DNA of 64,000 nucleotides from Candidatus Andersenbacteria bacterium RIFCSPHIGHO2_02_FULL_46_16 (GCA_001817065.1 MHHQ01000025.1:119777-183776), one strand, 5' to 3'; shown: positions 1 through 64,000, numbered from the stretch's first letter. Notes: generated by a model from the letters alone, not told the origin. Numbers and translations: made by a program.

Positions 1-413
1 GCACTAACGCACCTGCTCCCACCACGCTCCATCTCCAGCTCAGCCGCATAACTTCCCGCAAGGTTCCATCATAACCAGTCGATAGTGCCCTGAGCAATGA
101 ACTGTTAAAACCTGTAATAGCTAAGACCGCCACTAAACTATAAATCGATAACAGGAGTTCGTATTGTCCCACCACTTTTAAATCAGTGAGCCTGGTAAGC
201 ATTACAATGATGCCTAATTCGCTAACCATTCTCGCCGCCTTTTCCAAGTTCAGCCAAAAACTGCTTTTTATTAAAAAATTCGTATCAACACCCAGCCATT
301 TATTTAGCATATGGCTACCCCACATAACATTTGCTCATAGCCTCAATTATATACTAACTTCATTCCCTGCTATTTTTCCTATCCGTTGCTCCACCAAGAC
401 CATACAAATATAG

Positions 414-651
414 ACATCACATCATGAAATGTCACTGCAGAATAAGCGGGTGGCGGCGCGGGGGTCCCCCACCGAGCGCCAGCAGCCCTGAGCCTGCCTA
501 CCGGTAGGCAGGCTTGCCTACCGGTAGGCAGGCTTGTCGAAGGGCGATGCCGTCGGATGGGGGAGCAGCGCCGACAGACCTGCCAGCCGAAGCCATAGCG
601 AAGGCTGGACCCGTTTCTTGTCTGGTGACTTTTCATAATGTGACACCTATA
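414..651. repeat. Repeat family A copy 1. GC-rich imperfect palindrome with about 23-bp terminal inverted repeats, carrying a 2x21-bp tandem insert (cctaccggtaggcaggcttg)
   Basis: The ends acatcacatcatgaaatgtcac...gtgacttttcataatgtgacacctata are inverted. The core gtcactgcagaataagcgggtggcggcgcgggggtcccccaccgagcgccagcagccctgagc matches the copies at 41389, 44351 (reverse complement) and 23165. GC content is far above that of the flanking DNA. Confidence 0.8.
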
Positions 652-686
652 CTTTGCTCCAGTTACAACCTCTAATAAAAACTATC

Positions 687-2084
687 CTATCGCAAAGTCG
701 AAAACATCGTCCGTAAGTAGACAATTATTTTGGAATTTTGTTGCGGCTTCTCCACCATCTGCTGCAAATTATTTACCACCTCATCATTTTGCCTACTGCC
801 GGAGGACCCATTCTGCAGTTGCCATATGTTGGGTAAACTCGTCTTTCTCACCTGCCTTTTTTCCTCTTTCGCAAATAGTTCCTCCACCATTTTTTCTCCT
901 GGCCGTCGCCCCACCACCTTAATCTTCACATCTTTATCCGGAATTAGATTGTGGCTCCGTATCGCACACTGCGCCACTTCATTCACTGAGATTAAGTCTC
1001 CCATATTCAGCACATAAATAGCACCCTGCGTCATCCTAGTCGCACTCATTATCACTAACTGCGCAGCCTCACGAATTGACATGAAGTACCTTTCCATTCT
1101 CTTATCCGTTATTGTCACCTCGCGTCTTTCTAATACCTGCCTGCTAAACATGGGCAATACCGATCCCTGAGAATTAATCACATTGCCGAATCTTACAATA
1201 CTAAAACTGGTCACCTCCGATCGTCGTTGCCTCACATACATTTCCGCTATCTTCTTTGTTGCTCCCATGACACTGGCCGGATTAACCGCTTTATCCGTTG
1301 ATACTTGCACGAACTTCTCCACCCCATTCCGCGTAGCTGCATCTGCCACATTCTTAGTTCCCAGTACGTTTGTCTTGATCGCCTCGCCCACATATTTCTC
1401 CATGAGATGTACATGCTTATACGCCGCGGCATGAAAGACTATCCTGGGTTTAACTTTTTTCATTATCTCTTCTGTCCGTGTCCGGTCAACCACACTACCC
1501 ATCATCAATTCATATTTTGACTTTTTAACTTTCGCTTCCTTTAATTCTTGTTCCAGCCCATAAACAAGCCACTCCGAATTATCCATTACCACTACCTTCT
1601 TAACTTTAAGTTCTAATAATTGCCTGACAATTTCCGACCCAATTGACCCTGCTCCACCTGTTACAAGCACAATTTTATTTTTATAATATTTCTCCAAACC
1701 GTTTATACTTCTTCGCACTGGCGGTCTACCCAGCCAATCCTCATCCGTCAGCTCTCTCACAGCCTGATACTGCACATCATTATGCCTAATCACCCGCTGT
1801 TCCCGCGGCACAATTCTAATCGGCACTCGATTATTTAAATTAAGCATCAATATTCGTCTGACTAGTGATCCCTCGGCTGACGGAATAGCTATCACCACTT
1901 CATCTACCTTGTACCGGCCAAGCACACCTTCTATTTCTTCAATTTTTCCTAAAATTTTAACATTAGCGCGGCTGATATCATCAATGAATCCCACCACCTC
2001 ACAATTGTGATAGCTATGTTTAATGTCTGCTTCCAATAACCGCCCGGCTATGCCCGCTCCAATTATGATGATTTTCTTTTTCAT
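687..2084 (-). CDS. CapD/PglF/WbpM-family nucleotide-sugar 4,6-dehydratase, soluble two-domain form (polysaccharide biosynthesis protein)
   Basis: N-terminal Rossmann motif IIIIGAGIAGR, a second VTGGAGSIGSE SDR domain, and a YKHV...STDKAVNP catalytic region typical of the CapD/FlaA1 family. The start is moved to MKKK at 2084. Confidence 0.7.
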   Translation of the reverse strand: MKKKIIIIGAGIAGRLLEADIKHSYHNCEVVGFIDDISRANVKILGKIEEIEGVLGRYKVDEVVIAIPSAEGSLVRRILMLNLNNRVPIRIVPREQRVIRHNDVQYQAVRELTDEDWLGRPPVRRSINGLEKYYKNKIVLVTGGAGSIGSEIVRQLLELKVKKVVVMDNSEWLVYGLEQELKEAKVKKSKYELMMGSVVDRTRTEEIMKKVKPRIVFHAAAYKHVHLMEKYVGEAIKTNVLGTKNVADAATRNGVEKFVQVSTDKAVNPASVMGATKKIAEMYVRQRRSEVTSFSIVRFGNVINSQGSVLPMFSRQVLERREVTITDKRMERYFMSIREAAQLVIMSATRMTQGAIYVLNMGDLISVNEVAQCAIRSHNLIPDKDVKIKVVGRRPGEKMVEELFAKEEKRQVRKTSLPNIWQLQNGSSGSRQNDEVVNNLQQMVEKPQQNSKIIVYLRTMFSTLR

Positions 2085-2212
2085 AGTCCATTCCCTATGT
2101 AATATTGTTCGTCCACTATGCCTTTTCTCCAATTATTTGCCTATTCCCCAATATTTACGCATCCGTTCAGAGTGCCCGAAATACGAAAAAAAAGCTATGA
2201 TTATCCTATCCT

Positions 2213-3649
2213 ATGCCACACCGATCTTTTTTTATGCCTGCCGCTCTAATCACCTCCTTCTTGATTCTGCTGATTCTCTCCCTACAATATCCCCTCAGTA
2301 CCACATTCCCCATCGGTGGTGACGCTGCTTTTTATGCCCGTCGCGCTCAGGTCGCTCTACAGTTCTTTGACGATCCCACCGCATCCATCCAAGCCCTTAA
2401 AAATTCGTGGTATCCGCTTTCTCTGGCCATTTTTTCCGCCACCAACATATTGCCGTTGGATTGGCCTAGCCGCTTTACTTGGTCAATGGTCATCGCCCAT
2501 GTCTCCGTAGGAATCTGCTTAGCTTTGCTCCTACGACGCATCGGAGGATGGCCTTCGGCCGCCCTAGTGATGATTATTTGGGCTGTAACAACTACCAGCA
2601 TTAACAGCAATTTTGAAGACGGTACACTCGCGCAATTAATCAGCTTTTCCTTCCTCGCTCTTTTTTTGGAACGCTTTACCGCTGGCGCTAAGTGGTCCGC
2701 CCTCCTCGCACTCATTGCCACGCCATTAACTCACCCCATAACTGGATTAGCACTGCTAGTCAGCCTGCTTGTTACGACTCCCGCGCTTTTTTCTGCCTGG
2801 TCATCACTAACCGCACCACATAAAAAACAGTTACTCCTGATCTGCCCGATCAATTTTCTTCTGCTTCTATTAGTGCTGTTCACCGGTAAATCTGTCTTTT
2901 CTACGTCCAAATATATAATTGGTGTAGCTAAGGACCCCTTCATCAATGTCCTGGTTTCTAGTTATGCCCCCTTTGTTACCCTGGCTCCCCTGGGACTGCT
3001 CCTCTTATTAAGATCTGCTGCTCCGACCACCGCTAAATACATCATTGCTATTCTCTTTAGCCTTTCCGTTATGCTAGCCGGTAATGATTTACTGGAGATT
3101 GCCGTCTGGACACAACGCCTCCTGCCTCTTTTTATTTTTTTTGTTTCTATTTTAGCCTCTTTATCGCTATCGCACATCATTCAAACCGTCTATAAAAGTA
3201 ATTTTTCTCGTGTTCTATTTAGTTTAGTTATCGTAGCCTATTTCTGTACCGCTGCCTGGATAAGCAACAGTCGCGTCTACCGTTATTACGAAAACCCTGC
3301 TAACTATGCCAGGCTGCACCCGGATGAACTGGCCGCCATGTATTGGCTTCGTGACCATTTAACCAAGAATAGTTATATCACTACCTCTGATAAAAACCGC
3401 CATACAGAGTGGCTGCCTGTCATTACTTCCCTGCAGTGGCTCGCTGTCTCACCCGATGATGAATCCCTAATTAACCCCACCAACGATCAGATTGATTCAT
3501 TGACTTATCGCAAACAAAAGTACGTTGCTTATTTTACCCAGCGCGAAAACATCCCCACTCCAGTCTTAGAGTCTCCGGGCCGATATCCTCTGGTCTTTTC
3601 TAATCAATCTGTAGCCGTTTATCATGTACCGCCCTACACCTATGAGTAA
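2213..3649 (+). CDS. Polytopic membrane protein of at least 10 TM segments, possibly a GT-C-type glycosyltransferase or polymerase
   Basis: Long hydrophobic ORF with a C-terminal soluble tail. I recognise no family motif. Confidence 0.45.
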   Translation: MPHRSFFMPAALITSFLILLILSLQYPLSTTFPIGGDAAFYARRAQVALQFFDDPTASIQALKNSWYPLSLAIFSATNILPLDWPSRFTWSMVIAHVSVGICLALLLRRIGGWPSAALVMIIWAVTTTSINSNFEDGTLAQLISFSFLALFLERFTAGAKWSALLALIATPLTHPITGLALLVSLLVTTPALFSAWSSLTAPHKKQLLLICPINFLLLLLVLFTGKSVFSTSKYIIGVAKDPFINVLVSSYAPFVTLAPLGLLLLLRSAAPTTAKYIIAILFSLSVMLAGNDLLEIAVWTQRLLPLFIFFVSILASLSLSHIIQTVYKSNFSRVLFSLVIVAYFCTAAWISNSRVYRYYENPANYARLHPDELAAMYWLRDHLTKNSYITTSDKNRHTEWLPVITSLQWLAVSPDDESLINPTNDQIDSLTYRKQKYVAYFTQRENIPTPVLESPGRYPLVFSNQSVAVYHVPPYTYE

Positions 3650-4019
3650 TAACTTTATCTCACGTCTCGCTGCCTACCTTCTCCTCCTCACTTTTGGCGG
3701 TCTTTTATTGCCTATCCCTAAAGTTTATCTGGCTACCATTCTTCTAGTTAGTTTACTACTTTACTTAGTTAATACAGCCATCACTCATCCATCGACCGTT
3801 CTAATTTTCCTTGTCTTCATCATTATCCCCTTGGTTGCCTTCCAAGTGCCCACTTTTATCCCTGCAACATTGCCTCCCTTGCACCAATTGGCAATCGCCA
3901 CCGCCCTGTGGGGCACGCTAATCAGCCTGCTTGTTTCAATCCTTTCCTTGTCTACCAGTTATATTCGATTACGCTTAGGTCAAACCGTTCCATCTCGGTC
4001 GGATCATGCTCCAAAGTAG
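3624..4019 (+). CDS. Small hydrophobic membrane protein (hypothetical)
   Basis: The ORF is 131 aa with 3-4 predicted TM helices. It overlaps its neighbours at both ends. Confidence 0.25.
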   Translation: MYRPTPMSNNFISRLAAYLLLLTFGGLLLPIPKVYLATILLVSLLLYLVNTAITHPSTVLIFLVFIIIPLVAFQVPTFIPATLPPLHQLAIATALWGTLISLLVSILSLSTSYIRLRLGQTVPSRSDHAPK

Positions 4020-4380
4020 CTAAGTTGGCGACAATCGATAGTTGCTGGCAAAGGCCTATCATTCCGTTGGTCACTCCATGGGGAATATGTAACAAACCAT
4101 AGCAATCTGTACTAAGATAGTATTCTTCAATCTGTCCACCAGTAGACGACTTTTCCCTTCCATCATATAGCACCACCTTGACTGCACCCGTTATGCAAGC
4201 ATAATTCAAGTCCATCTGTTTGTGTTTATGCCAAGCTTTTATCACCCCGTGATATAACGAGGTAAAGTAAATTTCACCGAACTGGCTATATGATTCATCT
4301 GACTTTTTCATCAACTGCCAAACTACACCCCGATCATCTGGGATTTTTTTTAATGTTTTATAAATTACTCCCTCTATCAT
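3952..4380 (-). CDS. RmlC-family cupin, an NDP-4-keto-6-deoxyhexose 3,5-epimerase-like protein
   Basis: PDDRG...F.E...K..GVIKAWHKH...ITGAVKVVLYD aligns with the RmlC core DERGFF...GVLRGLHFQ...RCVRGAIFDVAVD. The gene is co-directional with the rfbF-like gene. Confidence 0.55.
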   Translation of the reverse strand: MIEGVIYKTLKKIPDDRGVVWQLMKKSDESYSQFGEIYFTSLYHGVIKAWHKHKQMDLNYACITGAVKVVLYDGREKSSTGGQIEEYYLSTDCYGLLHIPHGVTNGMIGLCQQLSIVANLATLEHDPTEMERFDLSVIEYNW

Positions 4381-5450
4381 ACCTTCACTTTTATATCATC
4401 GATCATTCGTAGCGTATTCGACATCAATCCTGCCTGCATCATGGCCCGGTAACGCCTTAATGTATAGTAGCCATTAAATTTGCTATCCTCGTTATCAAAA
4501 CCGCGCTTCCTAAAAATTTGCACCAAGTCCTGCACCCCTTGATTAATTGACCATTTGGCTTGCCAGCCAGCTTGCTCTATCTTGTCAAAGCTTACTCGAT
4601 ACGTCCTCTCGTCTCGTGTGCTTTCACTTTTAATGATTATTTTACTGCCTGCTATCACTTGCTGTACTTTCGCGGCAATATCCCGGACTTGCCGGTTATT
4701 CGCTGCCTGACCGATATTAAACGCTTCTCGGCACACTTGCTCGGCAGGCGCTTCCATTAAAAACATAAACGCCTTAGCACAATCCATTACATGCAAATTA
4801 GGCCGCCATGGCGTTCCATCGCTTAAGACCTCTATACGGCCATTTAAATAACCATTGGCCGTCAAATCGTTTACGACTAAATCTAGACGCAACCGAGGCG
4901 AAAAGCCAAAAACTGTGGCATTGCGTAAAATTACTGGCACGAATCCATGGCTGGCCATTCGAACTAGCTCTTTTTCCATCATCACTTTGGACTTAGCATA
5001 GGCCGTTCTCGGATTTACTTTGTCTTTTTCAGTCACCACTTTCGGTCCGCTCGCTCCATAAGTACTGCAGGATGATGAAAATAAAAATCGCTCGATCTTA
5101 GCCTTCTTAGCAATTTCTGCTAATCTGACCCCCGCCTTAAAGTTAATATCGTAAGTCAGCTGCTGATCCAATTCTCCCAGTGGATCGTTGGATAAGCCCG
5201 CCAAATGAATCACCGCTTCACACCCTGCCAAGTCGTCTTTCTCTATGTCACGGATGTCCTTTTTTATTTGGACGGTGGCCGGCAGTCGAGGCACCATTTG
5301 CACATCTTCAAAAATGCCAGCATCAATTCCCACAACCTTATATCCCGCCTCGATCAGCAACCTTGTCAACACCGATCCTATGTAACCTTGGTTACCTGTG
5401 ACCGCTATTTTTCTCTTCCGCTCTGCTCCCAAGTTTTCTTTTGCTGCCAT
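4377..5450 (-). CDS. NAD-dependent epimerase/dehydratase (SDR) of a CDP-sugar pathway
   Basis: VTGNQGYIGSVL Rossmann motif and YAKSK catalytic dyad. It lies between the cytidylyltransferase gene and the cupin epimerase gene. Confidence 0.65.
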   Translation of the reverse strand: MAAKENLGAERKRKIAVTGNQGYIGSVLTRLLIEAGYKVVGIDAGIFEDVQMVPRLPATVQIKKDIRDIEKDDLAGCEAVIHLAGLSNDPLGELDQQLTYDINFKAGVRLAEIAKKAKIERFLFSSSCSTYGASGPKVVTEKDKVNPRTAYAKSKVMMEKELVRMASHGFVPVILRNATVFGFSPRLRLDLVVNDLTANGYLNGRIEVLSDGTPWRPNLHVMDCAKAFMFLMEAPAEQVCREAFNIGQAANNRQVRDIAAKVQQVIAGSKIIIKSESTRDERTYRVSFDKIEQAGWQAKWSINQGVQDLVQIFRKRGFDNEDSKFNGYYTLRRYRAMMQAGLMSNTLRMIDDIKVKV

Positions 5451-6190
5451 AGATTATTTAAGTATTGCACATCCTTTACCGTATTCATCGCATGCCAGAA
5501 TCCATCATGCCGATATTGTCCGAGCTTCTTCCTATCTGCCATTCTAGCTAATCCGTCTTCTAAAGCCTCGCCCACTCGTAAATACTTTAATGCTTCTTGC
5601 TCGAACACCATGAATCCGCCATTAATATATTCCTTCACCTTCGGTTTTTCCGCAAACTTTTTCACTACATCCCTCTTATCCGCCCAGACCTTACCGTAAT
5701 GTGATGACGGATGGGCTACCGTAATTGTTGCCTTAATACCCAAACGCTTTTTTTGTTTATTATGATAGCTGATCAACCTATCTAAATTTACATCACTCAC
5801 ATCATCTCCGTACGACACTAGAAACTGTTTATCCTTAATATATTTAGCCGCTATCAGTACTCTTTCCGCTGTATCTGCCAGCTCTCCCGTTTCAATTAGT
5901 CCTACCTTATAATCCCAGGGCATTTTATCAGTCAACAATTTTATCTCGCCGCCCACTAAGTCCACTTCAACATCATTAGCTGTTTTTACCAGATTAAAAA
6001 AATACTCTCTTATTAAATCACCGCGATAACCTAAACATAACAGGAATTCTTTATAGTCATACTGACCATAGAGGTTCATAATATGAATCAATATCGGCCA
6101 TTCACCCACTCTCACCATTGCTTTCGGTTTAAATTCAGTTTCTTCGTTCATGCGCCAACCACGGCCGCCACATAAAATTATTGTTTTCAT
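5405..6190 (-). CDS. rfbF: Glucose-1-phosphate cytidylyltransferase
   Basis: MKTIILCGGRGWRM...KPKAMV...GEWPILIHIMNLY...FLLCLGYRGDLIREYF closely matches the RfbF/DdhA N-terminus. Confidence 0.8.
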   Translation of the reverse strand: MKTIILCGGRGWRMNEETEFKPKAMVRVGEWPILIHIMNLYGQYDYKEFLLCLGYRGDLIREYFFNLVKTANDVEVDLVGGEIKLLTDKMPWDYKVGLIETGELADTAERVLIAAKYIKDKQFLVSYGDDVSDVNLDRLISYHNKQKKRLGIKATITVAHPSSHYGKVWADKRDVVKKFAEKPKVKEYINGGFMVFEQEALKYLRVGEALEDGLARMADRKKLGQYRHDGFWHAMNTVKDVQYLNNLWQQKKTWEQSGREK

Positions 6191-6541
6191 CTTATCACCT
6201 TAAGCGACGATCCCTCATTCCCGCAAGCTCCTTATTGTGTCTTTCCGTCTTGTCGTCCGAAGCTTTACGCATACGATGAAGCTGTAAAAAAGGTAACGCT
6301 AGAAAGGCAAAACAACAAATTAAAATCAAAATAATTAAGACTGTCATTGCATAGCGAAAGTTTTACACTATGAACCTCCCCGCGGCAAGACCGCGGGGAA
6401 TCATCTAGTTGAATTGATATTTTACGCTTTCCTTTTTACGTTTTTCCTTCTTTGATTATTATCACCTTTTTGCCATACCACACCTGACACTTGAAAATTT
6501 CCGATTTGTATCTACCTCCCACTTTCTAGTATTTTAGTTAT

Positions 6542-7528
6542 ATGAGTAAAATACTCGTCACTGGCGGTGCCGGATTTATTGGTGCCCACGTCGCTACCAA
6601 ACTGCTGGAGCGTGGCGACGATGTGGTTATTATTGATGATTTTAATGACCGCTATGACCCGCGATTAAAACATTTACGCTTTGAACACTTTTTTTCCGGC
6701 AGCCTCAAGCCCAAGTTAGTCACTGGTGATATTCGCGACAATGATCTTATCACGAAACTTTTTGACCAAGAAAAATTCAATCATGTCATTCATTTAGCTG
6801 CTTGGGCAGCCGTTCAAACCAGCATCGATAATCCCTACATATACACTTCTGTGAACGTGGATGGTACCGTTAATGTCTTTGAGGCCGCTCGTCACAACGA
6901 CGTCAAAAACATCGTTTTTGCTTCCAGCTCTTCCGTTTATGGCGGTCGTGATAAAGTTCCGTTCCAAGAAAAAGACGATGTTTCTCGTCCGATCTCACCT
7001 TATGCCGCTACCAAGGCAGCCGGTGAAATTATGTGCGCCACCTGGTATAACCTGTATCAAATCCCGATCAGCGCCCTGCGCTTTTTTACGGTTTATGGCC
7101 CCTGGGGTCGACCTGAAATGGCCATTTTTAAATTCTCTGAAGCTATCCTGCGTGGCCAGCCCTTGTTAATGCGCGGTCATCAAACTATGCGTGACTTTAC
7201 CTTTATCGATGATTGTGTACAGGGAGTCATTAGTGCCTTGGACCATCCGCACCAATTCTCAATTTTCAATTTAGGTGAATCAGACGCCGTGCCTCTGCCT
7301 CGTCTTATTTCCGCCCTGGAGCACTCTTTTAATAAGCCAGCTCTCATTCAAGAGGTTCCCTTACCGCCTGGCGATGTGCCACGTACTCTAGCTGATATTT
7401 CCCTAGCGCAAGCCATGCTGTCCTACCAACCTGTCACTAAAATAGAGGACGGCATAGCTAAATTCACCCAGTGGTATAAAGAGTGGTACATTCCTAACTT
7501 TCTTCCGGATTTAACCAATTCCCTTTAG
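6542..7528 (+). CDS. NAD-dependent epimerase/dehydratase, UDP-glucuronate 4-epimerase-like (GalE superfamily)
   Basis: ILVTGGAGFIGAHV, YAATKAAGE, FFTVYGPWGRPEMA. The gene is divergent from the rfbF operon. Confidence 0.7.
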   Translation: MSKILVTGGAGFIGAHVATKLLERGDDVVIIDDFNDRYDPRLKHLRFEHFFSGSLKPKLVTGDIRDNDLITKLFDQEKFNHVIHLAAWAAVQTSIDNPYIYTSVNVDGTVNVFEAARHNDVKNIVFASSSSVYGGRDKVPFQEKDDVSRPISPYAATKAAGEIMCATWYNLYQIPISALRFFTVYGPWGRPEMAIFKFSEAILRGQPLLMRGHQTMRDFTFIDDCVQGVISALDHPHQFSIFNLGESDAVPLPRLISALEHSFNKPALIQEVPLPPGDVPRTLADISLAQAMLSYQPVTKIEDGIAKFTQWYKEWYIPNFLPDLTNSL

Positions 7529-8232
7529 CTTTCGCCCTGTCCACTCCCTTCCTTCTGCCGCCACAAAGCATGCGGCGCTGCGGCGATTATAACCACGGCT
7601 AATAAATATGCCATCCCAGTAATTATAGCTCGGGTTGGATTCTCTATTGCTCCTTGCTTATATCGTTGCCACTTTTGCCGTCGACCGAACACCTGCATAC
7701 TAATATCGCCATTTTTCTTATTGCTGGCTATCCAATAGTTTCCCGCTGGGTATCTGCCATCATCCTTTTCGATAAATATCCGCGGTGCCTTGCCTTGTTC
7801 GTTACTGCTAATTTCTCTGCCGTCCATGGTTAATACATACTTACCTTCCCAAGCAGTTTCACTATCCAGCGGCAATGCTATTTCGTAAATTCCCTCGTTT
7901 TTTCCCGCTTCGTGATATTCGCTCAACCGCCATTGTTCTAAAACATTTCCTTCTTGCCTCAAACTAATTTCTACTGCCCCCGCTTCTTGTGGTATAAACA
8001 TCGGAATTATCAGTCTCGTCACTGGCGTTCGCTCGTTTATAACAAATTCCTGCGAGACATTAAACTGCGCATATATCTTTAAAGCAAATCCCGGGTCTCG
8101 ATATGCTAAAATATCAATTATTTTATATTCTTCATACTTCGTTGCCATCAACCACCCACTGCCTATTACGACAATTAATATCACTACCGATAATAAATAT
8201 CTTATTATCACAAAAATGATTTCTTTCTTCAT
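7525..8232 (-). CDS. Hypothetical bitopic membrane protein with N- and C-terminal TM helices around an extracytoplasmic domain
   Basis: The ORF-track start at 8241 is a GTG. The first ATG (MKKEII) is at 8232. Confidence 0.45.
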   Translation of the reverse strand: MKKEIIFVIIRYLLSVVILIVVIGSGWLMATKYEEYKIIDILAYRDPGFALKIYAQFNVSQEFVINERTPVTRLIIPMFIPQEAGAVEISLRQEGNVLEQWRLSEYHEAGKNEGIYEIALPLDSETAWEGKYVLTMDGREISSNEQGKAPRIFIEKDDGRYPAGNYWIASNKKNGDISMQVFGRRQKWQRYKQGAIENPTRAIITGMAYLLAVVIIAAAPHALWRQKEGSGQGES

Positions 8233-8257
8233 ACTTCCCACAATAACGGTACAATTA

Positions 8258-8505
8258 CTTAGGCGCCATCCAAAAATAACTTGGCCAGATCTCGTTCAAT
8301 ATGCGTCGAGATACGGCTTTTCCAATTGCCTGCCGGCCATAGCTTTCTTGACCACCGTAGCTTTAGCGAAGGTGGTAGCGACGGCTGGAGCGAACCACTC
8401 ACCGTAGCCAAGCTACGGTGAGTGGTTCGTGATTGAAGAAAAATCGTAAATTGGTGCATAGTGAACGAGAGATGGTCAAGTTATTTTGAGACGGTGACTT
8501 AAGCT
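8258..8505. mobile_element. MITE-like element B copy 1, with about 35-bp terminal inverted repeats and internal hairpins
   Basis: The inverted ends are cttaggcgccatccaaaaataacttggccagatctcg at one side and cgagagatggtcaagttattttgagacggtgacttaag at the other. The internal stem gaaccactcaccgtag/ctacggtgagtggttc is 15 bp and perfect. There is a second copy at 56767. The element fills the whole divergent intergenic gap between the gene that ends at 8232 and the gene that starts at 8511. Confidence 0.75.
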
Positions 8506-8510
8506 TATTT

Positions 8511-10973
8511 ATGATAGCACGCTTTAATTTTGCATATATAACAGGCTTACTACTTATCGTTGGCTCTGGGCTGGCTGCCCTGTTTCTTTTATTGTCGCCA
8601 TCTTTGCCTGAATGGGGTATTCGGCATACCCCGCACAATGAACCAAAATACCTCCCGCTGGTTCCCGAGCAAACTGTTGAACAAACTTTCCTTTTTGAAC
8701 AGCCCTTGCTCGACGGTGTGGCCATTTGGTTCCATCCCACTTCACCCTTGCCGGAAGAGGGGACTCTCAACTTAACCATTTTCACTAAATCTGGTAATTA
8801 CACGTCCAACTTACCAATCACTGATATGTCCCCAGATGGGCTGGCTATCTTCATCTTCTCTCCAGCCATCCCTGCTCGCATCGACCAACCAGGCACGATT
8901 CGTATATCCGCTACCAATACTTCATCGCGTCTTTTTTTGACCTATCAAATAGATGCGACAAAATATCCCGAAGGCCAGTTATATTATTCGCCCAACCCAA
9001 CTAAAGTCGGCGACCTGGCTTGGCAAATTCGCTACCAGCGCCCCGCCCTCAGCACTTCCCTAATTCAATGGTTATACATAATCATTCTAATATTGGCCGG
9101 GTTAGCATCTGCTCTCATTCTAATTTATATTTCCCGCTCCCCTCATACCACAGATAGTTCCGTTACACGAGAACCAAGTCATCTCGCCTCTAGCCACCTT
9201 TCCTCTCCCCACCAAACATCCCCTATCCCGCTAGCCTGGCGGAAATCGCTTGTGCCTTGCCTACTAACCTTCAGCGTCTTTCTTTTTTATTCTTTTCTGT
9301 TGATTCGACCCGGCACTTGGATTGGCCCCTCCGATTTTAGCAAGGAATTAAGTTATGTCACTGCCTCTGCCGAGGCTCTACGGTCCTTTTCTTGGCCTGT
9401 TTGGAGCCACTACACCTGCGGTGGCATGAGCCTCTTGGGTAATCCCGAGAGCACCACCCTCAGTCTTAGTACGTTATTAGCTCTCATCACTTCTCGCCCT
9501 GAGCTTTCCCTTTGGTTAACTTTAGCCTTGGAAGCCAGTATTGCTAGCCTCGGCACTTTTCTTTTAGCCCGTGCTCTTCGTCTTTCTACACCTGCCAGCC
9601 TGCTCTCTGCGGTGATCGTCTCCTTATCCGCTGTGCTCCCTTACAAAATTGTTGAGGGCATCGTTATGGTTGCCGGTCCCGTAGCATTCACGCCGTGGGT
9701 TTTATTGTCTTTGCACCAGTCCATCAAATCACCGTCTCCTGCCTGGCTTTTATTGGGCGGGATAACCTTATCTGCTATTTTTTGGCGCGGTGATGTCCAT
9801 ATTATTATCGGGGTGATAACTATAATGCTGTTGTGGTCAATCGCAAGCGCCTTGAGGCAGCGACTCCTCATGCCTCTACTTGTTCTGCTGACCATTCTGT
9901 TGATCACTTTCCTGGGTGCCAGCATTAAGGCACTGCCATATCTTGAGCAAATACCACTGATCAACGCCCAAGTGGATCCTCATAGCGCACAAATCACTCA
10001 GCAAAGATTATGGTCGGACATTTTTCTTCACGCTTATGACCGCTCGCACAAAATTCCAGTTCTCCACGGCTTACCAGAACATTTTGGTTACTTCGGCGCT
10101 TATGTAGGAATAATCCCCCTGTTTCTGGTCTTGCTGAGCTTATTTTCCCGCCACCCTTGGCGCCGTCTCGGCTGGTTGCTCCTTCTAATTTCTTTATTAC
10201 TCGCTGACGGTTTCTTATACGAGCATGTCCTTAGGTACCTCGGCCCTCTCTCTTCGCTGCTGCGTATGCCTAGCCGTTTACTGACTATCTCCGTTCTGGT
10301 CATCGCCTTACTTGCTGGATTAGGATTCGACCGACTACTTCAGGCTACTAGTCATCGTCAAAATGTTGCGCGAGCACGTTTTACCTGGCTGCTGATCTGC
10401 CTTATTTTCCTTGTTTTTCCTGCCTATGATTTATCTCGCGTCACTTCATCAATCCTACAACAATACTTATCACAGCGAAGTTTTACCGTCTTGCCTCCTC
10501 CCACTACTCCCACCCTCGTGGCACATTTAAATAGTTCCCCCGGCAACCAAAAACACGCCTCCACTTTGCTGCAAGCAGGTTTTCTGCTGCCTCACCTCTG
10601 TGGCGATCAAAATAATCCACCAGAATTTTTGTCCAAAATTACTGATTCGGCCACGCTCACTGATTATCCGACCATTATATCTCCCAACAAAATTACTATC
10701 TATCAACCGCCCACCCACGCTAACGTCAACATACGCTCGCGCTTTGTTTCCTCCTGGCAACCCAGCGCCGGCACACTCATTGCAGCTCCCGACCAGTCGA
10801 TACAGCTAATTACTCCCGCTAACAGCCTTCCCTCAATTCAATTACAATATCAATCAGCGACTATCCGTTCCCAGCAAATATTGCTAATTACATTTTGTGC
10901 CCTCGCCATTCTTATGATTAGTCACTTTATCTACTTAATATTCCCCATCTTTTTTAACTGGCGCCATGCTTAA
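8511..10973 (+). CDS. Large polytopic membrane protein, YfhO-like (GT-C superfamily candidate)
   Basis: The ORF is 820 aa with many TM segments. It overlaps the clear YfhO homolog downstream by 8 nt, which suggests translational coupling. Confidence 0.5.
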   Translation: MIARFNFAYITGLLLIVGSGLAALFLLLSPSLPEWGIRHTPHNEPKYLPLVPEQTVEQTFLFEQPLLDGVAIWFHPTSPLPEEGTLNLTIFTKSGNYTSNLPITDMSPDGLAIFIFSPAIPARIDQPGTIRISATNTSSRLFLTYQIDATKYPEGQLYYSPNPTKVGDLAWQIRYQRPALSTSLIQWLYIIILILAGLASALILIYISRSPHTTDSSVTREPSHLASSHLSSPHQTSPIPLAWRKSLVPCLLTFSVFLFYSFLLIRPGTWIGPSDFSKELSYVTASAEALRSFSWPVWSHYTCGGMSLLGNPESTTLSLSTLLALITSRPELSLWLTLALEASIASLGTFLLARALRLSTPASLLSAVIVSLSAVLPYKIVEGIVMVAGPVAFTPWVLLSLHQSIKSPSPAWLLLGGITLSAIFWRGDVHIIIGVITIMLLWSIASALRQRLLMPLLVLLTILLITFLGASIKALPYLEQIPLINAQVDPHSAQITQQRLWSDIFLHAYDRSHKIPVLHGLPEHFGYFGAYVGIIPLFLVLLSLFSRHPWRRLGWLLLLISLLLADGFLYEHVLRYLGPLSSLLRMPSRLLTISVLVIALLAGLGFDRLLQATSHRQNVARARFTWLLICLIFLVFPAYDLSRVTSSILQQYLSQRSFTVLPPPTTPTLVAHLNSSPGNQKHASTLLQAGFLLPHLCGDQNNPPEFLSKITDSATLTDYPTIISPNKITIYQPPTHANVNIRSRFVSSWQPSAGTLIAAPDQSIQLITPANSLPSIQLQYQSATIRSQQILLITFCALAILMISHFIYLIFPIFFNWRHA

Positions 10974-13740
10974 AAAGTTACCTCGCTCCGATCAATTCGC
11001 TATATTGTCACTCCTTACCGCTTGGTTAGCTTTCTTCAGCCGCACCCTCTCCGCCCAACTGGTCTACCTCTTAGATGACTTAAAAATTATTTATTACCCC
11101 CTGGAATCAATTTATGCTTCTTTTCAACACGCGAACCAGCTTCCGCTCTGGAGTCGTTTTTTTGGTTTCGGCCAGCCGCTGTTAGCCTGGGGGCAGCTGG
11201 GATTTTTTAACCCCCTCCATCTACTGTTGCGTGCTTTTCATGTCCCACCAATCACGCTCCTACAAATCTCCATCCTCGCTTATTTCGCTTTAGGTTGTGC
11301 TGGCATGTATATTTTTCTACGTCAACAAAAGCTTTCTGCTGCCTCCGCCAGCCTGGGCGCATTTGTGTTCACGTACGCCGGTTTTCATGTCGGCCACCTA
11401 AACCACGTCAATTTCTATACCGCTACAATGCTACTGCCATGGCTGCTCCTTTCCTTACATTCTCACATAACGCGACCTGGGATCCGCCACACCTTACTTA
11501 CTACCCTTGTTGCGGCTACCATCGCCCTCAGCGGCCAACCCCAAGTTGTTCTCTATACTTTTCTGCTTGCTGCTATTTGGTTTGTAATATTAATCCTAAA
11601 ATCAAAACACCCGATCCGCGCATTTCTCTTCACTATATTATTAGGACTGTTATCGTTAGCCTTAGCTGCACCAGCCGTCCTCCCACTTGCTGAATTTTTA
11701 CCTATTACCGAACGCGCTTATGGCATCAGTCGCGCAGAAATTCTTGAGTTTAGCTATCCGCCCACTCACGCTATCACCTTACTTTTTCCCTATTTCTATG
11801 GTGATCACAGCTATTACTGGGGCGCGAAGAATTTTCAGGAACTCGCTGCTTATACCGGCATCATTCCTTTACTTCTGATCGGAGCTGCCTTTTTCTCTCG
11901 GCACCGCGCTTTACAGTTATTTGGCATATCCGCCTTGATTGTTGGCATATTGTTTGCCTTAGGCCAATATTCTCCGCTGTATCTATGGCTGGTTAATTCT
12001 GGTGTCATTAAATCTTTATCCATCCCTGGTCGATTTACCCTCTTTTTCGTCGTTGGTGTGGCTATTCTAGCACCCCTGGGTTTAGACACCTTGCGCCATA
12101 TTATAGGCTGGAAAAAAATTATCACGCTTCTAGTGAGCCTTTCCGTAGTTAGTCTGCTCTTTACGCCATTTGTTGCTCTGCTTTATAGTAACCAGAATAT
12201 TTATCGGCATTTCTTATCATTGTGGAATTTCTCCCAGCCTGAGCCGCTTCTCATTATCATTGGTTTTTTCCTCTTTCTACTTGTTTTCTTTTTGCCACTT
12301 CGCCGACATAAACTCAATTTGCTGCCATGGATACTTTCTTTCTTCGTTGCTCTCACTCTTATTATTTATGGCTGGGCATACAATCCGCTCACGAGTACTT
12401 CTATCGCTTACCAGCCATCACCGTTTAATGACGCGCTGCAATCTTTTTTCCGTGAACATAATTCCCCGCCCCGTATTTACCACGTTGACCACCCCTCTAT
12501 TTCCGCTCGCCGCCACACGGAATCTATCGCCCCCTTATTCACTGTTATTCAGCCAATTATTGCCCCTAGTTCCTCCTTATCGTGCTTCACCGTCCCCTAT
12601 CAGCTCAGCAATAATTTTATAGCCGGTTCATTGGTGGAGGCCTCGTTAACTAGAGTACCCGACCCAACTCCTTTGTCCTCCGTAACCATTGACCCCAGCA
12701 CCCTGAACGGCACTCAGTTTACCCTTTGTTTTAAACCAATCGATACCAAACCAGGTGAAAATTTTTTGCTACAGTTTACTAGCGCCGAAGATAGCGGTTT
12801 CCATTTAATTTACCAGCCATCCAGCTTTACTGATCAGCAAGCCTTCGTAATTCGTGTCCCCAATCCCACGGCCGCTCAGCTCGCCCAATCCAAAAAACCC
12901 ATCAGCATTTTAGCCTCCCCCTCCAACAACCAATCGGCTGACTTGTCAGCCTTGCGACTTGACCGCCACATCAATGCTACTACTTCTGCCAGTTCGGCTA
13001 ACTGGATTGGCGCCTTGTCTATAAAAGCTTACCGTAGTTTTGTTACCTCTTTGCTGGATGACGACATTGATCCAGTTCACTATGACAGTCAGTCGATCAT
13101 TACTGATCGGCGGCAATTCATCAATTTAGCCGGCGTTACCCATGTAGTTGAGCAAGCCATCACTGACACAGACTACAGCTATCTCAGCTCCTACGCTTTC
13201 CGTCTCGTTTCTACTTCCACGATAGACAACACTGTTCTTCGCCTCCATCAAAACTCAGCTGCTTTTCCAAAAGCCTGGCTGGTCAAACAAGCTGTCTTCT
13301 CGCCCGTCGACGACGAAACAATCAGTGCCATGCGCCGGCCTGATTTTTCGCCTTTGGAGCTAGTCTATATTTATGGACCCACCCCCCCTCAAACAATGGC
13401 TGCTGCAAATCCTGCACCGCTCGATAGTCAAATTTCTATCACTCGCTATGAAGATACCATCATTGACCTAAAGGTAACCACCAACCAATCAGCTTGGCTA
13501 GTGTTCAATGACTCTACTACGCCTGCCTGGCATACCTACATTGACGATCAACCTGTACCTCATTACACTGCCTTTTCTCTGTTTAAAGCCGCTCAAGTGC
13601 CAGCCGGCCAACATACCGTATCTTTCCGCTACGAATCAGACGCCACAAATATGTCCGTCAACCTGGCTGCCGCATCTTTGCTCATTATCATCGTTCTCTT
13701 TGCCTTATCCGGTACCGATACTTTCGGAAAAAATAATTAA
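10966..13740 (+). CDS. YfhO-family membrane protein (GT-C glycosyltransferase candidate)
   Basis: The N-terminal pattern YYPLESIYASFQHANQLPLWSRFFGFGQPLLAWGQLGFFNPLHL is YfhO-like. The protein is 924 aa with a multi-TM core and a C-terminal extracytoplasmic domain. Confidence 0.65.
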   Translation: MLKKLPRSDQFAILSLLTAWLAFFSRTLSAQLVYLLDDLKIIYYPLESIYASFQHANQLPLWSRFFGFGQPLLAWGQLGFFNPLHLLLRAFHVPPITLLQISILAYFALGCAGMYIFLRQQKLSAASASLGAFVFTYAGFHVGHLNHVNFYTATMLLPWLLLSLHSHITRPGIRHTLLTTLVAATIALSGQPQVVLYTFLLAAIWFVILILKSKHPIRAFLFTILLGLLSLALAAPAVLPLAEFLPITERAYGISRAEILEFSYPPTHAITLLFPYFYGDHSYYWGAKNFQELAAYTGIIPLLLIGAAFFSRHRALQLFGISALIVGILFALGQYSPLYLWLVNSGVIKSLSIPGRFTLFFVVGVAILAPLGLDTLRHIIGWKKIITLLVSLSVVSLLFTPFVALLYSNQNIYRHFLSLWNFSQPEPLLIIIGFFLFLLVFFLPLRRHKLNLLPWILSFFVALTLIIYGWAYNPLTSTSIAYQPSPFNDALQSFFREHNSPPRIYHVDHPSISARRHTESIAPLFTVIQPIIAPSSSLSCFTVPYQLSNNFIAGSLVEASLTRVPDPTPLSSVTIDPSTLNGTQFTLCFKPIDTKPGENFLLQFTSAEDSGFHLIYQPSSFTDQQAFVIRVPNPTAAQLAQSKKPISILASPSNNQSADLSALRLDRHINATTSASSANWIGALSIKAYRSFVTSLLDDDIDPVHYDSQSIITDRRQFINLAGVTHVVEQAITDTDYSYLSSYAFRLVSTSTIDNTVLRLHQNSAAFPKAWLVKQAVFSPVDDETISAMRRPDFSPLELVYIYGPTPPQTMAAANPAPLDSQISITRYEDTIIDLKVTTNQSAWLVFNDSTTPAWHTYIDDQPVPHYTAFSLFKAAQVPAGQHTVSFRYESDATNMSVNLAAASLLIIIVLFALSGTDTFGKNN

Positions 13741-13747
13741 TGTTTGC

Positions 13748-15700
13748 TTACCGGTTCTTGCCTTGCGCTGCCTTATCGCGCTGCAATTTCAGTAGATTAT
13801 TGCGCGCCACCGTTAACTTTGGATCAACTATCAGTGCCTGATTGAATGCTGTCTCGGCTTTATCATAACGTCCTTCCATAGCTTGCAGCGCACCCAGACG
13901 ATTAAACCAAGACGCTTCTGACTGATCAATCTCAACCGCTTTTTCTAACGCTTCTATAGCCTCCACATTTTTCGCTTGTCCCAGCAAGGCATCCCCTAAA
14001 CTAGCCCATGCACTAGCATTATTACTTTGCGCATCCAATACCTGCCGATACATCTCTTCCGCTTCCTGATATTCCTTTCTCACTAAATAGACATTGCCTA
14101 AATTTACATAACTACTCATAAGCTCTGGCTTGATTTCAATCGCTTCTTTTAAGATTTTCAGTGCTTCACCAGTGCGATTCGCTTTACCTAACAAAGCGCC
14201 CAGATTAACCTTCACCTCAATATTGTCTGGACTACTATCTAGTGCTTGCCTGTAAACCTTTTCTGCTTCCTCTCTCCGACCTAGTTCTTCCCAAGCCAAT
14301 CCTAAATTATTTAATGGTCTCGCTTTTTGCGGCGACTTAACTGCCGCATCGGACCATAAAGTTAACGCACTCACCCATACTCTGTTGCGTGCATATGATA
14401 ATCCGCTTAATACTATGATCATTAATATTATTGCCATCCCTAACCGTCGTAGCCATTCCCCAGTAAGTTCTCCTTGTTTATTAGCCTTTGCTATACACCA
14501 GGCCAATCCCTCTACTGCCATCAGTGCCACTCCTACCATCGGTAAATAAAGTCTGTGCTCAAAAATATTATCTTTAATCGGTATTACACTTGATTCCACT
14601 GACAAGGCTATAAAAAACAAAGCTATACCCGCTGCTCCCATTACTCTCCGATGCAACTTTAACCACACGCCAGCCCCGACCACACCCAAGATCAATACCA
14701 ATGAGCTTAAAGCCCTGATATCAAACCAGCGGTCTTGCCATGGAATATCGTGGTCAATATTCAATTCTACCGGCCACACAATCAAACGCATATATCTTGT
14801 TATGACACTCCACTGGGTAACAAAATACGTCCACCTTGCAATGTCTGGCGTTTCCGCAGATACGTTGCTGATTCTCGCCAAACTAATTTTATCTAAAACA
14901 TTTTCGCTATAGGCATAAGGTGGTACCTCAAGATCATGAATGAAGACACCCCTAACTTCCAACAAGTAAGCCGGAATTATCAAAATTGTGATTAACCACG
15001 GTAACAATTTCCACCATCGTCGTCTTAACACCCGCCAGCTTGTACTGAAGAAAAGGTATTCTACTAATATGATTGCGATCGGTAACGTGATCGCAATCTC
15101 TTTTGTATGCATGGCTAACACGGTGCTAATTAATGACATCATCGCCCATCCTGTCGCCCTGCGTCTATTCTGGCTCTCCCGATAAAACCACCACGCCAAA
15201 ATTGCTGCTACATAAAACATGGTGGTCATTAACACCATCCTCTGCACTATATAATTCACACTCTGCGTCTGAATGGGATGCGCTAAAAAAAATAATCCGC
15301 CCGTGATCGCCAGCACCCAATGGTTATCCATAACCAACGACTGATTACGCCAAATCATCTGCGGATAAGTTCGTCGCGCTACCAAATAAATCAAAATAGC
15401 TAATAATGCGCTTGTTATTATATGAATTACTATATTCACCGCATGATATCCTTCCACCCTCAACCCCCCCCAGCCGTAATTCAGATCGAGCGTAAAGTAA
15501 GCTATAGCACGAGTACCAAGAAAGGCAGGTAATGACCACTTGATGGCATGTCTAGCCTCATTTTGCACTATCGAGTGTATATCATCCAGCACAAAAGGCG
15601 CATGCCAGGTATTGCTATAAACAACCACACCCAAACACATAATCATCAACAATCCAACTAATATTTCTTTCACCCCTAGCCTGCCTACAAATGTGAACAT
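13748..15700 (-). CDS. TPR-repeat-fused GT-C membrane glycosyltransferase (PMT/TMTC-like, DUF1736-type)
   Basis: YSNTWHAPFVLDDIH matches the TMTC/PMT DD motif. The TM core is followed by a C-terminal TPR array (AWEELGRREEAEKVYRQALD...). The start is set at MFTFVG to avoid a 56-nt overlap. Confidence 0.7.
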   Translation of the reverse strand: MFTFVGRLGVKEILVGLLMIMCLGVVVYSNTWHAPFVLDDIHSIVQNEARHAIKWSLPAFLGTRAIAYFTLDLNYGWGGLRVEGYHAVNIVIHIITSALLAILIYLVARRTYPQMIWRNQSLVMDNHWVLAITGGLFFLAHPIQTQSVNYIVQRMVLMTTMFYVAAILAWWFYRESQNRRRATGWAMMSLISTVLAMHTKEIAITLPIAIILVEYLFFSTSWRVLRRRWWKLLPWLITILIIPAYLLEVRGVFIHDLEVPPYAYSENVLDKISLARISNVSAETPDIARWTYFVTQWSVITRYMRLIVWPVELNIDHDIPWQDRWFDIRALSSLVLILGVVGAGVWLKLHRRVMGAAGIALFFIALSVESSVIPIKDNIFEHRLYLPMVGVALMAVEGLAWCIAKANKQGELTGEWLRRLGMAIILMIIVLSGLSYARNRVWVSALTLWSDAAVKSPQKARPLNNLGLAWEELGRREEAEKVYRQALDSSPDNIEVKVNLGALLGKANRTGEALKILKEAIEIKPELMSSYVNLGNVYLVRKEYQEAEEMYRQVLDAQSNNASAWASLGDALLGQAKNVEAIEALEKAVEIDQSEASWFNRLGALQAMEGRYDKAETAFNQALIVDPKLTVARNNLLKLQRDKAAQGKNR

Positions 15701-15704
15701 ATAC

Positions 15705-17876
15705 CTACCTTCCTGCTGGTTGATCAGTGTACTTTTTTGCCTCAGTATTATCCGGATCAATTTTTAGTATGGCCCGCCAGACTTCCTGCGCTTTCTGAGG
15801 ATTCTCTAATCCAATAAATATTTTAGCCAGATTATTCATTACGACCGTATCATTCGGCGTCATTTGCAAGTAAGTTGCGTACGCCTTGGCCGCACCATTA
15901 TATTCCCCCTCATCCGCTAATACATTACCCAAATTACTATAGGCACTAGCTAACCCAGGATTCAAATGAATCGCTATCTCTAACTCCGCTTTCGCTTCCT
16001 TTGTGCGATGTAATGCCCCTAATGCGGCCCCTAATTTACTGTGCCATAACGACTGATCCGGAACCATTTTAACGGCTCGCTGATAAGCACTCACCGCCTC
16101 CTCGAATTTTCCTTGCTTCACTAACACATCCCCCAAATTTCGGTATACTCCGGCATCTTTCGTATTTAGCGCAATAGATTTCTCATAAGCTTCTTCTGCC
16201 TCAACAAGTTTTCCCTGCAGCATTAGAACGTTGCCCAAATTATTATAGGCTGCATCATGATTAGGATTCTTGGCCAAAGCCTGTTGTATCTCCTTAATTG
16301 CCTCCTCATACTTGCCTTGCACTCCATATATCGAACCAAGGTTATTGTGCCCCGATACACTATTCGGGTCTATCTCCAGCTCTCTTTTATACAACTCCTC
16401 GGCTCGATCAAACATCTGCCTATCCAGGTAGGCTTTTGCTAAATTATTGTGTGGCCTTGCCTTGTTCGGCGATTTTTGTGTGGCGTCGGTCCATAAACTT
16501 ATCTCGTCTTTCCATGTTAAATTCCTGGCATAACTCACCCCAGCTAAGCTAAAAATTAATATTAAAACGATCCCCACAACCACCGCGTCTGCCCATACTC
16601 TCCGTTTTACGATAGAACCCGCTTTCTCCATCATTAGCTGTGCCATATCTCCAACAAATAATGCAGCGCCCACCATCGGTAAGTAAAGCCTGTGCTCAAA
16701 CATCACGTCCACAATCGGAATGAAACTTGATTCCGGCAGCAAGGCCACGTAAAAAAATAATATGCCCAACGCCGCAATCTTTCGTCCTTTCTTCCAGAAG
16801 ATCAACGCTGCGAGCATCATCACCACATGCAGGACAAGCGATTCGATTGTCGCCTTGTCCCCGATCCTTACGGTTAAAGGATAATCATGGTCAATGTTTT
16901 GACCCTCAGGCCATACCACCAACCGCAGATAAGTTCTCACCACGTTAATTTGTGTCAAAAAATAAGTTTTTCTGGATATTTGCGTCGTCTCTGCCGAAAC
17001 ACTGGCTATTTTTTTGATATTAACTTTATCCAAAAAGGTGTCACCCGCCATAGAGCTTGGCTCACTCTCCAAGTGCCAGAACAAATCCCGCACCTCTAAT
17101 GAATATGCCGGTATAATCAAAATCATTATCAGCCATGGCGTTACCAGCGGTATTCGCCTGACCAAGCTTCGCCAATCTAAGTTCAATCTCCACCACTTTT
17201 TATTCTTTCCACTCGGGGTAAAAAACAGCATTTCAATCATTAAAATGATAATTGGTAATGTTATCGCTGTCTCCTTACTATGCATAGCTGCAATAGTTGC
17301 TGCCAACGATAATCCTGCCCAAATTTTTTGACTGCGCGCATCTAAGCTTAGCCTATATTTCACATACGCGCACAATGCTAGTATATAGAACATTGCTGCC
17401 ATAGAGGCTAAGCGCTGCACGATATACGTAACTGCTTGCGTTTGTATCGGATGAACTGCAAAAAACAGCCCCGCCAGCTCGGCTAAAAATAAGTGGTTGC
17501 TAATTTGTACCTGTCCCAGCGTGATTATTCTTGTCTTATAAACCCTTACCGACAACCAATAAGCCAACCAAAATACACCAATTGAACTTATAATATGAAT
17601 GCCTATATTTACCGCGCGGTAGCCACTAACATTTAATCCGTTAAAATAATAATTTAGATCGAAGGAGAATATGGGAAGCGACCTGTTACCAAACAACCTC
17701 TCTGCTGTAAAATATAATGTGCGACGCGCCTCCTCTTCTACAATCGTGTGTATGTCATCCAATACAAATGGCGCCCGCCAAGTATTGCTATAAACAATCA
17801 ACACTCCCAATACTATTAGCAATATGGGCAGCCACATTCTGGCCCAGCGTATTCTAATCTCACTTCCCTCAGTCAT
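15705..17876 (-). CDS. TPR-repeat-fused GT-C membrane glycosyltransferase, a paralog of 13748..15700
   Basis: YSNTWRAPFVLDDIH motif and a C-terminal TPR array of at least 6 repeats. Confidence 0.7.
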   Translation of the reverse strand: MTEGSEIRIRWARMWLPILLIVLGVLIVYSNTWRAPFVLDDIHTIVEEEARRTLYFTAERLFGNRSLPIFSFDLNYYFNGLNVSGYRAVNIGIHIISSIGVFWLAYWLSVRVYKTRIITLGQVQISNHLFLAELAGLFFAVHPIQTQAVTYIVQRLASMAAMFYILALCAYVKYRLSLDARSQKIWAGLSLAATIAAMHSKETAITLPIIILMIEMLFFTPSGKNKKWWRLNLDWRSLVRRIPLVTPWLIMILIIPAYSLEVRDLFWHLESEPSSMAGDTFLDKVNIKKIASVSAETTQISRKTYFLTQINVVRTYLRLVVWPEGQNIDHDYPLTVRIGDKATIESLVLHVVMMLAALIFWKKGRKIAALGILFFYVALLPESSFIPIVDVMFEHRLYLPMVGAALFVGDMAQLMMEKAGSIVKRRVWADAVVVGIVLILIFSLAGVSYARNLTWKDEISLWTDATQKSPNKARPHNNLAKAYLDRQMFDRAEELYKRELEIDPNSVSGHNNLGSIYGVQGKYEEAIKEIQQALAKNPNHDAAYNNLGNVLMLQGKLVEAEEAYEKSIALNTKDAGVYRNLGDVLVKQGKFEEAVSAYQRAVKMVPDQSLWHSKLGAALGALHRTKEAKAELEIAIHLNPGLASAYSNLGNVLADEGEYNGAAKAYATYLQMTPNDTVVMNNLAKIFIGLENPQKAQEVWRAILKIDPDNTEAKKYTDQPAGR

Positions 17877-18014
17877 ATTATGTTAGTATACGCTATCTCC
17901 CTTTCGCACCAACGGCCTAACTATAAAATGCTTGCCCTATCTTACTCAACACCACTCATCCCCATTAACAACACCGTTGAGATACGCCAACAGCAATCTC
18001 ATTCGAAATGCTAT

Positions 18015-20099
18015 TCAATCCAGCAACTTTTTATCGTCTTCAGTTACAATTTCATTCCCCACCTTGTATCTCAACCGTACTGCCAAATTACCCGGCTTGT
18101 CCTGACCATTTACCACCATGCTAGCTGACCGGTATTCCCTTCCATCGCGATACCTGACTGTCGGTGCCTTCTCCCCCGTTTCAGTCGCCTTTACTATAAC
18201 TTTATATATACCGAAATTGACAATAGGTTGCTCCAACATGAAACTTGTCCATCCCCGATCATTTATTTCCGTTACGGGTAACCGCCATGATCCGATTTTT
18301 TGCCCACTTTGACTATCTACCTCAACCTCCAGATACCCCTCTTTAGCCTGACCAGAAAATGTAGCTGCCATAATATCCAACCCTACCAAGCCTGCTTGTT
18401 TAACCTCCACCGCCTGGCTAACCGCTTGTCCTGCTTTTAGCTCATTTAGCACCCGGTCATATACTTTTTTCTCATACACCCAGGCTGCTTGCTTCCCAGC
18501 CACCTCTACCACATATACCGGCACTTTTTTCTTATAATATTCATCAATAAAATCATTGGCGTAATGATCCGGTTCGCGTCCAAACATATTTCGATACAAC
18601 ACGACATACTTCACTCTGCTTTGTTCATGCGCATTAATATGGGCTACATGAGCCGATGTATATACCCCCAGCTCCTCCGGATACCAGGATGCTACTATCA
18701 CTTCTGGATCATGCTCGTTGAGCCATTTCCCTACCTGCTCTAAACCTTCCCCCCACCCCAACTCCTGACTCAGGTTGTCCGGTAACAGCGGATTGCTGTA
18801 GGCAATAGCGTAGGGATGGTATTGATACAGCACTATGCCCATTTGCGCAGCAATAACCAGCATCAGCGCCGCCATAACAATCGTCCTCGTTGTTCTTATG
18901 AACTTCGTAAATCTGGCTACCAAATTTACTGTACCCACCGTGAGATACCACGCTCCCCACGCCGCTAAAATATCTAATGTGTAAAAGACCGGCAAAATAT
19001 AGCGGTCGCCCTTTTTAGCTCCCAGCGACATCATTACGATAAAGAAAAAAATATATTCGACCAGCAGCCACAAAGTATTAGTCGTTTCCGGCTTTGACGC
19101 TGCCGTTTCATCTGCCCCTGTCACCCTGCCCAATGTCGCAACCTGACGTCCTCGCAGCCCCTTCGCTAACAACAGATTTATCAATGCCACTGCTACCAAG
19201 AACAATGTAAGTGGTGTTGCGCGGCTAACCAGTGTATACCAATAAAAACTGCTATTTAGCTTATATTCACTGTTCATATTATGTGGAGTAGCTGCCGCCA
19301 CGCTAAAATCTCTTTTCAAGACAAGTACATTTCCCTCCGGGTTCGGTACCCATAAAATAGCTGGCCACACGATCACCACTATAATGCCGATTAATAACAT
19401 CCAAACGATTAAATCTCTGAATCGATCCACCCAAAACCTCTTATTTTCCCATTGCTTACGCCCGAACACCAGCGCTACTAGAACAAAATACGGCAGCAAA
19501 AACACCGCTGGGGCTTTAGTTAGTCCCGCCAACGCTGTGAATACCGCTGACAAAACCAACCATTTCCGGCCAAAGCCCCGCTTCGCCCAGAGTAAAATTG
19601 CTATTCCTGCTGCCATCATGAAACCGCCGAGCATAGCGTCAACATGTACTACCCTTGAATAACCGACAAGAAACGGATCCAAGGCAATCATCAAAGCCGC
19701 TAACACAGCTACCATCCGCCTTTTCGGCCATAATTTCCGTAGCAAAATAAAAACTATCAATACTAACCCTGCATTCGTAACGGCGATTGACAGCTGTGCC
19801 GCCCTTACAAAATGTATTAAATTACTGAAGGTAAAAGGCACGTGCGCCGCTAACATTTTTACTGTCACCACTAATCCCCCCAGCCATAAAGTTGTTACTC
19901 CCGGATGAGTGGTTTGCAGCATCTCATTAAACCGCCATTCTTTAAAAGCTCGTATAAATTCATATGACCGGCCAATCCAATTTTTTTCATCGGCCGTTAA
20001 AAACACCCCCAGATCAACCACGCGCGGCACCAACGCGACCGCCAGAATCATGACCGCCATTAATACCTCCCATTTTTTATCCCGCCAAAATTGCTGCAT
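18015..20099 (-). CDS. Glycosyltransferase family 39/83 (PMT/ArnT-like) membrane protein
   Basis: ADEKNW...HPGVTTLWLG is shared with the paralogs at 20744 and 33026. The protein has a multi-TM region and a C-terminal soluble domain. Confidence 0.7.
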   Translation of the reverse strand: MQQFWRDKKWEVLMAVMILAVALVPRVVDLGVFLTADEKNWIGRSYEFIRAFKEWRFNEMLQTTHPGVTTLWLGGLVVTVKMLAAHVPFTFSNLIHFVRAAQLSIAVTNAGLVLIVFILLRKLWPKRRMVAVLAALMIALDPFLVGYSRVVHVDAMLGGFMMAAGIAILLWAKRGFGRKWLVLSAVFTALAGLTKAPAVFLLPYFVLVALVFGRKQWENKRFWVDRFRDLIVWMLLIGIIVVIVWPAILWVPNPEGNVLVLKRDFSVAAATPHNMNSEYKLNSSFYWYTLVSRATPLTLFLVAVALINLLLAKGLRGRQVATLGRVTGADETAASKPETTNTLWLLVEYIFFFIVMMSLGAKKGDRYILPVFYTLDILAAWGAWYLTVGTVNLVARFTKFIRTTRTIVMAALMLVIAAQMGIVLYQYHPYAIAYSNPLLPDNLSQELGWGEGLEQVGKWLNEHDPEVIVASWYPEELGVYTSAHVAHINAHEQSRVKYVVLYRNMFGREPDHYANDFIDEYYKKKVPVYVVEVAGKQAAWVYEKKVYDRVLNELKAGQAVSQAVEVKQAGLVGLDIMAATFSGQAKEGYLEVEVDSQSGQKIGSWRLPVTEINDRGWTSFMLEQPIVNFGIYKVIVKATETGEKAPTVRYRDGREYRSASMVVNGQDKPGNLAVRLRYKVGNEIVTEDDKKLLD

Positions 20100-20258
20100 A
20101 TGTACTCCTTATATAGCATCTATCATACAAGATAGCTTAAAATGACTCTTATTTGGCCGTCTGTCAATAATTTTATTCACTTAACCAACACTCTAATTTT
20201 ACTTGAAACCTTTCCTTTCACTTCCGTCTACCACGTTGTCTCGTTAATTTTAAGGCAC

Positions 20259-20687
20259 CTATTCATCCTTGTCTGCACACTGCTTTATACCTCCGCATAT
20301 CTCGTATCTCCCCCGCTTCGTCACTCGCCAATCAATATTATATTCTTCGTCAAACCCTCCGGTAGGCAAAGGTGCATTCTCCAGATTGCCGCTCACGTAC
20401 CATCCCGTAGCCACATCTCCTTCTCTATTCGTAACGGTGTATTTGTACTTTCCCCCGTCCCATTCCAATGGATATTGCTCGTGCTCATTGTAATACATTT
20501 CGAGAGCTGTTTTTAACTGTCGTAGTGTCTCTCTTGTCTGTCCGTCTCTTCTTTCCCTTCTGGCGTATGCACCGCCGTAAACAGTGCCAATTATTAATAC
20601 CAACAAGGCCAGTATAATCACGATAAATTCCCGTTTGGCAATTTTACTATCTACTTCCTTGCTATTCTTATAATCTTCCGACATCAT
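20259..20687 (-). CDS. Membrane-anchored protein with a pseudopilin-like domain (hypothetical)
   Basis: One N-terminal TM helix. TLRQLKTALEMYYNEHEQYP resembles the GspG/type IV pilin core, but there is no canonical G-F-T-L-I-E prepilin motif. Confidence 0.35.
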   Translation of the reverse strand: MMSEDYKNSKEVDSKIAKREFIVIILALLVLIIGTVYGGAYARRERRDGQTRETLRQLKTALEMYYNEHEQYPLEWDGGKYKYTVTNREGDVATGWYVSGNLENAPLPTGGFDEEYNIDWRVTKRGRYEICGGIKQCADKDE

Positions 20688-20743
20688 GTAAAATCATTTT
20701 TCTCTTATTTTGCATTTTACTCTTTTCGTTCTACGTTTCTATT

Positions 20744-22204
20744 ATGACTAAATTTATTCAGGGCGGCCTTGTGCTCATCCTGTTACTCAGTCTATTTCTT
20801 CCCCGCGTTTTAAATTTGTCTGCCTTCCAAACTGCCGACGAAAAACGATGGGTATCTAACACCGTCGGCTTCATCACCAATCTAGCACATGGCGACCTGT
20901 CTCACTTAATGCAGCAGCCGCATCCCGGTATTACCACGCAGTGGCTTGGCTCTGCCACCGTCTTTTCCTCCTCGTGGGCTATTCGTAAACTGCCTCTGGT
21001 ACTGGCGCAATCTCTGCTCGTGCTGCTTATCGGTTATTCTCTTCTGCGGCTACTGGATCAGCGAACTGCCTATATATCTACTTTACTTCTCGCCCTTAAC
21101 CCGCTTCTCATCGCCCATACCCGCATCTATGCGATGGACTCCTTGCTTTCTCTTTTTTTATTGTTGTCCATCCTATTGCTATTCTTGTGGTCTAAAACTA
21201 ATAGCCGCCGTTACATTGCCTTCGCTGCTTTCACTGCCGCTGCCGCAGTTCTCTCTAAGCTATCCGGTCTTCTCATCGTCCCTTTTAGTATATTACTTAT
21301 TTTTTATCTTTCTTATACCAACCACCATCCTAACTCTGATCGCCCCGCTGCATTCCCCTGGCGTCCTCTGCTCATTTGGACACTTTTATTCTTAATCAGT
21401 CTCGTGCTCATTTTGCCATCCCTAGCCTTTAACCCCTCGCTAGTCATATCCGACATGGTTTCCTGGTTCAAATCCGACGATTACCAACTGCATCAAATCG
21501 GCCCCGTGTTTTACTTAGGCACGCTTGCCTTTCTTTCCACTCCTCTTCATTTATTCGCTGTCCTGCTCTTGCCAGTATTGCTCTACAAAAAGTACTTTAA
21601 CCATCCGTCCAAGAAGCTACTCATTGCTCTTCTTCTTTTCAGTCTGACATTCCTTGTTATGATGTCACTCGGAGCTAAAAAGGGCGACCGCTATATTCTG
21701 CCGGATTTTCTCGCGCTGGATATTATCACCGGCTTAATAGTCTCCTGGCTTTTCACACAAAATATACGCCGTATATCTGTAAAGGTAGCCTGTCTTTCCA
21801 TCTTGGCTCTACTAATTATGCAAACATATCACGTGGCCTCTTTACACCCACACGAGCTATCCTACATCAACCCAATAACCAGACCTTGGCTCGGAGAAAG
21901 GCGTCTTGGCTGGGGTGAAGGCTTGGATCTTGCCGCAGCTTTCCTCAATAATCTGCCCCAAGCCGATAGCCTTACCATCGCTTCTTATTACCCCAACGAA
22001 TTCCAGTCAAATTTTGTCGGCCATACCGTGCCTATCCATCAACACGATTCTCCCGGCGTCGATTATGTCATCATATATCGGGCTATGTTTGAACGAGGAC
22101 AATCAGCTTGGGAAACTGATGTGGTAAATATTTATCGTCCACAAACTCCTCAAAAAATAATTATAATCGCATCCGTTCCCATGGCTTGGATTTATCAAAA
22201 ATAA
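20744..22204 (+). CDS. Glycosyltransferase family 39 (PMT/ArnT-like) membrane protein
   Basis: ADEKRW...HPGITTQWLG and a GAKKGDRYILP motif shared with 18015..20099. Confidence 0.7.
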   Translation: MTKFIQGGLVLILLLSLFLPRVLNLSAFQTADEKRWVSNTVGFITNLAHGDLSHLMQQPHPGITTQWLGSATVFSSSWAIRKLPLVLAQSLLVLLIGYSLLRLLDQRTAYISTLLLALNPLLIAHTRIYAMDSLLSLFLLLSILLLFLWSKTNSRRYIAFAAFTAAAAVLSKLSGLLIVPFSILLIFYLSYTNHHPNSDRPAAFPWRPLLIWTLLFLISLVLILPSLAFNPSLVISDMVSWFKSDDYQLHQIGPVFYLGTLAFLSTPLHLFAVLLLPVLLYKKYFNHPSKKLLIALLLFSLTFLVMMSLGAKKGDRYILPDFLALDIITGLIVSWLFTQNIRRISVKVACLSILALLIMQTYHVASLHPHELSYINPITRPWLGERRLGWGEGLDLAAAFLNNLPQADSLTIASYYPNEFQSNFVGHTVPIHQHDSPGVDYVIIYRAMFERGQSAWETDVVNIYRPQTPQKIIIIASVPMAWIYQK

Positions 22205-22370
22205 CATCTCGCTAAATTCAGCCGGCCTTCTTCTTCTGTCTCTACTGACCTCTCCTTGCTACGTCCAGCCTCTTTTTCAGTCTAGCCTCTTTTATTAGCC
22301 AAATTACCAAATTGGTAATACAGTAATAAACAGCCGTATTTCCAGACTATATATATTAACTTTATACAAC

Positions 22371-22399
22371 TTGACAGTACAGCTTATAAAGAGGATAAT
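22371..22399 (+). promoter_or_regulatory. Sigma-70-like promoter candidate of the form TTGACA-N17-GATAAT
   Basis: ttgaca at 22371-22376 and gataat at 22394-22399, about 120 nt upstream of the GNAT gene. A strong SD sequence aaggagg lies at 22509-22515. Confidence 0.35.
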
Positions 22400-22522
22400 A
22401 TATCGTTCTTTAATTAACAGGTTGCCCTCTTCACCATCAATACACAAGGTATCTAGGCCACTTTAGGGACTAGTTTCCCCAGTCAGAATGTCCGCGCAAA
22501 CATCGTTTAAGGAGGATTCGTT

Positions 22523-23044
22523 ATGTTTACGGCTAAATCTGAGATATGTGTGCACATTCGCCCAATGATTCGACGCGATATGGTTGAAGTTCTGGAAACT
22601 GAAAATGAGAATTTTGAGTTTCCATGGTCTGAAGACGATTTTAACCGTTGCTTTCGCCAACGCAAGTGCTTCGGCATGGCGGCCGAGTTCAACGAACTCG
22701 TTGTTGGATTCATGATCTACAAGTATCATAAAAACCGTCTTCATCTTCTCAACTTTGCCGTTTCCACTGAATTCAGGCGAAGAGGTGTTGGACGACAAAT
22801 GGTTGAAGAGCTCATCTATAAGCTATTGGATCAACATCTCAGTCATATCATGTTAAAAGTCCGCGAAACGAACCTGGCAGCACAGGTCTTCTTCAGGACC
22901 TTGGGTTTTCGAGCTATAGCGGTATTGCGAGATTTCTATATTGAAACTACCGAGGACGCCTACCTGATGCAATTTCAATTCCCTCACGATTTCAAGGACG
23001 ACTCATTCATCCCCGTGAGTCGTATTTCCCGATTTGCGCGCTAA
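22523..23044 (+). CDS. GNAT N-acetyltransferase, RimI-like
   Basis: IRPMIRRDMVEVLETENENFEFPWSEDDF aligns with the RimI N-terminus. Acetyl-CoA motif RRRGVGRQMV. Confidence 0.7.
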   Translation: MFTAKSEICVHIRPMIRRDMVEVLETENENFEFPWSEDDFNRCFRQRKCFGMAAEFNELVVGFMIYKYHKNRLHLLNFAVSTEFRRRGVGRQMVEELIYKLLDQHLSHIMLKVRETNLAAQVFFRTLGFRAIAVLRDFYIETTEDAYLMQFQFPHDFKDDSFIPVSRISRFAR

Positions 23045-23105
23045 CTTCTTCTGTCAAGCCCAAGTTCAACTGCTTAAGTTCAACTGCACATTACTATTCC
23101 CCATT

Positions 23106-23138
23106 CCCGGCACAACACACTTTGCCGGGTTTTCTATT
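23106..23138 (+). terminator. Rho-independent terminator candidate
   Basis: cccggca-(11 nt loop)-tgccggg followed by ttttctatt. Confidence 0.4.
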
Positions 23139-23164
23139 ACTAAAGAACCTTCCTGCCTATGGAA

Positions 23165-23330
23165 GTCACATTATGAAATGCCACAAATATAGTGACGGGC
23201 CCTGTCGGCGCTGCACCCCCACCCGACGGCTTCGGCCTGCCAGGCGGGCAGCCTGCAGGCGCTCGGTGGGGGTCCCCCGCGCCGCCACCCGTTTATTTAA
23301 GAGTGGCATTTCATAATGTGACATCTATAT
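23165..23330. repeat. Repeat family A copy 2, divergent and shorter, in the same orientation as copy 4
   Basis: gtcacattatgaaatgccac...ggcgctcggtgggggtcccccgcgccgccacccg...gtggcatttcataatgtgac. Confidence 0.65.
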
Positions 23331-23528
23331 ATCACAAGTAGTGTATTAATTTTCGCATCGGCTACCGTCTAAGCATTAAAGATTGACAACGAATATGATA
23401 AGTTATTTAATGCATAAGCAAAACTCTCGCTTGTTCTTCTCATCGCTAATAAATACACGCCAACCTTTGGTCACCAAAGCAAGCTTACCAATTCGTGTTT
23501 TTGTCGTAGCTATCAGGAGGATTATGCC

Positions 23529-24110
23529 ATGCTATCTGACATTCGTGTGATTGTGCGAGAGCCAATTACTAGGCAAGATATGAGGGAAATCGTTGCTGTC
23601 GAACAAGCCTCCCATATACTTGCCCGTTCAAAAACTGAAATATTCAAGAAGGATAATTATATTCTGTTGGCTGACTATCGAGGCCACGTGGCAGGGTATA
23701 TGATATTTCGCCTTTATGGTAATCGCGCCTTTCTCGACGACATTGTAGTGCTCCACGATAAACGAGGAAAAGGAGTCGGTACGCAAATGATACAAAGACT
23801 CATTTCCCTAATCACTTCCGTGCGTGATGGATACACAGAAGATAAGAGCGACTCTAGAGCAATCAGCAATATCAGATACCGGATGGCTAGTCAACTCTGT
23901 AGCGGCATCGACTTATATTTGCGAGAAACAAACATGCTTGCGATATACTTCTTTAGCGGCTTGGGTTTCGAAGCCAGGAACGTATTGCGTAATTTCTATG
24001 ATAAGCCCAGAGACACAGGAGAGGATGCTTACACTATGCATCTGTGTCTTAGACCTCACCCAATCCAGCCATCTATTCTGACCAATCGCATAAGTCAATA
24101 TTTTCGCTAG
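23529..24110 (+). CDS. GNAT N-acetyltransferase, a RimI-like paralog with an internal insertion
   Basis: VREPITRQDMREIVAVEQASH...HDKRGKGVGTQMIQ. It has its own SD (caggagga). Confidence 0.65.
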   Translation: MLSDIRVIVREPITRQDMREIVAVEQASHILARSKTEIFKKDNYILLADYRGHVAGYMIFRLYGNRAFLDDIVVLHDKRGKGVGTQMIQRLISLITSVRDGYTEDKSDSRAISNIRYRMASQLCSGIDLYLRETNMLAIYFFSGLGFEARNVLRNFYDKPRDTGEDAYTMHLCLRPHPIQPSILTNRISQYFR

Positions 24111-24123
24111 TTCTTTCTTCCGC

Positions 24124-24165
24124 CCCTGTACTCGCTAAGTGTACCGGGGTTATTTTTTATTTTTC
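24124..24165 (+). terminator. Rho-independent terminator
   Basis: cccctgtac/gtaccgggg stem (8 of 9 bp) followed by ttattttttatttttc. Confidence 0.55.
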
Positions 24166-24166
24166 A

Positions 24167-24227
24167 CCAAAATTAGTGATCCCGCCCTTGGCACGACGCA
24201 CATTTTGAGTGAAAAATAATCCGCCGG
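24167..24227. repeat. Direct-repeat motif C copy 1, about 60 nt
   Basis: ccaaaattagtgatcccgcccttggcacgacgcacattttgagtgaaaaataatccgccg is about 85% identical to 24844..24904. Confidence 0.55.
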
Positions 24228-24843
24228 AGTCCGCCATATTGGCAAACGAAGATGGATACCATGAATGTCACGTGCTATATCTTAAAACTTCCCGCCTAAT
24301 TCTTAATAAACTCATCAACTAAACAAATAAGAGCGCCTTCGGCGCACCATGAATTCTGAGCGAAATAATAACCCCGCACTAACATTACCTTCTCAGTCAA
24401 ACATTACTCAAAGGAACCATCAAATTAAGTAACCGCTAGCGCTATGCGCGGGCTTCATGAGCCACTCCTTTACCTCGTCCGATCTTGTACTATTATATCA
24501 AACTGCATTCGGCAAAATCTAAGTCCCTTTCTATATCCGCACAGTGCGTCAACGTTCCTTACAATGTTTATTACTTTTGTCGACAGAACACTAAAGCGAA
24601 TGCATTAAATATCAGTTCACCCCACGTATTTTAATTAAATCAGTCCATTTATCTCTTTTTATGGGCTTAGCATAAGCCCTAAACAAAGTTATCCACCAAA
24701 TTCTGTCAAAATCATTTGACATAATCATTGGCGCTGCTACTATTAAATTATCAATTCGTTCTTTATTTCTCTCTTAGAGCCTTACCCTTCACTTTTCCTC
24801 TTTTTACTCTCTTCCTCCTAGGCTCTTTTCTTTTTGTTTTTCT

Positions 24844-24904
24844 CCAAAATAAGTGATCCCGCCCTTGGCGGGACACGCATTTTGACAGAAAAACAATCCG
24901 CCGT
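24844..24904. repeat. Direct-repeat motif C copy 2
   Basis: ccaaaataagtgatcccgcccttggcgggacacgcattttgacagaaaaacaatccgccg. It contains the hairpin cccgcc-ctt-ggcggg. Confidence 0.55.
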
Positions 24905-25112
24905 AACCCTGAGCGAATTCGAAGAGCGAAGCTGAGGGTCCATTTCTTATCGCAATACTAGGTCAGCCTCACAAACCCATGTGTTTGGTGGAAGGAATGA
25001 TGGTTTATTCAAGCTTGCTCCTTCTTTCCATAATCAACTATAACGTGTGTAACGTCATCATTTTAAGCCTTGTTGTTTTTACGTTTTTCGCTTTACGTTT
25101 TATCTTTTGCAT

Positions 25113-26630
25113 TTATTTCGGATTTAAGAATTTATCACCACCCTCAGGCAGAGTCCCGCCCGAGGCGGAAGGATTTCGGATTTCACTATTCCCATTCACA
25201 CAAAAGAATTTCAAACCACGACATCCCTGCGGAACTTCCAGGTCGTTGCATGTACCTTCTTGTATCATCCGATAACTAACTAAATAATCAGCCTGGCTAG
25301 GGTCTTCTTCGCTCGCCACATCAAACCCTCTATTACCCCGGCTTAAATAGATCAATCTATTCCTGATATGAATGTCATCGGCATAAACCGTACCAGCTCC
25401 AGTCACACAATTCTCTAGCTCCTTTGTCTGCACTAAATCAGTTGCCTTGTTTGTTCGATTGCCTATAGAAAAATCATTATTGCTTCCACCTGTTTCCCGA
25501 TACACCCAGCCAACCTGCCAGACCATCCACCCTGTTAATAAACCAGCGATCACTACGGCCATTCGGTACGACCATTGTCTGTCTTCAAGCCATGACCTGA
25601 CTATTGACCACCATCCCCAACCAGCCATCGCCCATAGTGATAATACTAGAGGCACAAAATAACGCAGTGTAAATCGGTCAATCATAAACATTAATACTAT
25701 CAGCTGTCCTCCCATACCCAGAACCCAAGCCCAAGTTAATGGTTTTCGCCAATTCATCAACCACGCTATGCCAGCCAAGATCATCACTATGCCTGTTATT
25801 AATAACGTATCGCGACGTTTCAATTCAGCGCCGGTATAAGCCGCTATATAAGACGAACCAGACACTACCATTGGCATTAGTTGGGGTAAGGCTTTCCATC
25901 TCTCTTCCGCCGCGCTCGCCACCATTGTCAGATCGCCCTGGTCTTCCTTCATATTCATTAGCACTAACGCTTGACTGCCAAATCCAAACGTACCACCAAC
26001 TAGTACCATTATTGCTCCTAACACAAATTCCTTCGCTTTAATTTTCCTCTCTTTAATACGTGCCACCCCCATTACCACTACCCCCACCGCGATACCAGCT
26101 GCCGCTCCGGTAAATAGAATATGGTTACTTAACCCTAACCCACCGACTATTCCGACCCACCACCATTTAAATCGGCCTCTAGTAGCGACTATCGCGATAA
26201 TCAACAACGTAAAAAAGGGGATCAAGGTTATCGCCCAACCTAATCGTTGATATAAAATGTATGCTGGTGAGAACAAACCGGCCGCCACCGCTATCATCCC
26301 GCCGTGATCATCGCCGGCTTTTCCCGCTAAGCCGACCGCCAGCCAAAACAGTATTACTGAAAAGATAAACATCACCACCCTCAACGCCAGCGCATCATAA
26401 CCAAATATCAGCACAAACGGGATCCTCAAGTAATCAATTAACGGCCCGATATATGACCGCTCTCCAATTAGCACCAATCTTCCCGCCTGCTGTATCTGAT
26501 ACGAATTTTCTCCTTCTGACCCTTCGTCTCCCATTAATCCCGGCACCGATCCCAAGTAAGCTAAATTAACCGCTACAAATAGTATAAACAAAACCCACAC
26601 CCACTTTGATTGTCTGTGGAAGAAACTCAT
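25113..26630 (-). CDS. GT-C membrane glycosyltransferase (ArnT/GT39/GT83-like)
   Basis: About 13 TM segments. A GDEG motif lies in the first extracytoplasmic loop. The protein carries a C-terminal soluble domain. Confidence 0.55.
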   Translation of the reverse strand: MSFFHRQSKWVWVLFILFVAVNLAYLGSVPGLMGDEGSEGENSYQIQQAGRLVLIGERSYIGPLIDYLRIPFVLIFGYDALALRVVMFIFSVILFWLAVGLAGKAGDDHGGMIAVAAGLFSPAYILYQRLGWAITLIPFFTLLIIAIVATRGRFKWWWVGIVGGLGLSNHILFTGAAAGIAVGVVVMGVARIKERKIKAKEFVLGAIMVLVGGTFGFGSQALVLMNMKEDQGDLTMVASAAEERWKALPQLMPMVVSGSSYIAAYTGAELKRRDTLLITGIVMILAGIAWLMNWRKPLTWAWVLGMGGQLIVLMFMIDRFTLRYFVPLVLSLWAMAGWGWWSIVRSWLEDRQWSYRMAVVIAGLLTGWMVWQVGWVYRETGGSNNDFSIGNRTNKATDLVQTKELENCVTGAGTVYADDIHIRNRLIYLSRGNRGFDVASEEDPSQADYLVSYRMIQEGTCNDLEVPQGCRGLKFFCVNGNSEIRNPSASGGTLPEGGDKFLNPK

Positions 26631-26647
26631 TTTAACTCTATCTTATT

Positions 26648-28507
26648 TTACCTCACTAATTGTTTTTGCCACATCTTCAGGGCAATCAGCGTCCATAGTT
26701 TCTTGCGATTATCTGCCCGGCCACTTCGATGCTCCGCTAATAACTTCATAACTGCCTCTGTTTTAATAATTTCTTGTTCGCCTGGCTCACTTTTGATTAA
26801 TAGATCGCTAGCCCATCCGTATAATTCCCCTCTTAACCAATGTCCCAGCGGCATAGCAAACCCTTGCTTGCGCCGGTCAATTATACTATCTGGTATCCTG
26901 CCCCGCATTACTCGTTTCAACAGCCGCTTACCCTGCTTATGTTCCATCGGCAAACGCATGATAAATTCTGCCAAATCGACATCCAGAAAAGGTGTCCTAG
27001 CCTCCAAACCAAACGTCATCGCTGCCCGATCCAGTTTAACTAGAATATCATTTTGCATGTAGTCTGCGATTATTTGTCCAGACATACCATCAAACCAGTT
27101 TAGGTCGCTAAATATATGAGCACGTTCACTAACCTGACTCCACGCTTCTTCACTCAATACCACATACTCATCAGTCAGTAAACTCCGAAGTTCGCTGCTA
27201 TTAAATGATCCTAACCAGGCTTGTTGCCGCGCTGCCCTCTCTAAACCAATCCCACGTAAGAATGATTTTATTTTGAAATCAATCGTAAAATATTCATAGC
27301 TAGTAGGTAATTGCCGGCTCAGTATTGAAGCAAAGTTTCCCAGGACTTTTGGCAACTTTGGCAGTCTCTCCGCCCACACCGCCGCTTCAAACACGCCATA
27401 ACCGCCTAGCAGTTCATCGCTCCCATCTCCGTCTAAAACAACTTTTACTTGTTGGCTGGCCAATTCGCTCACCGCCCAGGTCGGCAGCAACGATGAATCG
27501 CCCAGCGGAATATCCATATCGCTTAAGTGCGCAAGGTAGCGCTTGAATTCCTTAATTCCAAATTCCCGATGGTTATGTTTAGTACCTAAAACACTGGCCG
27601 CCTGCTGAGCATAGCCAGCCTCGTTAAACGTATTCTCTATAAAACCAATGGAAAAAGAATGCAGTTCTGTCCCCTGAATCATTCTCATATACCAACCTAC
27701 CGCCGTCGAATCAATGCCTCCGCTCAGCAGTAATCCTACCGGCACATCCGCCACCAATCGCCGTTTCACCGCCTGCATCATCAAGTGGTCAAACTCCTCT
27801 GCCGCCTCATCCTCAGTCATTGACTTTTTCGGTAGAAAACTTAACCTCCACCATTGCTTGATTCGCATCCCCTGAGCATTAACTTCACCCCAACAGCCCA
27901 TCGGTAATTGTTTTATATCTTGCCAACCCGTCGCCGGCTCCGGCACATACTCATATATCAAATAACGTACTAGTGCTCTCTTATCCGCCGCCCTCTTAAC
28001 CAACGGATGTTCTATTAACGCTTTAATCTCCGAAGCGAACAAAAACACTCGTTTATTTTGCCAATAATAAAGTGGTTTTTTGCCAAAGGGGTCTCGCGCC
28101 AGCAATAACTGTTGCATGGTATTATCCCATAAAGCCAAGGCAAACATGCCTTTCACTTCCTGCAAAATTTCTGTGCCTCGCCTTGTCAATAAACTCAGCA
28201 ACACTTCTGTATCCGACGCAGATCTAAAAACCTGCCCACGGCAATATTTTTCGCGTAATTCGCGATAATTATATATTTCCCCGTTAAATACTATTTGATA
28301 TCGTCCGTCCTCTGACACCATGGGTTGCGCTCCTGCGGCCGTTAAGTCAATGATTGCCAGCCGCTGATGTCCCAGGCCAGCCGCTCCTTTCACCCATATT
28401 TTGTTGTCGTCGGGACCACGGTGCCTAATTTTACTGCTCATTTGCCTCAAGACATCAGCGTCCACCGGCTGTCCGTACCAATTAATAATTCCGACAATTC
28501 CGCACAT
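26648..28507 (-). CDS. asnB: Asparagine synthase (glutamine-hydrolysing)
   Basis: MCGIVGI Ntn-amidotransferase start, a conserved C-terminal synthetase domain and an SGGIDS PP-loop. Confidence 0.85.
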   Translation of the reverse strand: MCGIVGIINWYGQPVDADVLRQMSSKIRHRGPDDNKIWVKGAAGLGHQRLAIIDLTAAGAQPMVSEDGRYQIVFNGEIYNYRELREKYCRGQVFRSASDTEVLLSLLTRRGTEILQEVKGMFALALWDNTMQQLLLARDPFGKKPLYYWQNKRVFLFASEIKALIEHPLVKRAADKRALVRYLIYEYVPEPATGWQDIKQLPMGCWGEVNAQGMRIKQWWRLSFLPKKSMTEDEAAEEFDHLMMQAVKRRLVADVPVGLLLSGGIDSTAVGWYMRMIQGTELHSFSIGFIENTFNEAGYAQQAASVLGTKHNHREFGIKEFKRYLAHLSDMDIPLGDSSLLPTWAVSELASQQVKVVLDGDGSDELLGGYGVFEAAVWAERLPKLPKVLGNFASILSRQLPTSYEYFTIDFKIKSFLRGIGLERAARQQAWLGSFNSSELRSLLTDEYVVLSEEAWSQVSERAHIFSDLNWFDGMSGQIIADYMQNDILVKLDRAAMTFGLEARTPFLDVDLAEFIMRLPMEHKQGKRLLKRVMRGRIPDSIIDRRKQGFAMPLGHWLRGELYGWASDLLIKSEPGEQEIIKTEAVMKLLAEHRSGRADNRKKLWTLIALKMWQKQLVR

Positions 28508-28522
28508 GTCAGTGTCTAAAGC

Positions 28523-29266
28523 CTAGATCGACAGTTTATTCAACAATCTGTTCGGTATACAAACAATCACCAGCATAATCCACCGCCAAAACCACGGCGT
28601 ATAGATCACTGTTTTTCTTTTATCAACCGCCCGAATGATGTCTCCTGCTACTTTTTCCGGTGTTGCCCACATCATGCCCTTCTGCTCAATCGCCGCTGTC
28701 ATTGGTGTTATTACATAGCCCGGTTTGACCGTTACTACTACTACGCCCTGGCCTGCCAAACGATGTCGCATACCTGCTGCCCATATGGCTAGTGCTCCCT
28801 TAGCTGCACCATAAGCATAGATAGTTTTACGCCCCCGGTCTCCTGCCACTGAGCTTATCGCGACAATCACGCCCTGCTTCCTTTCCGCCATGCCTTTGGC
28901 TACCAATTCCATAATCACAGCTGCTCCGGTAAAATTTGTCGTAATTATTTTTTCCGCCTCATCAGTACTGCTCTCCGCTAATTTTTGTTCCCCTAAATAA
29001 CCCTGTGCTACCAATAAAATATCTACGTGTCCCATTTTGTTCTGCACTTTCTCCTGCATGATCCCAATAGCCTCTATGTCAGTTAGATCAATCCCTAAAC
29101 TCCATACCGCTTTTGCTCCTTTAACCCTTAAGTCATTAGCTACCGCCTGTGCTTTTTTCTCTTCTTTATCAACAACAAAAATACTATAGCCGCGATTAGC
29201 CCAAATAATCGCTGCTTGTTGCGCGATCGCCGATCCGCCTCCGGTAATTAATACATTCTTACGCAT
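28523..29266 (-). CDS. DprE2-like short-chain dehydrogenase (decaprenylphospho-2-keto-ribose reductase family)
   Basis: SDR Rossmann motif ITGGGSAIAQ and catalytic YAYGAAK. The C-terminus IPNRLLNKLSI parallels the Mtb DprE2 ending IPRSIFRKLPI. The gene sits beside the DprE1-like gene. Confidence 0.65.
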   Translation of the reverse strand: MRKNVLITGGGSAIAQQAAIIWANRGYSIFVVDKEEKKAQAVANDLRVKGAKAVWSLGIDLTDIEAIGIMQEKVQNKMGHVDILLVAQGYLGEQKLAESSTDEAEKIITTNFTGAAVIMELVAKGMAERKQGVIVAISSVAGDRGRKTIYAYGAAKGALAIWAAGMRHRLAGQGVVVVTVKPGYVITPMTAAIEQKGMMWATPEKVAGDIIRAVDKRKTVIYTPWFWRWIMLVIVCIPNRLLNKLSI

Positions 29267-29292
29267 ATGCCACTCTGACTTATTTTATATTT

Positions 29293-30618
29293 TTACTTTA
29301 ATACACCCGTCACCCGTCGCCAAAAACTTGAGCTAATTTTTGGATCAATATATTCCTCAAATAACTCCCAGTTAGAAAAAGAAGATTTAAACGCCTGTGC
29401 CGACATCCGTCCGTCTTTAGACGGATTGACCGCTCCTCCGCTTTTCCATACTACTTCATCCAGTGTATCCAGCAGCTGCAAAGTCTCTGCGCTGGCATTA
29501 ATAAAATCAATGGCCAATACTAAGCCCGGTCGGGGAAAAGACATCAGTCCTGGCGATTTAATATCGCCAAAATATTTCAGTGTTGATAAAAACGATGCTC
29601 TGCCGGATTGCGCCACTTTAGTTAGAATTTCTTTAATGGCTGCTTCGCACCGATCTCGTGCTATCACTACCTGATATTGTAAAAATCCTGATCGGCCATA
29701 AACCAGATTCCAATTATTCACCACATCTAGCGGATAAAAGAATTTGTTGAAATGTACACAACGGCTAACTTTATCGCCCATACTTTTCCGATAGAACACT
29801 TCATTAAAAGCGCGCACGCTCCATTTGTTCATCAGGCCTGGTGGACCAGCTAACGGCCACTGGGCTTTAGCCCGGTACCAGCTATGCCACTCCGATAAAT
29901 CCACCGGCTTTACCGAGTGGTTTCCTCGCAGAAACAATCCACGTCCCAATTTTTTCCCCTGCGCTTGGCAATCCAGCCAGGCCACCGTGTAGTCGAAGTT
30001 CTTATCTGACTCCTCTGCCAAAATGAAAAAATCATCTATGCTATTCATCTTAATAACCTCCTCATCAATCAGGGGACTGACTACCTTTACCAACTTAATA
30101 TCTGCCCATAATATCACCCCCGTTAATCCCAGTCCGCCAATCGTCGCCTGGTATAACTCTGTGTTTTCTTCCTGTGAACAAATTAATTCTTCGCCCGTTG
30201 AGCGTAATAATCCCAATCGCGGAACGTGACATCCGAATGTTCCAGCCCAATGATGGTTCTTCCCGTGCACATCATTAGCAATAGCACCGCCCACCGTTAC
30301 ATGCTTAGTTCCCGGTGTGACTGGTAAAAACCATCCGTCGGGCAATGCTAGCTTCAATATGTCCGCCAGCGTAACACCAGCTTCACAAGTTACTGTCCCT
30401 GCCAACACATTCCAGTCCACGAAACGATTGAGCATTTGTACATCCAACAAAGTTCCCTGGTCATTAAGACATACATCTCCCTGGCTGCGCCCAGCCCCGC
30501 GCGGTAAAAAAACTCCTTCGTGCTGCAACAGATTCCTCGCCTCCTCCGGCCAATACACCTGCTTAACCTTTTGCTTAAAAGCTTTAGGATATCTTCCCCA
30601 GGACTGATATTCATTCAT
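29293..30618 (-). CDS. DprE1-like FAD-dependent oxidase (decaprenylphosphoryl-beta-D-ribose 2'-oxidase family)
   Basis: SWGRYP, RGAGRSQGD, TPGTKHVTVGGAIANDVHGKNHHWAGTFG and FLQYQVVI align block by block with M. tuberculosis DprE1. Confidence 0.75.
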   Translation of the reverse strand: MNEYQSWGRYPKAFKQKVKQVYWPEEARNLLQHEGVFLPRGAGRSQGDVCLNDQGTLLDVQMLNRFVDWNVLAGTVTCEAGVTLADILKLALPDGWFLPVTPGTKHVTVGGAIANDVHGKNHHWAGTFGCHVPRLGLLRSTGEELICSQEENTELYQATIGGLGLTGVILWADIKLVKVVSPLIDEEVIKMNSIDDFFILAEESDKNFDYTVAWLDCQAQGKKLGRGLFLRGNHSVKPVDLSEWHSWYRAKAQWPLAGPPGLMNKWSVRAFNEVFYRKSMGDKVSRCVHFNKFFYPLDVVNNWNLVYGRSGFLQYQVVIARDRCEAAIKEILTKVAQSGRASFLSTLKYFGDIKSPGLMSFPRPGLVLAIDFINASAETLQLLDTLDEVVWKSGGAVNPSKDGRMSAQAFKSSFSNWELFEEYIDPKISSSFWRRVTGVLK

Positions 30619-30619
30619 A

Positions 30620-32065
30620 CTATATTGCTAATAAAGCCAGCACTATCGTTAACCCAATTATCCAGTAATAAATAGGGTCTCTTATAATATACATGACTGG
30701 ATCATCACCTATCTTGCCACGATAGGCATTCAACCAGCCCCGGCTTACTCCATATAGCAATAGCAAAGCTACTAACCACCAGTATTCCGAATGCCTATAG
30801 AGTCTGGCGACCTGTGTACTATTTATGTATAAAGCCATCACCAATACCGCCAAAAATCCGCTCATTATGCCCATCTGTCCCACCAATGCCATATCAGCTC
30901 TCGCGTATCCTCGGCCCGACAAATTACCTTTTACCGCTAGTTCCTTCACTCGACTAAGCTCAACATATCGCTTCATCAAAGCTCCACTTAAAGCTAAAAA
31001 TAATATTAAGGCCATTAACCAATCGGATACAGCAATATTGGCCGCCGCGCCTCCCGCCATAATACGCAAACCGTATAAAACGGCCAATATAATTACATCC
31101 AACAAGACAATCTGCTTTGCCCCTAGTGAGTATATTAAATTAAGCAAGAAATAAGTTATCACCATTTTTACAAATAGTCCATCTAGACCCGCCGCAATGA
31201 TTGCTCCAGTTCCTAACAACACTATTACCATTGCTGTGCCTTGCCAAAGCGACAGCTCGCCTGAGGCTAATGGCCGATATCTTTTAGTCGGATGACGCCT
31301 ATCCGCCTCCAGATCCAACATGTCATTGATTAGATAGATGGCTGATGCAATCAAGCAGAACACCACAAACGCCCTGCCCGCTTTCACACCGACTATCCAA
31401 TTCAGCTGATGATCCGCTAGCATAGGAATCAACAGTAATAAATTTTTTACCCACTGGTGGGGACGTATAGCCGCCCACATCGCTTTCAGCGCCGACCTCT
31501 TACTTCGCCACACCTTTCCCACTAACGTTGTCTTCGCGACTATCCGCCTTAGCCGATCGCTGTTCGTTACCGCATGTGCGGTGCCGGCTTTTTCCCACAC
31601 CGCCAGGTCCTTTCGGCTGTTGCCAATATAATCGAAACCTCTTAGCCCGAATTTATTTACCAGCGCTGTTGCTTTATTCCTGCCGGACAGATTGACCCCT
31701 TCTTCCGTCCCCATCACTCCTTCAAATATTTGTAAATGTTCGGCCACTTGCCTAGCTATGCGACTATCGCTAGCTGTCACCAACCATAGCTTTCTGCCAG
31801 CGATTCTTTGCGTCGTCAAGTAATCCAGTACAGCCAAGTGATATGGCAACGTCGCGACATTAATCTGCGCTTGTCCGACCAGCCGTCCTTTAAAATAAGC
31901 TAAGCCTTTTCTCAGCCACCAAGCGCTCTTGAATACCCCACTCGCATCGCGCTTGGCCAGTCTCAGCCACAGCTCGAATAAGGTATCTGTTTTTACTAGC
32001 GTGCCGTCCAGGTCGACGGCAATCGGTCGGCCTTTATTTTCCACCTTCTGCGCATCAAAAACCAT
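30620..32065 (-). CDS. Fusion protein: an N-terminal HAD-family phosphatase domain plus a C-terminal UbiA-family polyprenyl-phosphate phosphoribosyltransferase (Rv3806c-like)
   Basis: HAD motif I VDLDGTLV. UbiA motif INDMLDLEADRRHPTKRYRPLASG followed by about 7 TM helices. The gene is co-operonic with the DprE1/DprE2-like genes. Confidence 0.65.
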   Translation of the reverse strand: MVFDAQKVENKGRPIAVDLDGTLVKTDTLFELWLRLAKRDASGVFKSAWWLRKGLAYFKGRLVGQAQINVATLPYHLAVLDYLTTQRIAGRKLWLVTASDSRIARQVAEHLQIFEGVMGTEEGVNLSGRNKATALVNKFGLRGFDYIGNSRKDLAVWEKAGTAHAVTNSDRLRRIVAKTTLVGKVWRSKRSALKAMWAAIRPHQWVKNLLLLIPMLADHQLNWIVGVKAGRAFVVFCLIASAIYLINDMLDLEADRRHPTKRYRPLASGELSLWQGTAMVIVLLGTGAIIAAGLDGLFVKMVITYFLLNLIYSLGAKQIVLLDVIILAVLYGLRIMAGGAAANIAVSDWLMALILFLALSGALMKRYVELSRVKELAVKGNLSGRGYARADMALVGQMGIMSGFLAVLVMALYINSTQVARLYRHSEYWWLVALLLLYGVSRGWLNAYRGKIGDDPVMYIIRDPIYYWIIGLTIVLALLAI

Positions 32066-32985
32066 ATCAAAGCCACTAATACCAGACCAAACACGCCCAC
32101 TGCTGCCATTCGAATGATTGTTGTTGCTTTAAATTTATACTGTTTTTCTTCATCATTTGTAACTGGTGCCGGTGTGGGCTCAATTTTCACCAAGGCGTTT
32201 TCTGTTCTAGTAAACATGAGTGCTTGGCTAGCTGCTAATGTTCTACCATCAGTACTAACTGCTGCAGCATAAATTTTGTAATCACCTATGTCAAGCGTGT
32301 CACCGCTCACATAAGTAAAGCGCCCTGTTTTGTCTGTCCTGGTCACCCATAACTTTGGCTGATTGCCCATGACCAATAAAGCTATCAAACTATAATTAGG
32401 TCCGGTGCCAGTAATCGTTAACTGTTCATTTTCTCCGCTGTCCCCCAACCTCATACCCGTTATCTGATAACGATTATCATTTGCTTGGGTCGGTTCTGTG
32501 TACTCAATTTTGTCGTTCGGAGATGCCAGCAGCGGATTATAACCTCGCACCACCTCAATACCATCCGCATATGTATCACCATCGGTATCAGGATTACTGG
32601 CATTCGTAATCAACATAATCTCATCACTATCGCTCAAACCGTCCTGATCTCGATCTAGGCTCGCTTCTAGCAGTGGAAAAGGCAAGTCAGCGGTGTTAAC
32701 ACTGGGCAAGGCTGAGACTTGCGGCAACACCGACTCAACCACATTTCTACTCTCCATTAATTGCTGCACTAAGTTAGGATTCCCTGCTCGCTGCGCTTCC
32801 TCTAATGCTCTTTGATAACTCTCCATCAAATCAGCACTCGTCCCCGCTTCTTCGCCCGGTACCGCCACCGTTTGCTGATCAGCCCCAGGCTCAATTGCAT
32901 CATGTACATCAAAATCTTCATTCGCCCATACTGCAAGACCAGCTATTAACCCTCCGCTGATTAGCACTGTTATTAACTTTCTCAT
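31996..32985 (-). CDS. Secreted, C-terminally membrane-anchored protein with Ca-binding Asp-rich repeats (dockerin or thrombospondin-type-3-like) and a Pro/Thr linker
   Basis: Signal peptide MRKLITVLISGGLIAGLAVWA. Repeats DQDGLSDSDEI...DTDGDTYADGIEV. PTPAPVT linker, followed by a TM helix and an RRRWK tail. Confidence 0.5.
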   Translation of the reverse strand: MRKLITVLISGGLIAGLAVWANEDFDVHDAIEPGADQQTVAVPGEEAGTSADLMESYQRALEEAQRAGNPNLVQQLMESRNVVESVLPQVSALPSVNTADLPFPLLEASLDRDQDGLSDSDEIMLITNASNPDTDGDTYADGIEVVRGYNPLLASPNDKIEYTEPTQANDNRYQITGMRLGDSGENEQLTITGTGPNYSLIALLVMGNQPKLWVTRTDKTGRFTYVSGDTLDIGDYKIYAAAVSTDGRTLAASQALMFTRTENALVKIEPTPAPVTNDEEKQYKFKATTIIRMAAVGVFGLVLVALIWFLMRRRWKIKADRLPSTWTAR

Positions 32986-33025
32986 ACTTTCATTATGTCT
33001 CGGAAAAACAATCCCGCCAAATGAC

Positions 33026-35167
33026 TTACTGCGATTGTGTAAATCGATAAGCTATATCATAACCTTCGCGGCGAAATTGACTATTACTCGCCCTCTCTCC
33101 CAATGCCTCGTGGCGCCACGCCATCTGTCCCACCAATATGTCCACTGGCGAGAATAGCACGGTTATTGCATCACCCGGTTTTGCCATCGGACTGGTCAGA
33201 GAAATAAAGTATTCTTCCCCGTCGCTATTATTAAGTGACGCAAAATCAAACCGGTGCCACTCCATGTCCTCAATCTGATCAGCCGCCACTTTCATTGTTC
33301 TAATATCGGTATTGTCATTAATATCCTTCCGGATATGTAGCATAACGTCCTGTGTGTTATTCCGGCCGCTGAAATTTGCTAGGCCAATCTCAATACTTTG
33401 CCAATTGGCTGGTGCCGTGATTAACTGACCCACTTCCATATCACCATAAAGCTCTCCGGTATTATTAGTAAAATATTTAAGCCCGATCACGTTATAAATC
33501 CACACGTATTCTTTCCCGGTTATTCTTATCACATGTTCCGGCACTTTATCCGCCAACTCTTTCAATACATTAGAAGCTAGCTCATCCTCGCCTCTTCCAT
33601 ACATGTTGCGATATGTTACAACATAGCCCACCCGGTCATCATGCCGGGAGCTTAAACTCATCGTTTTTCCTTGGAAATAAGTCCTCATAACTCCCGGATA
33701 CCAAGAAGCAACCGTCAGCCGATTCCCCAACGTCCGTTCGTTTAACCATAACGCTGCCGCATCCAAACCCTCTCCCCATCCTTGCGAACTTAACGCTCTA
33801 ATATCAAACATTGGACTATTGTAAGCAATACTATAGGGTATCCAACCGACCACCTGAATCAGCAACGCTACTACCACCAAACCCATCACCGTTCTTCGCC
33901 ACATAATTTTCTGCCAAGTTGCAATCGTTTTCTTTATAGCCTGATCAGCTACACTAAGCCCCAGGGCAGCCAATACTGGCAACACCACCAATGCCGGCAA
34001 TGCATATCTATCCGCTTTTTTGGCCATCAAGGAAATTACCACAAGGTAACCGATAATATATGCTATCAGCCATCCCAGCACTCGGATAAACACAACACTA
34101 TCAGACCCTTTTACTCCATCATGCCTGCCCAGCCGTCCGACCACATGACGCCAAATTAACTCCTGTCCATAAAACCTGATCCAACCTACTATCATTCCCA
34201 AGCCAATCAACAAAACAAATGGCGATGTTCGCCCTAATACCACGCGGACATAGAAACCCAGTGCCTCAATCGGCTCCTCCGACTGCTCTAGCGTCACGTG
34301 CTCCTGTGTTGCCACCGACACAACATCCCGTGCATAATAATCAGCCAAATTTGTCTTTACCCACAGTGCCGGCCAGACCAAGTAAAAAGTTAGTACGGCG
34401 ATCCCTACGTAGAATAAAAATTGGCGACTGACCGTTTTAATTTGCTCACCTAGTATACGCCAATCAATGTGCCTTATAGCAGGAACAAACCAACCATACT
34501 GTCCTTTTATAATCCCGGCACTGACAAGTAATAACCAAAGACCTGGTAATAATTTAGTCCCCCATGCAAACCCGGTCATTATTCCAGCTATCACTAACCA
34601 GCGCCATTTCAAATTTTCTGTAAAAATCAGTAATCCCAGCATGGCGGATAACATAAATAACGCCAGCAGCATATCGACATGAACTATTTGACTCATACCG
34701 ACTAGATACGGCTCCACGGCCAATAACACGCCCGCCCACGTTCCTACGAAACTGCCCATCAATCTCGTCACTAAATAAGTTATCAGACCAATCAATAAAG
34801 ATACGCCTAAGACCATCGGCCAAGTACTAGCCATGCGAAATGCAGCCAAATTAGACGTATCTACTCCCGTCCCCATTCTCTTTTCTTGCGCGTAAATACC
34901 AGCCCCAGCCAGCCACTGTGTTGTTGCCCCCGGATGAGTCGTGGTAAATGTTCCGCCCGGATCATTTTTTTCCAATAACTTATGATAAAATTCACCGCTC
35001 CTCGTCATCCATAGCTCCTCGTCTACCGTCATAAATGATCCCACGCCATAAAGGCGCAATACCACTGTTAAAAATACTACTCCCCAAACTATCCTGACCG
35101 GCTTTTTTGCGGCCAACTTCTGCTCATTCCCCCGATTACCACTGCTTATCGCACGAATTGTGTTCAT
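33026..35167 (-). CDS. Glycosyltransferase family 39 (PMT/ArnT-like) membrane protein
   Basis: VDEELW...HPGATTQWLAG and AKKADRYALP motifs shared with the paralogs at 18015 and 20744. Confidence 0.7.
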   Translation of the reverse strand: MNTIRAISSGNRGNEQKLAAKKPVRIVWGVVFLTVVLRLYGVGSFMTVDEELWMTRSGEFYHKLLEKNDPGGTFTTTHPGATTQWLAGAGIYAQEKRMGTGVDTSNLAAFRMASTWPMVLGVSLLIGLITYLVTRLMGSFVGTWAGVLLAVEPYLVGMSQIVHVDMLLALFMLSAMLGLLIFTENLKWRWLVIAGIMTGFAWGTKLLPGLWLLLVSAGIIKGQYGWFVPAIRHIDWRILGEQIKTVSRQFLFYVGIAVLTFYLVWPALWVKTNLADYYARDVVSVATQEHVTLEQSEEPIEALGFYVRVVLGRTSPFVLLIGLGMIVGWIRFYGQELIWRHVVGRLGRHDGVKGSDSVVFIRVLGWLIAYIIGYLVVISLMAKKADRYALPALVVLPVLAALGLSVADQAIKKTIATWQKIMWRRTVMGLVVVALLIQVVGWIPYSIAYNSPMFDIRALSSQGWGEGLDAAALWLNERTLGNRLTVASWYPGVMRTYFQGKTMSLSSRHDDRVGYVVTYRNMYGRGEDELASNVLKELADKVPEHVIRITGKEYVWIYNVIGLKYFTNNTGELYGDMEVGQLITAPANWQSIEIGLANFSGRNNTQDVMLHIRKDINDNTDIRTMKVAADQIEDMEWHRFDFASLNNSDGEEYFISLTSPMAKPGDAITVLFSPVDILVGQMAWRHEALGERASNSQFRREGYDIAYRFTQSQ

Positions 35168-35173
35168 CCCTCG

Positions 35174-37849
35174 TTATCTCTTACGCCGGTAGTAAGTCAT
35201 AGTGTTTGATCCGTTCTCTATACCTTTAACGGCCTGCCAATTCCTGGCTAACCCCGCCTCAATTTCCTCATATTCCATCAAAAACGAGAATCCTGTTTGC
35301 TGCTCTAGTAATAACCATTCAGCATCGCGGTATGCTTGCAGCATTTCTTCTACCGTCGGCAAAAATGCATTCAGCCTGGCCGTATCTGTACGCGTAAATC
35401 CGTACGCATACCAACGCGGATGAGCGATATCGAGCGATACCTCATGTCCTGATAAAAATGGTATAGCCGCTGCACCAGTAAATATCGGCTCATCTATTGG
35501 TATATTCTGTTTTGCCCAATTTGCCGCCTCTTGTAGAGATGTCAGCTGGAATGTTCCCGTATGTTCATGCACGTAAGTTACATAATTCGCCACAAATAAT
35601 GACCATCCCAGTACCCCGATAAATCCCAGTGCTAATGTCCTCTGGCTTACTTTATTAACTATTGCACTATGGCTGCCTTGTCCTTGTGTTAATCTTCGCC
35701 ATCCTTCCGGTATTGCTAAACCTGCGATAATCACCAACGGCGGCAGAAACTCGCCGATATAATTAGCATGAAATTTTATCCAGTTATGATAGAAAAAGAC
35801 TAGTCCAACCACCCATACGAATGGCAATAACCAGCCCAGGAGATTCCAGCGTCCCTCTGATTTTAGCTGGTTACCAAGCCTATCGATCTTCCCCGCCGCC
35901 AATCCGTCCGCCAGGGTACCTCGATATTCTAATAATTCTTCCTTGCCCAACCTCTCCGTGTCATCTTTATTATTTCTTATTTTTTCATTTTTATTCTCTC
36001 TAACTCCAGACGGCCAGGCAGCCATAAATACAATTACTAATAACATCGCCCACCATAAGCGATACATGCCGAACACCATTATGCTGCTGCCTTCATACTC
36101 TTGAAAAAACGACCACGCCCAGCTATATACCATTACCGGTATAATCCAGAATAGTTTTTGCACGACGTTCTGTCGCCAGCCTAATCCACCCTGCCACCAT
36201 TCCATTTGACCAACTAGAGAACTTGCCAATCGCTCTCCCGCGAAACCCAAACCTAGCACAGCTAACATGATTAAAGGCAGGGACTCCCGGAAAAATGGCG
36301 TCATTCCTCGTATCGAATAGGCTCGCACTTGTTCCCGTTCGGATTCTTCTACGGCGGTAATACTATCCTCCACTGAATTAAATCCAGTTGCTTCCCATAA
36401 CCCAGCCTGACCATAAATTAACATTGCAACGCCTAAAAAAACTGCTAATACGATCACAAACCCCGCACCGACTAATAATAAACTCTGGATTTTTTGTCGT
36501 CCCGTCTTACTGCCAATCAATATTACCAATAATGGCACTAAACCTGTGGCTAGAATGCTTTTGCGCGATACCACCCCTAATCCCAACAATGCCCCCGCCG
36601 CTATTAACCACGCCTTGCCTGTTACCCTGTATTTTCTTTCCATACTCACCTGGCTCACGTACATATCCCTAGTTCCCAGCAGCAAAGCAGCTATTCCAGA
36701 CACGGCAAAGAAAATCGCTAGCGACTGTGTATGCACGTATATATTAAACACTACCGTTACACCCAGCAGCGCCCAGGTCGTAGCAACCGATAGTCCGACT
36801 TTTTTACTCCATAATTCTCGGCCAATAATATACATCGGCCACATCGTCATTGCGCCAATCACCACCGACGACAAGCGTCCCACAAAAATTGATGTGCCGC
36901 CCAACCATTCCCATAGCGCAATCCACAAAACTACTAACGGTGCTTTAACATACCCATCTCCGCCCGCCAATTTACCTTTAAGCAGCGTAGCCGCATCGTA
37001 TAAATAATTTCCCTCATCATTAGTCAGCGGCAGCTCCATCGCATATAAAATTCTAGCGACTAGTGCCAGCACAAACAATGTCACCAACCATCTCGCCACC
37101 TGCCAACGCGATTTAGCGCTTACCGCTTTACTCTTAATGCCTACGGTCACTGCCAAACAAATCCCCACCAGGAGCAGGGACTGCATAGCCACCCGTCCCC
37201 ACAAACCATAAGTCGCCCTGGCTTCATACCAGGTCTCTCTAAAATACTGCACTGCCCGCCAGCCTTCACTTCCCCATGCCACATACAATGGCACCTTATA
37301 TGCTGTGCCAAAAGCTAGGTCCATTTTCACTTTACCTCCTCTGGCCAGCTCTGTATCAGATATTTCCCCTGTCATTCCCCGCCAAATATAAGCGGAGCCG
37401 CGATGATAAGGATCCCTGTTATCAACGTCCACTGTCACCGCTTTTCCAGGCATCCCGTCTGGTAATTCTAGTAAAACAATAAATGTTATATCCTTGGCTT
37501 GCTCCACCGGATCAAAATTAAACTGGTACATTTGATTATCTCCAAGCTCTCTAGTACTTACCTCCACTTCACGTAAAATTTCTGACAGCTTATCCAACCG
37601 ACGCAAAGTAAACTTTACTTGTCCGGTATTCCCCCGCCCAGAATAAGTAGCGAACATTACCAAGACACTGGATAAATTATCACGCTCGCCCACAAAAGTT
37701 TGCCCCACCACCACTCCACCCAACATTTCCCCCGCATTCGCGGTATATCTCTCCGCCTGATATCCTTCTAATTCCGTAGTACCCAGCCATACCACCATCC
37801 CCAGCACCGCCAGCACACCGATCATCAGGCTGATGAAACCAATTTTCAT
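35174..37849 (-). CDS. Large GT-C-type membrane glycosyltransferase (ArnT-like) with an N-terminal extracytoplasmic domain
   Basis: The ORF is 891 aa. A NDEGNY motif precedes a multi-TM core. Confidence 0.5.
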   Translation of the reverse strand: MKIGFISLMIGVLAVLGMVVWLGTTELEGYQAERYTANAGEMLGGVVVGQTFVGERDNLSSVLVMFATYSGRGNTGQVKFTLRRLDKLSEILREVEVSTRELGDNQMYQFNFDPVEQAKDITFIVLLELPDGMPGKAVTVDVDNRDPYHRGSAYIWRGMTGEISDTELARGGKVKMDLAFGTAYKVPLYVAWGSEGWRAVQYFRETWYEARATYGLWGRVAMQSLLLVGICLAVTVGIKSKAVSAKSRWQVARWLVTLFVLALVARILYAMELPLTNDEGNYLYDAATLLKGKLAGGDGYVKAPLVVLWIALWEWLGGTSIFVGRLSSVVIGAMTMWPMYIIGRELWSKKVGLSVATTWALLGVTVVFNIYVHTQSLAIFFAVSGIAALLLGTRDMYVSQVSMERKYRVTGKAWLIAAGALLGLGVVSRKSILATGLVPLLVILIGSKTGRQKIQSLLLVGAGFVIVLAVFLGVAMLIYGQAGLWEATGFNSVEDSITAVEESEREQVRAYSIRGMTPFFRESLPLIMLAVLGLGFAGERLASSLVGQMEWWQGGLGWRQNVVQKLFWIIPVMVYSWAWSFFQEYEGSSIMVFGMYRLWWAMLLVIVFMAAWPSGVRENKNEKIRNNKDDTERLGKEELLEYRGTLADGLAAGKIDRLGNQLKSEGRWNLLGWLLPFVWVVGLVFFYHNWIKFHANYIGEFLPPLVIIAGLAIPEGWRRLTQGQGSHSAIVNKVSQRTLALGFIGVLGWSLFVANYVTYVHEHTGTFQLTSLQEAANWAKQNIPIDEPIFTGAAAIPFLSGHEVSLDIAHPRWYAYGFTRTDTARLNAFLPTVEEMLQAYRDAEWLLLEQQTGFSFLMEYEEIEAGLARNWQAVKGIENGSNTMTYYRRKR

Positions 37850-37893
37850 AATAATTATTATACTATGTTCTGCCCCCAGTAGACTCTTTCATT

Positions 37894-38880
37894 CTACCAA
37901 TATTCGTTCTTATTCTGCCGATAAAAAGCTACTGTTCGTCTTAACCCTTCTTCCAGAGATACCCCCGGTTCCCAATGAGTCACCTGTTTGATTTTAGCAG
38001 TATCGGCCACATAATCACCCGTTTCATTTTTTTCATAATCCTCCGGCCATGGCACAGACTCTTTTTCTCCCTGACCCACCGCCTCAATTACCGCATCTAC
38101 CATCTCCGTAAAAGTAATTCCCCGACCGCTGCCGATGTTATATGCCTCACCATCTTGGCCTGCTACTATTAGTCGCATCATCGCCTCAACAATATCATCA
38201 ATATAAATGTAATCTCTTAGCTGATTGCCATCACCGTAAATCTGAATCTTCTTTCCTTCCATCGCTTGCCGGATGAACCATCCGACAATCGCATATTTGC
38301 TGTGTTTCATTTGCTGTCTCGGTCCGTATGGATTAGGTATCCGCAGCGACATGCCATGCACCCCGAAGTTATGCGCGTAATAAGCGTAATATTTTTCCCC
38401 TAATAATTTGTGAATTCCATACAACGACAATGGTTGCGTCTCATGACTTTCTTTAACCGGCACTTCCTTAATTTTTCCGTATACCATGCGCGATGAAGAA
38501 AATAAGATTCGCGCTCCAGGGGCTTGCTCTTTGACTGCCTCCAGTACAATCAAATTTCCCCGCCCATTAAAGTCCAAATCAACAAAAGGTTTTTCCTTGG
38601 CATCTAAATAACCCACCTGACCTGCTAAATGAAAAATAAAGTCCTTTCCTCGCACTGTTTCAGTCACTGTCTCCTCGTCCGTAATATTGCCGTTCACTAA
38701 TTCAACCCGATCTTCGATCTCTTTGATATTAAATTTATTGCCTCCGTAGGGTGTCAGTAATGCATCTAATATACTCACCCGCGCTCCTACCTCCACCAGC
38801 CGATGTGTTAATGTACTGCCTATAAACCCCAAGCCGCCCGTGACAAGAACTTTCTTACCACCAAAATCTCTTTTAAACAT
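37894..38880 (-). CDS. NAD-dependent epimerase/dehydratase (GalE/UXS-like SDR)
   Basis: VLVTGGLGFIGSTL, the SSSRMVYG...YGIHK catalytic region, and NPYGPRQ. Confidence 0.7.
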   Translation of the reverse strand: MFKRDFGGKKVLVTGGLGFIGSTLTHRLVEVGARVSILDALLTPYGGNKFNIKEIEDRVELVNGNITDEETVTETVRGKDFIFHLAGQVGYLDAKEKPFVDLDFNGRGNLIVLEAVKEQAPGARILFSSSRMVYGKIKEVPVKESHETQPLSLYGIHKLLGEKYYAYYAHNFGVHGMSLRIPNPYGPRQQMKHSKYAIVGWFIRQAMEGKKIQIYGDGNQLRDYIYIDDIVEAMMRLIVAGQDGEAYNIGSGRGITFTEMVDAVIEAVGQGEKESVPWPEDYEKNETGDYVADTAKIKQVTHWEPGVSLEEGLRRTVAFYRQNKNEYW

Positions 38881-38935
38881 GCTCTAAGAGTAAAACTTCG
38901 CCCCTGCTTTTACAATCAGAGGTGTTGCTAAATTT

Positions 38936-40087
38936 TCATTGCTTTAAGCCCTTGTCATATTTCAAATACAGCTCATTATACTGTCGCATAATCTCTGCCC
39001 AATTGTATTGCTTGGCCATTTCCCTGCTCCTCTGGCCCATCTCGCTGCGCAAATTCTCATCATCGATCAATTGAACTAGGTCATTCGCTAATTTACTGCT
39101 ATCGTCCCCCCTGATTAAATAACCGTTCCAGCCATCACTTACCAACTCATTATTTCCTCCCACATCACTGGCCACTACCGGTAAACCACAACCCATCGCC
39201 TCCAGAATGACTGATGGCATCCCTTCTGACAACGAGGTCAACACAAATATATCTGCTTGCTGATAGGATTTTTCCAGTTCGTCATATGGCACAGTTCCGA
39301 CATACTTTATTTGCTCAGCTACCCCTAATGCCTGAGCGACATCATCCAACTTTTTACGATGCTCACCGCTGCCCACCACCTCAACCTCGAACGCCTCATG
39401 TACTTTCTTTTGCACTTCCGGTAAAGATCGGATCACCCTTTCAAAACCTTTACGCGGGATTAAACGGCCTATGAATAATACTTTTACCTTTTTGTTTCTA
39501 GGCCGCTCTACGGGCTTAAACCGATCCCATTCAACCCCATTTGGGATAACCACGAACTCGCTCGTGGGATCCACTATCTTACCTAGCCTTGCTAACTCTT
39601 CCGAACAAACCGTTCTAAACTTTGCCCTTTGCCAAATTGCTCGGAGCAGCGGCGTTATCAAGGGATAAATCCTTTTATACCGCGACAAATTAGCGCCGGG
39701 TAAATCAGACCCGCCGAAATAGACGGCGTACGGTATGCCTCGCACCATGTTCAGCATCCAGGCCACCCAGCCAGCCGGTACAGCAAAATATGCTTGGACA
39801 AAATCAACCCGGTGACGACCAGTAAAAATTAAACTGTATATCAGTGCAGACAAACCAAACGTCACCAGCTCCCATTGCGCACAAAAATCCTTATAACGCC
39901 TGATGGCCGGTATGCGAATTACGAGCGCCCCTTCCACCTGCTCCCGTTTCGGTAAATCGCGATACTGCGAAGTAATTAATGTCACCTCGTGGCCCGCCTG
40001 CACCAAATATCTTATCGCGTATTTAGTGACTGTAGACCCACCCCCGCCGATCGGCGGAAATTCATTGTTTATCAGCAGCAGTTTCAT
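38936..40087 (-). CDS. Glycosyltransferase family 4
   Basis: E(x7)E region SEGMPSVILEAMGCGLPVVASDVGG. Confidence 0.75.
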   Translation of the reverse strand: MKLLLINNEFPPIGGGGSTVTKYAIRYLVQAGHEVTLITSQYRDLPKREQVEGALVIRIPAIRRYKDFCAQWELVTFGLSALIYSLIFTGRHRVDFVQAYFAVPAGWVAWMLNMVRGIPYAVYFGGSDLPGANLSRYKRIYPLITPLLRAIWQRAKFRTVCSEELARLGKIVDPTSEFVVIPNGVEWDRFKPVERPRNKKVKVLFIGRLIPRKGFERVIRSLPEVQKKVHEAFEVEVVGSGEHRKKLDDVAQALGVAEQIKYVGTVPYDELEKSYQQADIFVLTSLSEGMPSVILEAMGCGLPVVASDVGGNNELVSDGWNGYLIRGDDSSKLANDLVQLIDDENLRSEMGQRSREMAKQYNWAEIMRQYNELYLKYDKGLKQ

Positions 40088-40173
40088 GCCTAGTTGCTAC
40101 AATTATTCTAAAACAAACCATAAATATTTCTGCTATTCAAAACATGTTTGCTTTATAATCACTCCCCAGAATG

Positions 40174-41136
40174 CTATATTTTATCCCACCCTATTGTCTC
40201 CTTTATACTGTAAGCTTTCTTCTGCGCATAATACGTTTTGGCCACCACGTCAGCCAGCACACCAGTCAATAAAAACTGAAAACCTAGTAGCACGAGCAAC
40301 ACCGCTAACAACGGCAAGGAGCTATTTGCAAAACCGGTAATCTTCAGTAACCAGATGATTAATATTGAACTGCCCAATATAAAACCAGCGAAGATAAAGC
40401 CTATCCCGATTGCCCCGAAAAAATGCATCGGCCGCGCTGCGTACTGCACCCAGAATTTAACCACGATTAAATCAAGAAATCCTTTCAACTTCTTCTTCAC
40501 CGAGTAATTTGTTCGACCATGTTCCCTCGGATAATGGTTAACCTCTAATTCTCCAACCCTAAATCCTTTCCAAGACAGTAACGCTGTTATATAACGATGC
40601 ATCTCACCATACAACTCTAGGTCTATCAGCACCTCCCGCCGATATATTTTCAAGCTGCATCCATGATCATGGATTTTTTCGGCCGTCATCCATCGGTGCA
40701 CCACGTTGCCAATTTTGCTCAGCAACACCATACCGCCATTATCCTGACGATGCCGGCGCCAGCCTGATACCACATCTAAATCCTTGCCAAGCAGATGCTT
40801 CATCATCGCTGGGATATCCTTAGGATCATTCTGTAAATCAGCATCCATCACAATGACAAATTCGCCCTGGACACGATCAAATCCAGCCGACCACGCTGCT
40901 GTCTGTCCAAAGTTTCGTCTGAATTCAATCATCTTTACACACTGGTCCTTCTGCACGAGCTCCCTCATTATTTTATTAGTATCGTCATCGCTGCCGTCAT
41001 CAATAAAGATGATCTCCCACCCGCCATCCATCTGATCCATGACTTCTTTAGTCGCTTGATACAACGACCGCAAATTATCCTGTTCGTTATGGGCAGGAAT
41101 CACTAATGAATATTTCATATTATCTGCAGTATACAC
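40174..41136 (-). CDS. GT2 polyprenyl-phosphate glycosyltransferase (DPM1/ArnC/GtrB-like)
   Basis: SLVIPAHNE...IFIDDGSDD...VVMDADLQ DXD motifs and two C-terminal TM helices. Confidence 0.75.
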   Translation of the reverse strand: MYTADNMKYSLVIPAHNEQDNLRSLYQATKEVMDQMDGGWEIIFIDDGSDDDTNKIMRELVQKDQCVKMIEFRRNFGQTAAWSAGFDRVQGEFVIVMDADLQNDPKDIPAMMKHLLGKDLDVVSGWRRHRQDNGGMVLLSKIGNVVHRWMTAEKIHDHGCSLKIYRREVLIDLELYGEMHRYITALLSWKGFRVGELEVNHYPREHGRTNYSVKKKLKGFLDLIVVKFWVQYAARPMHFFGAIGIGFIFAGFILGSSILIIWLLKITGFANSSLPLLAVLLVLLGFQFLLTGVLADVVAKTYYAQKKAYSIKETIGWDKI

Positions 41137-41388
41137 TACTAAAAATAGATTAAGGACACACTGTAAACCTTATTAATAGCCATGTCAAGCCATAGTCTTG
41201 TGCAGGGCAATCGCATTGAATTGAGGGCTCAAATAGGGCTGCGAAAGCAAAGGGGTGATTTTCGTCCTGCTCAGAAAATAAGCAAACTTGCTCCGATTGG
41301 TCCCTAAGCCATTAATTGCAGTGCGATTGCCCTGTAGTCTTGTGAGATCGTACGTTCATACTTATTTACAATTTTACGTAATATAAAA

Positions 41389-41587
41389 ACATCACATCAT
41401 GAAATGTCACTGCAGAATAAGCGGGTGGCGGCGCGGGGGTCCCCCACCGAGCGCCAGCAGCCCTGAGCTTGTCGAAGGGCGATGCCGTCGGGTGGGGGAG
41501 CAGCGCCGACAGGCCTGCCAGCCGCAGCCATAGCGAAGGCTGGACCCGTTTTTTGTCTGGTGACTTTTCATGATGTGACACCTATAG
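41389..41587. repeat. Repeat family A copy 3
   Basis: Its roughly 160-nt core is the exact reverse complement of copy 4. Confidence 0.85.
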
Positions 41588-41686
41588 TAATAGTAATTAT
41601 TGCTTAAAAAAAACTCCTCGTAGAATTAAATCTATTAAGGAGCACAATGCGCCCTGAAAAAAATTCGTGACCAACAACATCTTGTA

Positions 41687-41950
41687 CTATTTGGGTTCCT
41701 TTCCATCCCGGTAAATGGACATTTTCCCTAATGCTGCAAAAAGCTCGCCTTTCATTTCTGGCCCAAATCCCTTTGTCATGGTTATTACGTGTATCTTGGT
41801 ATTCAGTAAATCGCCGATCGTATAAATATGCAGTCGTTCCAATAAACCTAAGATTCTCCCCGCTAGGTATTTACTCTTAAACTGTAAATCAGTCACCGAC
41901 ATTTGCAGTAATTCCGTTAACTCCTCCTTAGTATGTCCGACTATAGCCAT
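41687..41950 (-). CDS. Stand-alone RNA polymerase alpha C-terminal-domain-like (HhH) protein
   Basis: LQMSVTDLQFKSKYLAGRILGLLERLHIYTIGDLL resembles the RpoA alpha-CTD segment LELSVRSANCLK..GI.TIGDLV. Confidence 0.45.
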   Translation of the reverse strand: MAIVGHTKEELTELLQMSVTDLQFKSKYLAGRILGLLERLHIYTIGDLLNTKIHVITMTKGFGPEMKGELFAALGKMSIYRDGKEPK

Positions 41951-42057
41951 GCTGTTTCTCCACTAATTTTGTTCGGCTGATTTAAAAAAGAACGCACTCC
42001 ACCAAACTAATACCTTACCATTAATTACTTAATATTTCTGTCACCAATCGACATCCC

Positions 42058-42930
42058 TTACAGACTAATCTTTCTTAAATAATCGCCATAGCCGCTTTTC
42101 ATTAAGGGCTTGGCCAGTTTTTTTAATTGTCTTTTACCGATAAATCCCATCCGGAAAGCTACTTCTTCAATACAGCCAACCTTCAACCCTTGTCGCTCCT
42201 CTACGGTCTGCACAAACATACCTGCCTGTAACAGGGAATGGTGCGTTCCGGAATCAAGCCAGGCTGTCCCGCGACTCAGCACAGACACTTTCAGCTTCCC
42301 GCGTTTTAAGTATTCCTTATTTACATCAGTAATCTCCAATTCGCCTCGTTGTGAAGGTTTTATCCTGCTGGCAATATTTAACACCTCATTATCGTAAAAA
42401 TATAACCCGGGCACCGCATATGAAGATTTAGGTTTCTTTGGCTTTTCCTCAATTGAGATCACATTACCTTCCTGATCAAATTCTGTAACACCATAGCGTT
42501 CCGGATCGGACACGTGATAGGCAAATACTATCCCTCCGCCGTTATCTTCAACCTGTTGCCGCGCGTTCCGCAAAATAATCGGGATATCATTGCCATAAAA
42601 AATATTATCGCCCAATATTAATGCCGCTGGCCCATCTCCAATAAATCTGCGCCCGATAACAAACGCCTGCGCCAGCCCCTCTGGTTTCGGCTGTTTGGCG
42701 TATTTGATTCTCATGCCTAACTGCGATCCGTCTCCAAATAACTTTTTATAGAACGGTAAATCGTGTGGCGTGGAAATTATTAAAACCTCCCTGATCCCAC
42801 CAAACATCAAGGTCGATAGCGGATAGTAAACCATTGGTTTATCATGCACTGGCAGCAATTGTTTGCTGACACTTATTGTTAATGGGTGCAACCTGGTCCC
42901 CGACCCACCTGCTAATATAATTCCTTTCAT
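42058..42930 (-). CDS. rmlA: Glucose-1-phosphate thymidylyltransferase
   Basis: [18 protein letters not shown]...KQLLPV...GLAQAF over its full length. Confidence 0.85.
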
Positions 42931-43253
42931 ACGCTACTAATACACTATAACCATAAACCAGTCAAGCCTAAGACCGGTAACTGCTCACTGGTCGAGAAAG
43001 ACTATTGGCTAAGATAAGACGTTATAATTTTTCACTTTTAAGAAAACCTTCTTTTTCTGGCTCTAAATATGGCTTAACCTAGTAATCCACCCTTAACCTG
43101 TGAACAGTTACTAAGACCGCTTAAGTCAGTATTCTTAAAATATCAACCTAAACAATGCTAGCCCACACAACTGACTAAATAAAACCGTAGTAAACCAGTA
43201 AGTCTGTTAGATTAAGAGCCTTACCTGTCAAAACTCTGCGCCATTGCTCCCTT

Positions 43254-44228
43254 TTAACTATAATGGATATGTTTCATTAAGTAGTTTTTGACGTAATCAC
43301 TGATGGCTTCCTCTATAGTCATAAAGGGCTTTTGGAACCCAACACCTCGCAATTTAGTAATTTCTGCCTGCGTAAAATCCTGGTATTGGTCTTTTAACTC
43401 TTCCGGCAAATCAATGTATTTGATCTCAACCTTTCTCCCGGCAGCTTTAAACATCGCTCTCGCCACATCATTCCATGTCCTTGCCACACCGGTGCCCACA
43501 TTGAACACCCCGCAGGCTTGTTTATTATCCAAAAAATGCACGGTTGCATCCACCGCATCCTTCACATAAATAAAGTCTCTCTTTTGCTCTCCGTCACCAA
43601 ACTTTTCATTATTTGATTTATACAACTCAATCACTCCGTCTTTTTGCATTTGCTCGAACTTCTTGGCAATTACGCTGCGCATAGCACCTTTATGATATTC
43701 ATTGGGACCAAACACATTGAAATACCTGATTCCTACTACTTGGTCTAGATAACCTCCGTCTCGCGCCCAAATATCTACCAGCAACTTTGACCGGCCATAG
43801 TCATTAAGCGGCTTTAACCGATCAAACAAATCGTGATCATCACTATATCCCTCACTTCCATCACCATATGTTGCACCGCTTGATATATAAACACATCGCA
43901 CCGCTCGATCAACACACCACCGGACGACTTCCTGCGTAAAATCAATATTAATGTCCTCAAACAACGCCCAGTCTCGTTCGATTGTTGACGTAATGGCTGC
44001 CAGATGAAAAACCGCTTCAACTTTTTCTTGATCAAACAAGCCTTCCTTAAGACCCTTTCTAAAACCCGCACCGTCTATTAACTGCTCATACTTAAGCGCT
44101 GATAAATTATGTTCCTTTTCGTCATGGTCCAATTTATCGACCACCAGCAAATCTGATCTTCCTCTTTTATTCAAAGTGCCCACTAATGCACTGCCAATAA
44201 AACCTGCTCCACCCGTGATAATAATCAT
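43254..44228 (-). CDS. hldD: ADP-L-glycero-D-manno-heptose 6-epimerase
   Basis: MIIITGGAGFIGSALV...RYFNVFGPNEYHKGAMRSV...YQDFTQAEITKLRGVGFQKPF aligns along the full length with HldD/RfaD. Confidence 0.8.
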   Translation of the reverse strand: MIIITGGAGFIGSALVGTLNKRGRSDLLVVDKLDHDEKEHNLSALKYEQLIDGAGFRKGLKEGLFDQEKVEAVFHLAAITSTIERDWALFEDINIDFTQEVVRWCVDRAVRCVYISSGATYGDGSEGYSDDHDLFDRLKPLNDYGRSKLLVDIWARDGGYLDQVVGIRYFNVFGPNEYHKGAMRSVIAKKFEQMQKDGVIELYKSNNEKFGDGEQKRDFIYVKDAVDATVHFLDNKQACGVFNVGTGVARTWNDVARAMFKAAGRKVEIKYIDLPEELKDQYQDFTQAEITKLRGVGFQKPFMTIEEAISDYVKNYLMKHIHYS

Positions 44229-44350
44229 AAATAAATATTTTGCCAATCAACACCCCAAAGCCATATTAACATATCCCTCCCTCCCGTAAATGGAGCCCCA
44301 TCCCGCCCCCTGGGTGGGCTAGCGAAATCCCGCGTAGCAGCCAACTATAG

Positions 44351-44548
44351 ACATCACATCATGAAAAGTCACCAGACAAAAAACGGGTCCAGCCTTCGCT
44401 ATGGCTGCGGCTGGCAGGCCTGTCGGCGCTGCTCCCCCACCCGACGGCATCGCCCTTCGACAAGCTCAGGGCTGCTGGCGCTCGGTGGGGGACCCCCGCG
44501 CCGCCACCCGCTTATTCTGCAGTGACATTTCATGATGTGACACCTATA
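44351..44548. repeat. Repeat family A copy 4, inverted relative to copy 3
   Basis: 100% identical to the reverse complement of the core of copy 3. Confidence 0.85.
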
Positions 44549-44977
44549 TCTGCCCCACTTGCTCCACAACCCTCCTTACTCACGAAGCTTTGAATGGCAG
44601 CGCGGGGTTATCCCATTCCTTGTCGGCCAAAGCCTTGGCGACGGTTGATTCATCCACCCCCCCGCCACCGGCGGGGTGGTTTTCTGCGCCATGGGATAAA
44701 AAAAGCTGGCTTTCCAGCTTACAGACCAAGCAGTAGTTTTATTAATGAAGACAGTCCTCCAAACACTGCTGCAACTACTGCTACGACAAATATAAATCGC
44801 ACCCCTTGATCACTGACACCATCCGTCATTACTACTTTAGTTTCCTGCTTACTTTTCCTTCTGTTTACACTCCTTCGCGATAATTTTGACCAGTCCGGCT
44901 TCCGCTGTCGTTCCCCATCTTGACGTGACAATTTTCATCTCCTTTCAAAAGAACCAAGCTGTCGCTACTAGTTATTT

Positions 44978-45496
44978 CTACCTGTCCCTGCGAATTTTAT
45001 CAATCAGGCCTGATGTCGAAAATTTATTTCTTTTCTGGATCTCATATCCCACGGTACCAATTTCCTGCATCACCGACCATTCTATCCATTGCTCCGCCTT
45101 ACCATATTCCCCGCCATTAGCATGTACGTGCGGTTGCACTGTTCGCAGCAATAATTTGGGCACCTCAATCTCATCTGCGTCGATTATTATTACATAGTCT
45201 ACACAACTAAGTGCCGCCAGCATTGCCGCCCGCGCCTCCTCAGTAAAGAAAGGGCGCTCCTTTCCCTTATACCCTCGGATCGATCGATCCGAATTAATAC
45301 CCACAAATAACACGTCTCCTTGCTTCTTCGCTGCTTCCAACTGATCCAAATGACCCACGTGCAATATATCAAACGCACCATTTACCGTAACCAGCTTTCT
45401 GCCATCTTTTTTAAATTTAGCCGCGTTTTTCTTAGCTTCCGCTAACGAAATAATTTTGTTCATTCGCCAATTTGTCTGGTCTAATGTTTCATCCAT
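44978..45496 (-). CDS. hldC: D-glycero-beta-D-manno-heptose-1-phosphate adenylyltransferase (HldE domain II type, monofunctional)
   Basis: Cytidylyltransferase fold VTVNGAFDILHVGHLDQLEAAKKQGD...VGINSD. Confidence 0.75.
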   Translation of the reverse strand: MDETLDQTNWRMNKIISLAEAKKNAAKFKKDGRKLVTVNGAFDILHVGHLDQLEAAKKQGDVLFVGINSDRSIRGYKGKERPFFTEEARAAMLAALSCVDYVIIIDADEIEVPKLLLRTVQPHVHANGGEYGKAEQWIEWSVMQEIGTVGYEIQKRNKFSTSGLIDKIRRDR

Positions 45497-45604
45497 AAAT
45501 GTCTATTAATCACATTAGACATGTTGCGAAAGTCTCAAAACACCCTCTGGGGACAGTATATAATGCTCCTAGAGCCCTAAATAAATCATTTCGCAACATG
45601 TCTA

Positions 45605-46186
45605 TTATTGTCTTGCCTTAAGTATCCACTTTGCTGCCTCATATAACGATTCGGCAATCATGTCTGGTTGCTTGGTTCTATTTACAATATCTGTATTAGC
45701 CCAGTATTTACTTTGAAGCAACCCTGTTTTTGTTCCGACGCTTTGTCCCATTTCCATGTCCAACAACTTATCACCGATCGTCCAACTCGTCGTAAAATCA
45801 ATCCCGCCCATTCTACGTTCCGCATCAATCATCATTCCTGTTCTTGGTTTACGGCAAGCGCATCTGCTATCTCGGGCGTGCGGACAATACATAATCAAAT
45901 CTATTATTACCCTTTCCTTCTTCAACTCTTGTTCCATGTGTTGATGCAAAACTTGCATGTCATGCAAAGTATAATAACCCTGTCCGATGCCGGATTGGTT
46001 CGTCACCACAATTAATTTGTACCCTTCCTCCTGAAACATCCGCAAAGCCTGTGGCACTTTCTCGTCAGCCCACTTCCAATCCTCCACACGATAAACATAC
46101 CCTAAATCAAAATTAATCGTTCCATCACGATCTAAAAAAATCGCTTTATTTTTATCTGTCTCCATATTGATTAGGGGTGGACGCAA
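45605..46186 (-). CDS. gmhB: D-glycero-D-manno-heptose-1,7-bisphosphate 7-phosphatase
   Basis: HAD motif FLDRDGTIN and the Zn-binding insert YCPHARDSRCACRKP. Confidence 0.8.
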   Translation of the reverse strand: MRPPLINMETDKNKAIFLDRDGTINFDLGYVYRVEDWKWADEKVPQALRMFQEEGYKLIVVTNQSGIGQGYYTLHDMQVLHQHMEQELKKERVIIDLIMYCPHARDSRCACRKPRTGMMIDAERRMGGIDFTTSWTIGDKLLDMEMGQSVGTKTGLLQSKYWANTDIVNRTKQPDMIAESLYEAAKWILKARQ

Positions 46187-46206
46187 AACAGCTTCAAGCG
46201 TGCTTG

Positions 46207-47259
46207 CTAAATAGCTTCGTCAACCATTTTTATTTCTGTCTGTTCGTCCTTTACGCCATTTTTAGTCAGCATCTCATATATCTCATCTGTGCTAATACCC
46301 ACACTCCCAACTTTGCTGACTACCACCGCACCTCCTGCGTTAGACAATTCGGCCGCTTCATTTTCACACGCGCCAGATAGCATGCTTAATAATAAAACTG
46401 CCGCTGCCGTATCACCCGCCCCCGACTCATCTGCTACCTCAATCACATTGCTTTGCGGAATATAATGACCATGCTCGCCGCCACAATAAACATATATCCC
46501 CTCTTTGCCCAATGTTAGGAACACGTTAGCGCACATTTTCACGTAGACCATTTTTGCTAATTCTGCCGGCGGGACTTGCTGCTCATGATAGTTCAAGCCG
46601 AGAAATTCATGCGCTTCTCTAACGTTGGGTGAAATAAAAGTTGCCCCTGTAAAATAACTCGCTCGTGATGGTTTCACATCAGCACCAACTAAGATGTCTC
46701 TTTGGCCTGCTTCATCTAACACCACTTCTGCAATCTTTTTTGTGACTAATCCTTTCGCATAATCAGACACAATAACTGCATCGACACCTTCCGCCATGAC
46801 TTTCCTGATTTCAGCTATCACTTTTTTCTCAATCTCGCTATTGATATCTTTAACCTCTTCAAAGTCTACTCTGAGCATATGCTGATTACCCACCAGATAT
46901 CTTTCCTTTCTGATCGACGGCCTTTCCTTGTCTCTAATTAGAATTGCCCGATAGCCTTCCTGATTAGCCGTTTCCTCAATCAGGGTGGCTGTTTCATCAT
47001 CTCCCACTACGCTAACTAAAATTGTCTCTGCCCCTAACCTTGCTAAGTTTTTTGCTGTATTGCCAGCTCCGCCTGTCTCTTCCCGCTCCCTTGTTGCTCT
47101 TAAAATTGGCACCGGTGCCTCTGGATTAATTCGTTCTACTACGCCATGGATATAGTGATCCAGCACAATGTCCCCCACCACCAACACCTTATGCTGGTCA
47201 AATTTTTTAATTAATTCTTTAGCCCTAGATAGTTCCATAAATGAATTTGGAAAATGCAT
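46207..47259 (-). CDS. hldA: D-glycero-beta-D-manno-heptose-7-phosphate kinase (HldE domain I type, PfkB family)
   Basis: KVLVVGDIVLDHYIHG..RINPEAPVPIL and a C-terminal GAGD motif. Confidence 0.75.
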   Translation of the reverse strand: MHFPNSFMELSRAKELIKKFDQHKVLVVGDIVLDHYIHGVVERINPEAPVPILRATREREETGGAGNTAKNLARLGAETILVSVVGDDETATLIEETANQEGYRAILIRDKERPSIRKERYLVGNQHMLRVDFEEVKDINSEIEKKVIAEIRKVMAEGVDAVIVSDYAKGLVTKKIAEVVLDEAGQRDILVGADVKPSRASYFTGATFISPNVREAHEFLGLNYHEQQVPPAELAKMVYVKMCANVFLTLGKEGIYVYCGGEHGHYIPQSNVIEVADESGAGDTAAAVLLLSMLSGACENEAAELSNAGGAVVVSKVGSVGISTDEIYEMLTKNGVKDEQTEIKMVDEAI

Positions 47260-47288
47260 ATTAAATCATTTATAAATAAATGTCAATA

Positions 47289-47861
47289 TTACTTACTTTC
47301 TTCTTCAAACTCCTCACATAAGAGGTGGATGGCATGCAAATGCAGCTCTTGTATCCGGGCCCCGATCGCACTCGGTGATATTATCGCTAAATCAGCCATG
47401 TCCTTAAAACTGCCCTGTGTGCCAGTTAACGCTATGATTGTCATCCCTCGCTCTCTAGCTTTTTCTGCCGCTCTCAATATATTCTTCGATGTTCCAGATG
47501 TGGTCAAGCCAATAAAAACATCCCCTTCTTGCCCCAGTGCTTCAATCTGCCGCGAAAAAATCTGATCATAGCCATAGTCGTTGCCGATGCATGTTATAAC
47601 TGCGCTATCCGCCGTCAATGCAATGACAGGGTAAGCCGTTCTATCCTTCTTGTACCGGCCAACCATCTCGTCTGATAAATGCTGAGCCTCTGCGGCTGAC
47701 CCGCCATTCCCAGCCACTAACACCTTACGCCCTTTCGCAAACACTTCCTTTAAGTGCCTAACAACGTTCTCGATCTGCTCGTGATATTCATCTAAGTCAT
47801 TCAAGACTTCTCGCAATTCATCAGAATGCTTAATAAATTTATTATGAGTCTTCTTAGTCAT
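47289..47861 (-). CDS. gmhA: Phosphoheptose isomerase (SIS domain)
   Basis: KVLVAGNGGSAAEAQHLSDEMVGRY...ALTADSAV...GLTTSGTSKNIL. Confidence 0.8.
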   Translation of the reverse strand: MTKKTHNKFIKHSDELREVLNDLDEYHEQIENVVRHLKEVFAKGRKVLVAGNGGSAAEAQHLSDEMVGRYKKDRTAYPVIALTADSAVITCIGNDYGYDQIFSRQIEALGQEGDVFIGLTTSGTSKNILRAAEKARERGMTIIALTGTQGSFKDMADLAIISPSAIGARIQELHLHAIHLLCEEFEEESK

Positions 47862-47901
47862 GTCTTTTTACCTTATCTAATGATAAACATACTTCCGATC
47901 A

Positions 47902-48789
47902 CTACACTATCGAGCCACTATCGGCCTGCCTGTTACCCATCATACCCGCACCTAAATAGTCTGCCAGCGCATTTTGCCATGATCGTAACTGCGGACCTTT
48001 CTCGTTAAGTAACACGCTCCATGTCGGTCGCTTAGCCGGTCGCGAGGATTCTGTTGATGGCACTGGTATTACTGATACACCCCACTTTAAACTATTAAAT
48101 ATTTCTTCTGCCAGCGAAGACCAATTAGTGACTCCCTCATTGACCAAGTGATAAATACCTAAAGCCAACTTGTCCTCCACAATTTTCCTGGTTGCCTCTG
48201 CCAGATCGACCGTATATGTCGGACTCCCCCACTGATCATTGACCACCCGAATTTCTCGCTTGCCTTCTTCCGCCCTTATGATCTTTTCGCCCAGCTTTAT
48301 CATAGTATCCACAAAATTTCTTCCGCCCACCCCATATAACCAGGCTGTCCTGATTAGGTAAAAATTTGGACTAATCTCTTTCAGTAATCGCTCACCAGCC
48401 AACTTTGTCTCGCCATAACAATTAACTGCCGGTCCCGGTAAATCATCTTCCCGATATCCTTTTTGGTTCGTTCCAGCAAATACATAATCAGTACTGTAAT
48501 GGATTAATATAGCTCCCAAGTCTTTTACGGCACGCGCCACGTTTCCAACGCCGTCTGCATTCACTGCCAACGCAACTGCACGATTGTTCTCCGCCCCATC
48601 AACGTTTGTATAAGCCGCCGCATTTATAACCAAGTTAGGCTTCAAGCCAAATATTGTCTTGCGCACCATATCCTCATCGATAATATCAATCTCTTCACTG
48701 TCCAGTGCCGTCACCTCACCCAACCTAATAAATTCTTTTTGTAGCGCACCACCTAGCATCCCTTTTGCTCCCAATATAACTATCCTCAT
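47902..48789 (-). CDS. rmlD: dTDP-4-dehydrorhamnose reductase
   Basis: MRIVILGAKGMLG...NAAAYTNVD...STDYVF...WGSPTY over its full length. Confidence 0.8.
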   Translation of the reverse strand: MRIVILGAKGMLGGALQKEFIRLGEVTALDSEEIDIIDEDMVRKTIFGLKPNLVINAAAYTNVDGAENNRAVALAVNADGVGNVARAVKDLGAILIHYSTDYVFAGTNQKGYREDDLPGPAVNCYGETKLAGERLLKEISPNFYLIRTAWLYGVGGRNFVDTMIKLGEKIIRAEEGKREIRVVNDQWGSPTYTVDLAEATRKIVEDKLALGIYHLVNEGVTNWSSLAEEIFNSLKWGVSVIPVPSTESSRPAKRPTWSVLLNEKGPQLRSWQNALADYLGAGMMGNRQADSGSIV

Positions 48790-49000
48790 AAATTCTTGTT
48801 TCTATTTAATGCCAGCCTCAGCGTCAATTAACCATGAAACAATTTTAGCATACCAAAGCCTGCTCTGCGCAAACCATAACTATTCCCAACCGGCCAACTC
48901 TGCAAAACTCCAGACATTCCAAAATTACGCCTTTCTATCGCGTTTAAACAGCTTTATCTCCAAGCGCTCTTAGCCTTTTACTGCTAGCGAACTTAGAATA

Positions 49001-49870
49001 TTATTTCTCCAGCAACGCGTTCCAATCCTCAACAAACTTCTTCAAGCCGGCCTCCGTTAATTCATGCTGAATGTTATAGTCCTGCCACTCCTTCCCCATC
49101 TCCACCTGCTCATAAGGAATGCTTTGTCCTTTAAATTCATAAACAAATTCCTTTCCTGGCACTTCAAAACCATTTTGTGCCCACAGTTCAAACCGCTCTT
49201 TATTTATCGTGACCACATCAGCGCCCACCCTGATTATCTCGTAAATATTCTCCAAGGTGCGAAAACTCGCCGCCAGCACCTTAACGTGTCCATCAGTATC
49301 TTCCATCATCTTCACAATATTTCCCACCAGCTCAGCTCCATTCTGTCCCCTGTCCTCAAAACGCCCGATAAACGGTGATATATAAACAGGTTCTGTTGCA
49401 CCGAGGGTTGCTTCATAAACCGCTGCTGCTTGCTGCTGTGAAAAACACAGCGTCATATTTAATCGCACTCGATCTTTAAGCTGCTCTGCCGCTTTCAATC
49501 CCTCTGCAATTATCGGTAATTTTATTCTGGCTGTAGGTATCCATTGGCTCATAATTTCCGCCTGCTTGACCATCGCACCAGCGGAGGTGTTTTTATCAGC
49601 AAACACCTCTACTGAAATATCTCCTCCCGGTATTATCTTCTCCAACTCTCGCACTGTTTGCTGATAGACCGCCAATAAATCTTGCTCGAAGTATTTCTCT
49701 CCGGTAGCGATTTTTTTCTTCACTGCCGGATTCATTGCAAAATACGAGGGGTTGGTGGTAGCCCCATCCAATCCCGCATAATCCTCCTTCTGCAATAAAT
49801 CCTGGATTGCTTGCGCCTCGTTGGGATCACCCGTATCAACTAATAATTTTGCTTTGATTAATCTTTTCAT
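49001..49870 (-). CDS. Transaldolase-family protein (Tal/FSA-like)
   Basis: LLVDTGDP...GATTNPSY and a Schiff-base lysine region IKLP. The gene is adjacent to the transketolase genes. Confidence 0.7.
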   Translation of the reverse strand: MKRLIKAKLLVDTGDPNEAQAIQDLLQKEDYAGLDGATTNPSYFAMNPAVKKKIATGEKYFEQDLLAVYQQTVRELEKIIPGGDISVEVFADKNTSAGAMVKQAEIMSQWIPTARIKLPIIAEGLKAAEQLKDRVRLNMTLCFSQQQAAAVYEATLGATEPVYISPFIGRFEDRGQNGAELVGNIVKMMEDTDGHVKVLAASFRTLENIYEIIRVGADVVTINKERFELWAQNGFEVPGKEFVYEFKGQSIPYEQVEMGKEWQDYNIQHELTEAGLKKFVEDWNALLEK

Positions 49871-49887
49871 AATAACTAATACAAGTA

Positions 49888-50850
49888 TTAATTGTTAACG
49901 ATTTGCTGGACTGCCCTCACTATCCCCGCCGCGTCAATACCAAGTCTGGCTGTCAGTTGGGGGTATGTACCCGATTCGCCAAATTGTGTTACTCCGACTC
50001 GCCTCAGTAATGTCGGCTGTTCCTCACCCAGCACTTCCGCCACTGCCGACCCTAAACCGCCATTAATATTATGGTCCTCAACAGTTACCACTCTTTTTGT
50101 CTTCTGCGCCGATTTTATAATCGTTTCTTTATCTAATGGCTTAATGGTATGCACTCCGATTACTTCAGCATTAATGCCGGCTATTTTCAATTGCTCGCGG
50201 GCCGTTAGTGCCATCACCGTACTAGGCCCGGCTGCAACAATAGTAACATCATTGCCTGTCCGATGGATATTCGCCTGCCCTATTTTAAAAACGTCATCCT
50301 TACCAGTAAAGACAGCCGTGGCTTCACGGTATAAACGCAAGTATACCGGACCATCGAGCGTAGCGGCTGCCCTAAACGCCCACTCGGTCTGATTAGCATC
50401 AACCGGATATATAATCGTCATGTTTGGCAACGCCCGCATATAGGCGATGTCTTCTAAAGCATGCGCTGATCCACCATCCAATGCATTAGATACGCCGCCA
50501 TGCGACCCGACCATTACTGCATGCAAATTATTCTGGCAAATTTGCATCCGGATATGATCAAACGCCCTGGTCATAAAGACGGCAAAGGTTCCCGCGACCG
50601 GCACAAATCCTCCCAGTGCTAAACCGGCCGCTATTCCCACCATATTAGCTTCTGCAACACCGATATCAAAAAATCTTTCGGGCATTTCCTCTTGGATTTT
50701 TAGCATCCGCAGACTTTCACCCAAATCAGCCGTTAAAGCCACCACGCTTTTATTTTCCTTCATCACCTCGTAAAGCGTTTCCCCAAACGCTTGTCTAGTA
50801 GCAATAAGCGCATGCTTTATTGGTTGTTTTAGTGGTTTTAAATTTTGCAT
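49888..50850 (-). CDS. Transketolase C-terminal subunit (pyrimidine-binding domain plus C-terminal domain)
   Basis: Split-transketolase architecture with RQAFGE...GVAEANMVGIAAGLA. Confidence 0.8.
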   Translation of the reverse strand: MQNLKPLKQPIKHALIATRQAFGETLYEVMKENKSVVALTADLGESLRMLKIQEEMPERFFDIGVAEANMVGIAAGLALGGFVPVAGTFAVFMTRAFDHIRMQICQNNLHAVMVGSHGGVSNALDGGSAHALEDIAYMRALPNMTIIYPVDANQTEWAFRAAATLDGPVYLRLYREATAVFTGKDDVFKIGQANIHRTGNDVTIVAAGPSTVMALTAREQLKIAGINAEVIGVHTIKPLDKETIIKSAQKTKRVVTVEDHNINGGLGSAVAEVLGEEQPTLLRRVGVTQFGESGTYPQLTARLGIDAAGIVRAVQQIVNN

Positions 50851-50883
50851 TGTTATTTTAAGTGTTTAGTTTTAGCTTTTTCA

Positions 50884-51702
50884 TTAGCTGCCCAACTCTT
50901 CCATCGCCATCTCGTATTGTTCTAGTGTTATTGCTCCGGCGTGCCAATGTTCGCTGTTTTCCATGAACGACACTCCTTTGCCTCGAACGGTGTGTGCAAT
51001 AATCACCGCCGGTTTCTTTATCCGCTGCGCCTTTACTAACGCTTTCCATATTGCCTTCAAATTATGTCCATCAATCTCCTGTACCTGCCACCCAAAAGCC
51101 CGGTACTTGGCGGCTAACGGATCCAATGTTGGCATAACTTTTTTAGTAAAACCATCAATTTGCATCCCGTTCTTATCCACCAGGGCAACCAGATTATCTA
51201 GTTTCTCTTTCGGCGCATACATGACCGCCTCCCATGTTGACCCCTCCTCTTGCTCGCCATCACTCATCATCACATACACCGATCTCTTATCGTTCTTTCT
51301 TAATTTACTTGCCAAAGCTAAACCAAGCCCCACCGACAACCCTTGGCCCAAACTGCCTGACGATATTTCCACCCCAGGTAAAGACCCCCGATGTGGATGC
51401 CCCTGTGCACCAGCGCCTAGTTGCCTCAGCTTCTTCAGCTCTGCTTTCGGAAAATAACCCCGCTCTGCTAAAACAGCGTACAAAGCTGGACAAGCGTGGC
51501 CATTGCTTAATATAAAATAATCTCTGTTTTCCATATCTGATTTTACCGGATCGTGCCTCAGTAAGCCGCTAAAAAATAATGTGACTAACAAATCCATGCC
51601 AGACAAAGAGCTACCCGGATGCCCAGACTGCGCTGCATACAACATTTCAATTACCTGCTTCCGCAGCCCTCGAGCCTTTTCTTCTAAATGTTTAACGTCC
51701 AT
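50884..51702 (-). CDS. Transketolase N-terminal subunit (TPP-binding)
   Basis: SGHPGSSLS...GSLGQGLS..GLALA...MSDGEQEEG. Confidence 0.8.
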   Translation of the reverse strand: MDVKHLEEKARGLRKQVIEMLYAAQSGHPGSSLSGMDLLVTLFFSGLLRHDPVKSDMENRDYFILSNGHACPALYAVLAERGYFPKAELKKLRQLGAGAQGHPHRGSLPGVEISSGSLGQGLSVGLGLALASKLRKNDKRSVYVMMSDGEQEEGSTWEAVMYAPKEKLDNLVALVDKNGMQIDGFTKKVMPTLDPLAAKYRAFGWQVQEIDGHNLKAIWKALVKAQRIKKPAVIIAHTVRGKGVSFMENSEHWHAGAITLEQYEMAMEELGS

Positions 51703-51807
51703 ATGTAAACATTATACTTTATCAACCATCCTACTATGAACATTTGCTTTTTCAAGGTCACACCACCACGCCTGGCCCTCTCCCCCCAAATATCCCCAAT
51801 CAATTAA

Positions 51808-52263
51808 TCATCTTGGCTTTACCGTCCAGTCAAAACTAATATTTGCATCATCATGCGCCAATCTAAACTCATCCTGCGGATCGTAAACCCGTGTCGTGGC
51901 ATACACTAGCCAAGCCGGCTCGTTGCCCAATACTTTATAACCATGCACCACTCCGTGCGGTATAAATAAAGTAACCGGCTTATGTTCTCCCATGGTTATT
52001 ACTTGCGTTATACCTTTAGTTGTTGCCGCCGCTCGCTGATCAAACAACACCGCCTGAATCATCCCTTTCATACAATACCATAAATCGTCCTGCTTTTCGT
52101 GGTAGTGGAAAGCCTTTATAACTCCCGGATAACTCATGGTCGTCGATAACTGCGAAACACTCTCTAAAACACTTTCCTTAGTTCGAAAGATTTCTCGAAA
52201 AAAGCCTCTGTCATCAGGCATAGTCTTTATTCCTTCCACCACTACACCTTCAATTTCACCCAT
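51808..52263 (-). CDS. rmlC: dTDP-4-dehydrorhamnose 3,5-epimerase-like protein (RmlC family)
   Basis: PDDRGFFREIF...GVIKAFHYH...MKGMIQAVLFD. The start is moved to MGEIEG. Confidence 0.6.
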   Translation of the reverse strand: MGEIEGVVVEGIKTMPDDRGFFREIFRTKESVLESVSQLSTTMSYPGVIKAFHYHEKQDDLWYCMKGMIQAVLFDQRAAATTKGITQVITMGEHKPVTLFIPHGVVHGYKVLGNEPAWLVYATTRVYDPQDEFRLAHDDANISFDWTVKPR

Positions 52264-52337
52264 TTTAGGAGCCTCCTTCCGTCTCTTTTCCTTGCCCTCT
52301 CTAGTTGTGCTATTTGCCATAATATATTCCTGCTTAC

Positions 52338-52715
52338 TTATTTATCTTGCTGTATTAATAAAAATTCGTCTAGTCGTTGTCTGGCCAGCTCTTTATGATC
52401 TTCTAATGACCATCCCTGCCTATCTCCTTCGCCTGACTCTTCCACTCCCATCATATCTCTAACCACATCTGCCCCCAACTTACTCTCGCCAACTACTCTG
52501 CTTTGCCCCATCTGTTCGTCACTGTCTGCCAAAGAAGCATTGGCCGTTTTCTGCAAAATAAACAAAGCATAAATACCCGCTGCTACTACCACCGCAAATA
52601 CCAATTTTCGCTCTCCCCATCCCAAGGTATAACCAATGCTCCAACCTATCACACTACACACCACCCCCCACAAAACGATTGCTAATATTCGGTATGTTTT
52701 AGCTTTAAATTGCAT
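52338..52715 (-). CDS. Small membrane protein with 2 TM helices (hypothetical)
   Basis: Hydrophobic N-terminal half and an acidic C-terminal tail. Confidence 0.35.
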   Translation of the reverse strand: MQFKAKTYRILAIVLWGVVCSVIGWSIGYTLGWGERKLVFAVVVAAGIYALFILQKTANASLADSDEQMGQSRVVGESKLGADVVRDMMGVEESGEGDRQGWSLEDHKELARQRLDEFLLIQQDK

Positions 52716-52766
52716 ATTGTTTAGCTGCCTAATCTAACCTTATTCTGCGTCTAATGCAATACTTGA

Positions 52767-54632
52767 CTAATTATTATCATTCTTGAGCACTTCTATATAT
52801 ACTTTAGCTGGAATTTTAATGGTTGCCATGCCAGCCATTTTCTTCTTCCCTTTCTTTTGTTTGTCCAGTAGCTTTCTCTTTCTGGTAACATCTCCCCCAT
52901 ACAAATGCCCGGTGACATCCTTACGCATCGCCGATAACGTCTCTCGTGCCACCACGTCGCCACCCACCGCCGCTTGCAGGGGAACAGCAAACTGCTGCTT
53001 CGGTAAAACCTTTTTCAATCTTGCTACCATCCGCCGGCCTGTTCTCGCTGCTGCCTCACGCGGCACAATCACAGATAACGCTTCCACCACATCCTTGTTC
53101 ACCAGCATCTTCAATTTAACCACCTCCGCAACGTGCCAATCCCCCATCTCATAGCTCAGCGAGCCATAACCAGCGGTCACCGACTTCAATTGGTCATACA
53201 GGTCTACGACCAATTCCCTAAGCGGCATAGTATATTTCAGCATTACTCTTTCGGAACCAATATAATCCTGACTAACCAGTTCTCCTTCATTTTGTTTAAA
53301 CAATTCAAACACTGCCCCCATAAATTTCTTGGGCACAATAACTTCCGTCAGCACAAACTGTTCCTCCACTTGTACAATACTTGATCCATCCGGCCACTCC
53401 GCCGGTGTTTGTACCTCCCGGACCGTTCCATCAGATATTTGTACCCGATACAAAACGCTCGGCGTAGTCACCACCAGCTCCACGCCCCACTCACGCTGTA
53501 GTCTCTCCTGCACAATCTCTAAATGCAGCATTCCCAAAAAGCCACAGCGAAAGCCTCGCCCTAACGCCTCACTTTGCTCGGCTTGCACTTGCAAACTGGC
53601 ATCATTTAACTGCAATTCCTCTATCGCCTCCCGTAACTCTGGAAAATTATCTCCGTCCGCCGGATAAATACCGGCAAATAACTTAGGCTGGGGGACATCA
53701 AAACCAGGCAATGCTGTAAGCTTAGCCTTATCTTCTGCTCGTACCACCGTATCGCCTACCCGAGCTTGTCTGACATCTTTCAATCCGGTAGCAATATAAC
53801 CAATGTCTCCGGCCATTAAACTTTCCGCCTTCTGCCACTGCGGTTTCATCACACCTACTTCTACTGCATTATCTTTCATATCCGTTCCCATGAAAGATAT
53901 TTGATCACCACCTTTTATTGATCCCTCCACCACGCGCACATAAGCCACGACGCCCTTATATTCATCATAGATCGAATCAAAAATCAAAGCGCGCAACGGT
54001 TTCTCCTTGTCCTGTTTAGCAACCGGCACACGTTTGACTATTTCTTTAATAACCTTTTCTACCCCCTGGCCTGTCTTCGCCGAGATTGTTAAAATATCAT
54101 CACCCCTGCCGCCAATTAAATCGACGATCTCTTGTTTTACTTCATCAACCTGCGCTGCCGGCAAATCAATCTTATTTATTACCGGTATAATCTCTAAGCC
54201 AGCCTCAACTGCCAGATATAAATTGCTGATTGTTTGTGCCTGCACGCCCTGCGTTGCATCTACCAGCAGCACTGCTCCCTCGACGGCTTGTAAACTGCGC
54301 GACACCTCATACTGAAAATCTACGTGTCCCGGCGTATCAATTAAATTCAATATATGCTCATGATTTCGCGAATCTGCATCCGCCACATTCTCAGCGGGTA
54401 TCATTGGTGTCTCAGTGCTATCCAGCACCTCATCCCAAAGCATTGTTACCGGCTGTAATTTGATGGTAATTCCCTTCTCGCGCTCCAGGTCCATCTGATC
54501 CAGCAGCTGGTCGCGCATTTTTCGCGCTTCCACGGTATGGGTTAATTCCAGCAGCCGGTCTGCCAAGGTAGATTTACCGTGGTCAATATGCGCTACAATG
54601 CAAAAATTATGGATATTTTTCCCTTTCATCAT
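52767..54632 (-). CDS. lepA: Elongation factor 4
   Basis: IHNFCIVAHIDHGKSTLADRLL...ITIK GTPase motifs and the LepA-specific C-terminal domain. Confidence 0.9.
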   Translation of the reverse strand: MMKGKNIHNFCIVAHIDHGKSTLADRLLELTHTVEARKMRDQLLDQMDLEREKGITIKLQPVTMLWDEVLDSTETPMIPAENVADADSRNHEHILNLIDTPGHVDFQYEVSRSLQAVEGAVLLVDATQGVQAQTISNLYLAVEAGLEIIPVINKIDLPAAQVDEVKQEIVDLIGGRGDDILTISAKTGQGVEKVIKEIVKRVPVAKQDKEKPLRALIFDSIYDEYKGVVAYVRVVEGSIKGGDQISFMGTDMKDNAVEVGVMKPQWQKAESLMAGDIGYIATGLKDVRQARVGDTVVRAEDKAKLTALPGFDVPQPKLFAGIYPADGDNFPELREAIEELQLNDASLQVQAEQSEALGRGFRCGFLGMLHLEIVQERLQREWGVELVVTTPSVLYRVQISDGTVREVQTPAEWPDGSSIVQVEEQFVLTEVIVPKKFMGAVFELFKQNEGELVSQDYIGSERVMLKYTMPLRELVVDLYDQLKSVTAGYGSLSYEMGDWHVAEVVKLKMLVNKDVVEALSVIVPREAAARTGRRMVARLKKVLPKQQFAVPLQAAVGGDVVARETLSAMRKDVTGHLYGGDVTRKRKLLDKQKKGKKKMAGMATIKIPAKVYIEVLKNDNN

Positions 54633-54674
54633 GACAGGAACATATCACGGCCTTCCTCTTAAAGCAAAGAAAAA

Positions 54675-54747
54675 GGCCACTTGTGTGAAAAGTATAGATC
54701 AGCCTTAACTAGGCTAACCTTACTGATCTGCTTTTACGCAAGTGGCC
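54675..54747 (-). other. Long nested hairpin in the lepA 5' leader
   Basis: Outer stem ggccacttg...caagtggcc and inner stem agatcag...ctgatct. Confidence 0.3.
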
Positions 54748-55135
54748 ACAAGAACAGCGTCGACAGGAGCTCACTTTATAGCTACGGGGGTACACCAAAG
54801 TATCTCATGTTCGGTTCCTTTTGCTGGGGATTGGGCACGACGCAAGCTGTCTACAAAATCCCAATCATACTCTGGGGTCTCCTATTAACGCTTAAAGAAC
54901 CAGGGACTTCTACAACATTTGAATTTATATCACTCGATATATCTGTCAACTAAACCCAATTTTCTTATTCACTTTTACTTTTCCTCTTTTCTCACTTCTG
55001 TTTTCTAACTTTAGTCCCTGGAATTTAAAATTACCGTCGCGTGTGTCTGTAATGTATGTTGCTGATTTATTATAATTCGGAAAGTTTGTAAAGATTTCTG
55101 TCTTGTTTGTGTTTTTGTGACTATCTGTCTGCCTC

Positions 55136-56758
55136 CTATTCCGCCAATCCTTCCCACCTCGGTGTATCCGTCCCAGCCGGTATTTTTTTCAAAGCCGGTT
55201 TTTGCGGCAAATATTTCCTAAGCACAATGATTTCTTCGCTCTTCAGTAACCAAGTTAACAGTAAATAAACTGCCACTCCGCCACTGCCTGCAACCACTAA
55301 CTGCATCAATACTCCCCAAAACCGTTGCATGTCAACCACCGCTGCCACAGGATATTTCAATACCTGCACCATCATCCCGCCTCCCAAAGCGGCTAAAACA
55401 ATTTTGACTAAGCTTAATATCACCGCTTTGTCATCAAATCCCTTGAGCTGCCAATGCAGCACCCCTAACAGCAGCATTAAGTTCACAATCGCTGACGCTG
55501 AAAATGCTAAAGCTAACCCTTGCACTCCCATTATTGGTGCAAGATACAAAGCCAAACCAATATTTACGACCATACTAATGATCGATATTACCACGGGTGT
55601 CTTAGTATCTTGCTGCACATAAAAAGCTCGCACCAAGAGCGGTATGGTTGCTTGGGCAAAGATGCTTATGACCAGCCACCCGAACGTATCAAAAGTCAAA
55701 ATCGTATCCTCCCAGTCGAACGCACCATCGCCAAATAATACCCGGATAATTTGCGCTCGCAGTAAAAAGAAAAAGAGCGATGTTGGTACCACCAAAAACA
55801 TAATATAGCGAAATATTCTGGTCAATGTTCTGCTAAATTCAGCCTTTTGCCGTCTGGCTATTTGTTCGGCTAGAGTCGGAAAAGCTGCTTGCGCAAAAGA
55901 TATACCAAATATTCCTACCGGTAAATACTGCACATTGTTGGCTAAGTGAAATACCGCTATACTGCCCGCTAACATTGATGACCCAATCACCGTCACAGTC
56001 ACCAAGTTCACTTGCATCGCCGCTAACCCCACAATTCGCGGTAACATCATTCGCCACAATTTATGGAAATCATCCGTCGACCAGCCGACAATAGGTTTCC
56101 AGCGGTATCCCACCTGCCATATACTAGGTAGCTGCACCAGCATATGGGCTGCTGCTCCCAGCACCACGCCCCAAGCAATACCAACAATACCCATTATCGG
56201 CACGAACAGAAACACGCCAATGATGATACCCAGGTTGTATAATATTGGGGCTAGCGCATAAACCACGAAACGTTTATAGGAATTGAGCATGCCTGAAAAA
56301 ACAAAGCTAATGCAAAGTAGCACCGGTTGCAAAGCCATGGCTTTAGACAGCATGATAGTCAGCGCTAATTTTTCCCCGCCGAAACCAGGTGTTATAACCG
56401 GCACAATCTTGTCCGCCAGTAAAAAATATACCCCCGACATAAGACCTACTACTATAACGATCGCATTGAGCACCGAGGTAGCAAAATCAAACGCCTGCTT
56501 CTCACCTTTCTTACCTTGAACCAATTTTTCCGTAAATATTGGTATAAACGCCGCCGATAACGCTCCTAGAACTATCAGATTAAATATTAAATCGGGTACA
56601 CGAAAAGCGGCCACGAATGCATCGAACACATCCCCGGCGCCAAAAGTGGTGGTGAGCACTCTTTCTCTAACTAGTCCAACAAAGCGGCTTAGCAAAGAGG
56701 CCGTCCCTAATATTATGGCTGCCGGGATAACCCGGCCATTCCCAAAATTTTGCGGCAT
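55136..56758 (-). CDS. murJ: Lipid II flippase MurJ (MviN; MOP superfamily)
   Basis: LLSRFVGLVRERVLTTTFGAGDVFDAFVAAFRVPDLIFNL is MurJ-like at the N-terminus, followed by about 14 TM helices. Confidence 0.8.
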   Translation of the reverse strand: MPQNFGNGRVIPAAIILGTASLLSRFVGLVRERVLTTTFGAGDVFDAFVAAFRVPDLIFNLIVLGALSAAFIPIFTEKLVQGKKGEKQAFDFATSVLNAIVIVVGLMSGVYFLLADKIVPVITPGFGGEKLALTIMLSKAMALQPVLLCISFVFSGMLNSYKRFVVYALAPILYNLGIIIGVFLFVPIMGIVGIAWGVVLGAAAHMLVQLPSIWQVGYRWKPIVGWSTDDFHKLWRMMLPRIVGLAAMQVNLVTVTVIGSSMLAGSIAVFHLANNVQYLPVGIFGISFAQAAFPTLAEQIARRQKAEFSRTLTRIFRYIMFLVVPTSLFFFLLRAQIIRVLFGDGAFDWEDTILTFDTFGWLVISIFAQATIPLLVRAFYVQQDTKTPVVISIISMVVNIGLALYLAPIMGVQGLALAFSASAIVNLMLLLGVLHWQLKGFDDKAVILSLVKIVLAALGGGMMVQVLKYPVAAVVDMQRFWGVLMQLVVAGSGGVAVYLLLTWLLKSEEIIVLRKYLPQKPALKKIPAGTDTPRWEGLAE

Positions 56759-56766
56759 AGACGAAT

Positions 56767-57034
56767 CTTAGGCACCGTAAATAAATAACTTGACCAGATC
56801 TCGTTCAATCTGCGTCGAGATACGGCTTTTCCAATTGCCTGCCGGCCGTAGCTTTCTTGACCACCGTAGCTTTAGCGAAGGTGGTAGCGACAGCTGGAGC
56901 GAAATACGAAGCGCAGTACTACGGTAAGTGTTTCGCGATTGCCTGCCGGCCGTAGCCTTGGCGAAGGCTGGAGAAAAAGTCGTAGATTGCATAGTGGGCG
57001 AGAGATGGTTAAGTTATTTATTTACGGTGACTTA
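56767..57034. mobile_element. MITE-like element B copy 2, with an internal partial duplication
   Basis: Terminal inverted repeat ends cttaggcaccgtaaataaataacttgaccagatctcg and cgagagatggttaagttatttatttacggtgacttaa. It abuts murJ, whose start is 8 nt away, and its terminal taa is the stop codon of the 57032..59923 ORF. Confidence 0.75.
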
Positions 57035-59923
57035 ATCTGTCGTTCTGGCAAAAACCATCCCAGTCAGCAAGTCTTTCCTAAGTAACCCACGATAAATCAG
57101 CGTCCGATCGTTATCTTTGGTCACACCGGACTCCGGTACAGTATGAACCATCTGTACGTTTTCTGGTAAATCAATCTGCACCCGAATTGTTGTCCGCATA
57201 TCACCAGGCTGCTTAACCACATATGTATCAAATCTTCCCGCCGGATTTATAATCCCCGGCCACTCTGCTTTATCCGGCAATCGATAGCGATAAAAAGCCA
57301 CGCTCGTTTTACCCGGTTTCGTCACTATCCAATTGGCAAAAAAAGTATAACCTGCTTCTTCTCCTACCACCGTGCCACTCTCGTGGACATATTGGCCTGT
57401 CTGCCAGTCCACCACATCTTCATCTGCTTTAGTATGTTCATAAGTTTCTGGTACTACCATTTGTCTTATATCAGCCGCCGCTGAAAAACCATCCGCTTCC
57501 AGCAACTTTGCCCCCTTGGGCACCAGCACTCGCTGGTAAACAATATTATCCTTTTGTGCCGGATTTTCGTCCTCTGGATAGACAAAGGCAGGTTGCTCAA
57601 CATTACCACGGTGTTCACGTTTTATCATCACGACCGCCTCGGCCGTCCCATCCCCCATAATCTCCAGCCGGTAATCGATTTCCTGTTCAATAAATTGATC
57701 GCTCTTATGTCCCGCAATATTAGCATTATTAACAGCCAGTAGCGCTGGTTGATTAGCCGGCAGGTCGCCTGACCAGCCAATCTCAGTTAATTTTGTCTGC
57801 CAATTATCATTGTTTAGATAAACTAACAACTGCTTTTCTTCAATCATTTTAATAATACCTGCCAATGCTTCCAATGAATTATTGGCATTGCCGGACAGCA
57901 GCCGATTAAGCAATACTGGCGCCAGATCTGCTAAGAATTTCTTAGGCTTATTCAGCTGCTTATCATAGGAGTAACTTACCTGGTCCTGCGTCACCAGCCA
58001 GAAGTTATCATAGTTTACTTCCATGTCATACCCAGGCATTAGAATTGGACCTGTCACTTTCAACAATTCGCGAATGACTTCTGGCGTCATAGCAATCACA
58101 CCATCTACAGTAGGACCGCCTTCTTTTTCAAAAAACTCTATTACTTTGCGCGCGCTAGCCGAAAAATCAACAAACCAATTGGCGTCCCTTAGATACCACC
58201 GATTACTCACCACTTTCAATGGTTGCGGCGGTTCAATATATTCTTTCAACTGGCCGTCTGGATCATAAACACTGTTTATGTCTATGGCCTCTACCGCTCC
58301 CCGATCGATGTGCACTAAGCCAATACTCCCAATAAAACCGCCAGTCGGTCTGATTTCATGATTATTTTGAAACAATAATAAATACTGTTTGTCACTCTCC
58401 GCACCCAGCATTGCTAGGACAACATCACTGCGCTCAATGAAACCGCTCAGTGTTAACCTGATCTTCTTGGTACTATCTGTTATCTTCTCCAATTGAGAAC
58501 GAATTTCCACAGGCACCAATAAACTGTCTACCTTGCTAAGTGATTTCTCGGCTTTGCCTAATGCTTCCTCGGCTAGTGCTAATTCACCTTTTGCTTCAGT
58601 TACTGCTGCCACAAAAGATGCTTCACCTTGTCCGCCTAACAATTGATTGGCAGCTTGTGCAATATACCCTCCGGCTACTGATAATTGCTCCCCAGCTGAG
58701 AGTATCTCCTGCCCTGATCGTACAGTACCCGTTACGTCCGCCCATCGTAATACATTTTGTGACGATGCCATAGCGCCTCCCAGTTCTGCCTGTGCTTCTT
58801 GAATCAATCGAGTCGCATCACTAAATCCTGCCTCGCTGGCAACAAAATCCGTCTCTGCCAACGCTGATGAAGCAGACATTAAGCTACTGTATGCCTCAAC
58901 CACCCTTTCCTGCACATTCCCCATAACCTGCCACCCCCGGCCCAACCCATTTAAATTCCAAATTACTCCATACACTAGTCCGCATCCGACCACCAAAATA
59001 ACTGCATTTACCGCTACTTGCCAATTAAATACTGCGCCTACCCAACTCAATAAATTACGGCCTGTTTGCGCTACCTCAACTGCTCCACGCCGTAAATATC
59101 TGTTCGGTTGCTGAATTAAACCACGCTTTGACCGAACATCATCTGTCGACGATCTCTCGTTCAGCAACTCATCTGTTTTGCCTTGCTTCGGTATCCTGCC
59201 TAACCCAAACCCACTAACCAATTGGCTGCTCCGGTTTACCGGCACCATCATCTGCCTTTCCGTTTCTCTCAACGAATCATACAAACCAGCTGGCCTATTA
59301 GTTGCCAGCGTCACCAATTTGCTGTCCTGATGCCAACTACTTTGCTTAGTATTGCCAAAATTTCTGCTCGACTCACTCTGCTTATTGTCCGCGTCACTTC
59401 CCTTAGGTTTAAACTCATACGGCAAATCCCGCACTGCCGGTAGCAGCTTGTCCTTATTCTCCTGCCCGGCACGATATTTTTTCGATTGCGGTAATCTATT
59501 GCTCTGAATCTTATGGCCATTTTGTTCTGAGACCAACTTTTTGATTGGTTGATGTTTGCCAGACAACCCCATTCTCTTTTCACTCATCCGCTCTCGCTTG
59601 GCTACAGCGCTTATATATGGTGGTGCCGAAACTTGAATTTCTGGCCGAGATCTCATATAAACATCACCAGTATGATGCTCAGCTCCAATATTCCTGCGAT
59701 ATAATAGCGGCCGACGATCGTGCGGTTCTGTTCTTATCGTCCGTCGCTCAAATTCTATCCCTGCCTGGTTATTACGAGCTAATTCACGATTCCTTCTTAA
59801 CTCCTGACCAATCGGCCGTCTTAAGCGAGCCGGCAACCTATACTGCAATCGCAGCACCTGATCACGCGGCGCTGTTTTTTTTGTTTTCCGAATACTGCCA
59901 TCCGACGGCACAATGTCTTGCAT
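57032..59923 (-). CDS. Large membrane protein with an N-terminal basic low-complexity cytoplasmic region of about 300 aa, one TM helix and a DUF4012-like extracytoplasmic domain
   Basis: Motif NHEIRPTGGFIGS is characteristic of DUF4012. TM helix AVNAVILVVGCGLVYGVIW. Confidence 0.55.
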   Translation of the reverse strand: MQDIVPSDGSIRKTKKTAPRDQVLRLQYRLPARLRRPIGQELRRNRELARNNQAGIEFERRTIRTEPHDRRPLLYRRNIGAEHHTGDVYMRSRPEIQVSAPPYISAVAKRERMSEKRMGLSGKHQPIKKLVSEQNGHKIQSNRLPQSKKYRAGQENKDKLLPAVRDLPYEFKPKGSDADNKQSESSRNFGNTKQSSWHQDSKLVTLATNRPAGLYDSLRETERQMMVPVNRSSQLVSGFGLGRIPKQGKTDELLNERSSTDDVRSKRGLIQQPNRYLRRGAVEVAQTGRNLLSWVGAVFNWQVAVNAVILVVGCGLVYGVIWNLNGLGRGWQVMGNVQERVVEAYSSLMSASSALAETDFVASEAGFSDATRLIQEAQAELGGAMASSQNVLRWADVTGTVRSGQEILSAGEQLSVAGGYIAQAANQLLGGQGEASFVAAVTEAKGELALAEEALGKAEKSLSKVDSLLVPVEIRSQLEKITDSTKKIRLTLSGFIERSDVVLAMLGAESDKQYLLLFQNNHEIRPTGGFIGSIGLVHIDRGAVEAIDINSVYDPDGQLKEYIEPPQPLKVVSNRWYLRDANWFVDFSASARKVIEFFEKEGGPTVDGVIAMTPEVIRELLKVTGPILMPGYDMEVNYDNFWLVTQDQVSYSYDKQLNKPKKFLADLAPVLLNRLLSGNANNSLEALAGIIKMIEEKQLLVYLNNDNWQTKLTEIGWSGDLPANQPALLAVNNANIAGHKSDQFIEQEIDYRLEIMGDGTAEAVVMIKREHRGNVEQPAFVYPEDENPAQKDNIVYQRVLVPKGAKLLEADGFSAAADIRQMVVPETYEHTKADEDVVDWQTGQYVHESGTVVGEEAGYTFFANWIVTKPGKTSVAFYRYRLPDKAEWPGIINPAGRFDTYVVKQPGDMRTTIRVQIDLPENVQMVHTVPESGVTKDNDRTLIYRGLLRKDLLTGMVFARTTD

Positions 59924-59975
59924 AAATCAATTTTAACACATCTCTGTTCATTTCTTCATAGACCCAGTCTCTCCT

Positions 59976-61103
59976 CTAACTTTTTACCACTTCTTGATAA
60001 AATTCTAATGTTTGTTTAGCACAATTTTCCCATAAATACCTTTTTGCCTGGTTTCTGCCGAACATTATTAACTTTTGCCGATATATATTATCCGTTAACA
60101 CTAATTCTATTGCCCGTTCGATGTCCGCTGTATTTTCCGGATTCACAAAAGCTGCGCCCTTCCCCATCACTTCCGGTAGGCTCGTCACGTTCGCGGTAAT
60201 CACTGGTGTTCCACAAGCCGCCGCTTCAATTGCTGGCAAACCAAATCCTTCATATAAACTCGGAAAAACCAGCATCGTTGCCCCAGCGTACAGTGCCGGT
60301 AACAATTGATCCTTAATATGACCAACGAACTTAATCCGACCAGCATCAATCCTCAGCCTTTGCGCTAGTTTTTTAGCATCAACAAATCCTGGCATCGCAT
60401 TACCTGTTAACACCAGATCAATCTTTTTATGCTTAATAGCAATGTTTGCATAAGCTTCTAACAAACGAGGCAAGTTCTTGTGGTTCATCCAGACCCCCAC
60501 ATACAATAAATAATTTCTTTTGTTTAGCATCTTTTCTATCTCCTGACGGCTTGTGTCGGAAATTTTCTGGTAAAATTGCCCTTCCACTCCTTCGTAGATA
60601 ACCTTGGTGTTCACAGGGGCATTAATGGGTAAAGCGTTCAACTCATTGCACGTTGCATTAGAAACAAAAATGGCCCCTACTGCTTGCTCAACTGCCCTCT
60701 TAAAAACCTGCTCGTAGACAATTTGCTTCAGCAAACCCTGTTGCCTCTGCCCAGGAAAGATAAATCGAGTTATATCATGAACAGTAACCACGTAAGGCTG
60801 TCGAAACATGACCGGGACATTGAAATTAGGGAAATGCCATAAGTCCGCCCTGACCCTCTTTGCTTGTTGCCAAAATATCACCTGCTCCCGCCACGTATAA
60901 TACGAACTATCTACCGTCTTGACGGAAAAATTATCTGTTCGCTGAACAAATGCATTCTCTTGCCAAAGAGGCAAGTCCTCTGGACCAATCAAGATTATAT
61001 ACGTATTTTTCCGATCAATCTGAGCTAAGCCAGTAATCAAATTCCTTACGTACCTTCCCACCCCAGCCCAAGCCCAAGCCCTAGCATCTATGGCAATAAT
61101 CAT
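59976..61103 (-). CDS. Glycosyltransferase family 4
   Basis: YEGFGLPAIEAAACGTPVITANVTSLPEV. Confidence 0.75.
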   Translation of the reverse strand: MIIAIDARAWAWAGVGRYVRNLITGLAQIDRKNTYIILIGPEDLPLWQENAFVQRTDNFSVKTVDSSYYTWREQVIFWQQAKRVRADLWHFPNFNVPVMFRQPYVVTVHDITRFIFPGQRQQGLLKQIVYEQVFKRAVEQAVGAIFVSNATCNELNALPINAPVNTKVIYEGVEGQFYQKISDTSRQEIEKMLNKRNYLLYVGVWMNHKNLPRLLEAYANIAIKHKKIDLVLTGNAMPGFVDAKKLAQRLRIDAGRIKFVGHIKDQLLPALYAGATMLVFPSLYEGFGLPAIEAAACGTPVITANVTSLPEVMGKGAAFVNPENTADIERAIELVLTDNIYRQKLIMFGRNQAKRYLWENCAKQTLEFYQEVVKS

Positions 61104-61194
61104 TTCTTTAGATTAATCCCGCCTCAGCTTCGTGCAAGCGCATCGATTTTGGCAGTTTGTGCTTTTAACTCTTTCTGTGATCGCCCCTCCTTCA

Positions 61195-62382
61195 TCACCG
61201 CAGCTTTTTCCCTGCTGCTTGCTCTAAAACTTCCAATGTTTGTCTGGCCGCCCTATCCCAGGAAAATTTCTGCTTGATCTTCTCGATTGTCGCTGTTGTC
61301 ACTTTCGGCCGGTCACGTAATTGTTCTCCCATCACCTGCGCTAACTCCGCCACGTCGTAAGGGTTTACCATCGTCGCAAAATCACCAGCCACCTCCGGCA
61401 GCGATGAATTATTTGAAGTTATAACTGGTGTTCCCGCCAGCAGTGCTTCCAGCGGCGGAAAACCAAACCCCTCATAAAAACTGGGGTAGATAAATAATTC
61501 CGCTGCCTGGTACAATCGTTCTTTTTCTGCTTCAGTCACCTGCCCTATCTGGTGTATTTTCTGACGGGCCATCGACTTAGACACCGCACGCTTAATATTA
61601 CCCCCTAACCAACCACTCTCCCCGGCTATCACTAAATGATGAGGGACATCTGGCGCAATAGCCGTAAATGCCTCAATAATGCTGACTATATTTTTCCTCG
61701 GCTCCAATGTACCAAGATACAAAATGAATCGGTCCGGCAAGCCGTCGAGGTTGTTGTTTATACCAGACCGTCTGTCTATTAATTTCTCAATCTGACTTGC
61801 CATTTTTTCTGAAAAACTTTTTTCCGCTCCATTGCCAATCCCAGAATATACCACCGTTACCTTCTCTGGCTTTATATCATATAACCTTACTAGGTCATCT
61901 TTAGTGGCTTGCGATACAGCAATCACCTGTACTGCGCTCTTTAATAATTGCCGCGGACGCATCAGTTTATGCCAAAGACGCCTGCGCCACGAATAAAATT
62001 CCGGAAACATTTCATATGATAAATCATGCGCTGTCACGACATATGGCGTGTCAACCAGGGGTATTAACCGTGCATTAGGTACAAATATTACCGCTGGTTT
62101 TAGCCCAATCTTCCGCTGGATCATCTTGTCCCAGCGAGGTTGATTGATCACATATTGCCACAGATTAAATATCTTGTTGGGATAACAAAAAGCCACCACT
62201 TTAACAGCCGAACCAAAATCTGGCAGCATAATATTCCGCCAGGAATTATAAAATAACACCCATTCGTTATTCGGCGCCTGCTTCATCATGGCCCGAATTA
62301 TCTTTATCGCATATTCCTCTACGCCGCTATGCCTGCCTTCCATTAAAGATCGCACGTCTACACCAATAATCATTTTCTTCAC
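61195..62382 (-). CDS. Glycosyltransferase family 4
   Basis: [29 protein letters not shown]. Confidence 0.75.
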
Positions 62383-62441
62383 TTAATAGGCTTTAATTTG
62401 TCTCTTCCATAATCATGCCCTAATTTTATGTTATCAAACCA

Positions 62442-63074
62442 TTAATCCTCCGACTGCTTTGCCTCAGCGCTCAAACTAGCTCTTAATAGAACTACATTAA
62501 CCCCACCAAACAATACTAACAGGAAGACACTGACCGAGATTACTGCTGCGGCCACCCGACCTACTCCCACCCAAGATTCAGTCGGTATTACTTTAAATAT
62601 TAGCGCTGGTATACCCTCCTTATGATATTTCTCTACATTTTCCTTCATTACCTCCTGCAGCCCCTCTGTTAACCTCAAGGCCTTCTCCTTGTCTTTATGC
62701 CGCACAACTATCTCCACCAATTGAGGTCCCGTCTTATTAGCTTGCACTGCCCGAAACAATGCTCGCGGTTCTTCACTCGGCGCGGTCAAGTTAGCTTGTC
62801 TATAGGCCGCGGCAATGACCTCTGGTGTTTTTACCCACGAGGCTAAAGTCGTCGTAAATAAATCTGTCGCTGATAATGCATAATAGCCATCGTACCGAAA
62901 ACTGCTGCTTGTTTCTCTTTCGCTTAGTGAGACCAAGTAAGAATAATGCACTTCATAATCTGGCTTACTCCTTTCTGCCCAGACAAAAGCCAAGACTGCC
63001 GCTGATGCACTAATTAAGATAAGCCCAAGTGAAGCTTTCTTTATGGCTTCTAGATAATAATTATATGCCGTCAT
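62442..63074 (-). CDS. Wzz/PCP-like polysaccharide chain-length determinant candidate with N- and C-terminal TM helices
   Basis: Bitopic topology and a size of 210 aa, located inside a GT4 cluster. I recognise no strong motif. Confidence 0.35.
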   Translation of the reverse strand: MTAYNYYLEAIKKASLGLILISASAAVLAFVWAERSKPDYEVHYSYLVSLSERETSSSFRYDGYYALSATDLFTTTLASWVKTPEVIAAAYRQANLTAPSEEPRALFRAVQANKTGPQLVEIVVRHKDKEKALRLTEGLQEVMKENVEKYHKEGIPALIFKVIPTESWVGVGRVAAAVISVSVFLLVLFGGVNVVLLRASLSAEAKQSED

Positions 63075-63086
63075 AAATTTAACTTT

Positions 63087-64000
63087 TTATTGTTGCCCAC
63101 GCCGTTTCCAGATGCAATACTCGTTATTCACTTTCTCCTCTATACCACTCATAAAAGCTTGTTTACTAAACTTCTCCGCGTGCCGTCTGATTACTGACGG
63201 ATCAAACGTAATTTTTTGCCATTCTAAAATGCCACCTTTTATACTTTGCACTGTTTGCTCTGAAAAAAAAACTCCTGTTTTACCAGGCACTATAGTTTCT
63301 AAAGCGCCACCCGCTCCATAAGCTATAGTTGGTCGGCCACTTGCGGCCGCTTCTAGCGGTGTTATGCCAAAGTCTTCCTCTTGAGGAAACAACAACGCCT
63401 TCGCTCCCCGATAAACCAATGCCAATTTATCATCCGGCACAAATCCTAAAAAGCTTGTCCATCTCTTAGCGCGCCGACGCAGCAGGCTTTCTTCCGGCCC
63501 AACTCCTACTATCTTCAAGGGATATCCCAAGTCTTCGCAAGCATCAATGGCTAATTCAATTCTTTTATATGGCACCAATCTGGAAACGACCAAAAAATAC
63601 TCGTCGCCGTACACACCATTAATGCTGAATGTGTCCAAATTAACGGGCGGTGCCACCACATATGCTGCACGACGATAATACTTTTTGATTCTCTTAGCCA
63701 CATATTCTGACAAAGTTATATACGCATGTACCCGCTGCGCCGCATAGTAATCCCATAGTCTGATATAAGACAAACCCAGCGGTGCCAAGCGCTGCAGCAT
63801 CCGTCCCGGGGCAAACTCCCTCACGTAACGGTGACTGTCATCCCATGCGTATCTAGTAGGTGTAAAGCAATAAGAGACATGCATCGTCCGCGGCCCCGCA
63901 ATAATTCCTTTACCAAAACTGTGACTAGCCGATAATACAATGTCATACTGCCTTAAATCAAATTGCTCTACGGCAAGCGGCATCAAGGCCAGCGGAAAAT
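63087..64000 (-). CDS. Glycosyltransferase family 4, probably truncated by the window edge so that its N-terminus lies beyond 64000
   Basis: QEEDFGITPLEAAASGRPTIAYGAGGALE GT4 C-domain. The ORF runs off the end of the window. Confidence 0.65.
   Translation of the reverse strand, partial: FPLALMPLAVEQFDLRQYDIVLSASHSFGKGIIAGPRTMHVSYCFTPTRYAWDDSHRYVREFAPGRMLQRLAPLGLSYIRLWDYYAAQRVHAYITLSEYVAKRIKKYYRRAAYVVAPPVNLDTFSINGVYGDEYFLVVSRLVPYKRIELAIDACEDLGYPLKIVGVGPEESLLRRRAKRWTSFLGFVPDDKLALVYRGAKALLFPQEEDFGITPLEAAASGRPTIAYGAGGALETIVPGKTGVFFSEQTVQSIKGGILEWQKITFDPSVIRRHAEKFSKQAFMSGIEEKVNNEYCIWKRRGQQ

Follow-up and report, generated by a model that had tools for sequence, protein, structure and literature searches.

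Organization of the locus

The window analysed here is a 64-kb stretch of DNA from an uncultured groundwater bacterium, Candidatus Andersenbacteria, of the candidate phyla radiation (CPR). Between positions 42058 and 52320 it carries 11 ORFs, all on the minus strand, that encode, in order, an RmlC-like cupin, the two transketolase subunits (tktN and tktC), a transaldolase (tal), RmlD, GmhA, HldA, GmhB, HldC, HldD and RmlA. For each of the 11, the expected enzyme was the top match in profile and PDB searches. This single-strand gene order is the one given by the first-pass annotation, and every ORF was found where it had been placed; the array end proposed there, 52263, corresponds to a shorter, 151-aa start of the cupin gene, the longest ORF of which begins at 52320. 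The shared strand is not special, since every ORF of at least 100 aa from 25113 to 63986 lies on the minus strand.

The array consists of modules joined by variable seams. Within it, tktN and tktC are separated by 33 bp and tktC and tal by 17 bp, and larger gaps of 211, 731 and 323 bp also occur, the first between tal and rmlD and the second between hldC and hldD. The hldC–hldD seam houses a palindromic, GC-rich, MITE/REP-like repeat element of approximately 205 nt (44344..44548) that has a predicted RNA fold of -114 kcal/mol (z = -7.7) and no match in Rfam. A second copy, 98% identical and in inverted orientation, is found at 41392..41588, and the two copies bracket hldD, rmlA and orf87. Downstream of hldC, a hairpin with a T-run (44703..44720, minus strand) is terminator-like by consensus match only. 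A promoter scan returned 18 promoter-like sites, fewer than the 23 in shuffled sequence, and gives no support to co-transcription in this genome.

Further along the minus strand are a GT2 (40174-41136) and a GT4 (38936-40087), both candidate transferases, and an epimerase-like SDR (37894-38880) with SSSRMVYG and YGIHK motifs; in relatives, all three keep their place downstream of the cluster. The window is rich in GT-C/YfhO/MurJ-like proteins, and the YfhO and DUF4012 proteins reported previously were both recovered.

The ADP-heptose genes

Five of the ORFs are predicted to encode a full ADP-heptose pathway. The sedoheptulose-7-P isomerase GmhA (190 aa; 47289..47861) scores 199 bits against TIGR00441 (cutoff 209) and matches PDB entries 1tk9 (157 bits) and 2x3y (155 bits). 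Two of its segments, QHLSDEMVGRY and ARIQELHLHAIH, line up with the structural template, and the His/Glu and Gln/His pairs they contain are taken, from established knowledge of GmhA, to be catalytic or Zn residues. The PfkB-family heptose-7-P kinase HldA (46207..47259), of the type that forms the beta-1-phosphate and with 6815 homologues, scores 278 bits against rfaE_dom_I (TIGR02198; cutoff 345), about four times the ~65 bits of the next kinase models (ribokinase/PfkB), and its single PDB match at ≤1e-10 is Burkholderia HldA, 4e84. HldA membership is accordingly assigned at the family level, its score being under the equivalog cutoff.

The HAD-IIIA heptose 1,7-bisphosphate 7-phosphatase GmhB (45605..46186) has a probable start at 46165, giving the 186 aa of the gene call in a related locus (L001). 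It scores 168 bits against NF006506 (cutoff 178), clears the cutoffs of TIGR01656 and TIGR01662 (the histidinol-phosphatase-domain and HAD-IIIA subfamilies), and matches PDB 3l8e/2gmw. The heptose-1-P adenylyltransferase HldC (172 aa; 44978..45496) scores 134 bits against rfaE_dom_II (TIGR02199; cutoff 181.5) and only 40 bits against the TagD model, and it matches B. pseudomallei HldC (5x9q) over its full length. Finally, the ADP-glyceromanno-heptose 6-epimerase HldD (43254..44246; probable start 44228, giving 324 aa as in the L001 gene call) carries a YGRSK motif and, at 350 bits, lies above the 275-bit cutoff of TIGR02197.

Because GmhA, HldA, GmhB and HldC all fall slightly to moderately under their NCBIfam equivalog cutoffs, they could conceivably be paralogues assigned in error (some other SIS isomerase, a PfkB-type sugar kinase or a cytidylyltransferase resembling TagD), in which case the set would make no ADP-heptose. 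The first-pass annotation had itself named such paralogy as grounds for rejecting its assignments. This explanation is highly improbable. The heptose enzyme is by far the best model and the best solved structure for each protein, HldD is above its cutoff, and the five genes occur together in conserved order over dozens of genomes and are also found as GmhA-HldA, HldA-HldC and GmhB-HldC fusions; moreover, sub-cutoff scores are expected in divergent CPR proteins. All five are conventional orthologues by profile and structure matching, and ADP-heptose synthesis is predicted. The complete gmhA-to-hldD set claimed earlier is present, as is an HldE split into two genes with gmhB between its halves: hldA, gmhB and hldC are separate ORFs. 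ADP-heptose biosynthesis was already noted in CPR Paceibacteria (PMC9166423), so the pathway is not new to the CPR, and split HldA/HldC is also known.

The rhamnose genes and the cupin

Two genes of dTDP-rhamnose synthesis are assigned above their equivalog cutoffs. RmlD (dTDP-4-dehydrorhamnose reductase, 295 aa; 47902..48789) scores 277 bits against TIGR01214 (cutoff 224), and RmlA (glucose-1-P thymidylyltransferase, 290 aa; 42058..42930) scores 466 bits against TIGR01207 (cutoff 361). The RmlC-like gene (170 aa; 51808..52320) matches dTDP_sugar_isom (PF00908) at 91 bits, scores weakly against TIGR01221 (77 bits vs a cutoff of 156), and matches PDB RmlC structures at only ~50 bits. In an alignment with the canonical RmlC of relatives, which occupies the same slot in most of them, the cupin keeps the catalytic His (FHYH) and Tyr, has Asp at the Lys73 position, and ends before the Asp170 region; the catalytic set is His63/Lys73/Tyr133/Asp170 in the numbering of Salmonella RmlC. 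An rmlC-like gene is therefore present as the first-pass annotation had it, but as a divergent cupin in which two of the catalytic residues are missing.

The same annotation reported no RmlB ortholog in the window, and this stands: the [ST]DE[VI][YF]G catalytic motif is absent from all six frames. It is likewise absent, in six frames, from related loci L001-L042 and from L145, which covers 8.2 kb upstream of the window. The SDRs that do occur carry SSS(R/S)xVYG epimerase-type motifs. By its motifs, the SDR at 37894-38880 is not an RmlB.

The transketolase and transaldolase genes

The transketolase is split into an N-terminal, ThDP-binding subunit (tktN, 272 aa; 50884..51702; Transketolase_N PF00456, 191 bits) and a C-terminal subunit with pyrimidine-binding and C domains (tktC, 320 aa; 49888..50850; Transket_pyr PF02779 and Transketolase_C PF02780). 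Against NF004559, whose cutoff of 488 is set for the fused protein, the separately scored halves reach 300 bits (tktN, profile positions 14-280 of 627) and 312 bits (tktC, 316-625 of 627). The transaldolase (289 aa; 49001..49870; TAL_FSA PF00923, 143 bits) is a short, TalC/Fsa-like protein that carries insertions and aligns with PDB 1wx0 at 92 bits. Residues K117 (IKLP), D12, E88 and F167 (SPFIGR) are invariant among the aligned homologues. From what is known of TalB and FSA, the Lys of IKLP is taken to form the Schiff base and Phe167 to mark a transaldolase, vs Tyr in FSA. The non-oxidative pentose-phosphate (PPP) set is thus present as both transketolase halves plus a transaldolase with the Schiff-base Lys and the Tal-type Phe. 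The biochemical logic offered earlier, in which sedoheptulose-7-P produced by Tkt and Tal serves GmhA as substrate, is supported.

It is conceivable that Tal and/or Tkt act outside the standard PPP pool, either by making an octulose-8-P-like ketose phosphate (as LmbR does) that GmhA/HldA/GmhB/HldC-like enzymes then activate, or by adding a two-carbon branch to a dTDP-4-keto sugar from the flanking Rml-like enzymes. The placement of tkt/tal between a non-canonical RmlC-like cupin and RmlD would fit such a role, as would the lincosamide clusters that join a transaldolase, isomerase, kinase, phosphatase and nucleotidyltransferase (PMC12945683). We nevertheless regard this as very unlikely. Tal and Tkt are orthologous to a widespread stand-alone CPR triad, all canonical transaldolase residues including the Tal-type Phe are kept, and the Tkt halves score far higher with transketolase models than with DXS or E1 models. 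Likewise, HldD exceeds its equivalog cutoff, and the kinase (PfkB HldA type) and transferase (HldC type) are those of ADP-heptose synthesis, types that are not known from the GDP-octose route.

Gene order in relatives

A block of rmlD-gmhA-hldA-gmhB-hldC-hldD-rmlA-GT2-GT4-SDR is conserved in approximately 35 related loci of the Andersenbacteria class, and identical loci occur in Andersenbacteria MAGs. The slot upstream of rmlD is far more variable: among 27 species-level loci it holds tkt plus tal in 6, tal only in 2, and neither in 19, and the empty slots contain no tkt/tal remnants even at E≤0.01. The 19 relatives with an empty slot keep the heptose genes without tkt/tal within 10 kb. In a neighbour-joining tree of hldA, gmhA and rmlD, the loci with an occupied slot are spread across three or more deep branches. 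The neighbourhood is lineage-specific and often lost, being shared by about a third of related species.

The most variable junction is that between tal and rmlD, which measures anything from 14 to 1150 bp in relatives, while gaps inside modules are small or negative. A PPP gene adjoins rmlD at 0-64 bp in seven loci (L009, L011, L033, L037, L143, L146 and L147), which themselves differ in content: L143 has the full tkt and tal set, L147 has tktC abutting rmlD and no tal, and in L146 a five-gene insert of unrelated genes cuts tkt-tal-rmlD off from gmhA. The direct neighbour of the triad is rmlD, not gmhA. In addition, lepA and murJ are equally conserved as neighbours, which indicates that gene order in this region is kept irrespective of what the genes do.

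The tkt/tal genes were also followed beyond this slot. In a Tal-centred metagenome scan, tktN-tktC-tal occurred on 15 CPR-like contigs whose fetched flanks carried neither gmh nor rml genes, and only Tal of at least 45% identity adjoined rmlD/gmhA. A related TktC (60-63% identity) is also found in a gpsA-FGGY kinase-tktN-tktC context. The adjacency of tkt/tal to gmhA is consequently not conserved wherever both occur, given that tal sits in the slot in 8 of 27 loci and that other CPR contigs have the triad on its own. All of the Andersenbacteria-level Tal genes recovered (at least 45% identity) occupied the slot, with none at any other position, and for this reason the relatives with an empty slot might have lost Tal altogether. 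Loss of Tal in relatives would be odd for a housekeeping gene.

Are the pentose-phosphate genes wired to heptose synthesis?

One explanation for this arrangement is that tkt/tal were embedded on purpose, as part of a single polycistronic unit that couples sedoheptulose-7-P production to ADP-heptose synthesis through co-regulation or physical channelling. The common strand and short gaps inside modules fit this, as do the seven loci with tal or tktC within 64 bp of rmlD-gmhA, the recurrence of the arrangement on several deep branches of the class, and the finding of all Andersenbacteria-level Tal genes in the slot. There is also a precedent in the lincosamide clusters, where a transaldolase is encoded with GmhA/GmhB-type enzymes (PMC12945683). 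If true, a surface-glycan operon would have taken in central-metabolism genes in an organism of minimal metabolism. The relatives argue otherwise, however: 19 of the 27 have heptose genes and no nearby tkt/tal, the tal-rmlD junction is the most variable (and 211 bp in the window), rmlD rather than gmhA directly adjoins, L146 separates the two sets with unrelated genes, other CPR-like contigs carry the triad by itself, and lepA and murJ are neighbours just as conserved. On balance, purposeful coupling seems rather unlikely.

The reading that we favour, and consider probable, is that of a conserved envelope glycan locus with an ordinary PPP module in a variable slot, the adjacency of which does not amount to a channel. 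The dedicated metabolic channel from the pentose-phosphate pathway proposed by the first-pass annotation is not borne out, the triad being a separate, tight module at a variable seam, missing from 19 of 27 relatives and standing alone elsewhere. The tkt/tal adjacency itself fares better in that several Andersenbacteria lineages show it, in some cases with almost no space before rmlD, though in only 8 of 27 loci. Because the same triad stands alone in CPR-like contigs, it looks like a housekeeping pentose-phosphate module and not a dedicated paralogue pair, and we infer that tkt/tal is the sole housekeeping copy.

Under the favoured reading, tktN-tktC-tal would be a self-contained, ordinary non-oxidative PPP module that supplies the GmhA substrate, and the heptose genes would not depend on its proximity. 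The adjacency would be an old, repeatedly lost gene-order feature of the class, with loose co-expression at most. Co-transcription with rmlD-gmhA is plausible in some relatives, since tal or tktC there abuts rmlD (0-24 bp). In fact, the recurrent slot and the PPP gene at 0-64 bp from rmlD in seven loci suggest selection for co-expression, which speaks against a wholly neutral reading.

The predicted surface glycan

The array would belong to a larger, conserved locus for a cell-envelope glycan in Candidatus Andersenbacteria, which is a CPR lineage of the monoderm type. RmlA and RmlD would contribute to a dTDP-6-deoxyhexose, probably rhamnose, for which the RmlB gene would have to lie elsewhere, and the non-canonical cupin might carry out 3,5-epimerization. 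Both sugar nucleotides are presumably substrates of the neighbouring GT2/GT4 and of the window's many GT-C/YfhO/MurJ-like proteins, which would assemble a non-LPS surface glycopolymer. No GT9 heptosyltransferase (PF01075) was found among the window ORFs put to Pfam (all large ones of the 64 kb) or in the precomputed annotations of L001, L143, L146 and L147.

A fuller version, which we offer only tentatively, is that ADP-L,D-heptose and the 6-deoxyhexose build a surface glycopolymer to which heptose is added by a non-GT9 transferase (the GT2/GT4 next to rmlA, or a GT-C/YfhO-type protein), and that PPP genes were ancestrally in the same operon, such that sedoheptulose-7-P supply rose with glycan synthesis. 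If true, it would point to heptose-containing non-LPS envelope polymers and a novel heptosyltransferase in the CPR, a group whose episymbiotic lifestyle is mediated through the cell surface. The practical value of the work lies mainly in a well-annotated envelope-glycan locus for the Andersenbacteria class.

Comparison with known systems

The tktN-tktC-tal triad that stands by itself in other CPR-like contigs shares with the one described here its three genes, their order and tight spacing, and the long TalC-type transaldolase subfamily. It differs in lacking any heptose or rhamnose gene in the fetched flanks; placement upstream of rmlD-gmhA is seen only in Andersenbacteria. The dTDP-L-rhamnose pathway, RmlABCD, is matched by an RmlA and an RmlD that exceed equivalog cutoffs, but RmlB is absent from the window and the 8.2 kb upstream (L145), and the cupin is without the Lys73 and Asp170 equivalents.

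The ADP-heptose pathway of E. coli, Burkholderia and Neisseria employs the same five enzyme families, and the separate kinase and adenylyltransferase of the present locus have their counterpart in Burkholderia (4e84, 5x9q). Here, however, the host belongs to the CPR, the window has no sign of LPS genes and its 64 kb no GT9, and the genes cluster with rml, GT2/GT4 and PPP genes instead of waa core genes. Another parallel is the heptose module of Opitutaceae/Verrucomicrobiota MAGs (L023, L025, L029 and L038), which holds the closest non-CPR HldA relatives (48-53% identity) and the same gmhA-hldA-gmhB-hldC-hldD order, in a Wzx-flippase/GT4 polysaccharide context and not an LPS-core one. That module differs in having no tkt/tal or rml genes alongside and, in L025, a GmhB-HldC fusion.

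Finally, the thio-octose genes of the lincosamide lmb/ccb clusters unite the LmbR transaldolase with the LmbN isomerase, LmbP kinase, LmbK phosphatase and LmbO nucleotidyltransferase in a GmhA/GmhB-style activation (PMC12945683). Those clusters serve Streptomyces secondary metabolism and yield GDP-octose, whereas the locus described here encodes an ADP-heptose-type kinase and transferase alongside a Tal that is a housekeeping orthologue.

Gene identities in the array

Eleven minus-strand ORFs occupy 42058-52320, and for each of them the expected family was the top match in Pfam and NCBIfam. The order given by the first-pass annotation (an RmlC-like cupin gene, tktN, tktC, tal, rmlD, gmhA, hldA, gmhB, hldC, hldD and rmlA) agrees with the profile and PDB matches, and HldE is indeed split, with gmhB between its kinase and adenylyltransferase halves. 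RmlA (466 bits; NCBIfam equivalog cutoff 361), RmlD (277; 224) and HldD (350; 275) scored above cutoff. GmhA (199; 209), GmhB (168; 178), the PfkB heptose-7-P kinase (278; 345) and the adenylyltransferase (134; 181.5) scored below it, and for all four the heptose model far outscored any alternative. In a PDB search, the top solved structures were likewise heptose enzymes (4e84 for HldA, 5x9q for HldC, 1tk9/2x3y for GmhA and 3l8e for GmhB). Since the best profiles and the best structures are those of heptose enzymes, gmhA, hldA and hldC are unlikely to be mis-assigned paralogues.

On the pentose-phosphate side, the two transketolase halves match complementary stretches of a bona fide transketolase model (300 and 312 bits). 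The transaldolase, of 289 aa, is TalC-type with insertions, and it keeps the Schiff-base lysine as well as the transaldolase-type Phe that sets transaldolases apart from fructose-6-P aldolases. Judged by sequence, all enzymes of the array are conventional.

Recurrent fusion and fission was seen among the heptose enzymes, the forms being GmhA-HldA (~520 aa), HldE-like HldA-HldC (495 aa) and GmhB-HldC (proteins P0051, P0080 and P0074; locus L015; L025:10626-11681). Two small conserved minus-strand ORFs also accompany the array, one after hldC (44719-44931; 70 aa, with a hydrophobic C-terminal segment) and one after rmlA (41687-41950; 87 aa, orf87). Both lack a family match, and both are called genes in some source assemblies.

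Spacing, transcription signals and a repeat element

All ORFs of at least 100 aa between 25113 and 63986 lie on the minus strand, so the co-directionality of the array is uninformative. Spacing is tight within tktN-tktC-tal (33 and 17 bp) and is 20-108 bp across rmlD-gmhA-hldA-gmhB-hldC, and the modules are parted by gaps of 211 bp (tal-rmlD), 731 bp (hldC-hldD) and 323 bp (hldD-rmlA). A uniformly tight array is therefore not borne out. A promoter and terminator scan found fewer promoter-like sites than in shuffled sequence and is thus uninformative on operon structure.

The hldC-hldD gap holds a terminator-like hairpin and a palindromic, GC-rich, MITE/REP-like repeat element of ~205 nt, with terminal inverted repeats of 43 nt. 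Copies lie at 44344-44548, 41392-41588 and 409-651, with a partial copy at 23201-23329 and a fragment at 56941-56972. Two copies, 98% identical and inverted relative to each other, flank hldD-rmlA-orf87. The element has an RNA fold of -114 kcal/mol (z = -7.7) and no Rfam match; the whole window had no match at the Rfam gathering threshold and gave an empty tRNA scan, and 41100-45000 had no Rfam match at E<=1. The element is confined to same-species loci, with partial copies in some assemblies.

Linkage of tkt/tal across relatives

A kinase-profile scan with one genome per species yielded 80 loci, onto which the window proteins were mapped. The order murJ-lepA-rmlC-[slot]-rmlD-gmhA-hldA-gmhB-hldC-hldD-rmlA-GT2-GT4-SDR was common to ~35 Andersenbacteria-like loci, the slot being a variable position between rmlC and rmlD. 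Where the slot could be judged, it held tktN-tktC-tal in 6 of 27 loci, tal only in 2 and neither in 19, and the empty slots showed no degraded tkt/tal remnants even at E<=0.01. In a neighbour-joining tree of HldA, GmhA and RmlD, occupied loci sat on at least three deep branches, mixed among empty ones, which suggests that tkt/tal in the slot is an old arrangement that was lost repeatedly.

Further contigs illustrate the range of arrangements: L143 carries the full set, L147 has tktC abutting rmlD with tal missing, and in L146 five unrelated genes part tkt-tal-rmlD from gmhA. The L146 insert (12717-16751) encodes a ThiF-like protein, an autoinducer-synthase-like acyltransferase, a histidine kinase and two response regulators. 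Among 44 non-CPR loci, no tkt/tal linkage was found save for one partial exception, an Aquifex locus (L050) with a transketolase gene ~4 kb upstream of hldA. A reverse scan from the transaldolase returned 55 metagenome loci; 15 contigs carried the triad tktN-tktC-tal, and their fetched flanks lacked heptose and rhamnose genes. The transaldolases that lay beside rmlD/gmhA were all at least 45% identical (the Andersenbacteria level). A gpsA-FGGY kinase-tktN-tktC context was also seen for related TktC proteins.

The triad is a self-contained unit, widespread in CPR and probably the ordinary non-oxidative pentose-phosphate module, that in Andersenbacteria fills a variable slot 5' of the nucleotide-sugar block. 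The first-pass annotation had read the same proximity as a metabolic channel supplying sedoheptulose-7-P to ADP-heptose synthesis from a single operon. The supply logic stands, given that the GmhA substrate is a product of Tkt and Tal, and in some relatives rmlD follows with almost no gap, which also favours a channel and makes co-transcription with rmlD likely there. A single operon is not supported; the tal-rmlD seam is the most variable junction of the block (14 to 1150 bp). As for a dedicated channel, most relatives keep their heptose genes with no tkt/tal nearby, the immediate neighbour of the slot is rmlD rather than gmhA, and the unrelated lepA and murJ are at least equally conserved as neighbours. 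For these reasons we regard such a channel as rather unlikely, and a conservative gene order that brings at most loose co-expression as the probable explanation.

Rhamnose-side genes

The gene annotated as rmlC-like encodes a divergent cupin rather than a canonical RmlC. The protein retains the catalytic His, but Asp stands where RmlC has Lys73, and its C terminus falls short of the Asp170 region. In most relatives this position is occupied by a canonical RmlC of 183 aa. Short RmlC-like cupins with an FHYH motif, lacking the Lys73 equivalent and the C-terminal Asp, form a subfamily found at 51808-52320 and 3952-4380 and in loci L007, L034 and L088; in a few species it takes the place of canonical RmlC at the slot. 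It is weakly similar to the C-terminal cupin of CapF/WbjC-type enzymes (NF047837, PF14667).

The reported absence of RmlB from the window holds, as the RmlB motif (S/T)DE(V/I)(Y/F)G occurs in no frame. Two SDRs (37894-38880 and 6542-7528), whose NCBIfam matches include dTDP-glucose dehydratase, were rejected as RmlB: they carry the epimerase-type motifs SSSRMVYG and SSSSVYG, their best PDB match is UDP-glucose 4-epimerase, and TDEVYG is found nowhere in the window. Contig L145 covers a further 8.2 kb upstream of the window; that stretch has other sugar-modification genes, no RmlB and, among its annotated genes, no GT9 enzyme (heptosyltransferase family).

The wider envelope-glycan region

The kinase sequence and its neighbours are identical in MAGs GCA_001817145.1, GCA_001817175.1, GCA_001817135.1 and GCA_003501005.1, and the closest homologues carry the label Candidatus Andersenbacteria, a lineage of CPR/Patescibacteria. 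The window as a whole is an envelope-glycan region, with a MurJ-like flippase, a DUF4012 protein, several GT4 enzymes, YfhO, GT-C/PMT-like proteins (some with TPR domains), a second NDP-sugar module and a decaprenyl-phospho-arabinose-like module. None of the window's large ORFs encodes a GT9 heptosyltransferase; a non-GT9 heptosyltransferase may build a heptose/6-deoxyhexose surface polymer in this monoderm-type CPR bacterium.

The arabinose-like module (28523-37849) includes a HAD-UbiA fusion at 30620-32065, which scores 527 bits on NF006088 and 128-148 bits on phosphoribosyltransferase models. With it are a FAD oxidase resembling DprE1 (29293-30618; 340 bits against a cutoff of 500) and a DprE2-like SDR (28523-29266), and two large GT-C/PMT_2 membrane proteins come next. 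PRPP, the substrate of the module, is also pentose-phosphate-derived. In the second sugar-nucleotide module (3952-7528 and L145:1-9872), a protein resembling glucose-1-P cytidylyltransferase (5405-6190; TIGR02623, 220 bits) is encoded together with two epimerase-type SDRs and a cupin; genes for a Wzx flippase, methyltransferases and a DegT aminotransferase lie upstream of the window.

Comparison with known systems

A CPR ecogenomics study has already described ADP-heptose biosynthesis as encoded in Paceibacteria (PMC9166423); in literature on ADP-heptose in CPR and on gmhA with transketolase and transaldolase, the tkt/tal neighbourhood was not found described. Lincosamide clusters offer a precedent for transaldolase encoded alongside GmhA/GmhB-style enzymes (PMC12945683). 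An octose-type route of that kind is improbable here, because the enzymes are of the ADP-heptose types and Tal is the housekeeping orthologue. A split into HldA and HldC is already documented in Burkholderia, the source of the matching HldA and HldC structures. Two DPANN archaeal MAG contigs, L059 (Woesearchaeota) and L080 (Aenigmatarchaeota), carry hldA and gmhA, the latter with hldC and an HldD-like gene as well.

The closest non-CPR HldA proteins are on Opitutaceae/Verrucomicrobiota MAG contigs (L023, L025, L029 and L038; 48-53% identity, compared with 31-39% in other Gram-negatives), a likeness that could reflect horizontal transfer or misbinning. These contigs share the gmhA-hldA-gmhB-hldC-hldD order of the window, and in L025, where GmhB and HldC are fused, the heptose genes lie within a Wzx/GT4 polysaccharide cluster. 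The same order in such a cluster of the closest non-CPR relatives points to a heptose module of polysaccharide type rather than LPS-core type.
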